Shown piece after piece: positions 1 through 64,000 of a DNA stretch of 64,000 nucleotides. The stretch covers positions 68,386,001 through 68,450,000 of the forward strand of contig OZ024742.1 of assembly GCA_964016885.1 (NCBI GenBank). The letters run 5' to 3'. Positions within the stretch are counted from its first letter, which is position 1. Every line of letters starts with the position of its first letter. The notes beneath the pieces are model-generated. The model did no database searches. It was not told where the DNA came from and saw only the letters and a program-made list of their open reading frames with translations. The translations under genes were made by a program, and so were the position numbers. This stretch comes from Eledone cirrhosa. Taxonomy: Eukaryota.

Positions 1-370
1 ATATCTATACGTATGAGTATGTATGAGTGTTTCATGGTAGATATAGAGATATATAGTTGAACAGCTATAGACATATACCGAGAGATAGATACAGTGGGTC
101 TATATATCGATAAATATGTAGATATATAGGCTGAGAGATAAGTAGAGAGATATAAACGTAATTCAGTGAGCCATATTTGAAATATTCTGTAATCTGGTAT
201 GATTCTATAAATGAAGCATATTGACGTATGCCTGTCGATTTAATCGACAATATACTTCCCAAAATTTAATTTTTAAAAAAAGGGATTCTTCGAAATCTAA
301 TATTAGGAGTTCTCTATTAGCTACATATAAATTGTTGTTATGTCACTTGTGGAGACGTCAGCGCGACATA

Positions 371-587
371 TAATGATTTCTACTTTAGGCACAAGGCACA
401 GCAATTTTTTGGTGGAGGGGAAGTAGATTAAATCGATCCCAGTGCATTACTGGTGCTTTATTTTATCGACGCCGTAAGGATAAAAGACATAGCTAACCTC
501 GGCGGGATTTGAACTCAGATCGTAAAGGGGCGTAACTCTATGCTGCAAAGCATGGTGTCCGACGCTCTACCGATACTACCAATCCAC
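371..587 (-). mobile_element. tRNA-derived SINE, near full length
   Basis: Minus strand has A-box-like TGGTAGTATCGG, B-box GAGTTCAAATCCC, a central ...GTCGATAAAATAAAG.ACCAGT... domain and a TTGTGCCTAAAGTAGAAA-(ATT) end. Homologous copies at 18424 and 36721. Confidence 0.85.
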
Positions 588-667
588 TCTGGGCATTTGC
601 TCTTTTGGTGAGTAGGTTCTATGATTCGTCAACGGCATGGTGGTTCTATACAATTTACACTTTGCAT

Positions 668-719
668 TAATGTACTGGGTAATTGCTGGCCTTGTGCCAA
701 TAGTAGAAACAATTATTTT
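668..719 (+). mobile_element. SINE 3' fragment
   Basis: TAATGTACTGGGTAATTGCTGGCCTTGTGCCAATAGTAGAAACAATTATTT matches the SINE tail at 41308-41360. Confidence 0.7.
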
Positions 720-799
720 CGCGTTATGGATTTTAATGGCACCAGACAATTTATTCATCTAGCTATAGCTCACATTGATGTTATGTTATGGAACACCTG

Positions 800-1040
800 A
801 CGGAATATTTACCAACAGTATAGACCCAAGGCATGTCTAACTTAATAGCACCACCAGGCGAAGTCTTTCAAATTATAATTTGAACACCACAACCCACTCA
901 AGCACAGAGTTTTTGTTTTCGGAGATATATCCAAATGTAGGTTTATCTTGGAGGAATTTGTCCAAAGACTTTATGAATTTTATGGGGTCTGTTTCTGTTT
1001 TAATGTTTTGGTGTAATGTTAAAGAGAGCAGGGCCAATTG
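800..1040 (-). mobile_element. CR1-group LINE 3' end fragment (ORF2 C-terminus plus 3' UTR)
   Basis: Minus-strand translation GPALFN.../[26 protein letters not shown]...NSVLEW resembles CR1-like ORF2 C-termini (F..LDKFL...P..GY...NS). Confidence 0.55.
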
Positions 1041-1052
1041 TGTGCGTGTGTG

Positions 1053-1178
<126 letters not shown>

Positions 1179-2270
1179 TTGGGTTGGCAAGAAAGTAATT
1201 TCGTTTTTACGATTTTTTTAATTACTTTTGTCAATGTTATGATTTTTTTCCTTTTAACATTTGATAGCCGTTACTTTTAGCTAACTTTAGAAGCAAATTG
1301 TGCGTAATTTTGTTTGCAGCTGTTAGTCCAGTTTCAATTTTAACATGGAGTGCAAAAATAAACATTTTCGCTATATTTTGCTTTTTTATTTCCGTAAAGG
1401 CAAGAAAGCTGCTGAGGTTCACAAAGAGATATGTGAAGTTTATGGTGTTGGCTGCTTAACAGAACGCATTTGTCAGAAATGGTTTTTAAAATTCCGTTCT
1501 GCAGAGTTTTCACTCAAAGATGACCAACGCTCTGGTCGACCTTCTGAATTTGATGATGACAGAATCAAAACCATAATTGAATCTGATTGTCATATAAGTG
1601 TGCGAGAGATTGCAGAGGTTAAATGTATCATACGCAACAATTGAAAATCACTTAAAATGTCTCGGACTCGTTAAGAAGTTCGATATTTGTGTTCCACATA
1701 AATTGAAAGAGATTCACTTAACACAACGAATCAATATTTGCGATATGCATCTCAAACGAAATGAAATCGACCTTTTTTTAACGAATCATCACTGGTGATG
1801 AAAAAATGGATTGTCTACAATAAAATCAATCGAAAAGGTCATGGTCGAAGCGTAATGAACCAGCACAAACCACATGGAAAGCTGAATTGCATCAAAAACA
1901 GGCTATGCTGTCAATTTGATGGGATTACAAAGGTGTTGTGTATTTTGAGCTGCTTTCAAGGAACTAAATGATTAGTTCAGATGTTTACTGTCAACAATTA
2001 ATGAAACTAAAGGAAACAATCGGAAAAACTAGAGGAAAAACGGCCAGAATTGCCAAATCTTAAAAGAATCGTGTTCCACCATGACAACGCTAGACCACAC
2101 ACGTATTTGCTAACTCGTGAAATCTTATTGGAGCTTGGTTGGAAAGTGATGTCACTTCCACCATATAGCCCTGACCTTAAACCATCATATTACCATTTAT
2201 TTAGAAGTTTGCAAAATTCTTTGAATGGTAAAACCTTCAATAAGGATGATGAACTGAAATGGCACTTGCT
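1179..2270 (+). mobile_element. Mariner (DD34D) DNA transposon, decayed, 3' end missing
   Basis: TA then left TIR TTGGGTTGGCAAGAAAGTAATT. Transposase pieces: HFRYILLFYFRKG HTH, CVPHKL (WVPHEL motif), ITGDEK, HDNARPH, YSPDLKPSYYHLF. Several frameshifts and stops; no right TIR found. Confidence 0.92.
1345..2270 (+). pseudogene. Mariner transposase pseudogene
   Basis: ORF-track pieces 1345-1644, 1598-1798 and 2050-2328 join across frameshifts; the third catalytic Asp position reads Y. Confidence 0.9.
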
Positions 2271-2461
2271 TTCGATCATGGAATACCACAAGCTTACGTC
2301 TTACGTAAGTTGGATGGATGATTCATAGAAACATATCGGACGTATTGCAGAATATCGTCCGATCTGTCCAGGTCTGTTGTTTTAACCTATTAGTTCTTTC
2401 GTTGTTTTTGGTATTGTATGGTTGGGTTTTGCAATTTTCAATTTATCAAGCTATTTAAACG

Positions 2462-2551
<90 letters not shown>

Positions 2552-2687
2552 TCAACCTTGGCAGATGTTAACTCTGAGCGCAGGTAACCGGATCAAATAA
2601 AACACCTTAAAGACTCTGCAGATTCTCCGCTCTCTCCCTCTCTCTTTCTTTCTCACACACACACTCACACACTCACTCAGTGTCTCC

Positions 2688-2723
<36 letters not shown>

Positions 2724-2750
2724 TACACACACACGCACACATATATATTT

Positions 2751-2900
2751 AACCCTCCCTCAGCTACCAGCCTTATCATCTACACTCCATGGACCTCTAC
2801 TATCTACTTCCTCCCCAAATTACACAAGCCCGACAACCCCAGCCGCGCGTGTAATTGCCCCACTGAACTTTTTTTCCTCCTTTCTTGATTCTATATTCTG
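2751..2900 (+). mobile_element. Penelope-like element RT fragment
   Basis: Translates IYFLPKLHKPDNPSR-ACNCPTEL(fs)SSFLDSI, matching the PLE RT motif Y.LPK.HK....RP...C.CPTE..S.FLD.I with a short internal deletion. Confidence 0.75.
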
Positions 2901-3024
2901 CAAGACGGCTCTGTCACATCATGGTGTGGAGAAACGATAGGCGGTCAGATTATTTTGTTCTATAACTAGTACGTTCGATATTTTTTCACAATAGAAAGGT
3001 ATGATAAGTACTCAGACAACAGAA

Positions 3025-3130
3025 TAACAGTCTTGCTCAACAACACAACGTGCCGCCTGGTGTAGGCAGGAATTGAACTCATGAACTCACGATCGTGAGC
3101 CAACAACTAAATCACTAAGTCACATGCCAC
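3025..3130 (-). mobile_element. Degenerate tRNA/CORE-type SINE remnant
   Basis: Minus strand GGCATGTGACTTAGTGATT...GAGTTCAATTCC...GTTGTGTTGTTGAGCAAGAC, similar to the copy at 33595. Confidence 0.55.
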
Positions 3131-3862
3131 CATAAAATATATATGCGTATGTGTGTATGTGTGTGCGTGTGTGCATGTGTTTGTGGTTGTGCGTGTATGT
3201 GTGCGTGTATGTGTGAGCGCGTATATGTGTGTACGTATGAGTATGTATGTGCGCGTATGACTATATGTGTGAGTGTGAGAATATGAGTTTGTGCTAATAT
3301 ATATATATATATATCGTCTACTATATGAGTAATATTTGAGTAAAATATTTGATACATTTATATATGCTTGATTCTCCGTAAATCTGCATTAGCAAGAGCA
3401 ATATGAAGAAGAAGAAACAAAGAAACAAACAAATTAAAGTAATTTATCATGGTGCTTCAACTAAATATTGAGAATCATCCCTTGTGACATCAACAAATAC
3501 ATCAACATTATTGTAACATTATTGTTGAAACATTGAAAGAAAATATCACTTGTGTCTAATTCTATTTACTTAACAAATTTACAATAAAAATCAAAACCTA
3601 TTGGTTTATAAAATTAACAGCAATATGGTTCATTGAAAATTTAGGTAGAAGATGGGAAGCTATCAAAATCTATTTATTGTAGAGTGAAAAATAGTTTGAA
3701 TGTCGTCTTGTTGGAGACGTCCATATAAACAATAAGGCAGAAAATTGAGATTTATGCTTCGCTGCTGATGTTGAAGACAATTTCCTTTCGATGCCATAGA
3801 TTCCTCTTACGTATCACTGATCAACACATATATCTTTCGGGTATGATTATATGTCTAACGTC

Positions 3863-3922
<60 letters not shown>

Positions 3923-4107
3923 TGGGTCACGTATAGAATTTGTAGAAGTGTGTTGTTTTTCTACAAATTTCTACAAATTTCATACATGACGCAATATATT
4001 CATACGTATAGCCAGATAAGAACGATATGTGGGTTGTACGTTACTACATATGAGGAATATATTATATGTATGTATGTATGTATGTATGCATGTATGTATG
4101 TATGTAT

Positions 4108-4410
4108 GTTAAGAGAGTGGGACTGGCTTTGTGCAGTGCCTTTGCTCACTATAAAAGCTTCACGGCAGAGGCATTGCTTTACATCTGGAGATCTCTCTGC
4201 ACTTGTCGTCACATGGTACCATGGGCCCAGCACTATGTGTCAATAAGTGTCACAAGTGTAGTGTTTGTACCAGAGTTTTCAAGTCGCTGGCTGGACTAAA
4301 AAGTCACACTCGTTCAGCCCATCGGTAGGGGTTATCCTACATGGATATAAAGTAGTGGCCGTACTCGAAAACGAGTTGGCAGCCACCATGTATGTATGTA
4401 TGTATGTATG
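4108..4410 (+). mobile_element. RTE-derived non-autonomous element, 5'-truncated, with (ATGT)n tail
   Basis: Encodes an RTE-type terminal zinc-finger remnant [23 protein letters not shown]; ends CAGCCACC(ATGT)n; (ATGT)n also lies on the 5' side. Near-identical copies at 12837, 57952 and 58924. Confidence 0.8.
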
Positions 4411-4731
4411 TGTGTTTGTTTTAGGAGAAATATTGACCATAATTCTTCCTTATAGTCATATTAAATGTTTGGATATACTTCCTTCCCGAGTCTCAGTCAC
4501 GTTTTCGCGCTCGACAAGAAACCAATAACATATTTTCAGCTTGTCAGTTACAAGAAACTGTGTCAATGCCGTTTATTCAGTGTTTCATGTTGCCTTATAT
4601 ACAATTCTCAGAAATGTTGATTGTCCTCATAAATTTACAAATATTACTAAAACCTGATATGATGATATGAGAATGTATATCATATTGATATATATATGTA
4701 TGTATGGATATATATATATGTGTGTGCGTGT

Positions 4732-4836
<105 letters not shown>

Positions 4837-5728
4837 TATATATAGTCAGTTGGTGGTTCTTGTTTAAGTAAACAATGCTTATATGCGAATTGGAGATTCA
4901 ACGTTAAAGAATGTGGATTAACACTGACATCTGTTTGTTATTGACGTAATATTAAAGAACAGATCGAAGTTTCGGTTCATCATATTTTATTCGTAATAAC
5001 ATGTAACACGTGTTACGCAAATGACCAGTTTTGAGCCTCAATTGGTTACAATCAGCTCGACAGTAGGATCGATTTTCTCATCAAACGCAATGGAGATTAA
5101 ATTTGGACTCTATTGCGTCTAGCGCCCAAATTGATAATACATTCGGCTGTAATCGATTTGTAACCGATTATGGCTCAGAGTTGATCATTTGCGAAACACG
5201 TTAAGCATGATTATAAATATGTTTAATGTTTTCTTTCATTGAGCAAAACTTGTGAAGGATGGACACCACATATATACATATTTCCTAACTCGCACTTTGG
5301 TTGAGTAAAAATTAGGCAGAAACAGACTGCTTTTTCTAACAAACCTGTTATTCGCCAAATGTCTACCTTTGCTAACCACTGGCGATCGTTATACCACGTG
5401 ATAATTCTCTTTCTCGAGAATAATTTTTCGCTGGTAGCGATCAATTCAGGAAATAGTCCTTTCACTGAGGGTTTATCTTGACAAGCCGATAATCTCACGG
5501 CTGGAGTGCACTTTAGTTGCACTTTGGGTTTTTGAAGAAAAATAGGTATATTTTTTGTCTATTTGCGCTGCACACATATTATCGTTTTATATATATATAT
5601 ATATATGGGGGTCTATTTGTGTGTGGGTGTTTGTACTATGAAGAAATCCAAGTTCTTAAGTTAAAATTCCAACCCCAAAAATCTTAGTCCCGTTTTAATC
5701 ACAAAATTTTTCACTACATAGTTTTTTC

Positions 5729-6460
5729 CTTTTTTTTTTTTAGTTAAGATTTATTGCGCACAATAGACCTTCAACCAGTTCCAAATAAAAAAGAACACAC
5801 ACACGCGCACACACACACACGCACACACGCGCACACACACACACGCACACACACACACACACGCGCACACATTTGCTCTGATATTGACTTACAAATTACA
5901 GACTCCATAAACAACCACATAACTCTTCACAGTAATAAATAATAACCGCATCTATCAATAACTATTAAACAAAAAAACTGCATCACAACTGAAACATATA
6001 TGAACTTCACAAAAACTGCATCACAACTGAAACATATATGAACTTTACAAAAACCACATCACAACTGAAATATATATGAACTTCACAAAAACCACATCAC
6101 AACTGAAATATATATGAACTTTACAAAAACCACATCACAACTGAAACATATATGAACTTCACAAAAAGCCTTCATAGCATTAGAACAGCCATTCGTCGAA
6201 GTTCTGATATCACTGCCACATTTTTCTCGTGTCTTTTGTGGTTATGAAAACAGAAAAGGAAGGGAAAGGCAAGGGGTCTAGGTTCATAGAAGAATGGGAG
6301 AAGGAGGGGTGTGTAATGGGCTTTAGGCCTAGGGCGCGGCGGTACTGGAGCTGCACCCCGCGGACAACACCGTAAAAGCATTACCGCGGACAACGACCAG
6401 CGACATCCGCTGCAACAGCCACCCCACCTCGTGGGACTCCCTCCTCAGACATGCTGCTGA
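5729..6460 (-). mobile_element. Unclassified poly(A) retroelement 3' portion
   Basis: On the minus strand a GC-rich core (6245-6455) homologous to 40400-40612 is followed downstream by AATAAA and an A-run (5729-5755). Confidence 0.45.
5972..6166. repeat. 38-bp minisatellite, about 5 copies
   Basis: Unit AAAAACTGCATCACAACTGAAACATATATGAACTTCAC; period 38 checked between 5981 and 6019. Confidence 0.92.
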
Positions 6461-6827
6461 TGTTTTAAATGGTACACTTTGCTCACAATTATTGAGTACT
6501 CAATCAGTTAACGTTTGAACGTTTTATATACACAAGTACTTAAAGATACCAATTTCAGTATACAGTGTGGGGCGTGGGATATGGGAATGTACGTGTTACT
6601 ATATATGTGTGAAAATGTTTAGGTGTGTATCGGTGTGTTTATACTCAACATCGTCATCACACCAGTCGCTAATTTTATATGCTATGTTAATCGCCATCCT
6701 CCTTAACGGCTGTGAGTGTAAAATTATCTCATTACTCATTCAACTAATATTGATGCGAAAGACAGTAGTAGTAGTAGTAGTAGTAGTATCTATAAAATAT
6801 ATTAACGTAATAAGTATGCTTATTGAT

Positions 6828-7140
6828 CAGGGGTGGCGAACCTATAAAAACACATTTTATTGGTAAGTGGAAGGCATAATTTTTTCTTAATGATTTTATG
6901 TAAAACGTAAATAACCTTTAATTCATCAGCTGTCGCCCGAGGAGTGGATACGTCTGTTCATTGAAACACTGGTTCAAAGAAAACGAAAGCGAAATTTTTT
7001 AAATGTTCGTTAGTATCAAGTGACCATCTGTTCAAAGCATCAATAAATATATAACTTTGTTCCGTGAGTTTACTGGTATTGCTAGTATTTAGTACTCTGT
7101 CATCAAAGAAAGCTCTGAGATGTATCTTATTAATTAGTCA
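6828..7140 (+). mobile_element. Possible hAT transposon left-end remnant
   Basis: CAGGGGTGGCGAACC at 6828 is a typical hAT TIR start; no partner TIR found, so the extent is a guess. Confidence 0.3.
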
Positions 7141-7321
7141 AACCTATATTTTCCAGTGCGGGTTTGGGGGACTTTGATTCGGTGGTAGTCTCTTTGAAGT
7201 CGTATTTTCTTATTTATGAAGTTATTAAAATAGGAACTTTATAAAGCTATAAGGAAATATTTCATATTTATAAACCATGTAAAGGCATTCTTCATATTTT
7301 TGTATTTTGTTTTAACATATA

Positions 7322-8243
7322 CTAGCAGTAAAGCCCGGCGTTGCTCGGGGTCGGTCGCTCAGTAGCTGTGTTAAAGTTACAATGTTAAGTTTATTTTTTG
7401 GCTTAAAAACTGTAGTGTCTACTGTGCAGACTTGCATGTGGTGTTTTTGATTAATATTCCCTCAAACAACAATATGCCTTATGAAGTTAAGAAAACATAA
7501 CGATAACCCGAATGTTATAACAAAAGAGGATGCTGGGGATAAAAACTGCACTGGTTATTTATTAACAAAGATCGAAAATGTAAACACTGCAACGCAGAGA
7601 AAAACATTAGCGTAACCAAATTATCAGTTATGTCTGTCTGCACGCCTATATCACCTCTCTGCACGACTGTCTGTCTGCACGCCTATATCACCTCTCTGCA
7701 CGACTGTCTGTCTGCACGCCTATATCACCTCTCTGCACGACTATCTGTCTGCACGCGTATATCATCTCTCTGCACGACTGTCTGTCTGCACGACTGTCTG
7801 TCTGCACGCCTAACGACGAAATATTTGCTTGTTTTACGTAGTCTTTAAATAGACTTGTTTTCAAGTAAAAATATTGTTTTAAAATGCTTTTAAATGGAAA
7901 TGAAGCAAAACGGAAGCTTAGTGTTCGAACTGATGAATTTTGCAGGTCATTATTTTGCTGGCTCGACAACTGTTAAAGCCAGCGTAATTTTTTACGTAAG
8001 ACGCTCAATGTAAACAGAACAAAGGGAAATAACTGATAACTTACGCTCAAAAATCGATACATTATATTCGATTTCGTCACATAGGGCGGGTCAATTTGAA
8101 ATTTTTTTTTTCCGATGTCTTCGCTAGGGCTCAATGTACAAGTATAGCAATTTCGGTGCAATTCCGTGAGAGATTCTAAGAGGAGATGTGTGCCAAAAAT
8201 CGATAGACAGACAGACAACCACAGTTTTATATATATAGATAGA
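7322..8243 (-). mobile_element. Non-autonomous Helitron
   Basis: Minus strand starts A|TCTATCTATATATATAAAA followed by (CTGT)n and ends with hairpin CCCGAGCAACGCCGGG plus CTAG|T. A|T insertion site, no TSD. Confidence 0.8.
7631..7810. repeat. 37-bp minisatellite inside the Helitron, about 4 copies plus partial units
   Basis: Unit TGTCTGTCTGCACGCCTATATCACCTCTCTGCACGAC. Confidence 0.9.
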
Positions 8244-8392
8244 TGCACTGCCATAACTACGATTTTCATAATGGACTCGGCTGATAGGTGTTCGACATAT
8301 ACCCACAAGTCAGCAATTCTCGGACAGTCGACGAAATTGTGCAGGACAGTTTCGTCACTCTACGCACATCCCGGATAGGCAGTGCTGATTAA

Positions 8393-8720
8393 GTTAGTTA
8401 AGGCCTCCTTCGGTCAAGGCTGACCATGAGTAGTATCCTGTTGTCAGCTCAGCTGGAGAAGCGTCTCTGGTAGCTAAACAGACATATACTTGACTGACAG
8501 TCTCTGTCACATTGAATACATCTGTATATGGTCTCTGGTCTGCTGGATTTATTGCTCTCCTTTCGCCAGGCTCTCCTGTTCGCTGCTGCAGTCATCAAAC
8601 TCTCCTCCCCTGGATTAAGGTGTTGATTCAGGGTGTTTTTCCATCTTGGCCAAGCTGATAACACTTCCATATCTGTAGAGTTTATCTCGAATTGGTAATG
8701 CAGACCGTAGCGCTGCCAAA
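8393..8720 (-). mobile_element. RTE-clade LINE 3' fragment
   Basis: C-terminus YRCIQCDRDCQSSICLFSYQRR (RTE-type CxxC..C.S.I.L.SH.R finger), short 3' UTR and (TAAC)-like tail. Confidence 0.75.
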
Positions 8721-8754
8721 TCAAGGATTTCTATAAATTATTCGTAGCCCCTAG

Positions 8755-9045
8755 ACAAAAAGTCCTCCAGAAAAGAGTGGCTAGATGATTTTCGTCGACA
8801 CCCTGTCTCCGCAAGAACGTCACCGCTTTTAACCGCCACTAACCCTCTATAGAACGCCAAGGTAGTGTTTCCACCGATCGTACTGTCTGATTGACAGAGG
8901 ATTGTGAATATTTGAAGATATTCTAGTTTCTAAGCGCTCCCCCTCGGCCTTCGCTTGATCCATGACTGCAGCTCCGTTAAGGAGACGAGCTGGGGAGAAA
9001 CGCATCTAGCGAACGATGAACACACCTGTTCACCGCCAAGGAAAA
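8755..9045 (-). mobile_element. Old diverged Tx1-family ORF2 fragment
   Basis: Shares blocks with the post-RT region of elements B and D (CCCTCTATAGAA; GACTGCAGCTC.GT.A.G.GACGAGCTG). Confidence 0.65.
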
Positions 9046-9179
9046 GCTAAATAATAATATTAATAATGGAGTAAAGTAATTAGTTTAATATATGGGTTAT
9101 TGCGGCGAAAAGAGCAACAGTAGTTGGAAAGACACTGCACATCCATTTTGAATGACACGTGTCTGAGTTAATGACTAAA

Positions 9180-9745
9180 TGGTCTTGGGATTGGATAGGG
9201 AGACTGAAGGACTGCTGATATTAGCCCAAGACCAAGGGGTGTATCATCTTGATGAAAGTGTGAAAAGCACCTGTTTGGAATTAATACTGAAAGTGCCATC
9301 CATGCAGTGAGCACGTGCAAAAGTCTAGCACACAAAAACAAATAAAAGGAACCTTCACTGGTCAATGTGTCCGATGAGTGATTTCAACATGTCTGAGAAA
9401 GTGTCAATGATAACAGAGACAAACACAAGTTACTTGGAGACTTCCCTGTTCAAATGGACTACAGGGTTGAACAGAAAATACCTGATATTGTAATTTTACA
9501 CAGGAGTAATTTAAACCAGATTACTGAGACCAAAACATAGCATTGAAAAGTTTTTTGTTTTGTTTTTTTTTGCTGTTTCGTCAGAAAGAAATGCTCATTT
9601 ACTGGGTCTCCAATGTAATGAGAGAGAAGGGGTATCCTCAAACCAAAGATCTAGCTAGAATACTTAAAACAGATTAGACTCTATTAAATGCACCCAAAGT
9701 GTCATGTGGTGGTGCTAAACCGGGAGAACTATTAAGAACTGCCCC
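9180..9745 (+). mobile_element. Highly decayed R4-clade (RLE) retrotransposon fragment
   Basis: ETEGLLILAQDQ (about 9200), ESAIHAVSTCKSLA and a PDIVI remnant correspond to R4/Dong C-terminal motifs. Confidence 0.55.
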
Positions 9746-12039
9746 CGTTTGGCTGTGGAGTTGTAAGCTTTGGTTAAACAAGGATAACAGCAGCTATATA
9801 ATAAATACGAATTCCTAGATAGCTGTTCATGATAGACAGCAATTGTAATATGAAAATATCGAAATATCAAACCGAGACGACATTTAACGTGCTGATTTAT
9901 AATTGATCTTTCTTGCTATATAATATTTCTTTAAGTCTTCTGAATATTGTTTTAGTATTTACATCATTTGGTCTGTGTCCAGTCGAGGCAGCTATCAGCT
10001 ATCACTTTACACAGAGAAAATAGATCACCATTACTTGGAGCTTCAATTACAATAGTTGTTGTTTGTGGTGAGGGAGGTATTGGGGGTAACGATAGTGGAT
10101 GCGGCAGTAATGGCGGGTTGGTGATGGTGGTAGTGGTGATGATGGTCGTGGTGATGGTGGTCCTCGTCGTCATCGTCGTCGTGAGGGTACTTCTGATGGT
10201 GGCGTCAACGGCAGTTGTGGCTGCAATGGTGGTGATGATGGTGGGAGTGCTAATGATGGTCGTGCTACAGGTGGTGGTGTTGGTAGTGGCGATGCTGGAG
10301 GTATATCTATTTTAAGTAAGTTTACTCGCTCACTATTAGTCTCAGACCAGTTAAAGAAGTTATTTTCATTGCGTTATTTTCTTTCAGTAATGATCATAGT
10401 TCTATTTATTTCTTTATTGTATTGAAAGTACCTTATAGTATATATGTGCTGAGCCACGTAGCAATATTTTCTCTATGTTGTGTTATTTAACCTAATCAGA
10501 AAATCTAATGGTACGAGCTTTTCCTTTCGAATAAAAAAAAAACTTTAATCGCTTTTGCAAGTCATGACCAAGACGCTGTCGTGGATCCTCAACTACTTGT
10601 CACAGACAAGAAGTTAAGACGGTTGTGAGTTGTGTTCTTTGCTGTCGCTGGTCGATAGAAGCTTATAATTCAAAGCAAACTTTCGCCTTCAATGTTGCCA
10701 CGTCCTATAGTTTCTTTTAGAGATTTCTTCCTTGTTTGTTGACTCTAACGAGAGTCTGTACCAAAGGACAATGGTTTAGCTATGGAAGTATTATATACCA
10801 GAACACTCTACGTAATATGTATGCATTGCCTAATACAACCATATTCGGTATGTTGTGTATGTCTGAAAAAGTAGTCTAGCTAATATGTAGACAATGTTTA
10901 TTAGTGTAATATTTTTGGGTATGCTGTGTACATATAGTCAGTGTAGGCCAATGTAAGGAATATGCAATTTTAGCCTGACAGTGAAAATTAAACAAATTGG
11001 TTACATCTAAGTTTGTATATCCCTGTGGTTAGGAAATGTCTAATTAATCTGACTAATTTGTAATCTTATACGTTCAAAGGAAACGGAATACCTAACTTCT
11101 GTCCACGGGGAAATTAGTATTTGTTATAGTGTATACAAACACAGGACTAAGCAAAACTGCTCAGTTTAATTTGCATAACAGTGCATGCGCTGACAACTGG
11201 TGTTATTTAATTAATTCACAGCGTATTTTGGACAAAATTAAAAATATGTAGTATATCTTTTTCATTCAATTTTAGCCTCACTGAGAAAAATAACCAGTGG
11301 CAAACTAATTTTTAAAGCTACGAGAACAGAAAAGTGGGACCAATCTGATTAATTACTCGTTTTCTTTAATCTATATTGGATAAAAGAAAATACCTATACC
11401 TTATCCCCCACCCACCCTCAAAAAACGTAAATTTGTTAGATATGTATTTATCTACATATTTTAACCATTCCCAATAATCAATCATTTTGGAGAGTTTCTG
11501 TTTCCAAACCTTGCATTTTGATCGTGTATATTTTCAGCACTATATTTGGAAAGTTTCTCCATATCATTAAGTGATATGCTACCTTCTGAGATACCGATTA
11601 AGAGAAATATCCCCGGTGGTCGATAATAGTATACTTTAACCGTTCCGTTACCATTCTTCTAATGAAAAACACTGCCTATGATTTTTCCATAACTTTGAAA
11701 ATAATCCTGAATTTTTCAGTATTAAACTAATGTTTGGCGCATGTCTTAAAAAAGTTTCTTACATAAAATTACGACAGAAGGTTTGGGGAAAATATATATA
11801 TATAAACACTTTAAAATAAGCAGTTTTGCTTCATAGAATCGGGGAAGATACCAGGTGGTTTGTTAGCAAAATAATTCATTTTCCTGTCTTTGTGGAATAG
11901 TCTCGTTTCCATGATATATGTTCGTACGATCCCTTACGTGGGTTGGTTTTTCTGATATCCCTAACTCATAACTGATATCACTAATTTCCGATATATGAAA
12001 GTTCCAACTCAGAAATAATGTTTTGTAATTTACGTACAC

Positions 12040-12235
12040 GGCCAACAATTTTAAGTGGGGGGAGAAAGTCAATTAAATCGATCAAGTACCTAACTGGAAC
12101 TTTGTTTTCTGAACCCCGGCAGGATAAAATGCGAAGTCGACCACAATGGTGTTTGAACTCAAAACATAAAGAGAGAGAATAAATGCCGCAAAGCATTTTG
12201 TTCAACGTTCTAACGGTGCTATCAATACATTGAAT
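12040..12235 (-). mobile_element. Degenerate tRNA-derived SINE
   Basis: Contains a B-box (TTTGAACTC on +) and remnants of the central domain shared with the SINE at 371. Confidence 0.6.
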
Positions 12236-12836
12236 GTTCTTCACTCCCTCTGACATGATATCACTTCATCACCTTCACTACTACCGTAACCCCTACAACA
12301 CCCACCACTATATCATAACCATATCTACATCACCCAAACCACCACTACCAACACCTTCACAATAAACAGCATCACAAACACCATTATCATCAGCACAAAC
12401 TCTACCACCTCCACAACTACTTCTACCGTCGTACCGTCGACCACATTCACCACTGCCACTACTACTCTCTTTACCATCATCACTACCACCATCAGTACTA
12501 TCATCCTCATTACTGCCATTAACCCCACCAACACCATACTACCACTAACACTATAACTACAACTAGTACTATCTCTAAACATACTACTACTACTATCACT
12601 ATGACGACCACGAGTATCTCGTCACATAACCTTGAGTTTTCTCTCGTAAATTTATTCCACATGACAGTTACGACGTCAGTAAAATAAGGATGACACTTCC
12701 CCCAACATATATACATACACATATATGATGCATAAACATAGATTACTTACATACATAACTACATACATACATACATACATACATACATACATACATACAT
12801 ACATACATACATACATACATACATACATACATACAT

Positions 12837-13094
12837 GGTGGCTGCCAACTCGTTTTCGAGTACGGCCACTACTTTATATCCATGTAGGAGAACCCCTACC
12901 GATGCGCTGAACGAGTGTGACTTTTTAGTCCAGCCTGCGACTTGAAAACTCTGGTACAATCACTACACTTGTGACAATTATTGACACATAGTGCTAGGCC
13001 CATGGTACCATGTGATGACAAGTGCAGAGAGATCTCCAGAGATAAAGCAATGCCTGTGCCGTGAAGCTTTTATAGTGAGCAAAGGCACTGCACA
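12837..13094 (-). mobile_element. RTE-derived non-autonomous element, 5'-truncated, in (CATA)n
   Basis: Reverse complement of the 4108 copy; (CATA)n on both sides (12758-12836, 13093-13160). Confidence 0.85.
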
Positions 13095-13538
13095 TACATA
13101 CATACATACATACATACATACATACATACATACATACATACATACATACATACATACATAATTACATATATTACATAATTACATAATTACATACATGCAT
13201 ACACATGCACGCACATTGACACATAAACACACACAAAACATCATGAATGAATTAATCTATGAATGAATGAGTTACCGTGTGTTGGGCGTGTGTAAGCTTG
13301 TATGTGTATATTTGTGTGTGTACGTCTGTGTAAAAGTGTGTGTTGTACTATCACTATGATATTGATGAAACCTTTTTCTTGAATGTCTATTACGATGAAG
13401 AAGCCATAGTTTCGTACAGAGCTCGGAGTGATAGAGAAAGAACAACAAAAAGAGCAAAGATATACGGTGTGGGAGGGAATGAATAAAAATGAGATAGAAA
13501 TAGAGGGGGAAGAACTGATAAGCTGCAGTTATTTTCAG

Positions 13539-13588
13539 AATTATTGTCGTCATTTGTTACGTAAAGACTTCCTGTCGTCAATGGTTAA
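13539..13588 (+). CDS. Tentative host-gene exon (NYCRHLLRKDFLSSMV)
   Basis: TTTTCAG acceptor and AA|GTAATC donor; phase 2 joins in frame to the 17334 exon. Weak, could be chance. Confidence 0.22.
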
Positions 13589-13802
13589 GTAATCTGTTGT
13601 CATTGGATGCATAATAGTATACCAATGACGTACAAAATACGAGGAAACTAATTTATTTCCTTGTCACACATATATGTGTCTGTGTGTACGTGTGCATGTG
13701 TTAGCGTCTGTGTATGTTTTAGTTTGTATGTGTGTCTGTGTGTGTGTGTGCATATTAAGTAAATTTAATGAAGAGTTTTTTTTTATTAAAAACCCCGCTA
13801 TG

Positions 13803-13923
13803 AAATAATTGTTTCTACTTTTGGCACAAGGCCAGCAATCAACCAGTACATTACTGGTACTTTATTTTATCGACCCCGTAAGGATGAAAGGCAAAGTTAA
13901 CCTCGGCGGGATTTAAACTCAGA
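13803..13923 (-). mobile_element. SINE, 5'-truncated short variant
   Basis: Matches the SINE central domain and tail (TTTCTACTTTTGGCACAAGGCC...TTTATTTTATCGACCCC). Confidence 0.8.
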
Positions 13924-14384
13924 AATAATTAAGTTTAAACAGTTTTTCATTATTTCCTCTGTACAGAGAAAAGCACAAAACATCTTTACGTCTTTCAAAT
14001 ATCAGTGTCTTTTCATGAGAAAATAACCACTTTTATGATTCTGCCTATCGAGGGATCTTTATAGCTGAAGCTAATTATTTCAAGTAACATGTAGGAATTA
14101 ACAGAAATGGTCAATCCAATTTGCATACCGTGCATTCGTTTGGCAATGTAATTAATTAAAAATATATATTTATGCAGGATCTAGCGTATATTGGAAATTT
14201 TAAGATACATTTCATATAAATATAACTATAGTTTATTTTTTCATTAAAAACCTCACTGCGAAAAGAATGAAGTGAGGAAGCACTTTCTACTAACCACTCT
14301 GTAGATGCATAGGAATTCTGTTTATTTAATAACAAAATTCTCTCTCCCTCTCTTAATTAATCATTTACACGATGGGTGTAAATA

Positions 14385-14464
<80 letters not shown>

Positions 14465-14647
14465 AGGAAGTTTACTTGAAGCATTGCGTAATGAGGTATA
14501 AACGTTTATAGAAGAGATATTATCTCGAAAATTAAGGATATTTAAATAAATTTAAGGTAAAAGACTAATTGTCAACAATATCTTTTGCATTTGCATTTAT
14601 ATTCTATATCCATACCTGCATTGTCTTGGCCTTGCAACTCCAAACGG

Positions 14648-14709
<62 letters not shown>

Positions 14710-15450
14710 TATGATTCGTACCCATGGTAATTCATTTGGGACTGTGGGTTCCATGAGCTAAAAAAAACTATGGATATTAGTCATATCATCAATCTATGGA
14801 TATTAGTCATACCATCAAATGGCCGTACCTGGTTTTGCAAAAGGTCTTGAGAGAAATATAAGGAATTATGAGAAACAATACGGAAGAAGAGAAGTTACGG
14901 AGGGTAAATGATTTTTGGAAAAATAGCTAGGGAAAAAGGAAAATAGGAAAAATACAGAAATTAGTTTGTGTATATATTATCAATATGTTTTCTATATATC
15001 TAAATATCCTTTGACATATATGCATAAACGTTCATGCTGAGGTACATATAATGGTGGGAAAACGTAGAGAAGAAAAGAATTATATGAGAAAAGCAACAGG
15101 AGGATATAACGTTAGTACGTTCGTGAGCAAAATGTTAATCTAATAGTGTAAAACCTGTTTTGGTCAAAGAGGGACGCGTATAAAGTGAATGACAGGTATG
15201 TTGAGAGATGTTATGGTTCAAAATCCTGTAAAATAAAGTACGAGGGAGTATGAACGTACAAAGTTTTACAGAGATGGGTCTTATCCGTTTAGCTGTTCAT
15301 GTTGTATATTGGGGTTTGAATGGTTGCTGTTTCTACAGCTTCCCAAGCGAAACGGACAAAACTCTCCTTAGAAATACATGTTCGCAGTCCCTCATTCTTT
15401 ATTTACAACATGCTCAACCATAACTTCTCTCAACTTATCACTCATATAAA

Positions 15451-15610
<160 letters not shown>

Positions 15611-16119
15611 TGCGTATTGACCCGCACTTCCACCACCGGCCATACAGGGGCCGGCTGCCGTGCAAACAACATCAACAAATTTTGCTGTCCTATGTGTCAT
15701 GAAATGAAAAAGATTTGGGCAAGTTTTTGAATTTTTTTAAAGAGGTTTTTAATATTTTAAAGTTTTTAAAGGTTTTTATACCGACTGACGTGTTATTGTA
15801 AATAATATCCATAGGGAATGAGACACATGAAGATCAAATAAATAATGTATTAACTGTTGAAATTGGTGGCTTATTTCTTTGTTAATATATGCTCTGTGAT
15901 TATAAATCTAAGATGATCGGAAGTATACCAACTAATTTACCTCTGAAATACCTCTCGCTATTCTGGATATAGAATAAACCATATTTGAGCTTTAAATTAT
16001 TATCTGAATACCTAACAGTTGTTTTATCAACTTATAGAATTGACTATATATGTGTGTGTGTGGATATGGGTGTGGGTGTGTGGGTGGGTATGTGTGGGTG
16101 TGGGTGTGTGTGCGTGTAA

Positions 16120-16420
16120 ATTCTTCTGTTTTTATAATTTTCTAATGTTTTACCAATAGAGAGAGAGTCGGTTTCTTAGATAGACGCAAGACTCTTTCAG
16201 TGGAATTTATACATCAACTCGGTAGATATGTATGCATGTGTGCATGCATGCGTGTGTGTGCAGGTATGGATGTTATTGTTTGTGTGGGCGTGTATGTTTT
16301 GAGTTGTGTGTGTGCATCTGTATGTGTTTTGTATTTGTACATGTGTACATGCAGTTATTATATGCAGAATTTGGGGAATGTTTTATATATTTTTTCTGTT
16401 CTATTAATGGAATGTACTTG
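16120..16420 (-). mobile_element. R4/Dong-like element, extreme 3' fragment
   Basis: Reverse complement matches 60943-61231 (ORF end plus 3' UTR); the truncated 5' end abuts (TACA)n at 16421-16560. Confidence 0.85.
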
Positions 16421-16967
16421 TATGTATGTATGTATGTATGTATGAATGTATGTATGTATGTATGTGTGTATGTATGCATATGTGTGTATTTATGTATGTA
16501 TGTATGTGTGTGTGAATGTATGTATGTATGGTATGTATGTATGTATGCATGTATGTATGAAAGAGAGGACATGCGTAATTATATAGAATATTATTAATAC
16601 CCTGGTTCCAGCGCGTCTTATATATTGAGGAACATGGTATGATATTCAATAAGGAATTCTTAATATCTCGGAGATGGTAGTTGTTATGATATTCAACAGA
16701 GAATCTATCACCGAGAATATCTCTGAGTAATTCTACAGATGAATATCTTTATGTATTTAACTGAACATCTTTTCGCTGTCTCTCACAATATCGTGATCTC
16801 TTTAATCTCTTCCTTTGCCTCTGGCCCTCAGATACTATCTCTTTTTACCTCTGATTCCCTAAATGTCATTCTCGTTAATTGTTTCTATCTCTCTCTATTT
16901 CTTTTTTCCTTATATCTATATCTCCCTCTCTATCTCACTCTCTCTTTCTCACTCTCTCTCTCTCTCT

Positions 16968-17026
<59 letters not shown>

Positions 17027-17208
17027 TCTCTCTCTCTCTCTCTCTCTCAATATATATATATATATCCATCTTTTTTAATTTGTTCTCTTTTCCTTTTTAA
17101 CACTTTTTATCTCTTTCACAGTACAACATATTTCTTCTCTGTATCTCTCACGTGCGCGCTTTTTCCCTTTCACTTTCCCTCGCTCTCATTCTCTCTCGCT
17201 GCCCCCTT

Positions 17209-17267
<59 letters not shown>

Positions 17268-17333
17268 ATATCTATCTATCTCTATCTCTCACTTTCTTTC
17301 TCTTCTCTTATTCCATTTCTTCTTACTCAACAG

Positions 17334-17430
17334 CCATTTAAGAAGACAGTTTTATATCACTTTTATTCCTACCATTAATAACGTGGAATTGAAGCAAATG
17401 TTCGCCAAATGGTTCATTGCAATGGTTCCA
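17334..17430 (+). CDS. Candidate host-gene internal exon (HLRRQFYITFIPTINNVELKQMFAKWFIAMVP)
   Basis: Long pyrimidine tract plus CAACAG acceptor, one open frame, CCA|GTGAGA donor (phase 0). Product not recognised. Confidence 0.38.
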
Positions 17431-18423
17431 GTGAGAGGTGTTGGTCTGTAAATTAGCAAGGATTTTATTAAATAAGAATTTGAGCGAAGATTTATACCAA
17501 TATCGCTATTGCTCCCTGGAATAAAGTGAACACATGGAACATCCTACAAAACTGCCATTAATTTCTTAATTAAACTATTCCAGGATTCATCTTTTACTAT
17601 CAGCGGCATCAAACCGATAAATGTATGGTATAAATTCTTGATTATGGTTATTAAATAGGACTCGTTTACACCAAGCATGATCTTAATTCGATCATATTCG
17701 ATGAGGTATCATGTAAATACAAACCCACTCATAACTGAGGCTGTTGTTCTATTTGCCGATGTTTCAAATATTCATATTCTCAACCATAACCAAAACACCA
17801 CCAAGCGTTGATAGCTCCAATCTCACCAATACTAACAAAAGCCTCTATCAGTTCCACGACCATTGCTACCACTGCTGCTCACAAAAACACCAAATGCCTG
17901 ATCTACCAACAACATTTCTAGAGATGCCGACACCATAATTATTAATACACAGAAAACGTAAATCCATATGCAAGAAATAGCAGCTAAATCTCCTTACAAA
18001 AAGAAACATTGATTGATGTTGTTCGGAGTACATTCTTCCAGAAATAATTACTGTATGGTCATCGCTGGAAAGGTGTGCCTATTCTATAAACCTTGATCTG
18101 GATCAAAACAAACAAACCAAGAACTATTAGCTATTGTCAACCAAAGTTGTGCAATGGGGAAGTGCCAATGCGATTGTCTGATCTGCTAGAGATAATAGCT
18201 AAATCTCTAGAGTCGCACCTACCGTCTGAAAAGGGGTAGGTCATAATAGATTATGTAATCATAGGTATATAAAAAAAACAGCATGTTTACAGCTGTGGTG
18301 AAACAACAGCAACCCAGAATAATGTCACCTATTACTATCGTCACCATGAACAGAAGAAACACTACGAAATCCGTCATCACCAATATAACGAACTAACGAG
18401 CAACGTAGATGTCAAACAGCTAC

Positions 18424-18633
18424 TAATTGCTTCTACTTTAGGCACAATACCATCAATTTGAAGGGGGAGTCGATTAAATCGACCCCAGTGTGTGACTGGT
18501 ACTTTATTTTATCGACCCCGTACGGATGAAAGGCAAAGCTAACCTCGGCAGGATTTGAACTCAGATCGTAAAGGGGCGTAACTCTATGCCCTAAAGCATG
18601 TTGTCCGACGCTCTACCGATTCTGCCAATCCAC
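18424..18633 (-). mobile_element. tRNA-derived SINE, full length
   Basis: Same family as 371-587; A and B boxes and central domain intact. Confidence 0.88.
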
Positions 18634-19591
18634 ATTCAAATCTCTCTCAAATCATACCCTTCTATCTTAGGAAACGATATGGACATTGAACAATTTAGTC
18701 CTACATACCTATAAAAAGTTTAGATTTCCATTGCTGCGATCGTCTTTGATCATAATTGTGATAGATCAGAACTGAACTGAGGAAAAATAACAATAACACT
18801 AGAAACTAGTGCTACTACAATTAATAAAAATACCATTAGCCTTTAAGTGGTCACTCACCCTGGCAGAAACAACAGGTAAATCCTCCTATTAAATGAAAGA
18901 CATCGAGATGTTGGATTATGTGGTCTTAAACGTACACAGTCTGAAAAAGAAGCGATGTTGAGGACTGAAATAACTTTGATCATATATCAGCTCGTTCAAG
19001 GCTTTCCTGGGGTTAAATAACAGTATTAAAACGCAACACAATATTGACACATCTACCAAAAACAAATCCACTGCCCCTCACCACCAACACTCCCAAACAC
19101 ATACAAAAATAAAAAGAAGAAAGCAGTAGGGACTCACATAGGTAATGCAGTGTCAGAAAACTGAGATTAACTGAGATTATCCAGCCATTAGTAGATAAAA
19201 TCTCCTTCTATGAGCCTTTAAATTCTAAAAGCGAAAAGCGAATCAGATAACCCATATAATATAGTTTAATCTCCTAGTTTGGGCGAAAATAAAGACAATT
19301 CATTGTAGGAGTAAATCTAGTCTTTAAGGCAACTGATGGAAACAATTAGCTTGTTTCTGCCTATCTGAACCGCCTCAGAAAAGTATATTCAAATCATATA
19401 GATATATAGATAGATAGATAGAGAAGAAGTTGTGTACCAGTCGAGCTGGTAAGTTTTTGTCTTTTTACATATAAAAAACAAAAATTATTGTTTTAAAAAA
19501 AATACCACTGTATAGATTGACCCTCCGACTAAATTATCAGTGGGTGAGTCATTGAAATTTTCATAAAAATTTATAACAAATTGTTTTAAGT

Positions 19592-19803
19592 ATGAATGAT
19601 AACATTGAAGCGCTTCCAACCATAAGTGGAAATGGGAACGTTGAAATGAACGTCACTATGGCAACAGGTAGTAGTGACCGAGAAAAATCACACCAAAAAC
19701 GAAAGTATGGAAACACATACAGCACAAAAAATAATTGAACAAGAAAAAAACAACTTCACAAATGAACTCCACAACCACAAATCAAGCAATTGAGAACAAC
19801 AAA

Positions 19804-19834
<31 letters not shown>

Positions 19835-21492
19835 ACAGCAACCATAAAAAGTCTTTTGCCACAATAAGCAAAGAAACTTTTACAAATATTGATATTTCCA
19901 ATGCGAAGGAAATGATCAATGAAGGAAAAAAATATATTACCTTCGAGGAAAAAGGGGGATTTAAAATAACCTCTCCGCCACAAGTCCAGGCCTACACTAT
20001 ACGAAGGACTATGACTTTTCGCAGGATTTTGAACAAACAAAAAAAAAACGGCTTTCCTTACTCAAGGCGAAATTGAAATTGTCTTGAAAGAGGCAATGCC
20101 AGAAATACAATACATACAAAGGGCTAAACTGTATGGAAGCATTTCGGTGCTCTTCAAAAGTGAGGCCCTTACGAAAAAACACTCAGTGACCCCGGTCACC
20201 TCTACCACACACACCTTTCTCCCTACATACATGAGAAAAAGAACACAAAGAATAAACATCCCCAATATACCACCCAACATTAACATCTGGTGGATTCTGG
20301 CAGGGTTCTTGGAGGAAGATGAAGACACAATACTGTTGATTCAAAAATCCACAAGAAACACTTGGAATGGCACAAGCTTGAAAATGTTGGTCCAAATGAA
20401 ACCGGACAGAATTTCCAAGATATTAGAAAGGGTGCCAGTAGACGATACCAATTACATCCACATTTCGGCAGAGGGTGGGAGGCCACATTGTTTTAAATGC
20501 GCGAGCACATCGCATTTAAAGGCCTCCTGTCCCCTCTTACGAACAAACACCACCACCCCCCAAAAAATACTTTTACCAACACCAACTCCAAAACCACAAC
20601 AACAACACACAAAACAAGCAAACACTGTTCAACCACAAACAACAGAAAAAACACAAACAATTCCCCTGAAAAACCCACCCCATCCCACTCATCCAACACT
20701 ACCACAATCACACACACAAATACACCATCACCACACAACATACCTCTCCCACACGCTCCTGATGACGATTCATCACCAGACGAGGCTCTTCTCCATCCCC
20801 AAGTGACTAAAAACAAAACAAAAAAGAGACACCACAAAGCCACAAAAACAACAATCACCAACACAAACACACAACCACCAACACAAATAACAATACAAAC
20901 ACCACCACAATAACCCCCCCACCTACCAGAAAAACAAACACCAACACCACCCCAAACACAAATGCCCACCATAAAAAGAAACCTACAAAATGAACAACAA
21001 ACCCCCCGTCCCGAAAACAAAACCACGACATCACTCCAAACACAAACACCTACAACAAAACGAAAGCTCACACAAGAACAACAGACAAAAACCAACACAA
21101 CACAAGAACATTACACATACATAAACAGTAAAAACAAAACTTTAATGGAGGTCATCTCCCACGACCCTTCGGTGAAAACCGAAGGGAAAACTTTTTCGAA
21201 CTGTACAGGCAGACCTAATTTAAAGATGATTAGGGTCCCTACGGACACCTATAAGTCTTTAAAGGAAAACTTTCCTGAGGACGTGGGTAATCCTTGTGTT
21301 AAACCCATTAACCGCATCCTTTTAAAATGTTTCCCCACCCTCACCCCAGACACCCCCACCTCACTAGACACCCCATCCCCACCAAACATCTCCGTCCCCA
21401 CCCTGCCAGAAACCACCACCCTACCAAACACCCCTCCAACATCCCCATGGACATTGTGCAGCCTGGTCTCCAGGAAGCAAGGAGGTGAGTGA
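19592..21492 (+). pseudogene. Tx1 copy A ORF1 (RRM-like region, CCHC knuckle, Pro/Thr/Gln linker, conserved C-terminal block), frameshifted
   Basis: Pieces 19735-20076, 20084-20806 (CFKCASTSHLKASCP) and 20962-21492; ATG at 19592. Confidence 0.85.
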
Positions 21493-21529
21493 ATTCTTTC
21501 CTCTTCTTTTCTAACTCTTCCTCACCGAC

Positions 21530-23700
21530 ATGGCGAATGTAAGAGTCGGTTGTGTGAATGTGTGCGGCCTGGGGATGCCCTGGAAACAGGGCAAACTCCT
21601 AAACGACCTCAGGTCGCACAGTATGGATGTAATTGCCATCTGCGAGTCCAGGATCCACAACGAGCGACAGCTGGCTCCCATCTTCGATGACTATGAGATC
21701 TACGCATCTCTATGTCAGCCGGGGGGTGGGGGCGGGGTTGCCGTTTTGCTGAGGAAACACCTGGGCCTCGTAACACAGACGATACATCTGGACCCGGAGG
21801 GTCGACTGGTGGTCCTAGACGTTGACGGTAGTGAAGGTGGAGCCTTCAGGCTGGTGGCCGCACATTGCCCATCCGGGACTCCGCGGCAAGACTTCTTCAA
21901 GCGCCTAGAGACTTTTCTGGGAACGTCCCGCTCCTTGCTTTTAGTGGGGGACTGGAATGGAATCCTAGATGCACGCTTGGACTATGTGGGAGCATGTCCC
22001 GATAAAAGGGGTGTAACAGCCTCAAACAGTTAATCGGCCGATTTGACCTGGCCGATAGATATCGACTAAATTTTCCGACTGTGCCACTGTGACCGTGGAC
22101 TAATCGTAGCGGAACATCTAGATCGGACCTAGATAGGGTTCTAGTTAGAAAGAAGGATAGGGACATGTTAAGCTGTCCACAAATGTTCATGGTTGCCTAT
22201 TCAGATCACAAATTAATGACCTGCTTAGTCAACCTTGACAAAACCCATAGACAGGGACCCGACTACTGGAAGCTGAACTTGTCGTTACCGACATGCAAAG
22301 CCTACAGTAGACAGATTAGCACTTTAGTTAAGCAGCACTTGACGGGGGCCATTGTCAACAACAGATGGTGGTACTCTCTCAAGAGGGCAATTAGATTAGA
22401 CTCGATAGGTTTTAGTAAAGAATTAGCGTCAGATAGAAATATGACCGAAAAGGAACTGGTAGATAAAGTAGAAGAGGCACTTGGGAGTGGCAACGTAGCC
22501 AGCGAGCTAGCGGCGAGAATGGTATTGGACCAGTTCGTCGACGCAAATCAAGAAGGCTGCGTTGTCAGAAGCAAAATACGTGCTCTGGGAAACGAGGGAG
22601 CCAAAGCTGTTAGCTGGGCCCGAGTGACGGAGGCGAAAAGTGGCAACAAGTCAACGATTCGGTCTTTGAAGGACCAAGACGGACGCATGATACGTAAGCC
22701 AAAGCAGATGTGCACGGCCTTTCAGCGGCACTATTCTCAACTGTTCGGGCAGGGCGGCGCGCCGGGAGGGGCTATGGATTTCGGTTCATACCTCGAAGGC
22801 CTGCCGCGACTCTCGGACAGCGAGGCGAAGTTCTCTGAAAGGCCGATTTCAGCCGCTGAAATAGGGGACGCGCTGAGCCAATGCGGCAAACGCAAATCTC
22901 CAGGTCTCGACGGTCTACCCTACGAATTTTACGTAGCAATGCCGCACTTGTTCTCGGTTCTCCTGGAAGCGGTCTACTGCAACTGGCAGCAGAACGGGAG
23001 AATTCCCAGTTCTGTGACCAAGGGCGTAGTCACGCTAGTCAGGAAGGACGAGAATAAGGGGGATGACATAGGCAACTTCCGGCCAATAACTCTGCTAAAC
23101 ACAGATTTACAGATTTTGGCCAAGGTGTTGGCAAAGAGGCTGGCGCTTGTCGTCGAAAAGCTGGTGGGAGATGCGCAGACATGCGCAATCCCGACCAGGT
23201 CCATACACTACAACCTCCACCTCATGCGATACATCGTAGAGAGGGTCGGGTGTAAACCCGGATTCGCTGGGGTCCTGATCAACTTGGATCAGTCTAAGGC
23301 TTTCGATAGGGTTGACCATGGTTACCTGGATGCGGTGCTTGAGGCGGCAGGCTTCGGACCCATGTTCAGGGGCTGGATTGCTGCAATGCACAACAGCAAC
23401 ATCTGCTCAAGGGTCAAGGTGAACGGCTACCTCTCGGAGCCGTTCGATATCACGCGATCCATCCAACAGGGATGCTCTCTTTCTTCCCTTCTGTATGTAC
23501 TGACTCTCGAGCCACTACTGCGGAAGTTGGAGCTATTGCAGGGCATCCCTCTGGAACCGGGACTGCGGAAAGCGGCGACGGCCTACGCCGACAACGTGAC
23601 AGTAATGTTGTCGAGCACCTCGCAAATCGAGGAAGTTGGCACCCTACTGAAGGAATATGAAAGTTTCACAGGAGCGAAGCTGAACCGGGACAAGTCCATC
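21530..23700 (+). pseudogene. Tx1 copy A ORF2 (APE endonuclease plus RT), disrupted and truncated
   Basis: NVCGL, ICE, GDWN and SDH APE motifs; KSPGLDG, FRPITLLN, DQSKAFDRVDH, QGC.LS, YADN. Confidence 0.93.

Positions 23701-23771
<71 letters not shown>
23701..23771. repeat. (GATA)n tract between copies A and B
   Basis: Directly visible. Confidence 0.97.
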
Positions 23772-23985
23772 TTCTTTATTTACCATAAAGGCATAAAAAG
23801 AAGGGACAAATACAAAGGGGGAGTTTACATAAAACCGAGTAAAAAGGGTATAAAATGAAAATAATCGAAAACAACCTCAAAGGGGAGGGGACGTTATGGG
23901 GGTTGCACACACCCCCGATAAAGTGTGCAATCCTTTGCCCGGGGAGCACATGGAGAAGGTGCTCCCCTCTCCTTCACTTCTTTAC

Positions 23986-26900
23986 CTACAGGATGGTATA
24001 CAGAGAAGGCCCATTTACACGAGCCATTCTCGCCACTATCACCCACCTTTCATAAAACTGCCAGTGGCCAAGCACCTCTCTCTCCATTCTTATCCTTCTT
24101 CCGAAGTGATATCGGAAGAAGTAGACCAGACTATGGCCAGAGAGGAAGTTGCCTGACCTCAGACCTTTCAATCGTGTCCACCAAACAACCTCTTTCAACA
24201 TGGCTATTACGCACAGAAAGACCGCCTTTGCTTCCTTTGTGAAGAGGGGAGGCGGCTTGATTGTCATCACGGACTCGGCGGTCAATCGAATCGGCGCCAC
24301 CCGCGACAGCAGTCGTTCGGCGTAGCCCCACAGATCAGTCACGCCCGGACATTGCACCAATGCGTGCGCAACGGTTTCTTCGTGACGCACGCATCTAGGG
24401 CAAATCTTTTTCGAGGGATCCCTGCCCGGGCGCCCGTGTCTGTAGAGCTTTTCTCGAACGGGTATAGCCCCCCGGTAGCACTGCCAGGCTAGTGACTTCT
24501 GGAAGTTGTCCATTGGTCCCGGGCCGAAAGTCCTACCGAACAGGCTGGCCAGCTCGTCGTTTTCCATGTCCAGCGACTCTCCAAGGGTGTCATCGCCCCT
24601 GCTAGCCACCAGCCCTCTATAGAATGATGAGGTGGATTCTCCACCGATGGCCGGGTCCGCTTGCCAGAGAGCCCTGAGCGCCTGGGCACACTCAGTGTGC
24701 CAGTCTCCCAGTTTTCCGGATCTTTGCTTGACCCAGGACTGCAGCTCGGTGAGCGAGACGAGTCTCGGAAAGGCTCGTTTCACGAACGGAGCCCACACCG
24801 GTTGACCAGTGAGGAATACCTGTAGGTGCCGTAGCCTTAATGCGTGCCTACACATCATCAACCACGGCAACCCCAGCCCTCCTTTCGAAGGTTGTTGGCA
24901 GCAGATGGATCTGCTCACCATAGGAGGGCGCTTCTTCAAAGAAATTGAAAGAGCATGCGTTCCATGGTGGTGAGTGTTTCCTTAGGGCAAGGCACGACAG
25001 TCAGGCGGTAGTAAGTGACGGACGCTATGTAAATGTTCGCCACCTCCGCCCGACCTTTTAGGGACAGCTTACACTTGGCCCATTTCTGGGTTAGTGCAAA
25101 CACCTTGTTCGTAACCTCGCCCCAGTTCTTTTCCACCTGGAGGTCCGGTCCAAACCAGACCCCAGGCAACTTCACCGGGCCCTCCGTCCAGTGTCCGACG
25201 ACACCGTCGGGAGGCATCGGTCTGCCTCTCCACGTTCCGAGTTGCAGCCCGATGGATTTTTCCCGGTTCAGTTTCGCTCCTGACAACCTTTCGCATTCCT
25301 CCAGTAAGGTACCGATCGCCTCGATCTCCGAGTCGGTCGATACCATTACTGTTACGTCATCGGCGTAGGCCGACACCGCTTTGCTCAATCCTGGTTCCAG
25401 GGGGATACCTTGCAACAACTCCAACTTCCTCAGTAAAGGCTCGAGAGTCAATACGTACAGAAGGGAGGCGAGAGGGCACCCCTGTCGAATGGATCGTGTG
25501 ATTTCTAACGGCTTCGAAAGGTAGCCGTTCACCTTGATCCTAGAACAGATGTGGTTGCTATGTAAGGCAGTGATCCAGCCTCTGAAAACGGGACCGAACC
25601 CAACCGCCGCTAGCACCGCATCCAGGTAACCATGGTCGACCCTATCGAACGCCTTAGACTGATCCAAGTTGATCAGGGCCCCACCGAAGCCGGGTTTGTT
25701 GCCAACCCTCTCTATGATGTATCGCACGAGGTGGAGGTTGTCGTGAATGGACCTGGATGGGATAGCACATGTCTGCGCATCTCCCACCAGGCCACCCACG
25801 ACAAGCGCCAACCTCTTTGCTAACACCTTGGCCAATATCTTTAACTCTGTGTTTAGCAGGGTTATGGGCCGAAAATTATTTATACTATCCCCCTTGTTCT
25901 CGTCCTTCCTCACCAGCGAGTCTACGCCCTTGGCTACAGAACAAGGAATTCTCCCGTTCTGCTGCCAATTGCAGTAGACTGCTTCGAGGAGTTCGGAGAA
26001 GAAGACCGGCATTGCTAAATAAAGTTCGTAAGGTATACCATCGAGACCTGGAGATTTGCGTCTGCTGCATCGGCTCAGCTCATCCCCGATCTCATCAGCC
26101 GAGATTGGTCCCTCGCAGGACTCTGCCTCTTTGCTCGAGAGACGCGGTAGGCCGTCGAGGTATGGACCGAAATCCACGTCCCCGCCCGGACCCTCGCCTC
26201 CCCCGAACAATCGGGCAAAGTGCCTTTGAAAGGCCTCGCACATCTGCTTAGGCTCCCGGATCACCCGTCCATCCTCGTCTTGCAAAGACCGGATGGTGGA
26301 TCGATTTCCACTCTTAGCTTCTGTCACGCGGGCCCAGCCAACGGCTTTGGCCCCCTCATTACCTAGAGCACGTATTTTACTTCGAATGACGCAGCCTTCG
26401 TGCTTTGCATCGAAAAACTGGTTCAAGGCCGTCCTCGATGCCAGCACTCTGGCCACATCTTCGATCTTGATTGCCTCTTCTAATTTACCTGTTAATTCTT
26501 TCTCGTTCCTATTCCTATCGGCAGCTAACATCTTGCTATAACTTATTGATTCTGTTCTAATCTCTCTTTTAAGAGATGCCCACCATCGGTTGTTGACGAT
26601 TGCACCCGTCAACCTCTCCTTAACTAATCTGCTAATCCGGTTTCTGTAAGTCTCTTTTGCCGGTAAAGACAAATTAAGTTTCCAGTAACCGGGACCCTGT
26701 CAATGTGTTTTCTCGAGATTGACTACGCAGGTCACTAATTTGTGATCTGTATAGCCAACCGTGAGCATTTCTGGACAGCTTAATATGTCCCTATCCTTAC
26801 TTCTAACTAAGAATCTATCTAAGTACGATCTAGATTGACCACTATGGTTCGTCCAAGTCCAGGTTGGCACAGTTGGAAAATCTAGTCGATATCTATCGAC

Positions 26901-27422
26901 CAAGTTAAAACGGTCGAGTAACCCCTTGAGGCTGTTACACCCCGCTCTATTAGGACATGCTCCTGCATAGTCCCAACGTGCATCTAGGATGTCATTCCAA
27001 TCCCCCGCTAGAAGCAGGGAACGCGACGTTCCCAGAAAAGTCTCCAGACGCTGGAAGAAGTCGGGTCGTTCAGCTCCGAAAGGAGAGTAGACGGCGACCA
27101 GTCTCAAGGCCGCACCTTCACTACTGCCAACGTCTAGCACCAGCAAACGACCTTCCGAGTCCAAGTGAACAACCTGTACGGCGAGACCCAGGTGTTTTTC
27201 CAGCAGTACGACAACCCCACCCCCACCTCCAGGTTGACAGAGAGATGCATGCACCTCAAAGTCATCGAAGGTGGGGGCCAGCTGCCGCACGACGCTGATC
27301 CGAGTCTCATAGATAACCATTACATTTATACCACGTGACCTGAGGTCATTTAGAAGCTTTGCTTGCTTCCAAGTTGAGCCCAGGCCACGTGCATTCAAAC
27401 ATCCTACTCTTAACACATCCAT
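23986..27422 (-). pseudogene. Tx1 copy B ORF2 (APE-RT-CCHC); one nonsense codon (26700) and one frameshift (about 24937)
   Basis: ORF pieces 26700-27422, 24936-26672 (YADD) and 23986-24939 (CPRC...ETVAHALVQC). Confidence 0.95.
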
Positions 27423-29441
27423 GTGGGCGGCAAAGCCAAAGGAGAGTGTAGAGACCTACCTTTCTGCTTCCCAGGGTTCGGGTCGCACGACTTCCATGGG
27501 GTCGGGGGTGTTGGGTGAAGGGTGTCTTGTGGTGGTGTAGGGTCGTCAGTGTGTGGTGGGGTTGGGGTGTTTGGAGTTGTGTTGGGGAGGGGAAGGGGAG
27601 GGGGAAAGCTTTTTAGGAGGACGCGGTTTATGGGTTTGACAGAGGGTGGTCCTACGTCCTCCTTAAAATCCTTTTTTAGTTTTTGGTAGAGGTTCATTGG
27701 GATCTTTATTAATTTTAAATGTGGGTAGTTTTCTGAAGAAACAAAGTTTACCCCTTCGGTTTGTACCGAAGGGTTATTGTTTATGAGTTCATTTAATTTA
27801 TTATTGTTTCTGTTGTGTAAGTATAGTGTAATGTCTTTTTTTCGGATGGTGTGAGTGTTTCGAAGAGGGGAGGGGCAGGTTTGGTTTTGTTTGTTGCTGG
27901 AGGGGTGTTTTGTGTTTTGTTGGATTGTGTTGACATTTGGGTAGGGGTTGTTTGGCCTTGTGTGTTTTGCACATGTTTTCTTTTTTTCCTTTTAATCTGT
28001 CTGAAGGACTCCGTTTCTTCCTCCGAATTCGTTGGGTTATCTTCAGTGTTGGAGGGAAGAGGTATGTTTGCTGGTAATGTTTCCGTGTTGGTTTTCTTTG
28101 TGGGGGAGATGGATGTCACTATGTTAGACTGTGTTGTGTGTTGTGGCTGCGGTGGTTGTGTTGTTTTATTGAGTGAGGGGTTGGGTGGGACTGTGTTTTG
28201 TTTTTGGGTAATGTGTTGTGTCTGTTTGTGTTGTGGTGGTGGTGTAGTTTTACTGAGGGACAGGTTGGGTGGGACTGAGTTTTGTTTTTGGGTAATGTGT
28301 TGTGTCTGTTTGTGCTGTGGTGGTGGTGTAGTTTTACTGAGGGACGGGTTGGGTGGGACTGAGTTTTGTTGTTTGTTTATCTGTTGTGGTGGTGGTGAAG
28401 CTGGTGTTCGTAGCAGGGTTTTCTTCTTGTTGAGTTGGGGACAAGCCGCCTTCAGGTGCCCTCTGCCTACACAGATATCACAGGACGGCATTCTCCCCTC
28501 CACGCTAATGTTTATATACCCGTGGCCCTCTAATAGGATTCTGTCGGGTATTTGGGCAATGCGTTCAGGCTTCATTTGCACTACAAGTTCTATACCTGTT
28601 CCACTGAACGCATTGCCTGTGGTTTTCCCAATGGAAATCACGTTGTCATTCGCTGGATCGATGAAGCCAGCTATGAGCCAGCAGTAGTCCACATCTGGCA
28701 TCATCGCATCCAGCCATATGCGCTGAGTTCTTTTACCCATATAAGATGGATAAAAGGTAAAATTTGTCGAACGAATCGGCGACAAAGCATATTTTTTTGC
28801 CGCTGATTCGTTCTTCATAATAATCGCTAGGCTTCCATACAGTCTGTCTCTTCTTATGAAAGTGGTTTCATTAATTACTTCTGTAAGTACTGCTTTAATT
28901 TCTGCTTGTGTTGGTTGTTGAGGTTATTTTGAGATGTTGTTGATGGTACGGAAAACGACCGTCCGACTTTCAATATCTTTGGTGAGTTCTTGAGACATTT
29001 TTACCGATAAGGTTCCATTTTCCCCTTGAGTTATGTATTGTTTGGCGTTTTTTATTCTTTGTGCCACATCTGAAATATTTTCAGGTATATATGTTAAAGA
29101 TTTCTTTGTTGTTTGTGCAAATGAAATATTATTGGTGCTGACTTTGTCGTCTGCTTTGCTTTCTGTTATGATGTTGTTTTCAAATGTTATTTTTGTGTTT
29201 GTTGTGTCTTTGTTTGTGGTATTAATATTGTCATGCAATTCTTTCAAATTTTTTTTGTTGTTGGAATCAATCTCCAGATTTGTGTTTTCGTAATTTTTCT
29301 CCGCACATTCGTCTGTTTTTATTTTATTTTTCTTTCCTTCTCTATGACGTTAGTTGGGAAGGAAGCGGGGACTAAAGCGTGCGAGCTTACAACTCTTACC
29401 GCTGTCCTCCCACCACTATTTTCGTTAGCTTCGTTTAACAT
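27410..29441 (-). pseudogene. Tx1 copy B ORF1, frameshifted; contains an 84-bp tandem repeat (about 3 copies, 28130-28380)
   Basis: ATG at 29441 (MLNEANENSGGRTAVR); CDICVGRGHLKAACP knuckle; 28-aa repeat QKQNSVPPNxSLSKTTPPPQHKQTQHIT. Confidence 0.85.
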
Positions 29442-29677
29442 TTCTACCAGACGATTGAAATTTTATGCCACAAAATTTTTAAAAACAGGTTTTTCACCCC
29501 TGGGAGGGGCGAAGATGAGCTGACCCACCGCCTGACAGTTCAGACGGGGGGTCAAGCTACACAATAGTATCAAAATTAAAATTGAACTTACAAAATTTCC
29601 GCAATAAATTGGAACAAAACTTCTGCGCGAAGTGAATTACGTCTACGCTGTAGAACAGACGACAGCTAGATTTATAT

Positions 29678-29820
<143 letters not shown>

Positions 29821-29872
29821 TGGAATGAACATCAGTCGAATTCGACGACGATACGTTTTCCAATTGTTCAAT

Positions 29873-30012
29873 TAAAGGAGCAGCCTGCTCATGAAATTTT
29901 GGTGCAGGTGACTGGGCATTCCATTGACACGAATACCTTTAACGTAATTCTCAGGAAGATTCAGCATGATGAAGTAAGTGACGTGGTCGGCTCTTTAGAT
30001 TATAAATACAGT
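29873..30012 (+). mobile_element. Degenerate SINE-like interspersed repeat fragment
   Basis: GACACG..TACCTTTAACGTAATTCTCAGGAAGATTCAGC resembles a common cephalopod SINE body as I recall it; no second copy in the window. Confidence 0.35.
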
Positions 30013-31510
30013 CTATCCTACGATCTTTCAAACAATATCCTTCTACCCAAATTCATTATATAAAAGTAAGACATGAAAGCTAATTATGCTAGATGAATAT
30101 TAACAATATGAGTGAGAGAAAATACCTCACAGGAGCATTCCGCCTTCTAAATACATATACTTTAATATATGTAACTCTAAGCTATGTCATATAGTGAATT
30201 GAAAAACTTTGTTTAACAGAGGTTATCCATAAAATGAAATGACGAAAATTCCATCTATGTTTGTTTAGAACCTAAAAACAATAAGTAAACACTCCAATAA
30301 ATGCAATAGATTGTTTTTTTTTTAAACACAGCCAATGCAATATGGGATTGGTTCTAGTTTATAAGCCAACTGATTAAATCAACGGACATATCTCGGTGAT
30401 ATTAGATCTTCTAAGCGAAGCATGGTGATCACTACAGGGACAACACCGATTTTCAAGCAACGCTCGTTCCAGACCCTTGATAATTTATCCGTTTTGCCTG
30501 ACTAATAAAAGTCACGTTATAACATTTCAGAGTAAATTCTTTAGAGACTCCTGCTATAAAATATAGTTTTCGTTACCAAACCTTTCCAGCGTCGATATTT
30601 GTATTCCATAAAAATATATTATGAAGGCAGAAGAAATTCTACCTGCCCCTCAAAAATATTTATATAAAGGCGCAAATGTTTTCACACAGTGTTTGATAGC
30701 CATAACTAGGGATGTACGTAAATTAAAATAGTACACTTTGATCTTAGCCGAAAGTCTGAGAAGTGATATCTTTCTAAATTAAAATAGACTAAGTATTCAC
30801 GTAAGTTCTTGAGCATAAGTCCTTGAACAAGACATTTTGTTTCACGTTGCTCCTTCTGCCAGGAGTTGCGATCGGTAGATAGTATTGTTTCCTTGGTCTG
30901 ATTTGACGAGCTCCACGCCAATCCTGTGAGGCAAATGTGAGGTGAATGTGAGGCAAATGTGATCTGGGATCTTGTCGATCGATCCTAAAGTATTCACATA
31001 ATTCACTGGAGTAGCAGCAGCCGCTGCTGTCTAGATATTTAAATGATTCCATGTTACATACAACACTGCCTGTTCAATCCTGATAAATTGTTCTGGCAGT
31101 TGGCAAGAAATTCAGATATCTGTTGATAATTATGTCCAGATTAAAGTAGGTGTTGGATCATAATTTACTAGAAAATTGGTATTATACCTGTCTACATAGA
31201 AAATGTGGTCAATATATTGAAAAACATTTCACAAACTAAAATGAAAAGATGGAATATATGAATTTAAACGGATGAGAAAACAGTAGTTTTTTTTTATATT
31301 CCTCATATTTCATATCAGATGAAAGAATCTGGTGGCCAGTTAGTTGAATTATAGATTTATATTTGATGATAAATGTTCTCACTCTAGTTTTTGTTAACTT
31401 GTGATGGAACTATTTTCATATTTGTTTTATGCTATTATCACTATCAAAGAGGAAAATGCGCTGCCTAAAAGGTGAGAAGAAAGGATTAATAGCAGTAAAA
31501 CGAGCAAGGT

Positions 31511-31586
<76 letters not shown>

Positions 31587-31734
31587 AGAAGTGGTATTTA
31601 ATTTGTTGGAAGTCCAACAAATATAAATATAAATGTTTATAACTGATTTAGAGCACTCAACAAGTTACTGGAGTAAATATTCAATGATATTAAATAATGG
31701 AAACTATATTTATAAAACCATACTTATTTTATTA

Positions 31735-31775
<41 letters not shown>

Positions 31776-32194
31776 ATGGATATTTATTTATTTATTTATT
31801 TTTCAAATCTAATCTTCTATCTATTTATTTTTCTATCTACTTATAACAGTAAATATTATATTAGAAAAGAATGTTATCAACTAATTAATCGTAAATACAC
31901 GTACCATTGATTATATTCCCCAAAATTAACGTTATATGAGGTTTATTCATCCTCTTGTTAATTTCTTCTCTATGTCTCTCGTAATATTTTTTCTCTCTCT
32001 CTCTCTTTTCTCTCTCTCTTTCTCCAGTGTCATTTAAATAAACGGTTGTTTTTCAATTATTTACATATTCCTTTGCATATTCACACATAAGTTTGAATAA
32101 TCCCTAATATATTTCCACTATCCAGTGAATTTCCAACCGATAAGGTACGATTTTCATGGGTACGTCTCTATCTATATTAATAAAACAAACTTTG

Positions 32195-32259
32195 TATTTT
32201 ATCTGATGAAAGCGTACCAATGTTGTCTTGGTTGCCCTTGAAATATATATAATAAAATA
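32195..32259 (+). ncRNA. Minimal type I hammerhead ribozyme (Penelope/retrozyme type)
   Basis: Stem I TATTTTAT(32195-32202)/ATAAAATA(32252-32259); core CTGATGA (32203-32209); stem II AAG..ACCAA/TTGGT..CTT; GAAA (32240-32243); palindromic stem III TATATA; UA cleavage site at 32250-32251. Confidence 0.7.
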
Positions 32260-32301
32260 AATATGGTTTTTTAAATATAGTTTGCATTTATTTAATATCA
32301 T

Positions 32302-32396
<95 letters not shown>

Positions 32397-33594
32397 TTAT
32401 GTGTGTATATATATATATATATATACATATATATGTACACATACATATGTATATACATATATATGTATATATATATATAATTATCTAAGTATATATATAT
32501 GTGCGTAATGTGCGTAATATGCATATGTGTGTGGGGGGGGGGGGGTTTGTATTTATTCATTTATTTATTTTTATATGAATTTATATAAATATATATTTAT
32601 CTTAGTATGACTTTCGCTGTTTCTCATATCTATTTGCATGAAGTTTGGCAGGATATTGTGGAAAGAATTATTTTTATATATTATACAGAATTGCGGTACT
32701 ACTTTCCTTTCTTTTCATTCTATTCATTTCAATATTTTGCGTCACTCTAAAAAGTAAATAACGTGGTTACTGCTCAAGATAAAAGCAGAATTACTCTCCC
32801 TCTTCTGGTTAGCCATGATAATAGTAGTGGTGACGGCGTGGCTGCCATTATTGTTGCTATTATGGTATGTTCTTGATGTCATTGTTTTTGTTGTTTCTTT
32901 AAACTCAGATCAGCACTAACTGGGCAAACCAATGATCAAAGGCTATCCAACCATGACCATCATCTATTTCTATAGATCAAGAAATGCATTGTTCAATGTG
33001 CCGTTCCTTTTTCTAAAGCGATATTGTACGATTTAATGGAGTTCTGGTTGCTCTTTCAAGCAGCTCGAGCGATCATACAGAGGTCCCCTCATTGGTCAAA
33101 TGTTCCTACCGTTGCTGTTATTTCTGCTCACAATGTTACTCTTATGTTGTTGTTTTGACTCGCGCTACATTTATCTGATCTTTCCTTTTATCATGGTATG
33201 ATATGGTCAGCTATTTTAACAGGTCGAGCAACCACGATACGTACATTAGCTAGTCTACTATTACTGTTATGTTTCTCATAATTCTAAACAGTAGGATACG
33301 GTTTCAGGGAGATATAGATGCTGGTACTATCGAACATCTTTTAGGCCCACTTGGTCGTTCTGTTGCCATATGTTAGCTAGTGTTTTTGCCCCAAGCGAGC
33401 CCCGCTAAAGCTGGTCCGTGATCAAAGGTGTACCAGCTTTGACCATCATATGTTTGTGTACACCCACACTCATTTACACACTGGCAGACATACATATGCG
33501 TTGTTGTTACAATTGTTATTATTCTTGTTTTTACACTTGTTATTACTATTGTTCTTATTATAGTTCTTATTTTTGTTATTATTACTACTGTTGT

Positions 33595-33860
33595 GAAGGC
33601 GCATAACTTAGTGGTTAGAGCGTTGGGCTTGCAATCGAGGGGAGTTCGATTCTCGAACCAGATGATGCGGCATGTCCTTGAACAAGACACTTTATTTCAC
33701 GTTGCCCCAATTTACTGGTGCCAGGTTGCGTCAGCCATTGCCTTTGTAGAACATCGGTTATGTGATGAGGGGAGACTGGTATGTATGGTCAACTGCTGGT
33801 TTTCCACAGGCAACCTTACCTTTTCTACAGACTTGTGCCTCATGGTCATTCGTTACCGAA
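33595..33860 (+). mobile_element. tRNA/CORE-type SINE
   Basis: GGCGCATAACTTAGTGGTTAGAGCG A-box, GAGTTCGATTC B-box, GTCCTTGAACAAGACACTTTATTTCAC core-like block. Confidence 0.75.
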
Positions 33861-33959
33861 GGGGATCTTTACACTTTTTACTACTGTTTTTATTGTTGTG
33901 ATCATTATTTATATTGTTCTAACTCTTGTTGTTACTATTGTTACCATTGTTGTTGTTAA

Positions 33960-34225
33960 TATTATTATTTCTCTTGTTGATATTGTTATGTCTGTTGTTG
34001 ATATTATTGTTAGTGTGCTTGTTATACTATTGATATTGTTATTTCTGTTGTTGATATTATTGTTATTGTACTTGTTATACTATTGTTATTTCTGTTGTTG
34101 ATACTATTGTTAGTGTGCTTGTTATACTATTGTTATTGTTATTTCTGTTGTTGATACTATTGTTAGTGTGCTTGTTATACTATTGATATTGTTATTTCTG
34201 TTGTTGATACTATTGTTATTGTGTT
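33960..34225. repeat. Degenerate 50-60-bp tandem repeat in a (TTG/TTA)-rich tract
   Basis: TTTCTGTTGTTGATA(C/T)TATTGTTAGTGTGCTTGTTATACTATTG recurs several times. Confidence 0.8.
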
Positions 34226-34269
34226 TGTTGACTTTGTAATTTGTTCTTAAAATTGTTATAATTCTGGAT

Positions 34270-34450
34270 AAACAGAGTCGTTGGTGGCATTTGAACGTTC
34301 TGAGTTTAAATCCAAACGGGGTCAACTTTACCTTTCATTCTTTTGTGGTCAATAAAATAAAGTACCAGACAAGAAGTGGAGTTGATATAATGGATTTTCC
34401 TTCACCCACAAAAAAATGCTCATCTTGTGCCTAAACTAAAAGCTATTATT
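34270..34450 (+). mobile_element. Degenerate tRNA-derived SINE
   Basis: GAGTTTAAATCC...GTCAACTTTACCTTTCATTC...AATAAAATAAAGTACCAG...TTGTGCCTAAACTA. Confidence 0.7.
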
Positions 34451-35097
34451 GTAACTAATATTTTTTTGTTATTAGAATTGCCATTTCTACTCTTATTGTT
34501 ATGGTTGATACCACTTATGTTATTGTTATTATTGTTATTGCCATTACTGTTGCTGTAGCTGATATTGTAGCTGTTGGTCTTGTGGTTATTATTATTATTG
34601 CAGTTGTTAATGTTCTTGTTATTTCAGTACTGAATTTATTTCTGTAGCTATGTTACTCCTGTTGTTATTGACACTAATGTTGTTGTTACTAATGTTATTG
34701 TTGATATTGTTGTTGTAATTGCTAAAGTGTTTGTGTTACTGTTGCTATTATTACTAGTTTTTGTTGTTGATGTTACTGATATAATTGATATTATATTTTC
34801 CGTTGTTGATATTACTACGTCTCTTGTTATTACTGTTTTTGTTGCAGTTATTTTTCTTCTTACTGCTCTTGTTGTTGTTATTGTTGCAGCTACTGTAGCA
34901 ATTTATACGACCCAATAGATTCCGTGTGAAAATAGTGAGCTATTCACAGACATCAATGGCACCATTTATGGAGACTTTACAAATAAATGTTCCGATTTAA
35001 TCAGGAGGCGATCGAGCGGTTGTGTAATATAACCAGGTAAATTTGAGTTAATGATCGAGAATAATTTTACTTCCTCTCTCCCTCTCTCTCTCTCTCT

Positions 35098-35176
<79 letters not shown>

Positions 35177-35205
35177 GTGTGTGTGTGTGTAAATACATAC
35201 AGACA

Positions 35206-35274
<69 letters not shown>

Positions 35275-35309
35275 AGAGAGAGAGAGATATGCATATATGT
35301 ATATACGCA

Positions 35310-35372
<63 letters not shown>

Positions 35373-35438
35373 AGACAGAGAGAGAGAGAGATGCATATAT
35401 GTTTATACGCACGCATATATATGTATATACATATATGC

Positions 35439-35494
<56 letters not shown>

Positions 35495-35503
35495 AAAGAC
35501 GGA

Positions 35504-35557
<54 letters not shown>

Positions 35558-36020
35558 TATGGGGAGAGACCGTCAAATAATTCTTATGAATTTTTTTCAT
35601 TTCTGTTCTTGTGTTGTCTTCTATTGTGTCAGAAAACCGTTTCTAGTTTTACTATTAAAAGCCACATTATCATTCCACTTTCCCCATCCCACGCCCCTCT
35701 CTCTATCTCTCCATTTCTCTCTATTCCTTTCATTTTACTATGTTATCAATTCCATCTCACTTTCCTTACCTCCCCTCTCTCTCTCTCTCTCTCTCCCTTT
35801 CTCTTTCGTTACCTATCTGTTTTTCAATTTCATTCTATCACACACACACACACATACACACACACTAGTTTTCTTTCTACGTATCTTAACGTCTCTTTGC
35901 GTTGTGAACACTCCTCAATCCCGTCTCTATAACACCTCTTTCCTCTCCTCATTTGATTTATCACTAACTCAGCTGCTTCTTCTTTTTCTTCTTCTTCTTC
36001 TTCTTTACTCACATTCCTAG

Positions 36021-36227
36021 GAGAGTTGTGGCAGAGTCCTCAGATATGCCTTCCAAAAGGTCCGATCAGAAATAACCGACTCCAATCGCTCCGGCTTGAT
36101 CCCCATTCAAGACCAACCGAGCTCGATGGAATTAACAGTGTTGCATCAGCTATTTCATCACCTTCCTCCTCAAGTCAAACTTGAAGTTGATAAGGCCTTG
36201 GCCGGAGAGGAGGATTCCTGTCCTTAA
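36021..36227 (+). CDS. Candidate terminal coding exon of a host gene (ESCGRVLRYAFQKVRSEIT...EVDKALAGEEDSCP*)
   Basis: Strong pyrimidine tract plus CCTAG|G acceptor; non-repetitive GC-richer island; 68 open codons to TAA. A second frame is also open for about 55 codons. Product not recognised. Confidence 0.45.
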   Translation, partial: ESCGRVLRYAFQKVRSEITDSNRSGLIPIQDQPSSMELTVLHQLFHHLPPQVKLEVDKALAGEEDSCP

Positions 36228-36519
36228 TCTTTTTTAGGCGAGTCCACCATACAGTTTCCTTCGTCATAACTAGCAGACAAAGGAAGACTTGCTGTCTCTC
36301 CTAAAAGAATAACTTACCAAATTACGAGGGTATGCTTGTTTTAGATAAATATAAGCATTTTAAAATAAACAGCTTTGTATGGTAGTACCGAGGGCGGATT
36401 TGTGTCAAAAAAGTTAAATAAATTACTATATACAGTAACCACAGTAATTACTATGAAAAGCCAAACAAAAATAATCACAAAGAAAACTTTAACAAAAAAA
36501 AACATTATTAGTACTATTA

Positions 36520-36720
36520 CGGTTGACAGAATCGTCGCATGAAATATTTCGTGGTATATGCTCTTTATATCATGAGTTCAAATCCTGTTGAGGTTAACTT
36601 TATCTTTCATCTTTCCGAAGTCGATCAAATAAGATACCACTCAAGTACTTGGGTCCGTGTCTTCGACTTACTCCCCCTCTAAATTACTGCCCTTGTGCCT
36701 AAATTAGAAATTATTATTAG
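36520..36720 (+). mobile_element. tRNA-derived SINE (older), tandem with the next copy
   Basis: GAGTTCAAATCC B-box, central domain, TTGTGCCTAAATTAGAAATTATTATTA tail. Confidence 0.8.
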
Positions 36721-36942
36721 GGTGGTAGATTGGTAGTATCGGTAGTGCGTCGGACGCCATGCTTCGCAGCATAGAGTTACGTCCCTTTACTTCTGAGTTC
36801 TCATCCCGCTGAGGTTAGCCTTGGCTTTCATTCTTACAGGGGTCGATAAAATAAAGTACCAGTAATACACTAGGGTTGATTTAATCGACTTTCCTCTCCC
36901 CTCTAATTGTTGGACTTGTCCCTAAATCAGAAATTATTATTA
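36721..36942 (+). mobile_element. tRNA-derived SINE, full length
   Basis: GGTGGTAGATTGGTAGTATCGG start; same family as 371 and 18424; sits at the tail of the preceding SINE. Confidence 0.88.
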
Positions 36943-37320
36943 GCCACTATTAACCACTATCAATCAATGAGGGAGACCCTAAACGATTGCTTCATCTGCT
37001 AGAGTCAATAGCTCAATTTCATACATATCACACGTATCGTCACAAAAGGGAAAAAAAACAGATTACATGATGTAATAAAGTCATAAGTATGAAGTCATAA
37101 TGAGGAGTGTGGTAAAACATAAGAAGCGTTCAATAGCGTTATCTTCTGGTATCATCACCAGCAACACTAGCAACAGCACTATTAAACACCATCCACATTT
37201 AAACACCACTATTTAAGCAGCACTATTAAACACCATCCACATACGAAAGAAACGGTAAAAATATAAAAAGCACAGCTAATAGCAACAGTAAAATAAAAAG
37301 AGTTAAAGCTGCCGAAATCT

Positions 37321-37422
37321 GATAAACCTCATGAACTGATTATTAGGAACAATTTAAAGAATTCTCCCCTACCCTCGCACACTCTTTAAATTGTTCCTAA
37401 TAAGCAGTTCATGAGATTTATC
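37321..37422. repeat. Long hairpin: 40-bp arms (2 mismatches), 22-nt loop
   Basis: GATAAACCTCATGAACTGATTATTAGGAACAATTTAAAGA versus TCTTTAAATTGTTCCTAATAAGCAGTTCATGAGATTTATC. Confidence 0.92.
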
Positions 37423-37543
37423 TCAACAATATGTTCAATATACACACGCATACACAAACACATACACATGTATTTATGTACATATATACATGCATGTGTG
37501 TGTATAACATATTTATAGAGGTATATATAAATATATATAAGTA

Positions 37544-38290
<747 letters not shown>

Positions 38291-39364
38291 TATGTGTATG
38301 TATGTACCGTTTTAAAGCTACTTATTTTAATTCAACTAATCTGCTTATTGAAATACATTAATATATATGTGGGTATATGTTTGTGTGTGTGTGTGTGTAT
38401 GTGTGTACGCGTATATGCATAGTGTGAGTGGAGGTGGAAGAAGGGTTTTGATTGACTAGCAAAGATAATTTTAATCCTTTGCCAATATTGCAACCCTTGA
38501 TTAAAATATCTAAAAATCCATCAAATTGTTAAAATATTGATTTTTATCATAGGCTCAAGGAGGCACACTTCGGAAATGTCAATAAATTGTTTCGATATTT
38601 CCAAGGAATTTTATATTGAAAATGGAAAAATTAAACTATGAACATGAAATTAGTTTTTTGAATTGTTTAGAGGAGAATGTTTTTATTGTATCTTTGTTTA
38701 TTATTGTTTTATCTTTTTTATTGTTGACTAATCCCATTTTAGCCTTGATCGAACTCACCTATACTCAGATTCCTTACAATTGTGACCATAGTAGATCTAG
38801 GACTACATTGTTCTGTAGATATTTTCTTTATTTTAAGACTGCATAGAGTGTGATGATATTTCTAACATGTCATATGGCTATGCAGAAGCTGATTTGTAAT
38901 GGTTGTATTGCGTTCTAATGCTAATATTCTTTGATAGCACTGATGTTGCTGTCGCTTAATCCCAAGTCGGTCCATATTGAGCGGATGTATGGTTATGGCG
39001 TCGCAGCCATAACCATACATCGTTTTTCCACTCACTGTATATCCAATATCTTTTTCCGTATAGTCTTCCTTGCTGGCGTAGTTAGAACCATCTGATTAAG
39101 ATTCGTTTAATTATCACGTAACAGTGTGTTCGATCCTTCTGCGTAAAAGCCTGAGCTGGCCGAATATTTGATAGTACGTAGCACTGCGCAGTTAAGAAAT
39201 TCGCTGTGTAACCATACTATGTAACCATACATGCTTTTTGAGAGCAGGTTTAATCTATCACCCATTCAGCATTGTTTAACCCAAGATCAGCACCGATCAT
39301 TCAGATCCATGACCAAAGTTGCACACAATCTATTAGTATATCAAGAAATGATTATATTCCAGCT

Positions 39365-39562
39365 ACGCCGATTCCGTCTTCTATTATTTCTCTTCGCGTT
39401 ATTTAGTTCCGTGTCTTTACGTTCAAATCCCACCGAAGTCAACTTTGCCTTTCATTTTTCTGAGTCGATAAAATAAAGTACGAATCAAGTACTCAGGCTG
39501 ATTTAATCGACTTTGCCAGCCAAAAGCATTTCTGGCCTTGTACCAAAATTAGAAACCCTTAT
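39365..39562 (+). mobile_element. Degenerate tRNA-derived SINE
   Basis: GTTCAAATCCC...GTCAACTTTGCCTTTCAT...GTCGATAAAATAAAGTAC...GGCCTTGTACCAAAATTAGAAA. Confidence 0.75.
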
Positions 39563-40041
39563 ATTGCCTCGATAAATATATATGTATCTACATATATGTA
39601 TGTGTATGTGTAGATATATTAATCTCAAACATGCATTTATGTATATATATATATATATATATATTCCTCAAATACCGTGCCTATATGAACAGAAATATTG
39701 TGAACATGATTGATTTTAATTGATTATTGGTAATAATATAAATAGTTGATAATCGATAATAAAATTAAAGGTTTTATATCACTTTTTATAAAGGCATTAT
39801 CTCACTTTTTCTTGTGTGTGTGCGTGTATGTGCGTGTATGTTCATGTGCATTTGTCTGTGCGCATGTGTGAGGAAAACATGAGGGCGAAAGTGAGAATAC
39901 ACACATACGTTCATAAGTAACCGTATTTGTGTCTGTTCAATAAGAAATATATCGACATATTTCTCTGTTTCTTTGTCTCACACTCTCTCACTTTCTCCCA
40001 TCCTCTCTCTCTCTCTTCCTTTTCTTTCCCTCTCTCTCTCC

Positions 40042-40165
<124 letters not shown>

Positions 40166-40299
40166 GTGTGTGTGTATAGGTTTGAAAGAGATTAAAATAT
40201 AAAGCACTTTAATTCCATTGAAATAATCAACATCCTTAGGTTGCATAAAATAACCATTTCATTTATTTATTGTTTTATTGGTTATTGGGTGAAGAACAG

Positions 40300-40700
40300 T
40301 GGAGACTGATACTGAGTTTCGAAACTTAACTCCAGACTTTTCTCTTCGCTTACCCAGTTCTGACATAGCCCGTACGGTCGAACTCCTCCACAAGATCGTA
40401 ATGTCGGCTGGAGAAGGAGCCACACGAGATGGAATGGATGTTGCAGCAAGTGCTGTTGTCCATTGTTCGCTGGAATGCTTTTGCGGTCTTGTCCGCGGGT
40501 GCAGCCCCTTTACCGCCGCACTCTATGCCCAGAGCCCAATCAACCTCCCCCATCCTCCTCCCCATTCTTCTGTGACACTAGAGTCCTTGCCATTCCCTCC
40601 CTTTTCTGTTGTTTTTTCTCTCTTTTTTCTTTATCTTCTCAATCTAAATTTTCTTTTTTCTTCTATTAAACTGTATTTACATGATATATTACATAAATAA
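40300..40700 (+). mobile_element. Second copy of the unclassified GC-core repeat
   Basis: 40400-40612 aligns by eye to the reverse complement of 6245-6455. Confidence 0.55.
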
Positions 40701-40792
40701 AATTAACCTATTGTAAAATATGTTTTTTTAAAGGTTTAGAAGGATGTGTGTGGTTCAATTCTTCCTGTGTTGTTTTGTGTTGTTTTGTTTTG

Positions 40793-41246
40793 TTCAGAAA
40801 TAATGATATTTGTTTATTGAAAAAAACCAACAAAGATTTAATATAATAGGTCTGTTTGGGAACAGGTTTTGAATTGACCAATAAAAAAGTAGTAAGTGGT
40901 CAAGTTGATAGAATAGTAGTAGTAGAAATTTAATTTAGGGGTAGAGGAATGCAGACTTCAGTTTTGAATGGAAAGAGTATTTTGAATGAAAAGATTACTT
41001 TGGGGATGAAAATAGGTCAAGCCGGTGAAAGGTACACGAAAATTTGATGTTATTAAAGAATAATGCTAATGTTAAAATCTAAGGAAAATAAAATTTTACG
41101 ATAAATGTGTTAGTGAAAAATATCAATCTACTACTATTCTATCAACTTGACCACTTACTACTTTTCTATTGGTCAATTCAAAACCTGTTCCCAAACAGAC
41201 CTATTATATTAAATCTTTTCAATAAACAAATATCATTATTTCTGAA
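40793..41246. repeat. Inverted repeat, arms about 120-130 bp (40793-40922 and 41128-41246), spacer about 205 bp
   Basis: Arms are near-identical reverse complements apart from an indel of about 11 bp and one substitution. Confidence 0.92.
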
Positions 41247-41249
41247 GAC

Positions 41250-41360
41250 TCACGCCGAGGTTAACTTTGCCTTTCATCCTTACGGGGTCGATAAAATAAA
41301 GTACCAGTAATGCACTGGGTAATTGCTGGCCTTGTGCCAAAAAGTAGAAACAATTATTTC
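41250..41360 (+). mobile_element. 5'-truncated SINE with 15-bp target-site duplication
   Basis: ATTATTTCTGAAGAC at 41235-41249 and 41353-41367 flanks the SINE central domain and tail. Confidence 0.85.
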
Positions 41361-42206
41361 TGAAGACAGCATATATATGTGTAGGTATGTATATTCCCTC
41401 TGATAGTTTGTAAAACTTTTACATAGATCTATATGATATACATACCAACACACACATATATATCCTAGAAACGATCGTAAAATGATGAATTTTTTAATAT
41501 AAGGAACTGTTTCTTTGTTTTTATTCATTATTTTTATTAATTTATCTTGACTCTGTTTTCCTGTGTTTTTCATCGAAAACATTTTGAATACATCTTTTCT
41601 TTTCATGATATTTGGATTACATTGAGTTCTTCATACGGATTGGACACTGCCGTATATTTTGGTAGATTTATCTACATATATATATATACGTATGTACCCC
41701 ACCTACACTTCAAACTGTCTTTCAACACCCACAGCCAATATTCACTCATAAAACTCCAGATCAAAAGTAACCAAAGAACATATGCAGACAACATTAACAT
41801 ATTTCTGTGATTTACGTAAAAATTAAACGTATTTAAAGACAATATTGTAATTAGTGTCAAAATATATTGACGCTGACATCTTTTAACCAGTTTAATGGAC
41901 GCAACATCTGTTGTATATACATCTTATATGGTCGTTGTGTTGCTTTTCTTGTTGTTGATAGTAGTGATGGATGTGTGACAGATTGTAAAGGTGGTGGTGA
42001 AGGTGGTGATGAAGGCGGTAATGATTGTGGTTTTATGGTGTTGGTCCTGCTGTTATTGAACGTCTATAGGTCTTCTGTAGTAAGATTTAGTATTGGCCTA
42101 ATTGTGTCTTTGATAGCATTGAGTTTGGTGGTGGTGTTGATGGTGGTGGTGCTGGTTTTGGTTGTGGTGTTGCTTGTTTTGGTGGTGGTGGTGCTTGTTT
42201 TGGTGG

Positions 42207-42237
<31 letters not shown>

Positions 42238-42315
42238 GGTGCTGCTGCTGCTGGTGGTGGTGGTGGTGGAGGTGGTGGTGGTGCTGCTGGTGGTGGTGGT
42301 GGTGGTGGTAGGTAG

Positions 42316-42354
42316 GTAGATAAATAGATATATAGATAGATAGATAGATATATC

Positions 42355-42410
<56 letters not shown>
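42316..42410. repeat. (GATA)n tract at the 3' end of copy C, adjacent to a (GGT)n tract at 42125-42310
   Basis: Directly visible. Confidence 0.95.
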
Positions 42411-45400
42411 TGTTTCTTTATTAGCCACAGGGGCACAAAAGAAGGGGACAAATACAAAGGGGGAAGTTTACATACAATAAAAACGTGTAAAATGTTATCA
42501 CAAATGTAATTTAAAAAGTTAGTCGATTTTCCCCAATAGAGAGAGACAGTTTATATGGGTAACACATACCCCCGAAAAAATGTGCAACCCTCATCTCCAG
42601 GAGTACGAAGAGTTTGTATTCCTTTTCTCTCCTCCTCCTTTTCCTCAACCTACAGACTGTTATAGAGAGAAGGCCCATTGACTCGGGCCATTCTCGCCAC
42701 TTTCACCAACCTTTCATAAAACTTGCTGGGGTACAGCACCTCTCTCTCCATCCTGATTCTTTTTCCAAAGTGGTATTTGAAAAAAAGAATCAGTTGTTGG
42801 CCGGAGAGAAAGGTGTCTGACCTCAGCCCTTTCAACCTTGTCCACCATACAACCCCTTTCGCCATAGCTATCACACAAAGGAAAACCGCCTCTCCTTCGT
42901 TTTTGAAGGAGGGTGGCGGTTTGATCATGACAATGGACTCGGTGGTCAACCGGATTGGTCCCACCCGCGACAATAGTCGTTCTACATAGCCCCACAGGTC
43001 AGTGACGCCCGGTCAGTGTATGAATGCGTGCGCGACGGTTTCTTCGTCTCGCACGCACCTCGGACAGATCTTTTTTGCAGGGTCCCTGCCCGGGCACCCA
43101 TGTCTGTAGAGCTTGTCTCGAACTGGTTGAGCTCCTCGGTAGCACTGCCAGGCCAGGAACTTTTGGAAGTTGTCCATCGGTTCCGGGCGGAAGGTCCTAC
43201 CGAACAGACAGGCCAGTTCATCTTCCTCTACGCCTAGAGTTTCACCGAGCGCGTCGTCGCACTTGCTGCGGATCAACCCTCTATAGAATGACGAAGTGGA
43301 GTCTCCACTGATCGGCGGGTCCGCCTGCCAGAGGGCTGTGAGCGCCTGAGCACATTCGATGTGCCAGTCGCCCATTTTCCTCGGTCTTTGCTTGACCCAG
43401 GACTGCAGCTCGGTCAGCGAGACGAGTCGTGGGAAGGCTCGCCTCACGAACGGGGCCCACACCGGTTGTCCGGTGAGGAATACGTAGAGATGCCGCAGCC
43501 TGAGCGCGTGTTTGCGCATCGTCAACCACGGCATCCCCAGCCCTCCGTTAGAAGGGTGTTGGCAGCAGATGGATCTTCTCACCAAAGGAGCCCGCCTCTT
43601 CCAAAGGAATTGGAAGAGCGCGCGCTCCATTTTGGCGAGCGTTTTGGCTGGACAAGGCACGACGGTCAAGCGGTCGTAGATGGCGGACGCTATAAAAGTG
43701 TTCGCCACCTCCGCTCGATCTTTCAAGGATAGTTTGCACTCGGCCCACTTCTGGGTGAGTGCAAACACCTTGGCCGTCACTTCGTTCCAGTTCTTCTCCA
43801 CCTGGAGGTCCGGACCAAACCAGACCCGAGCAGCTTTACCGGTCCTTCCGTCCAGCGTCCGACGACGCCATCGGAAGGCATCGGTTTGCCTCTCCACGAT
43901 CCGAGTTGCAAACCGATGGACTTCTCCCGGTTCAGCTTCGCTCCTGTGAAACTTTCGTATTCCTTCAGTAAGGTGCCGACTTCCTCGATTTGCGAGGTGC
44001 TCGACACCATTACTGTCCGTCGTCGGCGTTGGCCGACGCCGCTTTCCGCAGTCCCGGTTCCAGAGGGATGCCCTGCAATAGCTCCAACTTCCGCAGTAGT
44101 GGCTCGAGAGTCAGTACGTACAGAAGGGAGGAAAGAGAGAGCATCCCTGTCGAATGGATCGCGTAATATGGAACGGCTCCGAGAGGTAGCCGTTCACCTT
44201 GACCCTTGAGCAGATGTTGCTGTTGTGCATTGCAGCAATCCAGCCCCTGAACACGGGTCCGAAGCCTGCCACCTTGAGCACCGCATCCAGGTAACGATGG
44301 TCAACCCTATCGAAAGCCTTAGACTGATCCAAGTTGATCAGGACCCCACCGAAGCCGGGTTTACTCCCTACCCTCTCTATGATGTATCGCATGAGGTGGA
44401 GGTTGTCGTGTATGGACCTGGTCGGGATTGCGCATATTTGCGGTTCTCCCACCAGGTTCTCGACGATAAGCGCCAGCCTCTTTGCCAACACCTTGGCCAA
44501 AATCTGTAACTCTGTGTTTAGCAGAGTTATGGGCCGGAAGTTGCCTATGTCATCCCCCTTATACTCGTCCTTCCTGATTAGTGTGACCACGCCCCCGGTT
44601 ACAGAACTGGGAATTCTCCCGTTCTGTTGCCAGTTGCAGTAGACCGCTTCCAGGAGACCGGAGAATAAGTCCGGCATTGCTACGTAAAATTCGTAGGGTT
44701 GACCGTCGAGACCTGGAGATTTGCGTTTGCCGCATTGGCTCAGCGCGTCCCCTATCTCAGCGGCTGAAATCAGCCTTTCGCAGAACTTTGCCTCGCTGTC
44801 TGAGAGTCGCGGTAGGCCGTCGAGGTATGGAGCGAAATCCATAGCCCCTCCCGGCGCGCCGCCCCTCCCGAACAGTTGAGCAAAGTGCCGCTGAAAGGCC
44901 GCACACATCTGCTTCGGCTCACGTATCGCGCATCCGTTTTGGTCCTTCAAAGACCGAATCGTGGACTTGTTGCCACTTTTCGCCTCCGTCACTCGGGCCC
45001 AGCTAACAGCTTTGGCTCCCTCGTTTCCCAGAGCACGTATTTTGCTTCTGACAACGCACCCCTCGTGATTTGCGTCGAAGAACTGGTCCAAGGCCGTTCT
45101 CGTTGCTAGCTCGCTGGCTACGTTGCCACTTCTAATTGCCTCTTCTACTTTATCTACCAGTTCCTTCTCGGTTCTATTTCTATCTAACGCTAATTATTTA
45201 CTAAAACCTATCGAGTCTAATCTAACTGCCCTCTTGAGAGAGTACCACCATCTGTTGTTGACAATTGCCCCTGTCAAGTGCTGTTTAACTAAAGTGCTAA
45301 TCTGTCTACTGTAGGCTTTGCTTGTCGGTAATGACAAGTTCAGCTTCCAGTAGCCGGGTCCTTGTCTATGGGTTCTATCAAGGTTGGCCATGCAGGTCAC

Positions 45401-47331
45401 TAGTTTGTGATCTGAATAGGCAACCATGAACATTTGTGGACAGCTTAACATGTCCCTATCCTTATTTCTAACTAGAACCCTATCTAGGTATGATCTAGAT
45501 GTTCCGCTACGATTACTCGTTCGTGATGGTCTCCATTAGTGTTTTGTTTTCAGTGTTTATGTAAGTGTAAGTGTAATTTTCTTGTGTTGTGTTTGTTTTT
45601 GTCTGTAGTTCTTGTGTGTGCTTTCGTTTTGTTGTAGGTATTTTGTTTTCAGGAGGTGGGGGTTTTGTTTGTGATGTTTTTGTTGTTTGTGTTGGTGGTT
45701 GTATGTTCGTGGTAGTGTTTGCTGGTTTTTTGCTTTTGTGATGTCTTTTCTTTCTTTTCGAGCGATGGGGTTCTCCCTCGTTTTCACTGGGTGATGGCGA
45801 GATAGCCTCATCTGTTGTATCGTCTGTGTGATTGGGGAGGAGTATGTCTTGGGGAGCTGTTGTGTCTGTATGTGATTTTGCAGTGGTTTTAGGTGGAGTG
45901 GGGTTGGGTGGGACTGTGTTTGTTGTGGTTATTTTTGTGTGTTAGTGTTGTTGTGGTGAGGTTGGTGGTTGTGTTGTTTTGATGGGTGTCGGCAGAAGAG
46001 CCTTTTTTTTATTCATTAATTTAGGACAGGAAGCCCTCAGGTGACCCCTGCTAAAGAAATGGTAACATGAAGGCCGCCTACCCTCAACCGAAAAGTTTAT
46101 GTAGGTGAGTCCGTCCAGGAGTACACGTTGTGGGATCATAGCTATTCGCTCTGGGCTCATTTGCACCAGAACTTCAATGCTAGTCCCATTGAATACATCT
46201 CTGGGGGACTTTCCTACTGACAGTATTCTGTCTTCATCAAAATTGATGAAGCCGCACAGTATCCAACATATGTTCACCTTTGGTGTGACACTCGTGATTT
46301 TGATCTTTTGTGTCCTTTTTGCCATGTATGTAGGGAAAAGGGTGTACAGGTTGGATACAATTGGCGACACAGAGTAATTTTGGGCCGTCAATTGATCCTT
46401 CATGAGTACCGAAATACTCCCAAAAAGTTTGCTTCTTTGAATGAATACAATATCATTCATTGAATTTTTGAAAACCAGTCAATTTCTTTCTGTGACAATT
46501 GGACTGGTTTTCGGGTAGAATTGGAAACTGTCCTAAAAACTATCGTTTTGAGAGCAGTTTCCTTGCGAATTTCTACCGGAGAATTGATGCTGATAGCACC
46601 ATTTTTTTCGAAAGTGACATATCTCCTAGCGTCCTTTAAAAGTTGTTCGGCATTTGTTATGTCGAGATATATCAGTTCCTCCTTTTTTTGAACTGTCTGT
46701 ACAAAGGAGATATTTGGTTTCTTTGTGGAATTATCCGTGTTGGTGGTGTATTCATTATTGTTGTTATTGTTGTTGTTATTCTTGTTGTCACCGATGTTGA
46801 TATTATTCGTATTTTCCTTGGTGTTGTTGTTGTCTTTGATGCTGCTGTTATTGGTGTTGGCTTTATTTTTTTCTTTGTTGTTGTTAACATTGTTGTTTTT
46901 ATCATCATTATTGGTGTTGCTGTTATTTTTGTTGTCATTGAACTGTTTGGTGTCATTTGTGTTGTTTGGATATGAATTTGTTTTTGCATTTTCATTTCGT
47001 CTTTCCATCTCTATAGTATCTATTGAGAAGGAAAGGGGAGAAGACGATGTTGACTGCGAGCTTTGTAGTCTTACCGCCTCTCCACCACCATTATCGTTGG
47101 ACGCAGCGTTCATAACGTAATCAAACTTTTACAATATTTTTTCCAAGATTCGATGGAGAAAAAATTTTTCAAACTAATATTTCGCCCCTGTAGGGGCGAA
47201 AATGAGTTGACCCACCACCTGAAGGTCCAGATGGGGAGTCAAGTTACACAATAATATAAAATTTAACTGAAAACTCACGTTTTTTTCTTACATAAATTAA
47301 CGGAAACTTCTCCGCGAAGTTACACACGTCT
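42411..47331 (-). mobile_element. Tx1-clade LINE copy C; both ends present, internal deletion of about 0.93 kb
   Basis: ORF1 from ATG 47113 (CYHFFSRGHLRASCP); ORF1 end fused to the end of APE at about 45515; RT and CCHC pieces to the stop at 42650; (TATC)n on both sides. Confidence 0.94.
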
Positions 47332-47342
47332 GATAGAGAGAG

Positions 47343-47419
<77 letters not shown>
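47332..47419. repeat. (GATA)n spacer between C and D
   Basis: Directly visible. Confidence 0.97.
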
Positions 47420-50400
47420 TATTTCTTTATTTGCCACTAGGGCACAAGAGAAAGGGACAAATACACAGGGGGAGTTTACATAAATGCGAGTAAAGAAAAA
47501 AAGGAATAACAATAATAATATAATAATAGAAAGTCCTCAAAAGGGAGGGGGCGTGTTGGGGATTGCACATACCCCCGAAAAGTGTGCAACCCTTTTCGCG
47601 GGGGAAGCCCAGAGAGGAGGCGCTCCCCCTTTCCTCTTCACTTCTTCACCTACAGAACAATGTAGAGAGAAGGCCCATTTACACGAGCCATTCTCGCTTC
47701 TTTCACCCACCTTTCATAAAACTGTCTGGAGCCAAGTACTTCTCTCTCCATCCTGATCTTTCTTCCGAAGTGGTATCGGAAGAAGTAAACCAGGTGTTGG
47801 CCGGAGGGAAAGTCACCCGACCTCAGACCTTTCAGGTGCGTCCACCACACAACCTCTTTCATCATGGCTATTACGCACAGAAAGATCGCCTCTGCTTCAT
47901 TTCTGAAGGGAGGAGGCGGCTTGATGTTCACCACAGACTCGGCGACCAATCGAATCGGCGCCACACGCGACAGCAGTCGTTCGACGTAGCCCCACAGATC
48001 GGCAACGCCCGGACAGTGTACTAGTGCGTGCGCAACGGTTTCCTCGTCGCGCACGCATCTGGGACAGATCTTTTTCGCGGGATCCCTGCCCGGGCGCCCG
48101 TGTCTGTAGAACTTTTCTCGAACGGGCAGAGCCCCCCGGTAACACTGCCAGGCTAGGGACCTTTGGAAGTTGTCCATGGGTCCCGGGCCGAAAGTTCTAC
48201 CGAACAGGCTGGCCAGTTCGTCCTGCTCCATGCCTAGCGACTCTCCAAGGGTGTCGTCGCCCCTGCTAGCCACCAGCCCTCTATAGAATGTCGAGGTGGA
48301 TTCTCCACTGATAGTCGGGTCCGCTTGCCAGAGAGCCGTGAGCGCCTGGGTACACTCGGTGTGCCAGTTGCCCAGTTTTCTCGGTCTTTGCTTCACCCAG
48401 GACTGCAGCTCGGTGAGCGAGACGAGCTGTGGGAAGGCTCGCCTCACAAACGGGGCCCACACCGGCTGACCGGTGAGGAATACCTGTAGATGCCGTAGCC
48501 TCAATGCGTCCCTACGCATCAACAGCCACGGCATACCCAGCCCTCCTTTCGAAGGGTGCTGGCAGCAGATGGATCTCCTCACCATGGGAGGCCGCTTCTT
48601 CCAGAGGAACTGGAAGAGCATGCGCTCCATGATGGTGAGCGTTTCCTTAGGGCAAGGCACGACGGTCAGGCGGTAGTAGATGACGGACGCTATGTAAGCG
48701 TTCGCCACCTCCTCCCGACCTTTCAGTAATAGTTTGCACTTGGCCCACTTCTGGGTCAGCGCAAACACCCTGCTCGTCACCTCACCCCAATTCTTCTCCA
48801 CCTGGAGGTCCGGTCCGAACCAGACCCCGAGCAGCTTCACCGGGCCCTCCGTCCACCGCCCGACGACACCGTCTAACGGCATCGGTTTGCCCCTCCACGT
48901 TCCGAGTTGCAAACCGACTGACTTGTCCCGGTTCAGCCTAGCCCCCGTCAGCCTTTCGTATTCCTCCAGTAGGGTGGCGATCGCCCCGATTTCCGAGGCG
49001 TCCGCCACCATTACTGTTACGTCGTCGGCATAGGCCGAGACCGCTTTGTGCAATCCCGATTCCAGGGGTATGCCCCGCAGCAACTCCAACTTCCGCAGCA
49101 GTGGCTCGAAATCCAATACGTACAGAAAGGAGGAGAGGGGGCACCCCTGCCTGATGGACCGGGTGATTTGAAACGGCTCCGAGAGGTAGCCGTTTACTTT
49201 AACCCTAGAGCAGACATTGCCACTGTGCATGGCAGAAATCCAGCCCCTGAAAACGGGTCCGAAGCCCGCCGCCGCTAGCACCGCATCCAGGTAACCATGG
49301 TCGACCCTATCGAACGCCTTAGATTGATCCAAGTTGATCAGGGCCCCACCAAAGCCGGGTTCGTTCCCAACCCTCTCTACGATGTATCGCATGAGGTGGA
49401 GGTTGTCGTGAATGGACCTGGACGGGATAGCGCATGTCTGCGCGTCTCCCACCAAGCCACCCACCACAAGCGCCAACCTCTTCGCCAACACCTTGGCCAA
49501 AATCTGTAACTCTGCATTCAGCAGAGTTATGGGCCTAAAGTTACTTAAGTCGTCCCCCTTGCTCTCGTCCTTCCTCACTAGCGTGACTACGCCCTTGGTC
49601 ACAGAACAGGGAATTCTCCCGTTCTGTTGCCAGTTGCAATAGACAGCCTCGAGGAGTTCTCTAAATAAAGTTCGTATGATAGACCATTGAGACCCGGAGA
49701 TTTGCGTCTGCTGCATTGGCTGAGCGCTTACTCGATTTCAGTGGCTGTGATTGGCCTTTCGCAGCACTCCGCTTCGCCGCTCGAAAGACGTGGTAGACCG
49801 TCGATGTATGGACCGAAGTCCACATCCCCGTCCGGCCCCCCGCCCCCTCCGAACAGTCGAGCAAAGTGCCTTTGAAAGGCCTCGCACATCCGCTCAGGTT
49901 CAAGGATCACCCGTCCATCCTGGTCTCGCAAAGACCGAATGGTGGATTTAATCCCACTCTTGGCTTCTGTCACGCGGGCCCAGCTAACAGCTTTGGTCCC
50001 CTCGTTTCCTAAAGCACGTATTTTACTTCGGACAACGCAGCCTTCGTGCTTCGCGTCAAAGAACTGGCTCAACGCCGTTCTCGACGCTAACACTCTGGCC
50101 ACGTCTCCGCTCCTAATCGCCTCTTCTAGTTTATCTGTTAACTCCCTTTCCCTCCTATTTCTATTCGCCGCTAGTTCCTTACTGTAACCTATCGAACTTA
50201 CTCTAATCTCTCTCTTTAGAGATACCCACCACCTGCTGTTGACGATCGCTCCCGTCAACCGCATCTTAACTAAGCTACTAATCCGGTTCCTGTAAGCTTC
50301 CTTTGCCGGCAAGGACAAGTTCATCTTCCAGTAACCGGGACCCTGTCTATGCGTTCTATCAAGGTTGACCACGCATGTCACTAATTTGTGATCTGAATAG

Positions 50401-53278
50401 CCAACGATGAGCAATCTGGACAACTAAATACGTCCCTATCCTTACTCCTAACCAAAAACCTATCTAGGTACGATCTAGATTGACCACTGCGGTTTGCCCA
50501 GGTCCAGGTTGGCACAGTTGGAAAATCTAGTCGAAATCTATCGACCAGGTCGAATCGATCGAGTAACCCCTTGAGGCTGCTACACGCCCCTCTATTGGGA
50601 CATGCCCCTGCATAGTCCCAACGCGCATCTAGGATTCCATTCCAGTCCCCCACTAAAAGCAGGGAACGCGACGTTCCTACAAAAGTCTCCAGACGCTGGA
50701 AGAAGTCGGCTCTTTCAGCCCCGAAGGGGGCATAAAGACCGACCAGTCTGAAAGCCCCGCCTTCACCGCCTCCGACGTCCAGCACCAGTAATCGACCCCC
50801 CGGGTCCGAGTGAACAATCTGTACGTCGAGAGCCAGACGTTTATCCAGCAGTATGGCAACCCCACCCCCGCCTCCGGGTTGACAGAGAGATGCGTGCATC
50901 TCAAAGTCATCGAAGGCGGGAGCCAGCTGTCGCACGCTGCTGATCCGACTCTCGCAAACAACCATCACATCTATACTTCGTGACCTGAGGTCACTTAGAA
51001 GCTTTGCTTGCTTCCAAGCTGAGCCCAGGCCACGCGCATTCAAACAGCCAACTCTCAATTGATCTATTTTGGTGTTGAAAGTGAAGAAAGAAACCTACCT
51101 CTCCGGGTTGTGTAATTTCCATGGGGTCGGGTGTGTTGGGTGGAGGGATGTTTTGTGGTGGTGTGGGGGTATCCGAGTGTGGTGGGTTGGGGTATTTGGA
51201 GTTGTGTCAGGGATAGGGGAGGTTATGGGGAAATTTTCAAGAGGACGCGATTTAACGGTTTTAAACAGGGGGGGGGCTCACGTCCTGTTTAAATTGTTCT
51301 TTTAAGGAACGATAAAGGTCCAGAGGGACCTTTATCATTTTTAAATGGGTGAAGTTCTCTGTTGAGATAAAGTTTGGCCCTTCGGTCTGCACAAAAGGGC
51401 TATTGTTTATTAATTTAAACAGTTTTTTGTTTTCTTTATTTATATATGTGTATTGGAAAGTCTTTTTTTGTGATGCTGTCAATGTTTCGAAGGGTGGGAG
51501 GCGCAGATTTATTTTTGTTTGTCGAGGGTGGGGTGTTTTTGATTGGAGTTGGTGTTTGTGTGTGGGTTATTTGTTGTTGTGGTGTGCTGGGTGTGTGCTT
51601 TCGTTTTTTTCTTTTAACTTGTCTGAAGGCTTCTCCTCCTTCTTCTTCAGAAGTTGGGGGAAACTCTTCAGCGCTAGGTGGGAGGGACGTGGTGTCTGGT
51701 TGTTTTTTTTGCAGGAGGGGTAGATTTGTTGCTGTTTTTTTTATTATTTGTTTGGAATGTGTTTTGTGGTGGTGGTGGTGATGTTTGTGTCGTGCTTGTG
51801 GTTGGTGATGGTGGTGGTGGTGATGTTTGTGTTGTGGTTGGTGATGGTGGTGGTGATTTTTGTGTCGTGCTTGTGTTTGGTGCTGGTGGTGGTGATGTTT
51901 GTGTTGTGCTTGTGGTTGGTGGTGTCTGTATTTTGTTTGCTGTGTGTGGTACTAGTGTATTTTTGGAGGTGGGTGGTGTTGGTGTACTGTTTGTGGTGGG
52001 TGTGGGCAATAGTCCTTTTTGGGGGATACGATTCGGGCAGTTAGCCTTAACGTGTCCCCTTTCCGTGCATGAATAGCATGCTGGTCTTCTCCCCTCTACA
52101 ATTATATATATTGGGGTGAGGTCATCCAGCCAGATGCGATCCGGGATTTGCGCTATTCTTTCGGGCCTCATTTGGACTAGTAGGTCGAGGCCCATTCCCA
52201 GGAATGCATCTCCAGATGCCTTCCCCATTGACAGCACTGTGTCCTCGCCCATGTTTATGAAGCCAGCAATAGCCCACCAGAAGTCCATTGTGGGCAGCAT
52301 TGTCTATATTTTGACTCTCTGAGTTCTTCTACCCATGTAGGAGGGATAGAAACTGTATGTTGTTGATGAGAGTGGGCTTAGGGAAAGCCTCTGTGCTGTT
52401 TCCTTGTCTTTTGTTAAACCAGAAATGCTGCCATAGAGTCGGTCCTTTCGTATGAAGAGAATATTCTTCAAAAGTCTTTTAGGACCAACTCTATCTCCAT
52501 TTGGCTGGGCTGTGCTGGCTTTCTCGTGTGGTTTAGGACTGTTCTAAACAGAACAGTGTTTTCTAGTCTCGTTTTCTTGAATTCTGGGGGGGAGGGGATT
52601 AGTGGAAAATATTCCGTTCTCCCCCAAGACTATGTGCTTTTTTGCTTCTGCCAGTTTCTCTCTGGCGGCAGTTAAGTCAATAGGTGTATATATTATAGAT
52701 TTTTTTGTTGTCTGTGCGAAAGTTGTTTTTGTTGTGTTTGTGTTATTTATGTTGGTGTATTCGTTCACATTTTTTTTTCTTTGGGGTTAGACTCCATTTT
52801 TTCAAAATATTTACTTATATTTTCATTATCCGAGAGACTTGTAGTCACAGCTACTACTTCTCTTTCACCTTTGCTGGTGGGCGTGGCGCCGTGAAAAGTC
52901 GAAACGTCATCCATTCATTTTGGCAATTTCTCCGAGTTAATTTTTTTCACATTTTTTTCATTAGGGTTAGGTTCCATTTTTTCAATGTTTCTAATAATCA
53001 TTATTCTTTCAGTGGGGTGGCTTGTTGCCTCAGCTACCCGCTCTCCTTCAGTTTGTTTAGTGGGCGTGTCATCGTTACCTGTGGTAATGGCTTCCATTAC
53101 CACTAGCGTAGAGACAATTGCAAGATTTTTAGGATGAAAAATTTCACCCCAAAAGGGGTGAAATAAATTAACCCTAATGTCCGAAGACCCAGGCAAGGAT
53201 ACAGACAAACACTTACTGTTAACACGTAATATCTCCAATATTCACGGAGCCGATGTGAAGCACGTCTATGCCATCCGG
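47420..53278 (-). mobile_element. Tx1-clade LINE copy D, full length
   Basis: 5' UTR, ORF1 from ATG 53097 (CYSCTERGHVKANCP), ORF2, 3' UTR ending AATAAAGAAA-(TATC)n. Confidence 0.95.
47650..51067 (-). pseudogene. Tx1 copy D ORF2 (APE-RT-CCHC); frameshifts near 50410 and 49660-49730; start codon reads ATA
   Basis: ORF pieces 50381-51058, 49728-50423 and 47650-49716 with GDWN, YLDRFL, SDH, YADD, CPRC..H...C. Confidence 0.94.

Positions 53279-53279
<1 letters not shown>

Positions 53280-53359
<80 letters not shown>
53280..53359. repeat. (GATA)n spacer between D and E
   Basis: Directly visible. Confidence 0.97.
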
Positions 53360-53360
<1 letters not shown>

Positions 53361-53777
53361 ATTTCTTTATTAGCCACAAGGGCACAAAAGAAGGGGACAA
53401 ATACAAATGAGGAGTTTACATACAGGTATATGAAAATAAAACTATTAATAAAATAACAAATAACAATTGAAATCCCCAATAGGGGGGAGGCGTTACACAG
53501 GGGTTGTACACACCCCGAAAAAATGTACAACCCTCATCTCCAGGAGCACCACCAAGAGTGAGTACTCCCTTCCTCTCTTCCTCTTTTTCCTCAACCTACA
53601 GGCTTATAGAGAGAGAAGGCCCAACCACTCGGGCCATCTTTGCCATATTCACCCACATTTTATAAAATTTGCTGGGGTACAGCACCTCTCTCTCCATCCT
53701 GATTCTTCTTCCAAAATGATATTTGAAAAAACGAATCAGTTGCTCGCCGGAGAGAAAGGTGTCTGACCTCAACCCTT
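53360..53777 (-). mobile_element. Tx1-clade LINE copy E, severely 5'-truncated
   Basis: Only the last about 180 nt of ORF2 plus the 3' UTR remain; closest to copy C. Confidence 0.9.
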
Positions 53778-54429
53778 GTTGGATGGAGGAAGAAACAAAT
53801 AGAGATTAAAACAGATCTTTGCATTTGTTGAAATGGGAATGGTATATCGGAAGTAACACACGTGGTATAAATAACGGAAGTGACATATGTTTAAATAACG
53901 AATGCTGTACACATAACCACAAAGGCACATGAATAGTAAAAGTTCAGAATGACTGAAAAACAAAGGAAAAGATATTTTGATTGAATCGTGACAAAATATG
54001 GCTCTGTTAATTGCTTCCTTTTCTAAATTCTTCACTAAAAGTTTCTCTTACTCGAGATTTCAATCTCTTCACATCACTAAAATGATCTTATTATATAGCA
54101 TTCGGTATTTTATATGTTCTCTGTGTCCATTATCTTGTAGACATATATAAAAATGGCTGGTATAAAGTGATGGAAAATATCATTTAAGACGCGGTTTCTG
54201 TTTACGCACAGAGCTAATCACATCACTTGTATATATTAATAATCTAGAAAGCCATAAATATCACAGCTTTCAATTTACCTTCACACTGTTCGTATATAAA
54301 TACTTAAATGCACATATACATACCCATATTTACATACAAATATTTACATACATCTAAACACACACACTGACACACACACACACACACACATACACACGTG
54401 CACATACAAACATACAAACATACATACAT

Positions 54430-57400
54430 GCAGTGCCTTGAAACAACTATGCCTGTAAGAAACTTGACACCACCTGTACCATCTAAGTCTACCTCGAATG
54501 CCGGGGAAAACACTATCGATAATAATAATAATCGAAGAAATAATAATAATAATCGAAGAAATTTGACACCACGTGCACCATCCGAGTCTACCTCGACTCT
54601 TGTGGAAAATACTATCGATAATACTATCGATACTGATAATAATCAAGAGTATAAACAATTGAAATTTTCCCTCAACGAAATCTTCCAGAGAGAAATTAAT
54701 TCATGTATAAATATCTCTCTTGCTGAACGTATTAAAACGACAATGTTTAATAAAAAAACAAATAATGAAATATTACGTGTTATTGACGAAATAGGGGATG
54801 AATATTTACGACAGATAAAAATCCCAACATTGTGGCAAATCAACGCCTGTTTATATGTCTTAGCAACGACAGTGAAGCATTATCTTGGTGATAGCAGAGA
54901 TATTAACAAGAACAGAACACCACCAAAAATACCATCATATATAACTAAAATAGAAAAAAATATTGCTGACATACGAAAAAACATAGGATATGTGACAATG
55001 CTCCTTACATGCAAACAAACACAAAAAAACCTCACTCCTCACCAACAAAGAGTGAAAAATAAAATAGAGACGATCTTCGGTAACAGTAGAAGCAGAACTC
55101 TCCAATATAAGCTGATCACCCTCAAACAAGAATTGAGAGCTGTTAGCGAAAAACGCCGATACCTGAAGAAGGTAGATGAGAAAAAAGTGCTTAATAAAAG
55201 ATTCAGACGAAACCAAACATCAGTCTATAGAGATATGAAAGGCAAAATAATAAGTGTCACTGAGGCCCCATCCCTGAAAGACATAGATTCCTTTAGGAGC
55301 AAAATATGGGGTGAAAAGAAGAATTTCAACCAAGATGCAGTGTGGCTAAGAGAAATCCGAAAGAACTATTGCTCCTACACTACAACAAAAACATACGAAA
55401 TAAGTGAGGATACCCTTGAGACTGTGATAGAAAAACTCCAAGATAAGAAAACACCAGGAAGAGACATGATTGTAGGCTACTGGTACAAAAAACTGATATT
55501 CTATCGGAGGTATCTTACTGACCTCTACCAATAAGTTCTTAAGGGAGATACACTTATACCAGAATGGTTGACATTAGCACAAACGTTACTGGTCCCCAAG
55601 AACAAAGACACCCACTTGGCAAAAAACTACCGACCCATTGCATGCCAGAACCTAATGTATAGGATGTATACAGCCTGCCTCAACCTATTCCTCCAAGATC
55701 ACTGTGAAAATAATAACATCATCACAGATGAACAAGCAGCTGGAAAGAAAAGGGTTTGGGGATGTGCTGAACAACTCCTAATCAACAAAACTGCGATGTC
55801 GGAGGTGCGACAACTTAGGAGGAATATGACTACAGTCTGGCTGGACTACAGGAAAGCTTTCGATTCTGTTCCCCACTCTTGAATGATAGAAGCCCTCCAA
55901 CTTGCTAAAGTCCCAGACATTATTGTCAGAGCCATAGAGAGGCTGTCTTCTTCTTGGGCTACTATCCTAAGGTTAAAGACAGAGAGGGAGGACTCGATTT
56001 TCACTGATAAAATAAAATATTGCAGGGGTATATTTCAGGGGGACAGTCTCTCTGTAATATTATTCATCATGTCATTAAACCCCTTGTCCTTTCTGCTCAA
56101 GAAATGTGAGGGATACATCATTGGCTCACAGGAGGACAGAAATACGAACCTAACTCATAATTTCTTTGTGGACGATCTGAAACTCTATGCTAAGAACATG
56201 AATGGGATGAAGAAAAATCTTGACCTGGTTACAACGTTCTCAAAGGATATAGGAATGGAGTTTGGCCAAGATAAATGCTCATACATGACTGTAAAGCGGG
56301 GAAAAACAACAACCCAATCTAGCAACATTGTCATCAATGGCCTAAGTGTTTCACCGATATCTGATGAGGACTGTTACAGATACCTGGGGATAGATGAGAA
56401 CATATCCTATAATGGTATCTGTAATAAAGGATGCGTAACCAGGGAATACTACACCCGATTAAGAAAGATCTGGTCATCGGAACTCTCTGTGCAAAACAAA
56501 ACAGTGGCTCACAATGTGTTAGCTGTGCCTGTCCTAACACCAACGTTTGGAATACTCAATTGGACGATGGACGAAATCCGAGCAGTTGATACTGGAACTC
56601 GAAAAATACTAAACAACACCGGAAACTTCCACATCAACAGTGACATAGACCGCCTTTACTTGAAACGTAAGCAGGGAGGCAGAGGCCTAACATCAGTCCA
56701 GACCAAATTTGAATGTCGCATCATATCTCTCCGACAACATCTACGAACCTCGAAGCGTAGGAGCCCGTTTCTCGAGCAAGTCTATCTGCATGAAACAGAT
56801 AAGATCATGAGAGTTGGGAAGGAACTCCTCGAGAGATATTCCGTGTGATAATCAAATACTCACACCCAGGGATGTCGCTCAGCAGTATCGCAGTGAATCC
56901 ATGGATGAAAAACTGCATGCCTATCAGCAAAAAATCATGTATGGATATGTTGCCAGGAAGCTCCAGAGTGAGAGTAATATAGATAAGGAAAGTAGTCTAT
57001 CTTGGACCAACAACCGCTATATTGGCTCCCATTTTCAAGGATACGTCTTTGCAATCCAGGAACAGGAGATTAGCACGAAATACCTGATTCACAAAAGAGA
57101 TAGGGATGCAGGCAAAACACCTAGATGTGATAACAAGTGCAGACTCTGCAGAACTAACATCGAGGATTTCACCCATGTCTTCAGCAGCTGTCCAAAAATG
57201 TCATCGCGGTACTATCTACCTATAAGGCATGATGTAGTGGCCAAAACACTGTACAATGCAGTTCGTAAAAAAGATAGCTCCGATAATAAACATATTAAAA
57301 ACTACAGCAATGTGGAAGACATCCATGTACATAATATGAAAGAGTACTGGTGGAATGTTCCAGTAAAAACTCCAATAAAATCCAGGCATAACAGACCAGA

Positions 57401-57938
57401 TATTATGATATGGGACAGGGAGAAGAAAGCATGCACAGTAGTGGAAATTAGCTGCCCAAAGATTAGTGAAAAGGAGAATATTTATGCAGAACTGATGAGA
57501 AATCTGCAGATACTCCAACCTGATTACACCTTCAGATTTATGCCTGTGATTATTGGGGCACTGGGATATGTTAGTAACTGCCTCAATACAAATCTTGAGA
57601 AGCTGGGCTTCACAGGAACAAAATGAACACAACTAGTTAGGAAATGACAAATACAATCCATTAATGGAACAGTAAAAATATGTAAAACATTCCCAAAATG
57701 TTGCATCTAATAACTGCATATACACATGTACAGATACAAAGCATATACACATGTACACATACAACTCAAAACATACACATCCACACATACAATAACATCC
57801 ATATCTACACATGCAGACATACATACATATCTGCTTAGTTGATGTTGTGTAAATTCCAATGAGAGAGTCTTGTGTCTATGATAGAAACCGACTCTCTCTC
57901 TATTGGGAAAAATTTGTGAAATTATAAAACCAGAAAAA
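54430..57938 (+). mobile_element. R4/Dong-clade non-LTR retrotransposon (RT plus restriction-like endonuclease), copy 1, in (CATA)n
   Basis: NYRPIAC, LDYRKAFDSVPH, GIFQGDSLS, FFVDDLKLYA, CRLC..EDFTH..SSC, RHD, RPDIMIWD...VVEISCP. Stops at 55532, 55880 and 57624, frameshift about 56846; CATA repeats on both sides. Confidence 0.93.
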
Positions 57939-57951
57939 CACATACATACAT

Positions 57952-58510
57952 GGTGGCTGCCAACTCGTTTTCGAGTACGGCCACTACTTTATATCCATGT
58001 AGGAGAACCCCTACCGATGCGCTGAACGAGTGTGACTTTTTAGTCCAGCCAGCGACTTTAAAACTCTGGTACAAACACTACACTTGTGACAATCATTGAC
58101 ACATAGTGCTGGGCTTATGGTACCATGTGACGACAAGTGCAGAGAGGTCTCCTGATATAAAGCAATGCCTGTGTCGTGAAGCTTTTATAGTGAGCAAAGG
58201 CACTGCACAAAGCCAGTCCCACTCTCTTAACCAAGATGATATTTACCAAAAAGAAGAACAAGTCAACATCATTGGATACCATCAGGGTTGCAGGTGTTAT
58301 ATCAGAGTTTTCCTTCTCCTAGAATTCTGCCTTGACAAAGGCTAAGGGGTCATCTCTCCCGGTGATGTTGGATGGCCATTGACTCTTAAGAGCTCCTTTG
58401 CCCTTTGACAGGTTTTGTTTTTAGTCCTGCAGGATGTCCAAAGTTACCCTCCTCACCAAGAAACCTTGATGGGTTGCCAGTTTAGTCGCCAACGACCCGA
58501 CAATGAGACA
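57952..58510 (-). mobile_element. Bipartite RTE-derived non-autonomous element, longest copy
   Basis: Sense strand: RTE-type 5' UTR motif GGCAGAATTCTAGGAGAAGGAAAACTCTGA joined to the 3' zinc-finger remnant and (ATGT)n tail; no EN or RT. Confidence 0.82.
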
Positions 58511-58567
58511 TACATACATACATACATACATACATACATACATACATACATACATACATACATACAT

Positions 58568-58822
58568 GGTGTTTTCCTTCTCCTAGAATTCTGCCTTGAC
58601 AAAGGCTAAGGGGTCATCTCTCCCGGTGATTTTGGATGGCCATTGACTCTTAAGAGCTCCTTTGCCCTTTGACAGGTTTTATTTTTAGTCCTGCAGGATG
58701 TCCAAAGTCACCCTCCTCACCAAGAAACCTTGGTGGGGTTGCCAGTTTAGTCGCCAACGACCCGACCATGAGACAGGTTGTACTGGGATACATGTTACCA
58801 GTAGCACCAACTGGTGACCTGA
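58568..58822 (-). mobile_element. RTE-derived element, 5' UTR part joined directly to the tail
   Basis: Sense ...TAGGAGAAGGAAAACACC(ATGT)n; extends about 50 nt further 5' than the previous copy. Confidence 0.8.
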
Positions 58823-58892
58823 CATAAACATATATATATATATATACATACATACATACATACATACATACATACATACATACATACATACA

Positions 58893-58923
<31 letters not shown>

Positions 58924-59193
58924 GGTGGCTGCCAACTCATTTTCGAGTACGGCCACTACTTTATATCCATGTAGGAGAACTACCGATGCGTTGAACAAGT
59001 GTGACTTTTTAGTTCAGCCAGCGACTTGAAAACTCTGGTACAAACACTACACTTGTGACAATTATTGACACATAGTGTTGGTACCATGTGACGACAAGTG
59101 CAGAGAGATCTCAAGATATAAAGCAACGCCTGTGCCGTGTAGCTTTTATAGTGAGCAAAGGCACTGCACAAAGCCAGTCCCACTCTCTTAACC
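58924..59193 (-). mobile_element. RTE-derived element, 5'-truncated copy in (CATA)n
   Basis: Same sequence as the 4108 copy with small deletions. Confidence 0.85.
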
Positions 59194-59661
59194 ATACATA
59201 CACATACATATATATATACATACATATATATATATACATACACATACATATATATATATATACATACACATACATATATACATACACATACATAAACATA
59301 CACATACATAAACATATATATATACACATATATATATATATACACATATATACATATACATACATATATATATATACATACATATATATATATACATGCA
59401 TATATATATATATATATACATACATATATATATATATACATACATATATATATATATACATACATATATATATACATACATATATATATATACATGTATG
59501 TATGTATATATATGTATGTATGTATATATATATACATACATACATATATATACATACATACATACATACATATATATACATACATACATACATATACATA
59601 CACATATATATACATACACATATATACATATATATATATATACATACACACATACATATAC

Positions 59662-59692
<31 letters not shown>

Positions 59693-59705
59693 CTTATACA
59701 TATAT
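59194..59705. repeat. Compound (TA)/(CATA)/(CA) microsatellite
   Basis: Directly visible. Confidence 0.95.
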
Positions 59706-60024
59706 GTCGTTTGGAAGCCTCGACAATGCAAATGAGAAAATCTCCGGGCAACAAGGTCCGGTGGTGGAGAGAGAGAGATGCAAGTGGGTGCACGTTGAGA
59801 TGCGTGGTGTGTACAAGATGTGCGAGATGTGCAAAATGGAGGGAAGAGCAAAAGGACAAAAACAAAAATAACAACACAAGAGAGAGCCACCCTGGGAGAG
59901 ATTCAACAGTCCCTACATATTTCGGACTCACACCCATCAACATACATACATACATACATACATACATACATACATACATACATACATACATACATACATA
60001 CATACATACATACATACATACATA

Positions 60025-61231
60025 CGAAGCGTAGGAGCCCGTTTCTCGAGCAAGTCTATCTGCATGAAACAGATAAGATCATGAGAGTTGGGAAGGAACT
60101 CCTCGAGAGATATTCCCTGTGTGATAATCAAAACTCACACCCAGGAATGTCGCTCAGCAGTATCGCAGTGAATCCATGGATGAAAAACTGCATGCCTATC
60201 AGCAAAAAATCATGTATGGATATGTTGCCAGAAGCTCCAGAGTGAGAGTAATATAGATAAGGAAAGTAGTCTATCTTGGACCAACAACCGCTATATTGGC
60301 TCCCACTTTGAAGGATACGCCTTTGCAATCCAGGAACAGGAGATTAGCACGAAATACCTGATTCACAAAAGAGATAGGGATGCAGGCAAAACACCTAGAT
60401 GTGATAACAAGTGCAGACTCTGCAGAACTAACATTGAGGATATCACCCATGACATCAGCAGCTGTCCAAAGATGTCATCGCAGTACTATCTAACTATGAG
60501 GCATGATGTAGTGGCCAAAACACTGTACAATGCAGTTCGTAAAAAAGATAGCCCCGATAATAAACACATTAAAAGCTACAGCAATGTGGAAGACATCCAT
60601 GTACATAATATGAAAGAGTACTGGTGGAATGTTCCAGTAAAACCCCCAATAAAATGCAGGCATAACAGACCAGATATTATGATATGGGACAGGGAGAAGA
60701 AAGCATGCACAGTAGTGTAAATTAGCTGCCGAGCAGATGCCAATATAATATCAAAGATTAGTGAAAAGGAGAACATTTATGCAGAACTGATGAGAAATCT
60801 GCAGATACTCCACCTTGATTACACCTTCAGGTTTATGCCTGTGATTATTGGGGCACTGGGATATGTTAGTAACTGCCTCAATACAATTCTTGAGAAGCTA
60901 GGCTTCACAGGAACAGAAAGAACACAACTAGTTAGGAAATTACAAGTACAATCCATTAATGGAACAGTAAAAATATGTAAGACATTCCAAAAATGTTGCA
61001 TCTAATAACTGTATATACATATACAGATGCAAAGCATATACACATGCACACATACAACTCAAAACATACACATTCACACATACAATAACATCCATATCTA
61101 CACGTGCATGCATACATACATACCTACCTAGTTGATGTTGTGTAAATTCCAATGAGAGAGTCTTGTGTCTATGTTAGAAACCGACTCTCTCTCTATTGGT
61201 AAAACTTTGTGAAATTATAAAACCAGAAGAA
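60025..61231 (+). mobile_element. R4/Dong-like copy 2, 5'-truncated, (CATA)n on both sides
   Basis: Nearly identical to 56751-57938; keeps the ADANIIS codons of the RLE that copy 1 lacks. Confidence 0.93.
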
Positions 61232-61254
61232 CATATATACATACATACATACAT

Positions 61255-63990
<2,736 letters not shown>

Positions 63991-64000
63991 TACATACATA

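Follow-up and report, generated by a model that had tools for sequence, protein, structure and literature searches.

Non-LTR retrotransposons in the window

The window analysed here is a stretch of 64,000 nucleotides of the Eledone cirrhosa genome (contig OZ024742.1, positions 68,386,001 to 68,450,000), in which elements A to E are related copies or fragments of non-LTR retrotransposons. Their ORF2 carries the Pfam domains Exo_endo_phos, RVT_1 and zf-RVT in that order and has human L1 ORF2p as its best PDB match, far above R2, while the ORF1 translations of B, D and A contain a CCHC knuckle of the form CX2CX4HX4C (zf-CCHC E 0.0017, under the Pfam cut-off); this is the make-up of an L1/Tx1 element. 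The best protein matches of ORF2 are pol-like proteins of turtle, fish and lancelet (30-42%), and the fish proteins probably belong to Tx1 families. On informal inspection, copies lie next to (TATC)n or (ATT)n and many of them in tandem, in keeping with Tx1 target preference, and families K and N insert in (ATT)n. The Tx1 families Kibi and Koshi likewise insert into simple repeats and combine an APE-RT-zinc finger ORF2 with a CCHC ORF1, although their target microsatellites differ from those seen here (PMC4494074), and the L1-Tx1 families annotated in Octopus vulgaris share the same architecture (PMC13282606). The available parts of these two papers describe neither a splice signal nor a helix for these elements, and "splic" has no match in that of PMC13282606. 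Metagenome scans for relatives in other species found none. The features of the window elements are as follows.

27456..29441 (start approximate), minus strand: element B ORF1, with CCHC knuckle and Pro/Thr-rich tail; frameshifted in this copy
29591, minus strand: second donor-like site, in the element B 5' UTR; marks an intron-like segment that genomic copies retain
27454..27462, minus strand: element B donor AAG|GTAGGT, a 5' splice-site consensus (first intron base 27459); holds the final ORF1 codon AGG and, in the family frame, the ORF1 stop TAG (27458-27456)
27419..27461, minus strand: element B, predicted helix 5' arm, with donor, pyrimidine-rich spacer and ORF2 ATG (27422-27420)
23986..27422, minus strand: element B ORF2, encoding APE endonuclease, RT and zf-RVT; this copy is broken, and the predicted helix would loop the segment out
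23951..23993, minus strand: element B, predicted helix 3' arm (duplex with 27419..27461, -35.4 kcal/mol), with the last ORF2 codons, the TAG stop (putative acceptor), the purine run, and the 5' arm and loop of the 3' UTR hairpin
23941..23967, minus strand: element B, local 3' UTR hairpin of GAGCAC..GTGCTC type, in competition with the predicted donor pairing
23700..23780, minus strand: element B tail, with AATAAA at 23780 and (TATC)n tail/target
21482..21533, plus strand: element A junction, with donor GAG|GTGAGT (first intron base 21485), spacer and ORF2 ATG at 21530
21486-21488, plus strand: element A ORF1 stop TGA, inside the donor
51063..51101, minus strand: element D donor GAG|GTAGGT (first intron base 51098) and spacer
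51067-51065, minus strand: element D ORF2 start, ATA; the ORF1 stop of the family frame overlaps it
47613..47657, minus strand: element D ORF2 stop (47650) and predicted helix 3' arm, -32.5 kcal/mol in the window copy and -39.7 in a copy elsewhere (L234)
42606..42655, minus strand: element C ORF2 stop (42650) and purine run
53553..53603, minus strand: element E (3' fragment), with ORF2 stop (53596), purine run and ACTCAC

The donor precedes the ORF2 start by 45 nt in A, 37 nt in B and 31 nt in D. Element C is without the ORF1/ORF2 junction (internal deletion near 45500-45513), and A has lost its 3' end. The best pairing partner of the A spacer is an E-type 3' UTR (A-E -47.9, A-D -40.3, A-C -38.7 and A-B -31.9 kcal/mol), and the ACTCAC of E is the exact complement of the GTGAGT donor. 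Hairpins of the element B type recur in other families with altered pairs.

A splice-donor consensus is conserved at the end of ORF1

A sequence-only reading of the window had proposed that ORF2 is framed exactly as an intron, and the motifs on which it drew are present at all seven positions (three donors and four CTGTAG|G stops with purine runs). The donor proved to be general: AG|GTRRGT is the majority sequence in 11 of 11 families and also in family N (GTAAGT in 13 of 13 copies checked), so that the 5' splice-site consensus of a putative ORF2-spanning intron is present in all 12 families sampled, all from one genome. By comparison, of 217 columns of 4-fold ORF2 sites only 51 are invariant across these families. 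Non-coding donor-like sites also recur in the 5' UTR.

The donor usually coincides with the end of the reading frame. The ORF1 stop, which is TAA, TAG or TGA depending on the family, occupies donor positions +2..+4, and the usual ORF1 ending is Arg-stop within the donor: most B-type copies have their longest open frame in phase 2, with the ending ...EAER*, A/E/C/F-type copies end ...EARR* or ETKR*, and N ends ...REVR*. Family D, whose ORF1 is in phase 0 in 6 of 7 copies with at least 100 open codons, has kept the donor though its stop has moved to overlap the ATA start. The frame with a "conserved Trp" that had been assigned to ORF1 is therefore the wrong one, since the window copies are frameshifted and the family frame ends Arg-stop. 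With it falls the suggestion that joining the A donor to the C/E acceptor would end in G* and leave essentially the same protein; such a join would instead add 32-43 residues. Only in B, G, H, M and typical K copies would the predicted join restore an identical ORF1.

The spacer is predicted to pair with the end of ORF2 and the 3' UTR

Family by family, the inter-ORF spacer including the donor is complementary to the ORF2 stop and the first ~45 nt of the 3' UTR. In the predicted helix, 22-40 bp long, the ORF2 start faces the last codon and the stop of ORF2, and the donor faces the 3' UTR hairpin. When the spacer (donor -3 to start codon) was paired with positions -8..+48 around the ORF2 stop, each of 11 families gave a duplex of -24 to -46 kcal/mol (z of -2.6 to -6.5 relative to shuffled sequences), and family N gave -40.3 (z -4.8). 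The helix window was the best along the element in 9 of 12 families, the sense duplex was at least as strong as the antisense in 10 of 12, and co-folding with 75 nt of 3' UTR gained 10-30 kcal/mol over separate folds. The duplex also lost strength on shuffling of the purine run alone, with z -2.0 to -4.7 in 10 of 11 families and -0.6 in G.

Pairing was also largely family-matched. From 80 long stretches first fetched, 59 with both junctions 3.25-3.56 kb apart were used; own and swapped partners were compared in 48 of these, from 11 families, plus 8 N copies, with chimeric and unassigned copies excluded. In 61 of 66 family pairs the duplexes with own partners were stronger than those with exchanged partners (permutation p ~2e-5, 56 copies, a value that treats families as independent though they share ancestry), and the deepest sister pair, K/N, favoured its own partners by 20.8 kcal/mol. 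The partner tracks the donor (GTAGGT/ACCTAC in G, GTGAGT/ACTCAC in E, GTAAGT/ACTTGC in F and N), the GT at +5/+6 pairing with an invariant AC in the arm of the hairpin, and GAGG on the exon side with the hairpin loop. The N spacer had been predicted beforehand from the N 3' UTR to have a GTAAGTG start and a T-rich end, which was largely what was found, with further matched runs TTTTCCAC/GTGGAAAA and TCCCA/TGGGA.

It could be argued that the spacer, rich in pyrimidines, and the start of the 3' UTR, rich in purines, pair in silico through ancestry and base composition only, with no function. Foreign pairs also reach -20 to -44 kcal/mol, as pyrimidine- and purine-rich runs pair promiscuously, and specificity is weak in G, H and C. 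By copy averages, just 3 of 12 families pair best with their own partner (G, H and C doing poorly), two of five sister pairs have no preference (E/C +1.4, G/M -0.1), the longest perfect run is no longer in own pairs (5-9) than the foreign mean of 6.65, and length covariation is not significant (rho 0.44, p 0.16). We nevertheless regard this explanation as very improbable in view of the own-partner preference, the effect of shuffling the purine run, and the N prediction together with the K/N difference. Complementary, covarying arms over donor and acceptor, of the kind known from duck hepatitis B virus (DHBV), are found computationally, with masking of the donor partial in 4 of 12 families (H, I, K and C).

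The helix might instead be real and serve only translation or RNP assembly, by bringing the start of ORF2 next to its stop, making ORF2 synthesis depend on an intact 3' end, or passing the 3' UTR to nascent ORF2p; both splice-like motifs would then be by-products of the Arg-stop and of pairing. The donor is indeed a stop codon at +2..+4 and is predicted to pair with the hairpin arm and loop at +5/+6 and GAGG, 8 of 11 representatives have an AG|GTGGGT some 60 nt upstream of the ORF2 stop that is purely Arg-Trp-Val coding, and ORF2 reinitiation in silkworm SART1 is described as requiring structure downstream of the stop-start (PMC5972666, in part). What makes this account doubtful is that ORF1 ends in AGG in 11 of 12 families without evident reason while the preceding residues vary, just 4 of 47 invariant ORF2 Arg columns being AGG throughout. 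Moreover, GTAAGT is retained despite a mismatch to its partner, and donors recur in the non-coding 5' UTR.

The putative acceptor is weak and not universal

CTGTAG|G followed by a purine run is present at 23986, 42650, 47650 and 53596, and TAG|GT stands at the ORF2 stop in 11 of 12 families. As a 3' splice site, which would call for YAG, a U-rich tract and no close upstream AG, the motif is poor: there are 2-5 T at positions -14..-4, 8 of 11 families have a competing AG at -9/-8, and purines interrupt the tract of family K (13 of 21 pyrimidines). Nor does the stop always lie in an AG acceptor, as had been claimed. The young family N, with an ORF2 69-76% identical to those of other families, ends ORF2 with CTGTAA|A and no AG in 20 of 20 loci, and here the predicted helix persists. 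All 20 N loci have a candidate U-rich CAG acceptor at ~+159, the like of which was sought in the other 11 representatives and found in none, except for one AG just before the poly(A) signal of D. The purine run had been likened to an exonic splicing enhancer; this is unneeded because the predicted pairing with the spacer accounts for the run, and for TAG|GT likewise. That the spacer is a mini-intron, or supplies the acceptor for ORF2, was also considered and rejected, a spacer AG occurring only in some E/C-type families.

No spliced genomic copies were found in the families searched

A pattern search over the families other than D and K turned up no copy with a precise GT..AG deletion, compared with 2,040 and 2,229 unspliced junctions (overlapping counts, for families other than N). 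In family D, 28 of 30 parsed loci are unspliced, and none of 5 pattern matches in family N was a real spliced copy. None of 60 loci from 3' UTR queries had ORF1 upstream, and none of 60 from ORF1-end queries ran on into a 3' UTR. The pattern matches dissolved on inspection: L151 is a +6 point mutant, L322 an unrelated chance match, and four others are point mutants. In L368 a 346-nt deletion starts at the donor and ends in GG, not AG, with 2-nt microhomology; it was rejected as a splice, although it might be one if its source copy differed. Contigs from runs of unknown kind, which we do not count as evidence, had no donor-to-ORF2-stop joint among the joints listed and no loose end at 27459/27460 among the 12 listed. 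The idea that spliced RNA is itself mobilised is not supported. The splice model is weakened by this only in part, since an ORF2-less RNA need not be copied.

A rival reading is a copia-like alternative splicing: in part of the RNA the donor would be joined to the AG at the ORF2 stop, or in family N to a different acceptor within the 3' UTR. The ORF1-only mRNA so made would be translated and not copied, and the helix would set the spliced fraction. All 12 families have a donor that matches the U1 consensus almost perfectly, and it persists in D, where it no longer holds the stop, and in H, I and K, where it pairs poorly; TAG is fixed before GT in 11 of 12 families while the ORF1 stop uses all three codons; the join would exactly regenerate ORF1 in B, G, H, M and K; and N, the sole family without the AG, is the one with the CAG at ~+159. 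Missing copies need not count against splicing, because genomic copies keep the intron-like 5' UTR segment too (0 spliced H/J copies), a situation with a precedent in Penelope (PMC2377424, in part). We still consider such splicing unlikely. Human L1 spliced RNAs do leave copies (PMC5860796, in part), and the acceptor is weak, mostly preceded by a competing AG and absent in N. In I, J, E, C and F the join would append 27-50 unrelated residues, and a stop right after AG|G in 6 of 8 GT+purine+purine families equals the chance expectation of 3 in 4 (hand count).

Discussion

Of the proposal that ORF2 is framed as an intron, the conserved U1-type donor and a functional link between the ends of ORF2 have stood, while the acceptor, the spliced copies and the frame have not. 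Three observations had been named as speaking against it (no junction reads in expressing tissues, no precisely deleted genomic copies, and related families with TAA/TGA stops or no GT donor), and two of the three now hold or nearly so: the lack of precisely deleted genomic copies and, with family N, a related family with a TAA stop.

Our favoured explanation, to which we give about an even chance, is that a family-matched helix closes the ORF2 loop, masks the U1 site, probably keeps transcripts unspliced and gates ORF2 translation. The helix of spacer and 3' UTR would form in vivo. During transcription the free donor could bind U1, and premature polyadenylation would be suppressed or incomplete RNA held in the nucleus; this function of U1 is inferred by analogy with other systems, such as the plant element EVD, where U1 on the donor averts premature termination. 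The 3' UTR, made 3.5 kb later, would then pair with spacer and donor, so that only complete RNA escapes splicing or retention. In DHBV pregenomic RNA, complementary sequences near donor and acceptor are described as guarding against splicing. ORF2 may be translated by termination-reinitiation, in which a ribosome halting at the helix's outer edge would unwind the spacer and ORF2 output would stay below that of ORF1; the family D stop overlapping its ATA start is a pattern expected under reinitiation (PMC5972666, in part). The acceptor look of the ORF2 stop would be mostly a by-product of the stop codon and of pairing with the CC before the ATG.

The masking helix has partial parallels in the available parts of several reports. 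Drosophila copia and EVD likewise carry a donor where the structural gene ends, with a possible ~3 kb intron across pol, and U1 at the EVD donor also protects full-length RNA from premature termination (PMC5580714). These are, however, LTR elements with a single gag-pol frame in which the gag stop needs splicing, whereas the non-LTR element here already has an ORF1 stop and an ORF2 start, and its predicted helix spans both sites. DHBV also has long-distance pairing near donor and acceptor in an RNA kept unspliced for reverse transcription (PMC3356268). DHBV is a virus with demonstrated splicing, whereas the helix predicted here is in a LINE; unlike that of DHBV, it takes in the start and stop of ORF2 as well and has a 3' UTR hairpin as competitor. 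SART1 and mammalian L1 share the bicistronic RNA with a short spacer or an overlapping stop-start, as in family D, and tolerate a non-AUG ORF2 start, compare the family D ATA; the structures given for them are local or unknown, and spacer-3' UTR pairing is not mentioned in the part available (PMC5972666). Human L1 SpIREs are another case of retroelement RNA with splice signals, whose spliced copies are found in the genome as dead ends (PMC5860796); none were found here in the families searched. Penelope keeps an intron through transposition, but this is a short 5' UTR intron and does not span ORF2 (PMC2377424). We found no LINE structure of such a kind described in the open-access literature, the scope of our search.

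The helix and splicing could also be combined in an RNA switch, a scheme we hold to be improbable taken as a whole. With the helix open, ORF2 would be spliced out to give an ORF1-only mRNA, with turnover of the acceptor in N; with the helix closed, the unspliced RNA would be exported, translated into ORF2 by reinitiation and be the sole form copied. If true, the copia strategy would have been reinvented in a non-LTR element under hepadnavirus-like structural control.

The proposed masking helix bears on two questions in LINE biology, namely how a single RNA yields much ORF1p and little ORF2p, and how complete transcripts are preferred. It offers a concrete, mutable element for both, with the 12 families, one of them without the acceptor, serving as natural compensatory variants.

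LINE families of the genome

The five LINE pieces in the window (A–E), which come from a 3.0-Gb animal genome, are embedded in (TATC)n repeats. A domain search identified APE, RT and zf-RVT domains in ORF2, the closest solved structure being human L1 ORF2p and the nearest proteins being pol-like proteins of turtle, fish and lancelet. By these domains and matches, the elements appear to fit the L1/Tx1 class. Using the ORF2 coding sequence rather than the splice motif as an anchor, 80 long stretches were retrieved, and the 59 with both junctions at the proper distance defined 11 families with 69–91% ORF2 identity. Family N was joined later as the twelfth; it is young (99% identity among the best 40 of 1,035 candidates) and, like family K, lies in (ATT)n rather than (TATC)n (loci L323–L364). 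Chimeric elements at three loci (L226, L224 and L238) have a 5' part from one family and a 3' end from another, a pattern suggestive of inter-family recombination or template switching; in L226, a K-type spacer (donor to ORF2 start) accompanies an N-type 3' end. Starts or ends of further families outside the sample were also encountered (L072:3034, L076:929 and L261), with TAG/ATT in one and a hairpin ACCTAC in another. Window positions 54371–64000 hold several copies of another RT-encoding repeat family with no DNA-level kinship to A–E.

A conserved donor motif at the end of ORF1

All seven splice-like motifs noted in a previous sequence-only reading of the window were confirmed in place. The donor, AG/GTRRGT, is the majority form in all 12 families, and its positions -2, -1, +1, +2, +5 and +6 are invariant across them, compared with only 51 of 217 four-fold ORF2 sites. 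Rough hand figures for this invariance, which ignore pairing constraints, are 0.055 when only the two non-coding positions are counted, about 0.02 when the synonymous +1 is added, and about 0.001 if the protein has no need of its terminal Arg. One copy of a further family, at L261, has GAG/GTTAGT.

The conserved Trp frame proposed earlier for the end of ORF1 turned out to reflect frameshifts that the window copies carry. The longest open frame of most copies is phase 2, in which ORF1 ends in AGG followed by a stop (TAA, TAG or TGA, depending on the family) at donor +2 to +4. The exception is family D, in which ORF1 runs in phase 0 through the donor to a TAG overlapping ATA in place of the ORF2 ATG (window 51063–51070, minus strand; L272–L301; all parsed copies), an arrangement that we read as a natural non-AUG stop-start. 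Hypothetical joining of the donor to the ORF2 stop would leave ORF1 identical in families B, G, H, M and typical K, give three new residues in D, and add 27–50 residues in I, J, E, C and F. A second donor-like motif, AG/GTGGGT, codes for Arg-Trp-Val about 60 nt upstream of the ORF2 stop in 8 of 11 representatives (window near 24045, minus strand).

Predicted pairing of the spacer with the ORF2 stop region

TAG/GT is found at the ORF2 stop in 11 families. The tract of this putative acceptor is T-poor, contains purines in family K, and is accompanied by a competing AG at -9/-8 in 8 of 11 families. In family N the stop is TAA, without AG, at 20 of 20 loci, so the acceptor is not general to related families, an outcome that the sequence-only reading had itself named as counting against it. 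Regulated splicing of the copia kind, with the donor used to remove ORF2, is an alternative we consider rather unlikely. Family N does offer it other sites, namely a U-rich CAG near position +159 of the 3' UTR (20/20 loci) and AAG/G seven bases past the ORF2 stop.

Allowing for G-U pairs and bulges, the spacer reads as the reverse complement of a stretch made up of the ORF2 stop and the ~45 nt that follow it. Predicted duplex energies range from -24 to -46 kcal/mol (2.6–6.5 SD under shuffles), and in 9 of 12 families no stretch elsewhere in the element is a better partner for the spacer than the ORF2-stop site. Pyrimidine runs and purine runs tend to pair with one another indiscriminately, so the decisive comparison is between own and foreign partners. 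The own partner was preferred in 61 of 66 family pairs (permutation p = 2e-5, 56 copies, uncorrected for phylogeny). Among sister pairs, this preference was seen for K/N (-20.8 kcal/mol), D/B (-7.8) and H/J (-2.9) but not for G/M (-0.1) or E/C (+1.4), and specificity is weak in families G, H and C. The then-unseen spacer of family N was predicted from its 3' UTR to have a donor start and a T-rich end; both were found, the two regions additionally share N-specific matched runs, and N ranks first in both row and column of the own/foreign comparison. Chance resemblance as the source of the pairing is very improbable.

In the register predicted for most families, the ORF2 start codon has its first base opposite the final ORF2 codon, the ORF2 stop contributes a mismatch (A-A in most families, C-A in B), and a hairpin in the 3' UTR supplies, with its 5' arm and loop, the sequence that faces the donor. 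The pairing partner follows the donor in G, E, F and N and partly in B, D and M; in H, I, K and C the donor would be masked only in part. The purine run, once taken for an exonic splicing enhancer, and TAG/GT would both be accounted for by this pairing, with no need for an enhancer or acceptor. A purely translational helix, with the splice-like motifs as by-products, is likewise conceivable, although we hold it to be improbable.

An intron-like segment in the 5' UTR

Genomic copies of most families keep an intron-like 5' UTR segment, in which a non-coding GTAAGT, GTGAGT or GTAGGT donor is followed about 35–70 nt on by a U-rich TAG.

Intron-like 5' UTR segments
Window 29591, minus strand
Window 47278, minus strand
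Window 53216, minus strand
Window near 19447, plus strand
Other loci of the genome: L232, L310, L253–L258, L304, L240

A genome search found no spliced 5' UTR copies in families H/J, and the family N 5' UTR seemingly has no such donor. In sequencing run X4, contig depth at window 29127–29528 was far greater at the 5' end than in ORF2, unlike in the large runs X1 and X2, but contig depth in these runs is unfit for ranking element parts.

No detectable mobilization of a spliced RNA

The sequence-only reading had proposed that ORF2 may be an intron and that a spliced, ORF1-only RNA could be mobilized, which would leave precise GT..AG deletions of ORF2. The whole genome was searched with exact degenerate patterns. 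For types B, A/E/C and F, 2,040 unspliced junctions stood against one purine-tailed match, a point mutant; for G, H, I, J and M there were 2,229 (a total sharing part of its junctions with the first) against one match, an unrelated sequence. Five family N matches comprised four point mutants and one deletion not ending on AG. This deletion, of 346 nt in the copy at L368:1520, runs from the donor into the endonuclease region, ends on GG and shows microhomology. Since no precisely spliced copy was found by pattern for types B, A/E/C, F, G, H, I, J, M and N, a spliced RNA is not mobilized at a detectable rate, and the original proposal is weakened. Splicing itself is still compatible with this result because an ORF2-less RNA would depend on ORF2p in trans, and because the intron-like 5' UTR segment is likewise retained in copies.

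A possible structural checkpoint

The reading we favor, at roughly even odds, is a structural checkpoint in which the helix masks a U1 donor. While the RNA is still being transcribed, its unpaired donor would be bound by U1. The 3' UTR, transcribed last, would then pair with the spacer and donor, allowing the complete RNA to escape splicing. Ribosomes terminating at the ORF1 stop, which lies at the outer end of the helix, would reinitiate to translate ORF2. The pairing and motifs are shown by computation; the functional steps are all extrapolated from known systems: masked splice sites in DHBV (PMC3356268), a U1 donor role in EVD (PMC5580714), ORF2 reinitiation in SART1 and L1 (PMC5972666), and nuclear retention of RNA by 5' splice-site motifs (PMC4380460, PMC9074902).

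The open-access literature searched contained no report of a LINE with an ORF2-spanning intron or a spacer/3' UTR helix; supplementary repeat libraries could bear on the naming of families. Judged from sequence conservation and covariation, the donor and helix appear to be a real feature of the RNA and, within the reach of that search, one not described before in LINEs. Different families lie head-to-tail with short (TATC)n between them at window 42300–53800, and similar arrays occur on contig C1 of the same genome at 4.22–4.26 Mb and 10.02–10.04 Mb. Read-through in such tandem arrays could join the ORF1 donor of one element to the 5' UTR acceptor of the next.

Follow-up and report, generated by a model that had tools for sequence, protein, structure and literature searches.

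Candidate splice signals around both open reading frames of Tx1-type LINEs in Eledone cirrhosa

LINEs are regarded as units without introns to which splicing does harm, and to our knowledge it is not settled how bicistronic LINEs produce ORF1p in far greater amounts than ORF2p. A 64-kb, microsatellite-rich stretch of the Eledone cirrhosa genome (hereafter the window, taken at its full length) carries four Tx1-type LINEs with a splice donor-like motif near their 5' ends, and raises the question of whether this motif opens an intron and why such a segment would be kept in elements that are copied from RNA. The original prediction was of a short 5'-UTR intron that encloses conserved hairpins, retained because the enclosed structure is a template-selection signal or an internal promoter element.

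Tx1-type elements and their microsatellite target

Self-comparison and Pfam searches resolve the window into four degraded Tx1-type LINEs, A on the plus strand and B, C and D on the minus strand, together with a 3' fragment, E; stops and frameshifts disable all of these copies. Two are full-length: B (23772..29670, minus strand), which is flanked by (TATC)n arrays, and D (47420..53278, minus strand). Element A (19421..23700, plus strand) has a shortened 5' end that is without the downstream promoter element (DPE) and terminates within the reverse transcriptase (RT), C (42411..47331, minus strand) is missing ~930 nt, endonuclease included, and E (53360..53777, minus strand) is a 3' fragment of a related family. 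The ORF2 regions of the window copies are 76-93% identical. By blastn, the 5' UTRs of B and C align (75%) and those of A and B align over 50 nt, while no other pair does so, B and D included. In B, ORF1 carries a CCHC knuckle (CxxC..H..C) and ORF2 is of the EN-RT-zf type, with Pfam matches to the APE endonuclease (PF03372), the RT (PF00078) and the C-terminal zinc domain (PF13966).

The Xenopus TX1 protein matches the window RT at 235 bits (33% identity over 98% of the query) versus 118 bits for human L1 ORF2p, which places the RT nearer to Tx1 than to mammalian L1. The B RT region has its closest named relatives in Argonauta hians (65%) and Acanthosepion pharaonis (45%). A quick RT tree, with one named Tx1 reference and without a mammalian L1 row, leaves the backbone open. 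Of eight viral loci, two were used, and only as outgroup rows. Instead of the GIY-YIG endonuclease and single ORF of Penelope-like elements (PLEs), an APE endonuclease and two ORFs are found; the window elements may work like Penelope and are not members of the PLE group.

B, C, D and E each have (TATC)n next to their 3' end, which points, on five copies only, to a target-site preference and agrees with the microsatellite targeting known in Tx1 (PMC4494074; this and the other papers cited are drawn on from the available parts of their text). Kibi and Koshi, microsatellite-targeting members of the Tx1 clade, share with the window elements two ORFs, an EN-RT-zf ORF2 and a microsatellite preference, whereas their targets are (TC)n, (TTC)n, (TTCC)n and (TTTC)n rather than (TATC)n, and splice signals go unmentioned in the available part of their description (PMC4494074). 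The literature searched, including the available parts of PMC13282606 and PMC5753468, reports no (TATC)n LINE target, and Repbase could already describe these families.

The arrangement of the copies has several further features. Over 42411-53777, E, D and C are stacked head-to-tail with (TATC)n between each, as repeated insertion into one microsatellite would leave them. The polarity of A toward (TATC)n is inverted relative to B-E, and its end within the RT has a few bases of microhomology to the repeat; A may be a twin-priming or inversion product without the 3' part. Element C looks chimeric (region 45517-45670), with a B-like UTR and an ORF1 63% identical to A, followed by sequence 82-93% identical to A; its ~930-nt deletion was considered as a splice product and rejected, since the junction is not GT-AG. 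In D, a degenerate ~120-nt duplication lies at the ORF1 start (52764-53068), the second unit of which has its own ATG. A different RT element with a nuclease-like C-terminus (PF00078; weak PF13588) occupies 54428-63800 on the plus strand in several rearranged partial copies. In the 3' UTR, a stem-loop is conserved at 42557-42590 and 53501-53533, with homologues visible in B and D, and the final 60 nt, which end in AATAAA, are conserved as well; stem-loop and last 60 nt are likely the RT recognition region.

Promoter motif, donor, hairpins and acceptor of the 5' UTR

The AGACGT of B, C and D matches the Drosophila-derived consensus of the LINE DPE (RGWCGTKY, +29 to +36; PMC1636488, PMC2377424; also PMC4748587). 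The DPE-like motif lies at 29637..29644 in B (minus strand, ~+27 from the element start, 6/8 to the consensus), at 47324-47331 in C and at 53260-53267 in D (both minus strand and 8/8). Family contigs of B extend to 29667-29669, and the donor would stand at ~+80 if B starts at its element edge. At 29641, T replaces the C of the motif in 77-83% of the B-family depth. To judge from its sequence and position, the DPE-like motif would set the transcription start. As AGACGT lies upstream of the donor, the core promoter would fall in exon 1, outside the proposed intron, contrary to the suggestion that a promoter element accounts for retention of the segment.

The donor sites originally assigned to A (19449), B (29591) and D (53216) are borne out, as is the GTGAGT of C (47278), whereas the GTAAGA offered as a second choice in C (47291) is a non-homologous site. 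In B, the UTR donor (D1) is a GTAAGT at 29586..29591 (minus strand), with A or G at +3 in the family. GTRAGT stands 53, 53 and 51 nt behind the common AGACGT in B, C and D, and the A donor is at +29 of the 5'-shortened element. The pattern AGACGT-N44-48-GTRAGT, which was designed post hoc, has three matches in the window (B, C and D) versus 0.02 expected, and 0 of 100 shuffles reach three. GTRAGT itself has a chance of 0.04-0.12 in the first 100 nt of each UTR and of 0.08-0.19 per UTR; the A-D UTRs are of common ancestry, and the donors are thus not four independent draws. Over the ~21 kb of A-D, the sense strand holds seven GTRAGT in total, four of which are D1 and one the donor at the ORF1 stop codon (D2). 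A and D have ~12 further bases in common behind the donor.

Contigs of the B family show how the donor varies. The sole donor variant among those listed is A/G at +3, at roughly 50% (X1) and 37% (X2) of depth, X1 and X2 being one sample, possibly the source of the window itself, and ten further variants standing beyond those listed; X4, without cover above ~29505, and X5, which covers 9 of 30 bins, were left out. The C donor has G at +3, the base that varies in the B family, and the splice consensus tolerates A or G at this position. With a conserved GTRAGT, the UTR segment has what would be expected of a U2-type 5' splice site. Contigs that cross the B donor unspliced are found at high depth, and over 29000-29672 the contigs of four of the five public runs listed have no joints at the 4% listing threshold, contigs showing presence only. 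The donors of A-D show no conserved sequestration. Judged from the sequence, the 5'-UTR donor motif is real and conserved, and it is much better conserved than any acceptor.

Two hairpins sit wholly within the candidate intron segment. Hairpin 1 of B (29521..29555, minus strand) has homologues in C (47207-47242) and A (19517-19551, plus strand) and is weak in D, and hairpin 2 of B (29492..29513, minus strand) has homologues in C (47181-47200) and D (53143-53162) and was looked for in A and not found. Conserved hairpins in all four 5' ends, as first described, are therefore only partly recovered: the UTRs fold stably (z-scores of -5.3 for B, -4.6 for C, -3.8 for D and -2.3 for A), whereas the full module is not present in all. 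In A, B and C, 91% of the hairpin 1 cells are paired, versus 30-49% in slid controls. Covariation in hairpin 1 is not significant (two pairs changed on both sides, 110 of 500 shuffles as good, three sequences), and the four module variants listed for the B family all keep the fold (one in a loop, one in a 1x1 mismatch and two exchanges between G-U and Watson-Crick pairs). The G-U and compensatory nature of the hairpin changes points to an RNA structure rather than a DNA element. Rfam has no match in the window at gathering score and none up to E 5 in 29400-29672; a reading as an SL RNA-like sequence or ribozyme was dropped, as no Rfam family matches and the Sm-like run of B is, by eye, unshared.

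Between the donor and the ORF1 ATG, the candidate UTR intron measures 148 nt in B (29444..29591, minus strand), 142 nt in A (19449..19590, plus strand; strong donor, AAG acceptor), 153 nt in C (47126..47278, minus strand; GTGAGT donor, poor AAG acceptor) and 114 nt in D (53103..53216, minus strand; TAG acceptor and the best pyrimidine tract). The candidate acceptor A1 and the ORF1 ATG of B occupy 29439..29446 (minus strand), where the acceptor triplet is TAG in the window copy versus CAG at 98-100% of contig depth in the family. An AG does end just before the ORF1 ATG as predicted (1, 2, 12 and 5 nt upstream in A, B, C and D, respectively), but this much is expected by chance (0.40-0.60). An AG no more than 12 nt from the ATG after at least 40 AG-free nt occurs in all four elements, with a chance of 0.05-0.11 per element and a count of 260 in 2618 control windows, and in 0 of 22 distant Tx1 loci. 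The 40-nt threshold was set post hoc, and the acceptor, ORF2-end and donor-spacing statistics are all post hoc and represent two to three independent lineages.

The acceptor is YAG in two of the four elements (B and D) and AAG in A and C, pyrimidines make up only 0.29-0.65 of the sequence before the AG, and the YTNAY branch consensus occurs in two of four (A and D). The evidence for a candidate acceptor is moderate and weaker than that for the donor; the proposed short 5'-UTR intron thus keeps its conserved donor motif and the hairpins behind it, whereas its acceptor is weak in triplet (YAG 2/4) and tract. At 29446-29450, the B family reads a branch-point-like CTRAC (A or G at R) just before the candidate AG, closer to it than animal branch sites usually lie.

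A second pair of signals around ORF2

The donor D2 overlaps the ORF1 stop codon at 27454..27459 in B (minus strand) and at 21485..21490 in A (plus strand), where third-position codon variation fixes the frame and thereby sets the cut at phase 2 in both. In D (51093..51098, minus strand), the copy is 14 nt shorter upstream of D2, which is therefore out of phase there. All three copies that retain this region (A, B and D) have the donor on the ORF1 stop, and a donor-like motif lies near the ORF1 stop in only 3 of 32 distant loci.

At the end of ORF2, an AG preceded by a pyrimidine tract forms the candidate acceptor A2, which lies at the ORF2 stop codon in B (23986..24011, minus strand; same site at 47650 in D) and 7 nt upstream of the ORF2 stop in C (42657..42682, minus strand; same site at 53603 in E). 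Since the 3' end of A is missing, C and E are used in place of it. The ORF2 stop supplies the first AG in B and D, where phase-2 joining would give Arg-stop and leave the C-terminus as in unspliced ORF1. For C and E, the first AG comes 7 nt earlier and joining would give Ser-Leu-stop, whereas the later AG would give no stop. The predicted phase-2 join would close ORF1 within two codons in all four 3' ends, by two routes; under synonymous resampling, the nominal null for such a stop-restoring join is 0.007, 0.045, 0.0004 and 0.040 (two lineages). For B, the predicted doubly spliced RNA would consist of 79 + 1984 + 214 nt.

At the ORF2 end, 4 of 5 synonymous sites are conserved, which is no excess over the baseline (148 of 250); the Pro-Ser/Thr-Leu codons found there are partly fixed by the protein, and related proteins have similar terminal residues. 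No YTNAY branch site is apparent before A2 when the sequence is read by eye, and the AG-free zones of C and E are short (23 nt). The distant Tx1 loci examined are without the ORF2-spanning signature, and a search for the ORF2-end pattern elsewhere gave two matches in prokaryote genomes and two in viral contigs, none of the four encoding a relative.

Pairing is possible between the inter-ORF spacer, which is rich in pyrimidines, and the purine-rich beginning of the 3' UTR (21491-21526 with 42645-42690; 51057-51092 with 47610-47670). The latter is the best within-element partner for D and for A versus C and ranks ninth for B; the pairing is not stronger for cognate pairs, and 120, 39 and 29 of 1000 shuffles are as good. 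When metagenome contigs were scanned for ORF1, 0 of 245 stretches were confirmed, an ORF1 protein search found nothing, and a search of representative proteins gave two matches, one of which is a distant full ORF1. The contig that carries P0241, a complete but distant ORF1 homologue of 603 aa, is only 2209 nt long, near the predicted size of an ORF1-only RNA; this is a lead only.

Two RNAs from one promoter, and the rival readings

Known retroelements offer partial parallels. Penelope of Drosophila virilis has a TATA-less internal promoter with the DPE RGACGTGY followed by a conserved donor, and its 75-bp 5' intron (46 bp from the start) is removed from most transcripts and yet kept genomically (PMC2377424). 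The window elements likewise have a DPE-like motif, then a conserved donor and a short 5' segment kept in genomic copies. By contrast, Penelope is a PLE with a GIY-YIG nuclease, one ORF and demonstrated splicing, whereas the elements here are two-ORF, APE-type LINEs in which splicing is predicted only and the segment is 114-153 nt with two hairpins rather than 75 bp (PMC2377424). Human L1 also has a conserved promoter-proximal donor in its 5' UTR (G98U99, ~100 nt in), with SpIREs as rare dead-end copies (~2%); there, the donor is attributed to a RUNX3 site, the acceptors lie hundreds of bases off and splicing is harmful, whereas the junction predicted here would leave the DPE and the ORF1 start intact (PMC5860796). 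In copia (gag RNA) and Ty1/copia (shGAG RNA), splicing produces a subgenomic RNA that encodes only the structural protein, the Drosophila copia intron, known here through the citing paper, spans all of pol, and U1 at the Ty1/copia donor also blocks early termination (PMC5580714). The predicted ORF2-spanning part would similarly give a structural-protein-only RNA, although copia is an LTR element with one fused ORF, whereas ORF1 here has its own stop and the predicted intron runs from the ORF1 stop to the ORF2 stop (PMC5580714). By analogy, the UTR part may work like the DPE-plus-intron of Penelope or the conserved donor of L1, the elements belonging to neither group. The literature searched, with subscription papers and Repbase mostly outside it, contains no report of these signals in Tx1 nor of an ORF2-spanning LINE intron, which, as coverage is incomplete, is weak evidence of novelty.

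The reading preferred here is a facultative UTR intron within a scheme of spliced ORF1 mRNA and unspliced genomic RNA; it is proposed tentatively from the signals described above, its probability falling a little short of one half. One internal Pol II promoter and the host spliceosome would generate the two RNAs. Transcription would begin at the microsatellite junction, with the DPE at ~+27 to +34, and the 5' splice site at ~+80, to judge from its conserved motif, probably binds U1. The 114-153-nt hairpin segment may be spliced in part of the transcripts to the AG just before the ORF1 ATG, a step for and against which the prospects are evenly balanced. A second splice, itself somewhat doubtful, would join the ORF1 stop codon to the end of ORF2, removing ORF2, and yield a 2.3-kb ORF1-only mRNA with a nearly unchanged C-terminus. 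The unspliced RNA would be the source of the ORF2 protein and the copied template. The most likely role of the hairpins would be in keeping or handling this unspliced RNA, through export, binding by ORF1p or repression of splicing; once they are removed, scanning would reach the ORF1 ATG more easily. Daughter copies without the donor would be poorly expressed dead ends, and the segment would thereby be kept in families. The fullest form of the proposal, in which the whole of ORF2 is a spliceosomal intron and a doubly spliced ~2.3-kb ORF1-only mRNA would stand beside a hairpin-marked unspliced genomic RNA, is more doubtful than not.

Several results count for this two-RNA scheme: the fixed DPE-donor spacing, although blastn fails to align the B and D UTRs; the AG-free run before the ATG in 4/4 elements versus 0/22 distant loci; the CAG acceptor of the B family; the fold-keeping family variants of the hairpin module; D2 on the ORF1 stop in 3/3 copies versus 3/32 distant loci; the stop-restoring A2 join in all four 3' ends; and the precedents of Penelope and copia. 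Counted against it are the AAG acceptors of A and C, the weak tracts and the branch consensus in only two of four; the ORF2-end synonymous sites at baseline, the partly protein-fixed codons and the lack of YTNAY before A2; the non-significant covariation, the out-of-phase D2 of D and the distant loci without the ORF2-spanning signature; and the majority variant at 29641 in the DPE-like motif.

A promoter-proximal donor is also seen in a set of 80 metagenome loci at 29-43% identity, where certain Tx1-like elements open with the first 11-17 nt of what we take to be the U1 snRNA. Several loci of the group end in the rest of the U1 gene; the group thus targets U1 genes, and insertion there defines +1. 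The headed loci are L005:71, L013:43, L018:134, L020:490, L023:107, L025:40, L028:41, L036:2146, L062:3608, L080:230, L008:103 and L075:1000 (n = 12); U1 downstream halves or intact genes (L012, L027, L031, L038, L039 and L070), the 3' matches of L013, L018 and L020, the first match of L075 and a match inside ORF2 (L080) were left out. In 7 of the 12, G|GTRAG occurs at +71 to +80, its G, G, T, A and G columns invariant amid divergent flanks, and a second, partly complementary motif lies ~60 nt beyond. The five of these seven loci whose ATG was scored have no AG within 38 nt of it, the last AG being 38-95 nt before it. Partnerless donors close to the promoter would, on this evidence, be recurrent in Tx1; the motif pairs with the element's own U1 head in 6/7 and the seven are one related group, so that the comparison is confounded. 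No U1-targeting Tx1 group is reported among the literature matches listed. Four other loci (L024, L048, L049 and L050) start with the U2 snRNA 5' end, as expected for Keno-type Tx1.

The main rival to the two-RNA scheme is a U1-binding site without splicing, which is somewhat unlikely. The donor would then be an orphan, rarely spliced, that sustains Pol II elongation across an A-rich 6-kb unit without introns, by telescripting or escape from Restrictor, with D2 serving ORF2 alike and the AGs incidental. A 5' splice site can act in this way, as it protects from Restrictor with no splicing needed (PMC12211998), and in the Evade element it is U1 that prevents termination from occurring too early (PMC5580714). 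Donor conservation that far exceeds that of any acceptor, a first 2.2 kb with 38-40% A and 1-9 polyadenylation hexamers per element, and the partnerless G|GTRAG of the U1-headed loci are all consistent with such a site. The AG-free run that ends at the ATG in 4/4 elements and the stop-restoring acceptor at the ORF2 end are left unexplained by it, however, and the motif of the distant group, given its pairing with the U1-derived head, may be kept for another reason. Chance in AT-rich DNA combined with common ancestry would account for the donor still less readily and is scarcely credible: the copies are only four and related, the per-UTR chance of GTRAGT is appreciable and an AG near the ATG is common, but the motif holds a fixed position in otherwise unalignable UTRs, varies in keeping with the consensus and, of its few sense-strand occurrences, falls mostly at D1 and once at D2.

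The remaining readings assign the segment a role in the template or the promoter. The conserved 5' splice-site motif enclosing RNA hairpins is supported by the sequence; that its retention implies a template-selection signal does not follow, since selection among daughter copies suffices to keep the segment. An efficiently spliced intron with hairpins as a packaging or template-selection signal, such that only unspliced RNA is reverse-transcribed, is quite improbable. The hairpins are confined to the segment and behave as RNA structure, the CCHC knuckle of ORF1 could bind them, and the contigs that cross the donor at high depth are unspliced. Yet one or other hairpin is missing or weak in A and D, the 3' UTR has a separate stem-loop, LINEs usually recognise their template at the 3' end or through cis preference, and retention is explained without such a signal. 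In this regard, intron-less human L1 copies are dead ends (PMC5860796), and deletion of the Penelope 5' intron abolishes reporter protein (PMC2377424). It is very improbable that GTRAGT instead belongs to a site in the internal promoter at which a transcription factor binds the DNA, as the conserved donor of human L1 lies within a RUNX3 site; mutation of that donor lowers RNA about five-fold (PMC5860796). The fixed spacing to the DPE-like motif and the bases common to A and D behind the donor would suit a factor site, whereas the variation follows the splice consensus at +3, both within the B family and between families, and a further instance of the motif stands 2 kb from the promoter, at the ORF1 stop.

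The junctions predicted by the two-RNA scheme can be checked at once in existing RNA-seq. If true, the scheme would mean that a non-LTR element sets its ORF1:ORF2 ratio in the manner of a retrovirus or copia, and it could be one way in which ORF1-only non-autonomous elements arise. If the donor alone is functional, it would show that intron-free retrotransposons retain a U1 site close to the promoter, and the conserved donor in human L1 could then be interpreted in another way. Octopus vulgaris has 13 recently active L1-Tx1 families (PMC13282606); thus, if the signals are used, a young and abundant group of cephalopod LINEs would regulate itself by host splicing.

Follow-up and report, generated by a model that had tools for sequence, protein, structure and literature searches.

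The 5' untranslated regions (UTRs) of LINEs usually turn over too quickly for comparison. The locus studied here, a 64,000-nt stretch of Eledone cirrhosa DNA (the window), raises the question of why two hairpins recur in the 5' UTRs of several of its LINEs and what they might do there. The window includes four 5'-complete LINEs (A on the + strand; B, C and D on the - strand) plus a 3' fragment, E. Element A (19426-23700, +) is truncated inside the reverse transcriptase (RT), exactly at the start of the (TATC)n 3' tail of B, which has the opposite orientation (window 23660-23770). Element B (23769-29680, -), lying between (TATC)n runs, encodes an ORF1 zinc knuckle, an endonuclease, an RT and a zf-RVT domain. 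Element C (42411-47343, -) has broken ORFs, with an internal deletion over the end of ORF1 and the endonuclease; its 3' end consists of AATAAA and then (TATC)n, and its 5' UTR (47111-47340, -) extends from a (TATC)n run to the ORF1 ATG (47113-47111). Element D (47420-53279, -; endonuclease, RT, zf-RVT) is located head-to-tail upstream of C, the junction being (TATC)19, and E, D and C make up one head-to-tail array. AATAAA plus (TATC)n terminates B, C, D and E. The repeat also adjoins these elements in public contigs, tail and target being indistinguishable; its orientation at the 5' flank of A is opposite to that at B, C and D, and the arrays of the relatives described below are free of it.

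The sequence and anatomy of these elements fit L1/Tx1-type LINEs, and the Tx1 label given to them by the sequence-only reading agrees with the anatomy. The ORF2 pieces matched Pfam (Exo_endo_phos, RVT_1, zf-RVT), and their closest solved relative was human L1 ORF2p (E 3e-33; R2 at 1e-18). The ORF1 zinc knuckle is CX2CX4HX4C in A, B and D, with one ligand changed in C; a CCHC-type zinc knuckle in ORF1 is a feature of the Tx1 clade. ORF1 gave no match against Pfam, no relatives in a protein search and no matches in scans of viral, metagenome and genome contigs; a scan with the hairpin pattern, and one of viral contigs with ORF2, were equally without matches. In the RT tree, built without reference Tx1 rows, the window elements grouped with proteins from Argonauta hians and Acanthosepion pharaonis in a 100/100 clade; since these are the nearest named proteins, the lineage is presumably cephalopod. 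A second LINE type at 54371-57626 (+), presumably R4/Dong-like, combines an RT with a C-terminal domain of restriction-like type (weak Pfam HSDR_N_2); a 3' fragment of the same family lies at 60184-60720 (+). Close to the 5' ends of C (47326-47331), B (29639-29644) and D (53262-53267), all on the - strand, AGACGT occurs as a possible core promoter element, and C has an upstream ATG with an immediate stop (47293-47288). The Tx1-clade families Kibi, Koshi and Keno share with the window elements the endonuclease-RT-zinc finger ORF2, the knuckle ORF1, the microsatellite association and the tandem copies (PMC4494074). They differ in that the flanking repeat here is (TATC)n, and the accessible part of that paper mentions no 5' UTR structure. 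Recently active L1-Tx1 families have been reported from Octopus vulgaris (13 families, 421 insertions; PMC13282606).

Both hairpins were found where the sequence-only reading had placed them. Hairpin 1 of C (47207-47242, -) consists of an outer stem, a 1x1 C/U mismatch and an inner stem, with a branch-point-like TTGAC (47242-47238) in the 5' arm and a CAG (47221-47219) in the 3' arm. Hairpin 1 of B (29521-29554, -) has its CAG at 29534-29532, 60 nt from the donor motif described below, and the decayed hairpin 1 of A (19518-19551, +) has it at 19538-19540, 92 nt from that motif. Hairpin 2 of C (47179-47202, -) carries a pyrimidine run (10/12) in its 5' arm followed by CAG/G (47190-47187), 91 nt from the donor motif; that of B (29493-29513, -) has a run of 11/12 and CAG/G at 92 nt; that of D (53141-53164, -) has lost the AG and is enclosed by a further 6-bp stem (53130-53176); and A is without hairpin 2. 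Weaker versions of hairpin 1 had been described for A and D: the one in A is present, but D retains an inner-stem remnant (53179-53206, -) from which the outer 5' arm is gone. Hairpin 1 starts ~90-125 nt inside the element 5' end. Its pattern, loosened to admit A, gave 3 matches in the window against 0.01 expected, and the hairpin 2 pattern 3 sites (6 strand matches) against 0.04. Sense-strand folding gave z values of -4.97, -6.88 and -5.59 for C, B and D (0/200 shuffles each) and of -1.33 for A (18/200 shuffles); the claimed preference for the sense strand holds for B, C and D, and not for A. The surrounding UTR, said to be barely alignable, is more similar than that, B and C agreeing at 66/91 positions upstream of the hairpins, 53/63 within the module and 31/54 downstream.

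The covariation on which the structural claim had been built did not withstand shuffling, the values observed on B, C and A being reached by 104-143 of 500 shuffles. The alleles of C's family were read from public contigs covering its UTR (461 contigs in run X1 and a single covering contig in each of X3 and X5; X6 had none). Position 47232 in the family is C on the + strand (X1 depth 7602.5/7632.5; the covering contigs of X3 and X5 agree) and 47237 is G (X1 depth 6326.7/6381.2). The supposedly compensatory A-U pair of C is G-U in the family, and one cited G-U is C-G, the window copy carrying the minority allele at both positions; these two changes belong to this copy. The common allele at 47236 (2960/6381 of the X1 depth, 46%; also in X3 and X5) breaks a pair and shifts the fold from -19.3 to -15.9 kcal/mol, a cost of 3.4 kcal/mol. 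Both cited compensatory changes are located on CpG; CpG decay as the source of the apparent covariation was considered and rejected, the excess of transitions being mild (18/190 CpG vs 26/462 other C/G sites). The 61-nt module has 5 alleles in C's family vs 10 substitutions and 2 indels in the other ~170 nt of the UTR, and thus it is not visibly less variable. The donor motif of C (47273-47278) is free of alleles among those listed from the public contigs.

The structured element is better supported by distant relatives. The ORF2 scan of genome contigs yielded 43 overlapping loci, mostly head-to-tail arrays of the same lineage, with RTs 46-49% identical to that of B; in the tree they join the window elements and the A. 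hians and A. pharaonis proteins in one clade (100/100). Their UTRs comprised 64 distinct strings, of which 47 were complete and fell into 12 types (the 17 incomplete ones were excluded). The pattern TGACCC-N-CC..GG-N-GGGTCA, taken from the window hairpin 1, matched 26 of the 98 loci, and the matches fall where the UTRs of three types lie; these relatives repeat the outer stem, the 1x1 mismatch and the two C-G pairs of the window but have another inner stem. Hairpin 1 outlasts the alignable flanks in these UTRs. In type F4 its stem has a bulge, in type F5 the outer 5' arm is lost, and five group II types and the L056 type are without the pattern, as are all 55 more distant Tx1-like loci scanned (0/55). 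A covariance model from B, C and A recovered those three only (the relatives' hairpin at E 5.9, antisense, in 2/12 loci), so that the homology of the relatives' hairpin 1 rests on the fixed-arm pattern plus position.

Within hairpin 1 the outer 8 pairs show zero double changes in 6 sequences, and position 7 is mismatched on the sense strand in 6/6 exact homologs. The next pairs inside changed between lineages from G-C to U-A and from C-G to A-U (compared by an ungapped walk, the MAFFT alignment of the inner stems being wrong). Pairing of the inner stem outside the fixed arms was reached by small fractions of shuffles in B (0.004), C (0.012), F3 (0.018) and F4 (0.002), the test being weak in A, F1 and F2 (0.07-0.09; 0.088 at most). 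The sense strand folds better in B, C, F3 and F4, and the antisense strand in A, F1, F2 and F5. A conserved structured 5' UTR element is supported by this recurrence and inner pairing, not by the covariation originally cited, and the idea of a two-hairpin module survives in part: the hairpins are real, but they are not one fixed unit, as the hairpin 2 pattern occurs in B, C and D only and gave 0 matches in the 98 loci. As judged by sequence comparison, hairpin 1 is deeply conserved in the 5' UTRs of the cephalopod LINE lineage and hairpin 2 is local; both adjoin a conserved donor motif, described below.

Some further observations were made on the relatives. Types F1 and F2 (L068 and L071 5' UTRs) carry, downstream of their hairpin 1, CCGCCATTTT, which resembles the YY2 consensus (PMC5449588) and is absent from the window UTRs. 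A bacterial MAG (GTDB genome; G001, L056-L098), the source of most of the 43 loci, contains 68 copies of the 3'-end motif and eukaryote-type LINE arrays, with ORFs intact on many contigs; these arrays are mis-binned host DNA, and their elements join a few bases past AATAAA, without poly(A).

A second feature of these leaders, which the sequence-only reading had not mentioned, is a sense motif matching the 5' splice-site consensus, GTRAG[T/A]. It lies upstream of the stems in 4/4 window UTRs: GTGAGT at 47273-47278 (-) in C, with a second candidate, GTAAGA, at 47286-47291; GTAAGT at 29586-29591 (-) in B; at 19449-19454 (+) in A; and at 53211-53216 (-) in D. With 10/11 relative types (one type close to L068 was omitted) this makes 14/15, compared with a chance by shuffling of 0.05-0.21 per UTR type. 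The 15 types share ancestry within families and perhaps represent 4-6 independent lines. The motif lies 20-125 nt from the element 5' end and is present in 45/47 complete relative UTRs. In the 11 types whose donor is not enclosed by an inverted repeat of its own, the antisense strand never carries it. In the six group I relatives the longest stretch of the UTR without variation is the donor block; the other such blocks are the hairpin 1 arms and the stem around the ORF1 ATG. The L056-type UTRs have neither donor nor hairpin 1, yet their ORFs are intact. Among more distant Tx1-like loci the motif occurs upstream of ORF1 in 4/14 (those with >150 nt available), no evident enrichment. The survival of stem and donor motif across ~50% RT divergence indicates real constraint. 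A second donor-like motif (GTAAGT or GTGAGT) was observed right after the ORF2 stop in L056, L057, L060, L072 and others; the window 3' UTRs are without it.

Acceptor-like signals downstream of the donor were read as lying within predicted stems in B and C, a reading formed after the data had been seen. In B and C, GT and CAG are separated by 60 nt, with a branch-like A 21 nt upstream and P(paired) 1.0; a second CAG at 91-92 nt, preceded by 10-11/12 pyrimidines, lies in hairpin 2. In group II the donor itself is enclosed by a long stem of its own (P(paired) 1.0 in 4/5 types and 0.70 in the remaining one); 175-197 nt downstream, at the base of another stem, there is an acceptor-like YAG/G in which CAG and TAG interchange. 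In group I, where the donor is less buried, AG after the donor occurs at 0.43 of expectation vs 0.93 for GA; the values for the window UTRs (0.63 vs 0.75) and for AG in group II (1.11) show no distinct AG depletion. Strong acceptor-like sites were paired at 0.77 (n=22) against 0.70 for control trinucleotides (n=96), a difference short of significance (p 0.10). Intron-less copies numbered 0 among 219 junctions from 45 UTRs, a copy number too low for a rate near 2%. The contigs of four runs contained no joint and are silent on splicing, as contigs drop rare forms and the UTR is uncovered in X6.

The reading that we tentatively favour is that the hairpins may form part of an RNA leader in which a U1 docking site is preserved while the stems hold a latent intron unspliced. 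They would act in cis, on the nascent RNA of a cephalopod L1/Tx1-type LINE, whose sense 5' splice-site motif would be retained for docking of U1 snRNP; docked U1 would aid transcription from the internal promoter and guard the A-rich RNA from early polyadenylation. Splicing at the donor would remove part of the leader in each daughter copy, and for this reason usable acceptors would have disappeared or come to lie in strong G+C stems. Hairpin 1 of B and C would hide the branch-like TTGAC and a CAG, and hairpin 2 the pyrimidine run and a CAG. From the observed motifs, with their positions and conservation, and from predicted stems, we infer folding in vivo, U1 binding and suppression of splicing. 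There is no YAG in hairpin 1 of the distant relatives, so acceptor hiding does not explain its deep conservation; the fixed outer-stem sequence in these acceptor-less relatives fits inverted DNA sites, a protein site on the RNA or a barrier to scanning.

Among known systems the closest to this leader appears to be the latent 5' UTR donor of human L1, with the role of U1 borrowed by analogy from foamy virus. Human L1 has a conserved 5' UTR donor, G98U99, ~100 nt in, which is mostly unused and was proposed to be hidden by structure or protein; there (G98U99, SpIREs) as here, the LINE belongs to the L1 group, has an internal promoter and carries a sense donor in its 5' UTR (PMC5860796). The differences are that here the predicted stems cover acceptor-like signals (B, C) or the donor (group II), that no intron-less copy was found among the junctions here, and that the sequences are unrelated. 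In foamy virus, U1 at the major splice donor suppresses polyadenylation, with RNA structure controlling access to a donor that, as here, lies near the RNA 5' end (PMC3694450). The LINEs have no LTR, unlike foamy virus, and a role in polyadenylation would be by inference; the donor motif in the arrays is preceded by a poly(A) signal at a distance of 50-130 nt. The motif was undescribed in the literature searched (Repbase, subscription journals and supplements were outside its scope). The module offers a short, mutable test bed for asking why L1-group elements retain donors whose use could destroy the promoter, and whether RNA structure or a DNA site is at work.

The strongest alternative, which we consider unlikely but deserving of weight, is that hairpin 1 is an inverted pair of DNA sites of an internal Pol II promoter (GLI/ZIC-like C2H2 zinc-finger or nuclear-receptor sites) and hairpin 2 a GC-box pair, the fold-back being partly a by-product. 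It is suggested by an outer stem that never covaries and by antisense strands that fold as well as sense in several families: the outer arms are fixed in primary sequence across 46-49% RT identity, types F4 and F5 damage the 5' arm yet retain a perfect motif on the other strand, and group II retains ACCCCCCTC within a different stem. Nuclear-receptor half-sites are one candidate identity of the arms. The common 47236 allele breaks its pair but comes closer to the GLI2 consensus GACCACCCACG (PMC5449588), and the usual arm differs from the Opa site GACCCCCCCG by one missing C (PMC5794963), both resemblances being near matches compared by eye. In human L1, a RUNX3 site explains retention of the donor (PMC5860796); as the human donor sits within that site, the DNA-site and RNA readings can, by analogy, overlap. 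Against DNA sites, the inter-arm spacer varies between 16 and 32 nt and has more self-complementarity than expected by chance in B, C, F3 and F4, position 7 stays mismatched on the sense strand in all six exact homologs, and the same UTRs carry stems with clear double changes, such as the one holding the ORF1 ATG in 10/11 relative types (-7.1 to -11.6 kcal/mol; absent from the window elements).

That covarying ATG stem is also consistent with stems acting on the mature RNA, either by slowing scanning ribosomes, and with them ORF1 output, or as a recognition site for ORF1p/ORF2p with a fixed helix and 1x1 loop. We hold this to be rather unlikely, more so than the DNA sites. Individual stems of -15 to -23 kcal/mol in an A+T-rich leader would suit it, an unvarying helix with an unvarying mismatch fits recognition by a protein, and 5' UTR and ORF1 move jointly between ORF2 backbones. 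It leaves the conserved donor unexplained, and the outer stem is gone in D, hairpin 2 is absent from A, and the pair-breaking allele is common in C's family. On the exchange of backbones, A and C are 93% identical in ORF2 DNA and far apart in the UTR (113/164) and ORF1 core (262/409), the UTR of C being nearest to that of B; a 5' UTR-ORF1 module was therefore swapped between backbones. The relatives likewise have near-identical ORF2 under two unrelated UTR groups.

A further reading, in our view improbable, would make the leader a structure-gated intron of 60-92 nt, whose removal takes the stems away: the spliced, hairpin-free mRNA would produce ORF1p/ORF2p, and the folded, unspliced RNA would be the template that is copied. 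If true, a LINE would divide the tasks of messenger and genome between spliced and unspliced RNA in the manner of retroviruses, and different stems, over donor or acceptor, would have brought the subfamilies to the same gate. Decidedly improbable are inherited inverted repeats under no current selection, their complementarity kept by template switching: the in-window covariation is not significant, the module shows no visible reduction in variation within C's family, and hairpin 2 is confined to three close families, but no part of the B-C UTR is better conserved than the module (84% vs 73% and 57%; ORF1 core DNA 60%), and hairpin 1 persists where the UTR flanks cease to align.

The hammerhead core, CUGANGA and GAAA at a three-way junction, occurred in none of 15 UTRs on either strand, with Rfam blank. 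An HDV-like fold (nested double pseudoknot, catalytic C in J4/2) was likewise found in 0 of 15 UTRs x 2 strands with our own descriptor, run with no positive control, and hairpin 1 does not start at the 5' junction as an HDV-like ribozyme would. The Rfam comparison proposed in the sequence-only reading produced no match at the gathering score or near it. Two stems flanking a conserved internal loop of 5 and 6 nt define the twister-sister-like (lantern) ribozyme (PMC11620745); this class was rejected, the loop here being 1x1. That a self-cleaving ribozyme frees the element from read-through transcripts in tandem arrays is very improbable, in spite of the head-to-tail arrays in the window and relatives and the HDV-like and twister ribozymes at 5' ends of other non-LTR elements (PMC11620745, PMC8501958), and self-cleavage by the leader is unlikely. 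With those 5' ribozymes (HDV-like, twister variant, twister-sister-like) the leader shares a structured 5' RNA, predicted here; it differs in its internal position and 1x1 loop and in being without a pseudoknot or catalytic core.

At the other end of the elements, the 3' UTRs of B, C, D and E contain a common hairpin (23899-23934, 42557-42591, 47560-47593 and 53500-53534, all -; -11 to -16 kcal/mol), a candidate recognition stem for ORF2p. It shows a C-G to U-A double change in E, and a second G/C stem was seen upstream by eye. Finally, locus L094 (3036-3199 and 9961-10137) holds a more distant Tx1-like element with an intact U1 gene upstream and, past the element's poly(A), the 3' part of U1 from ~position 37; judged from these junctions, it is a probable U1-targeting family.
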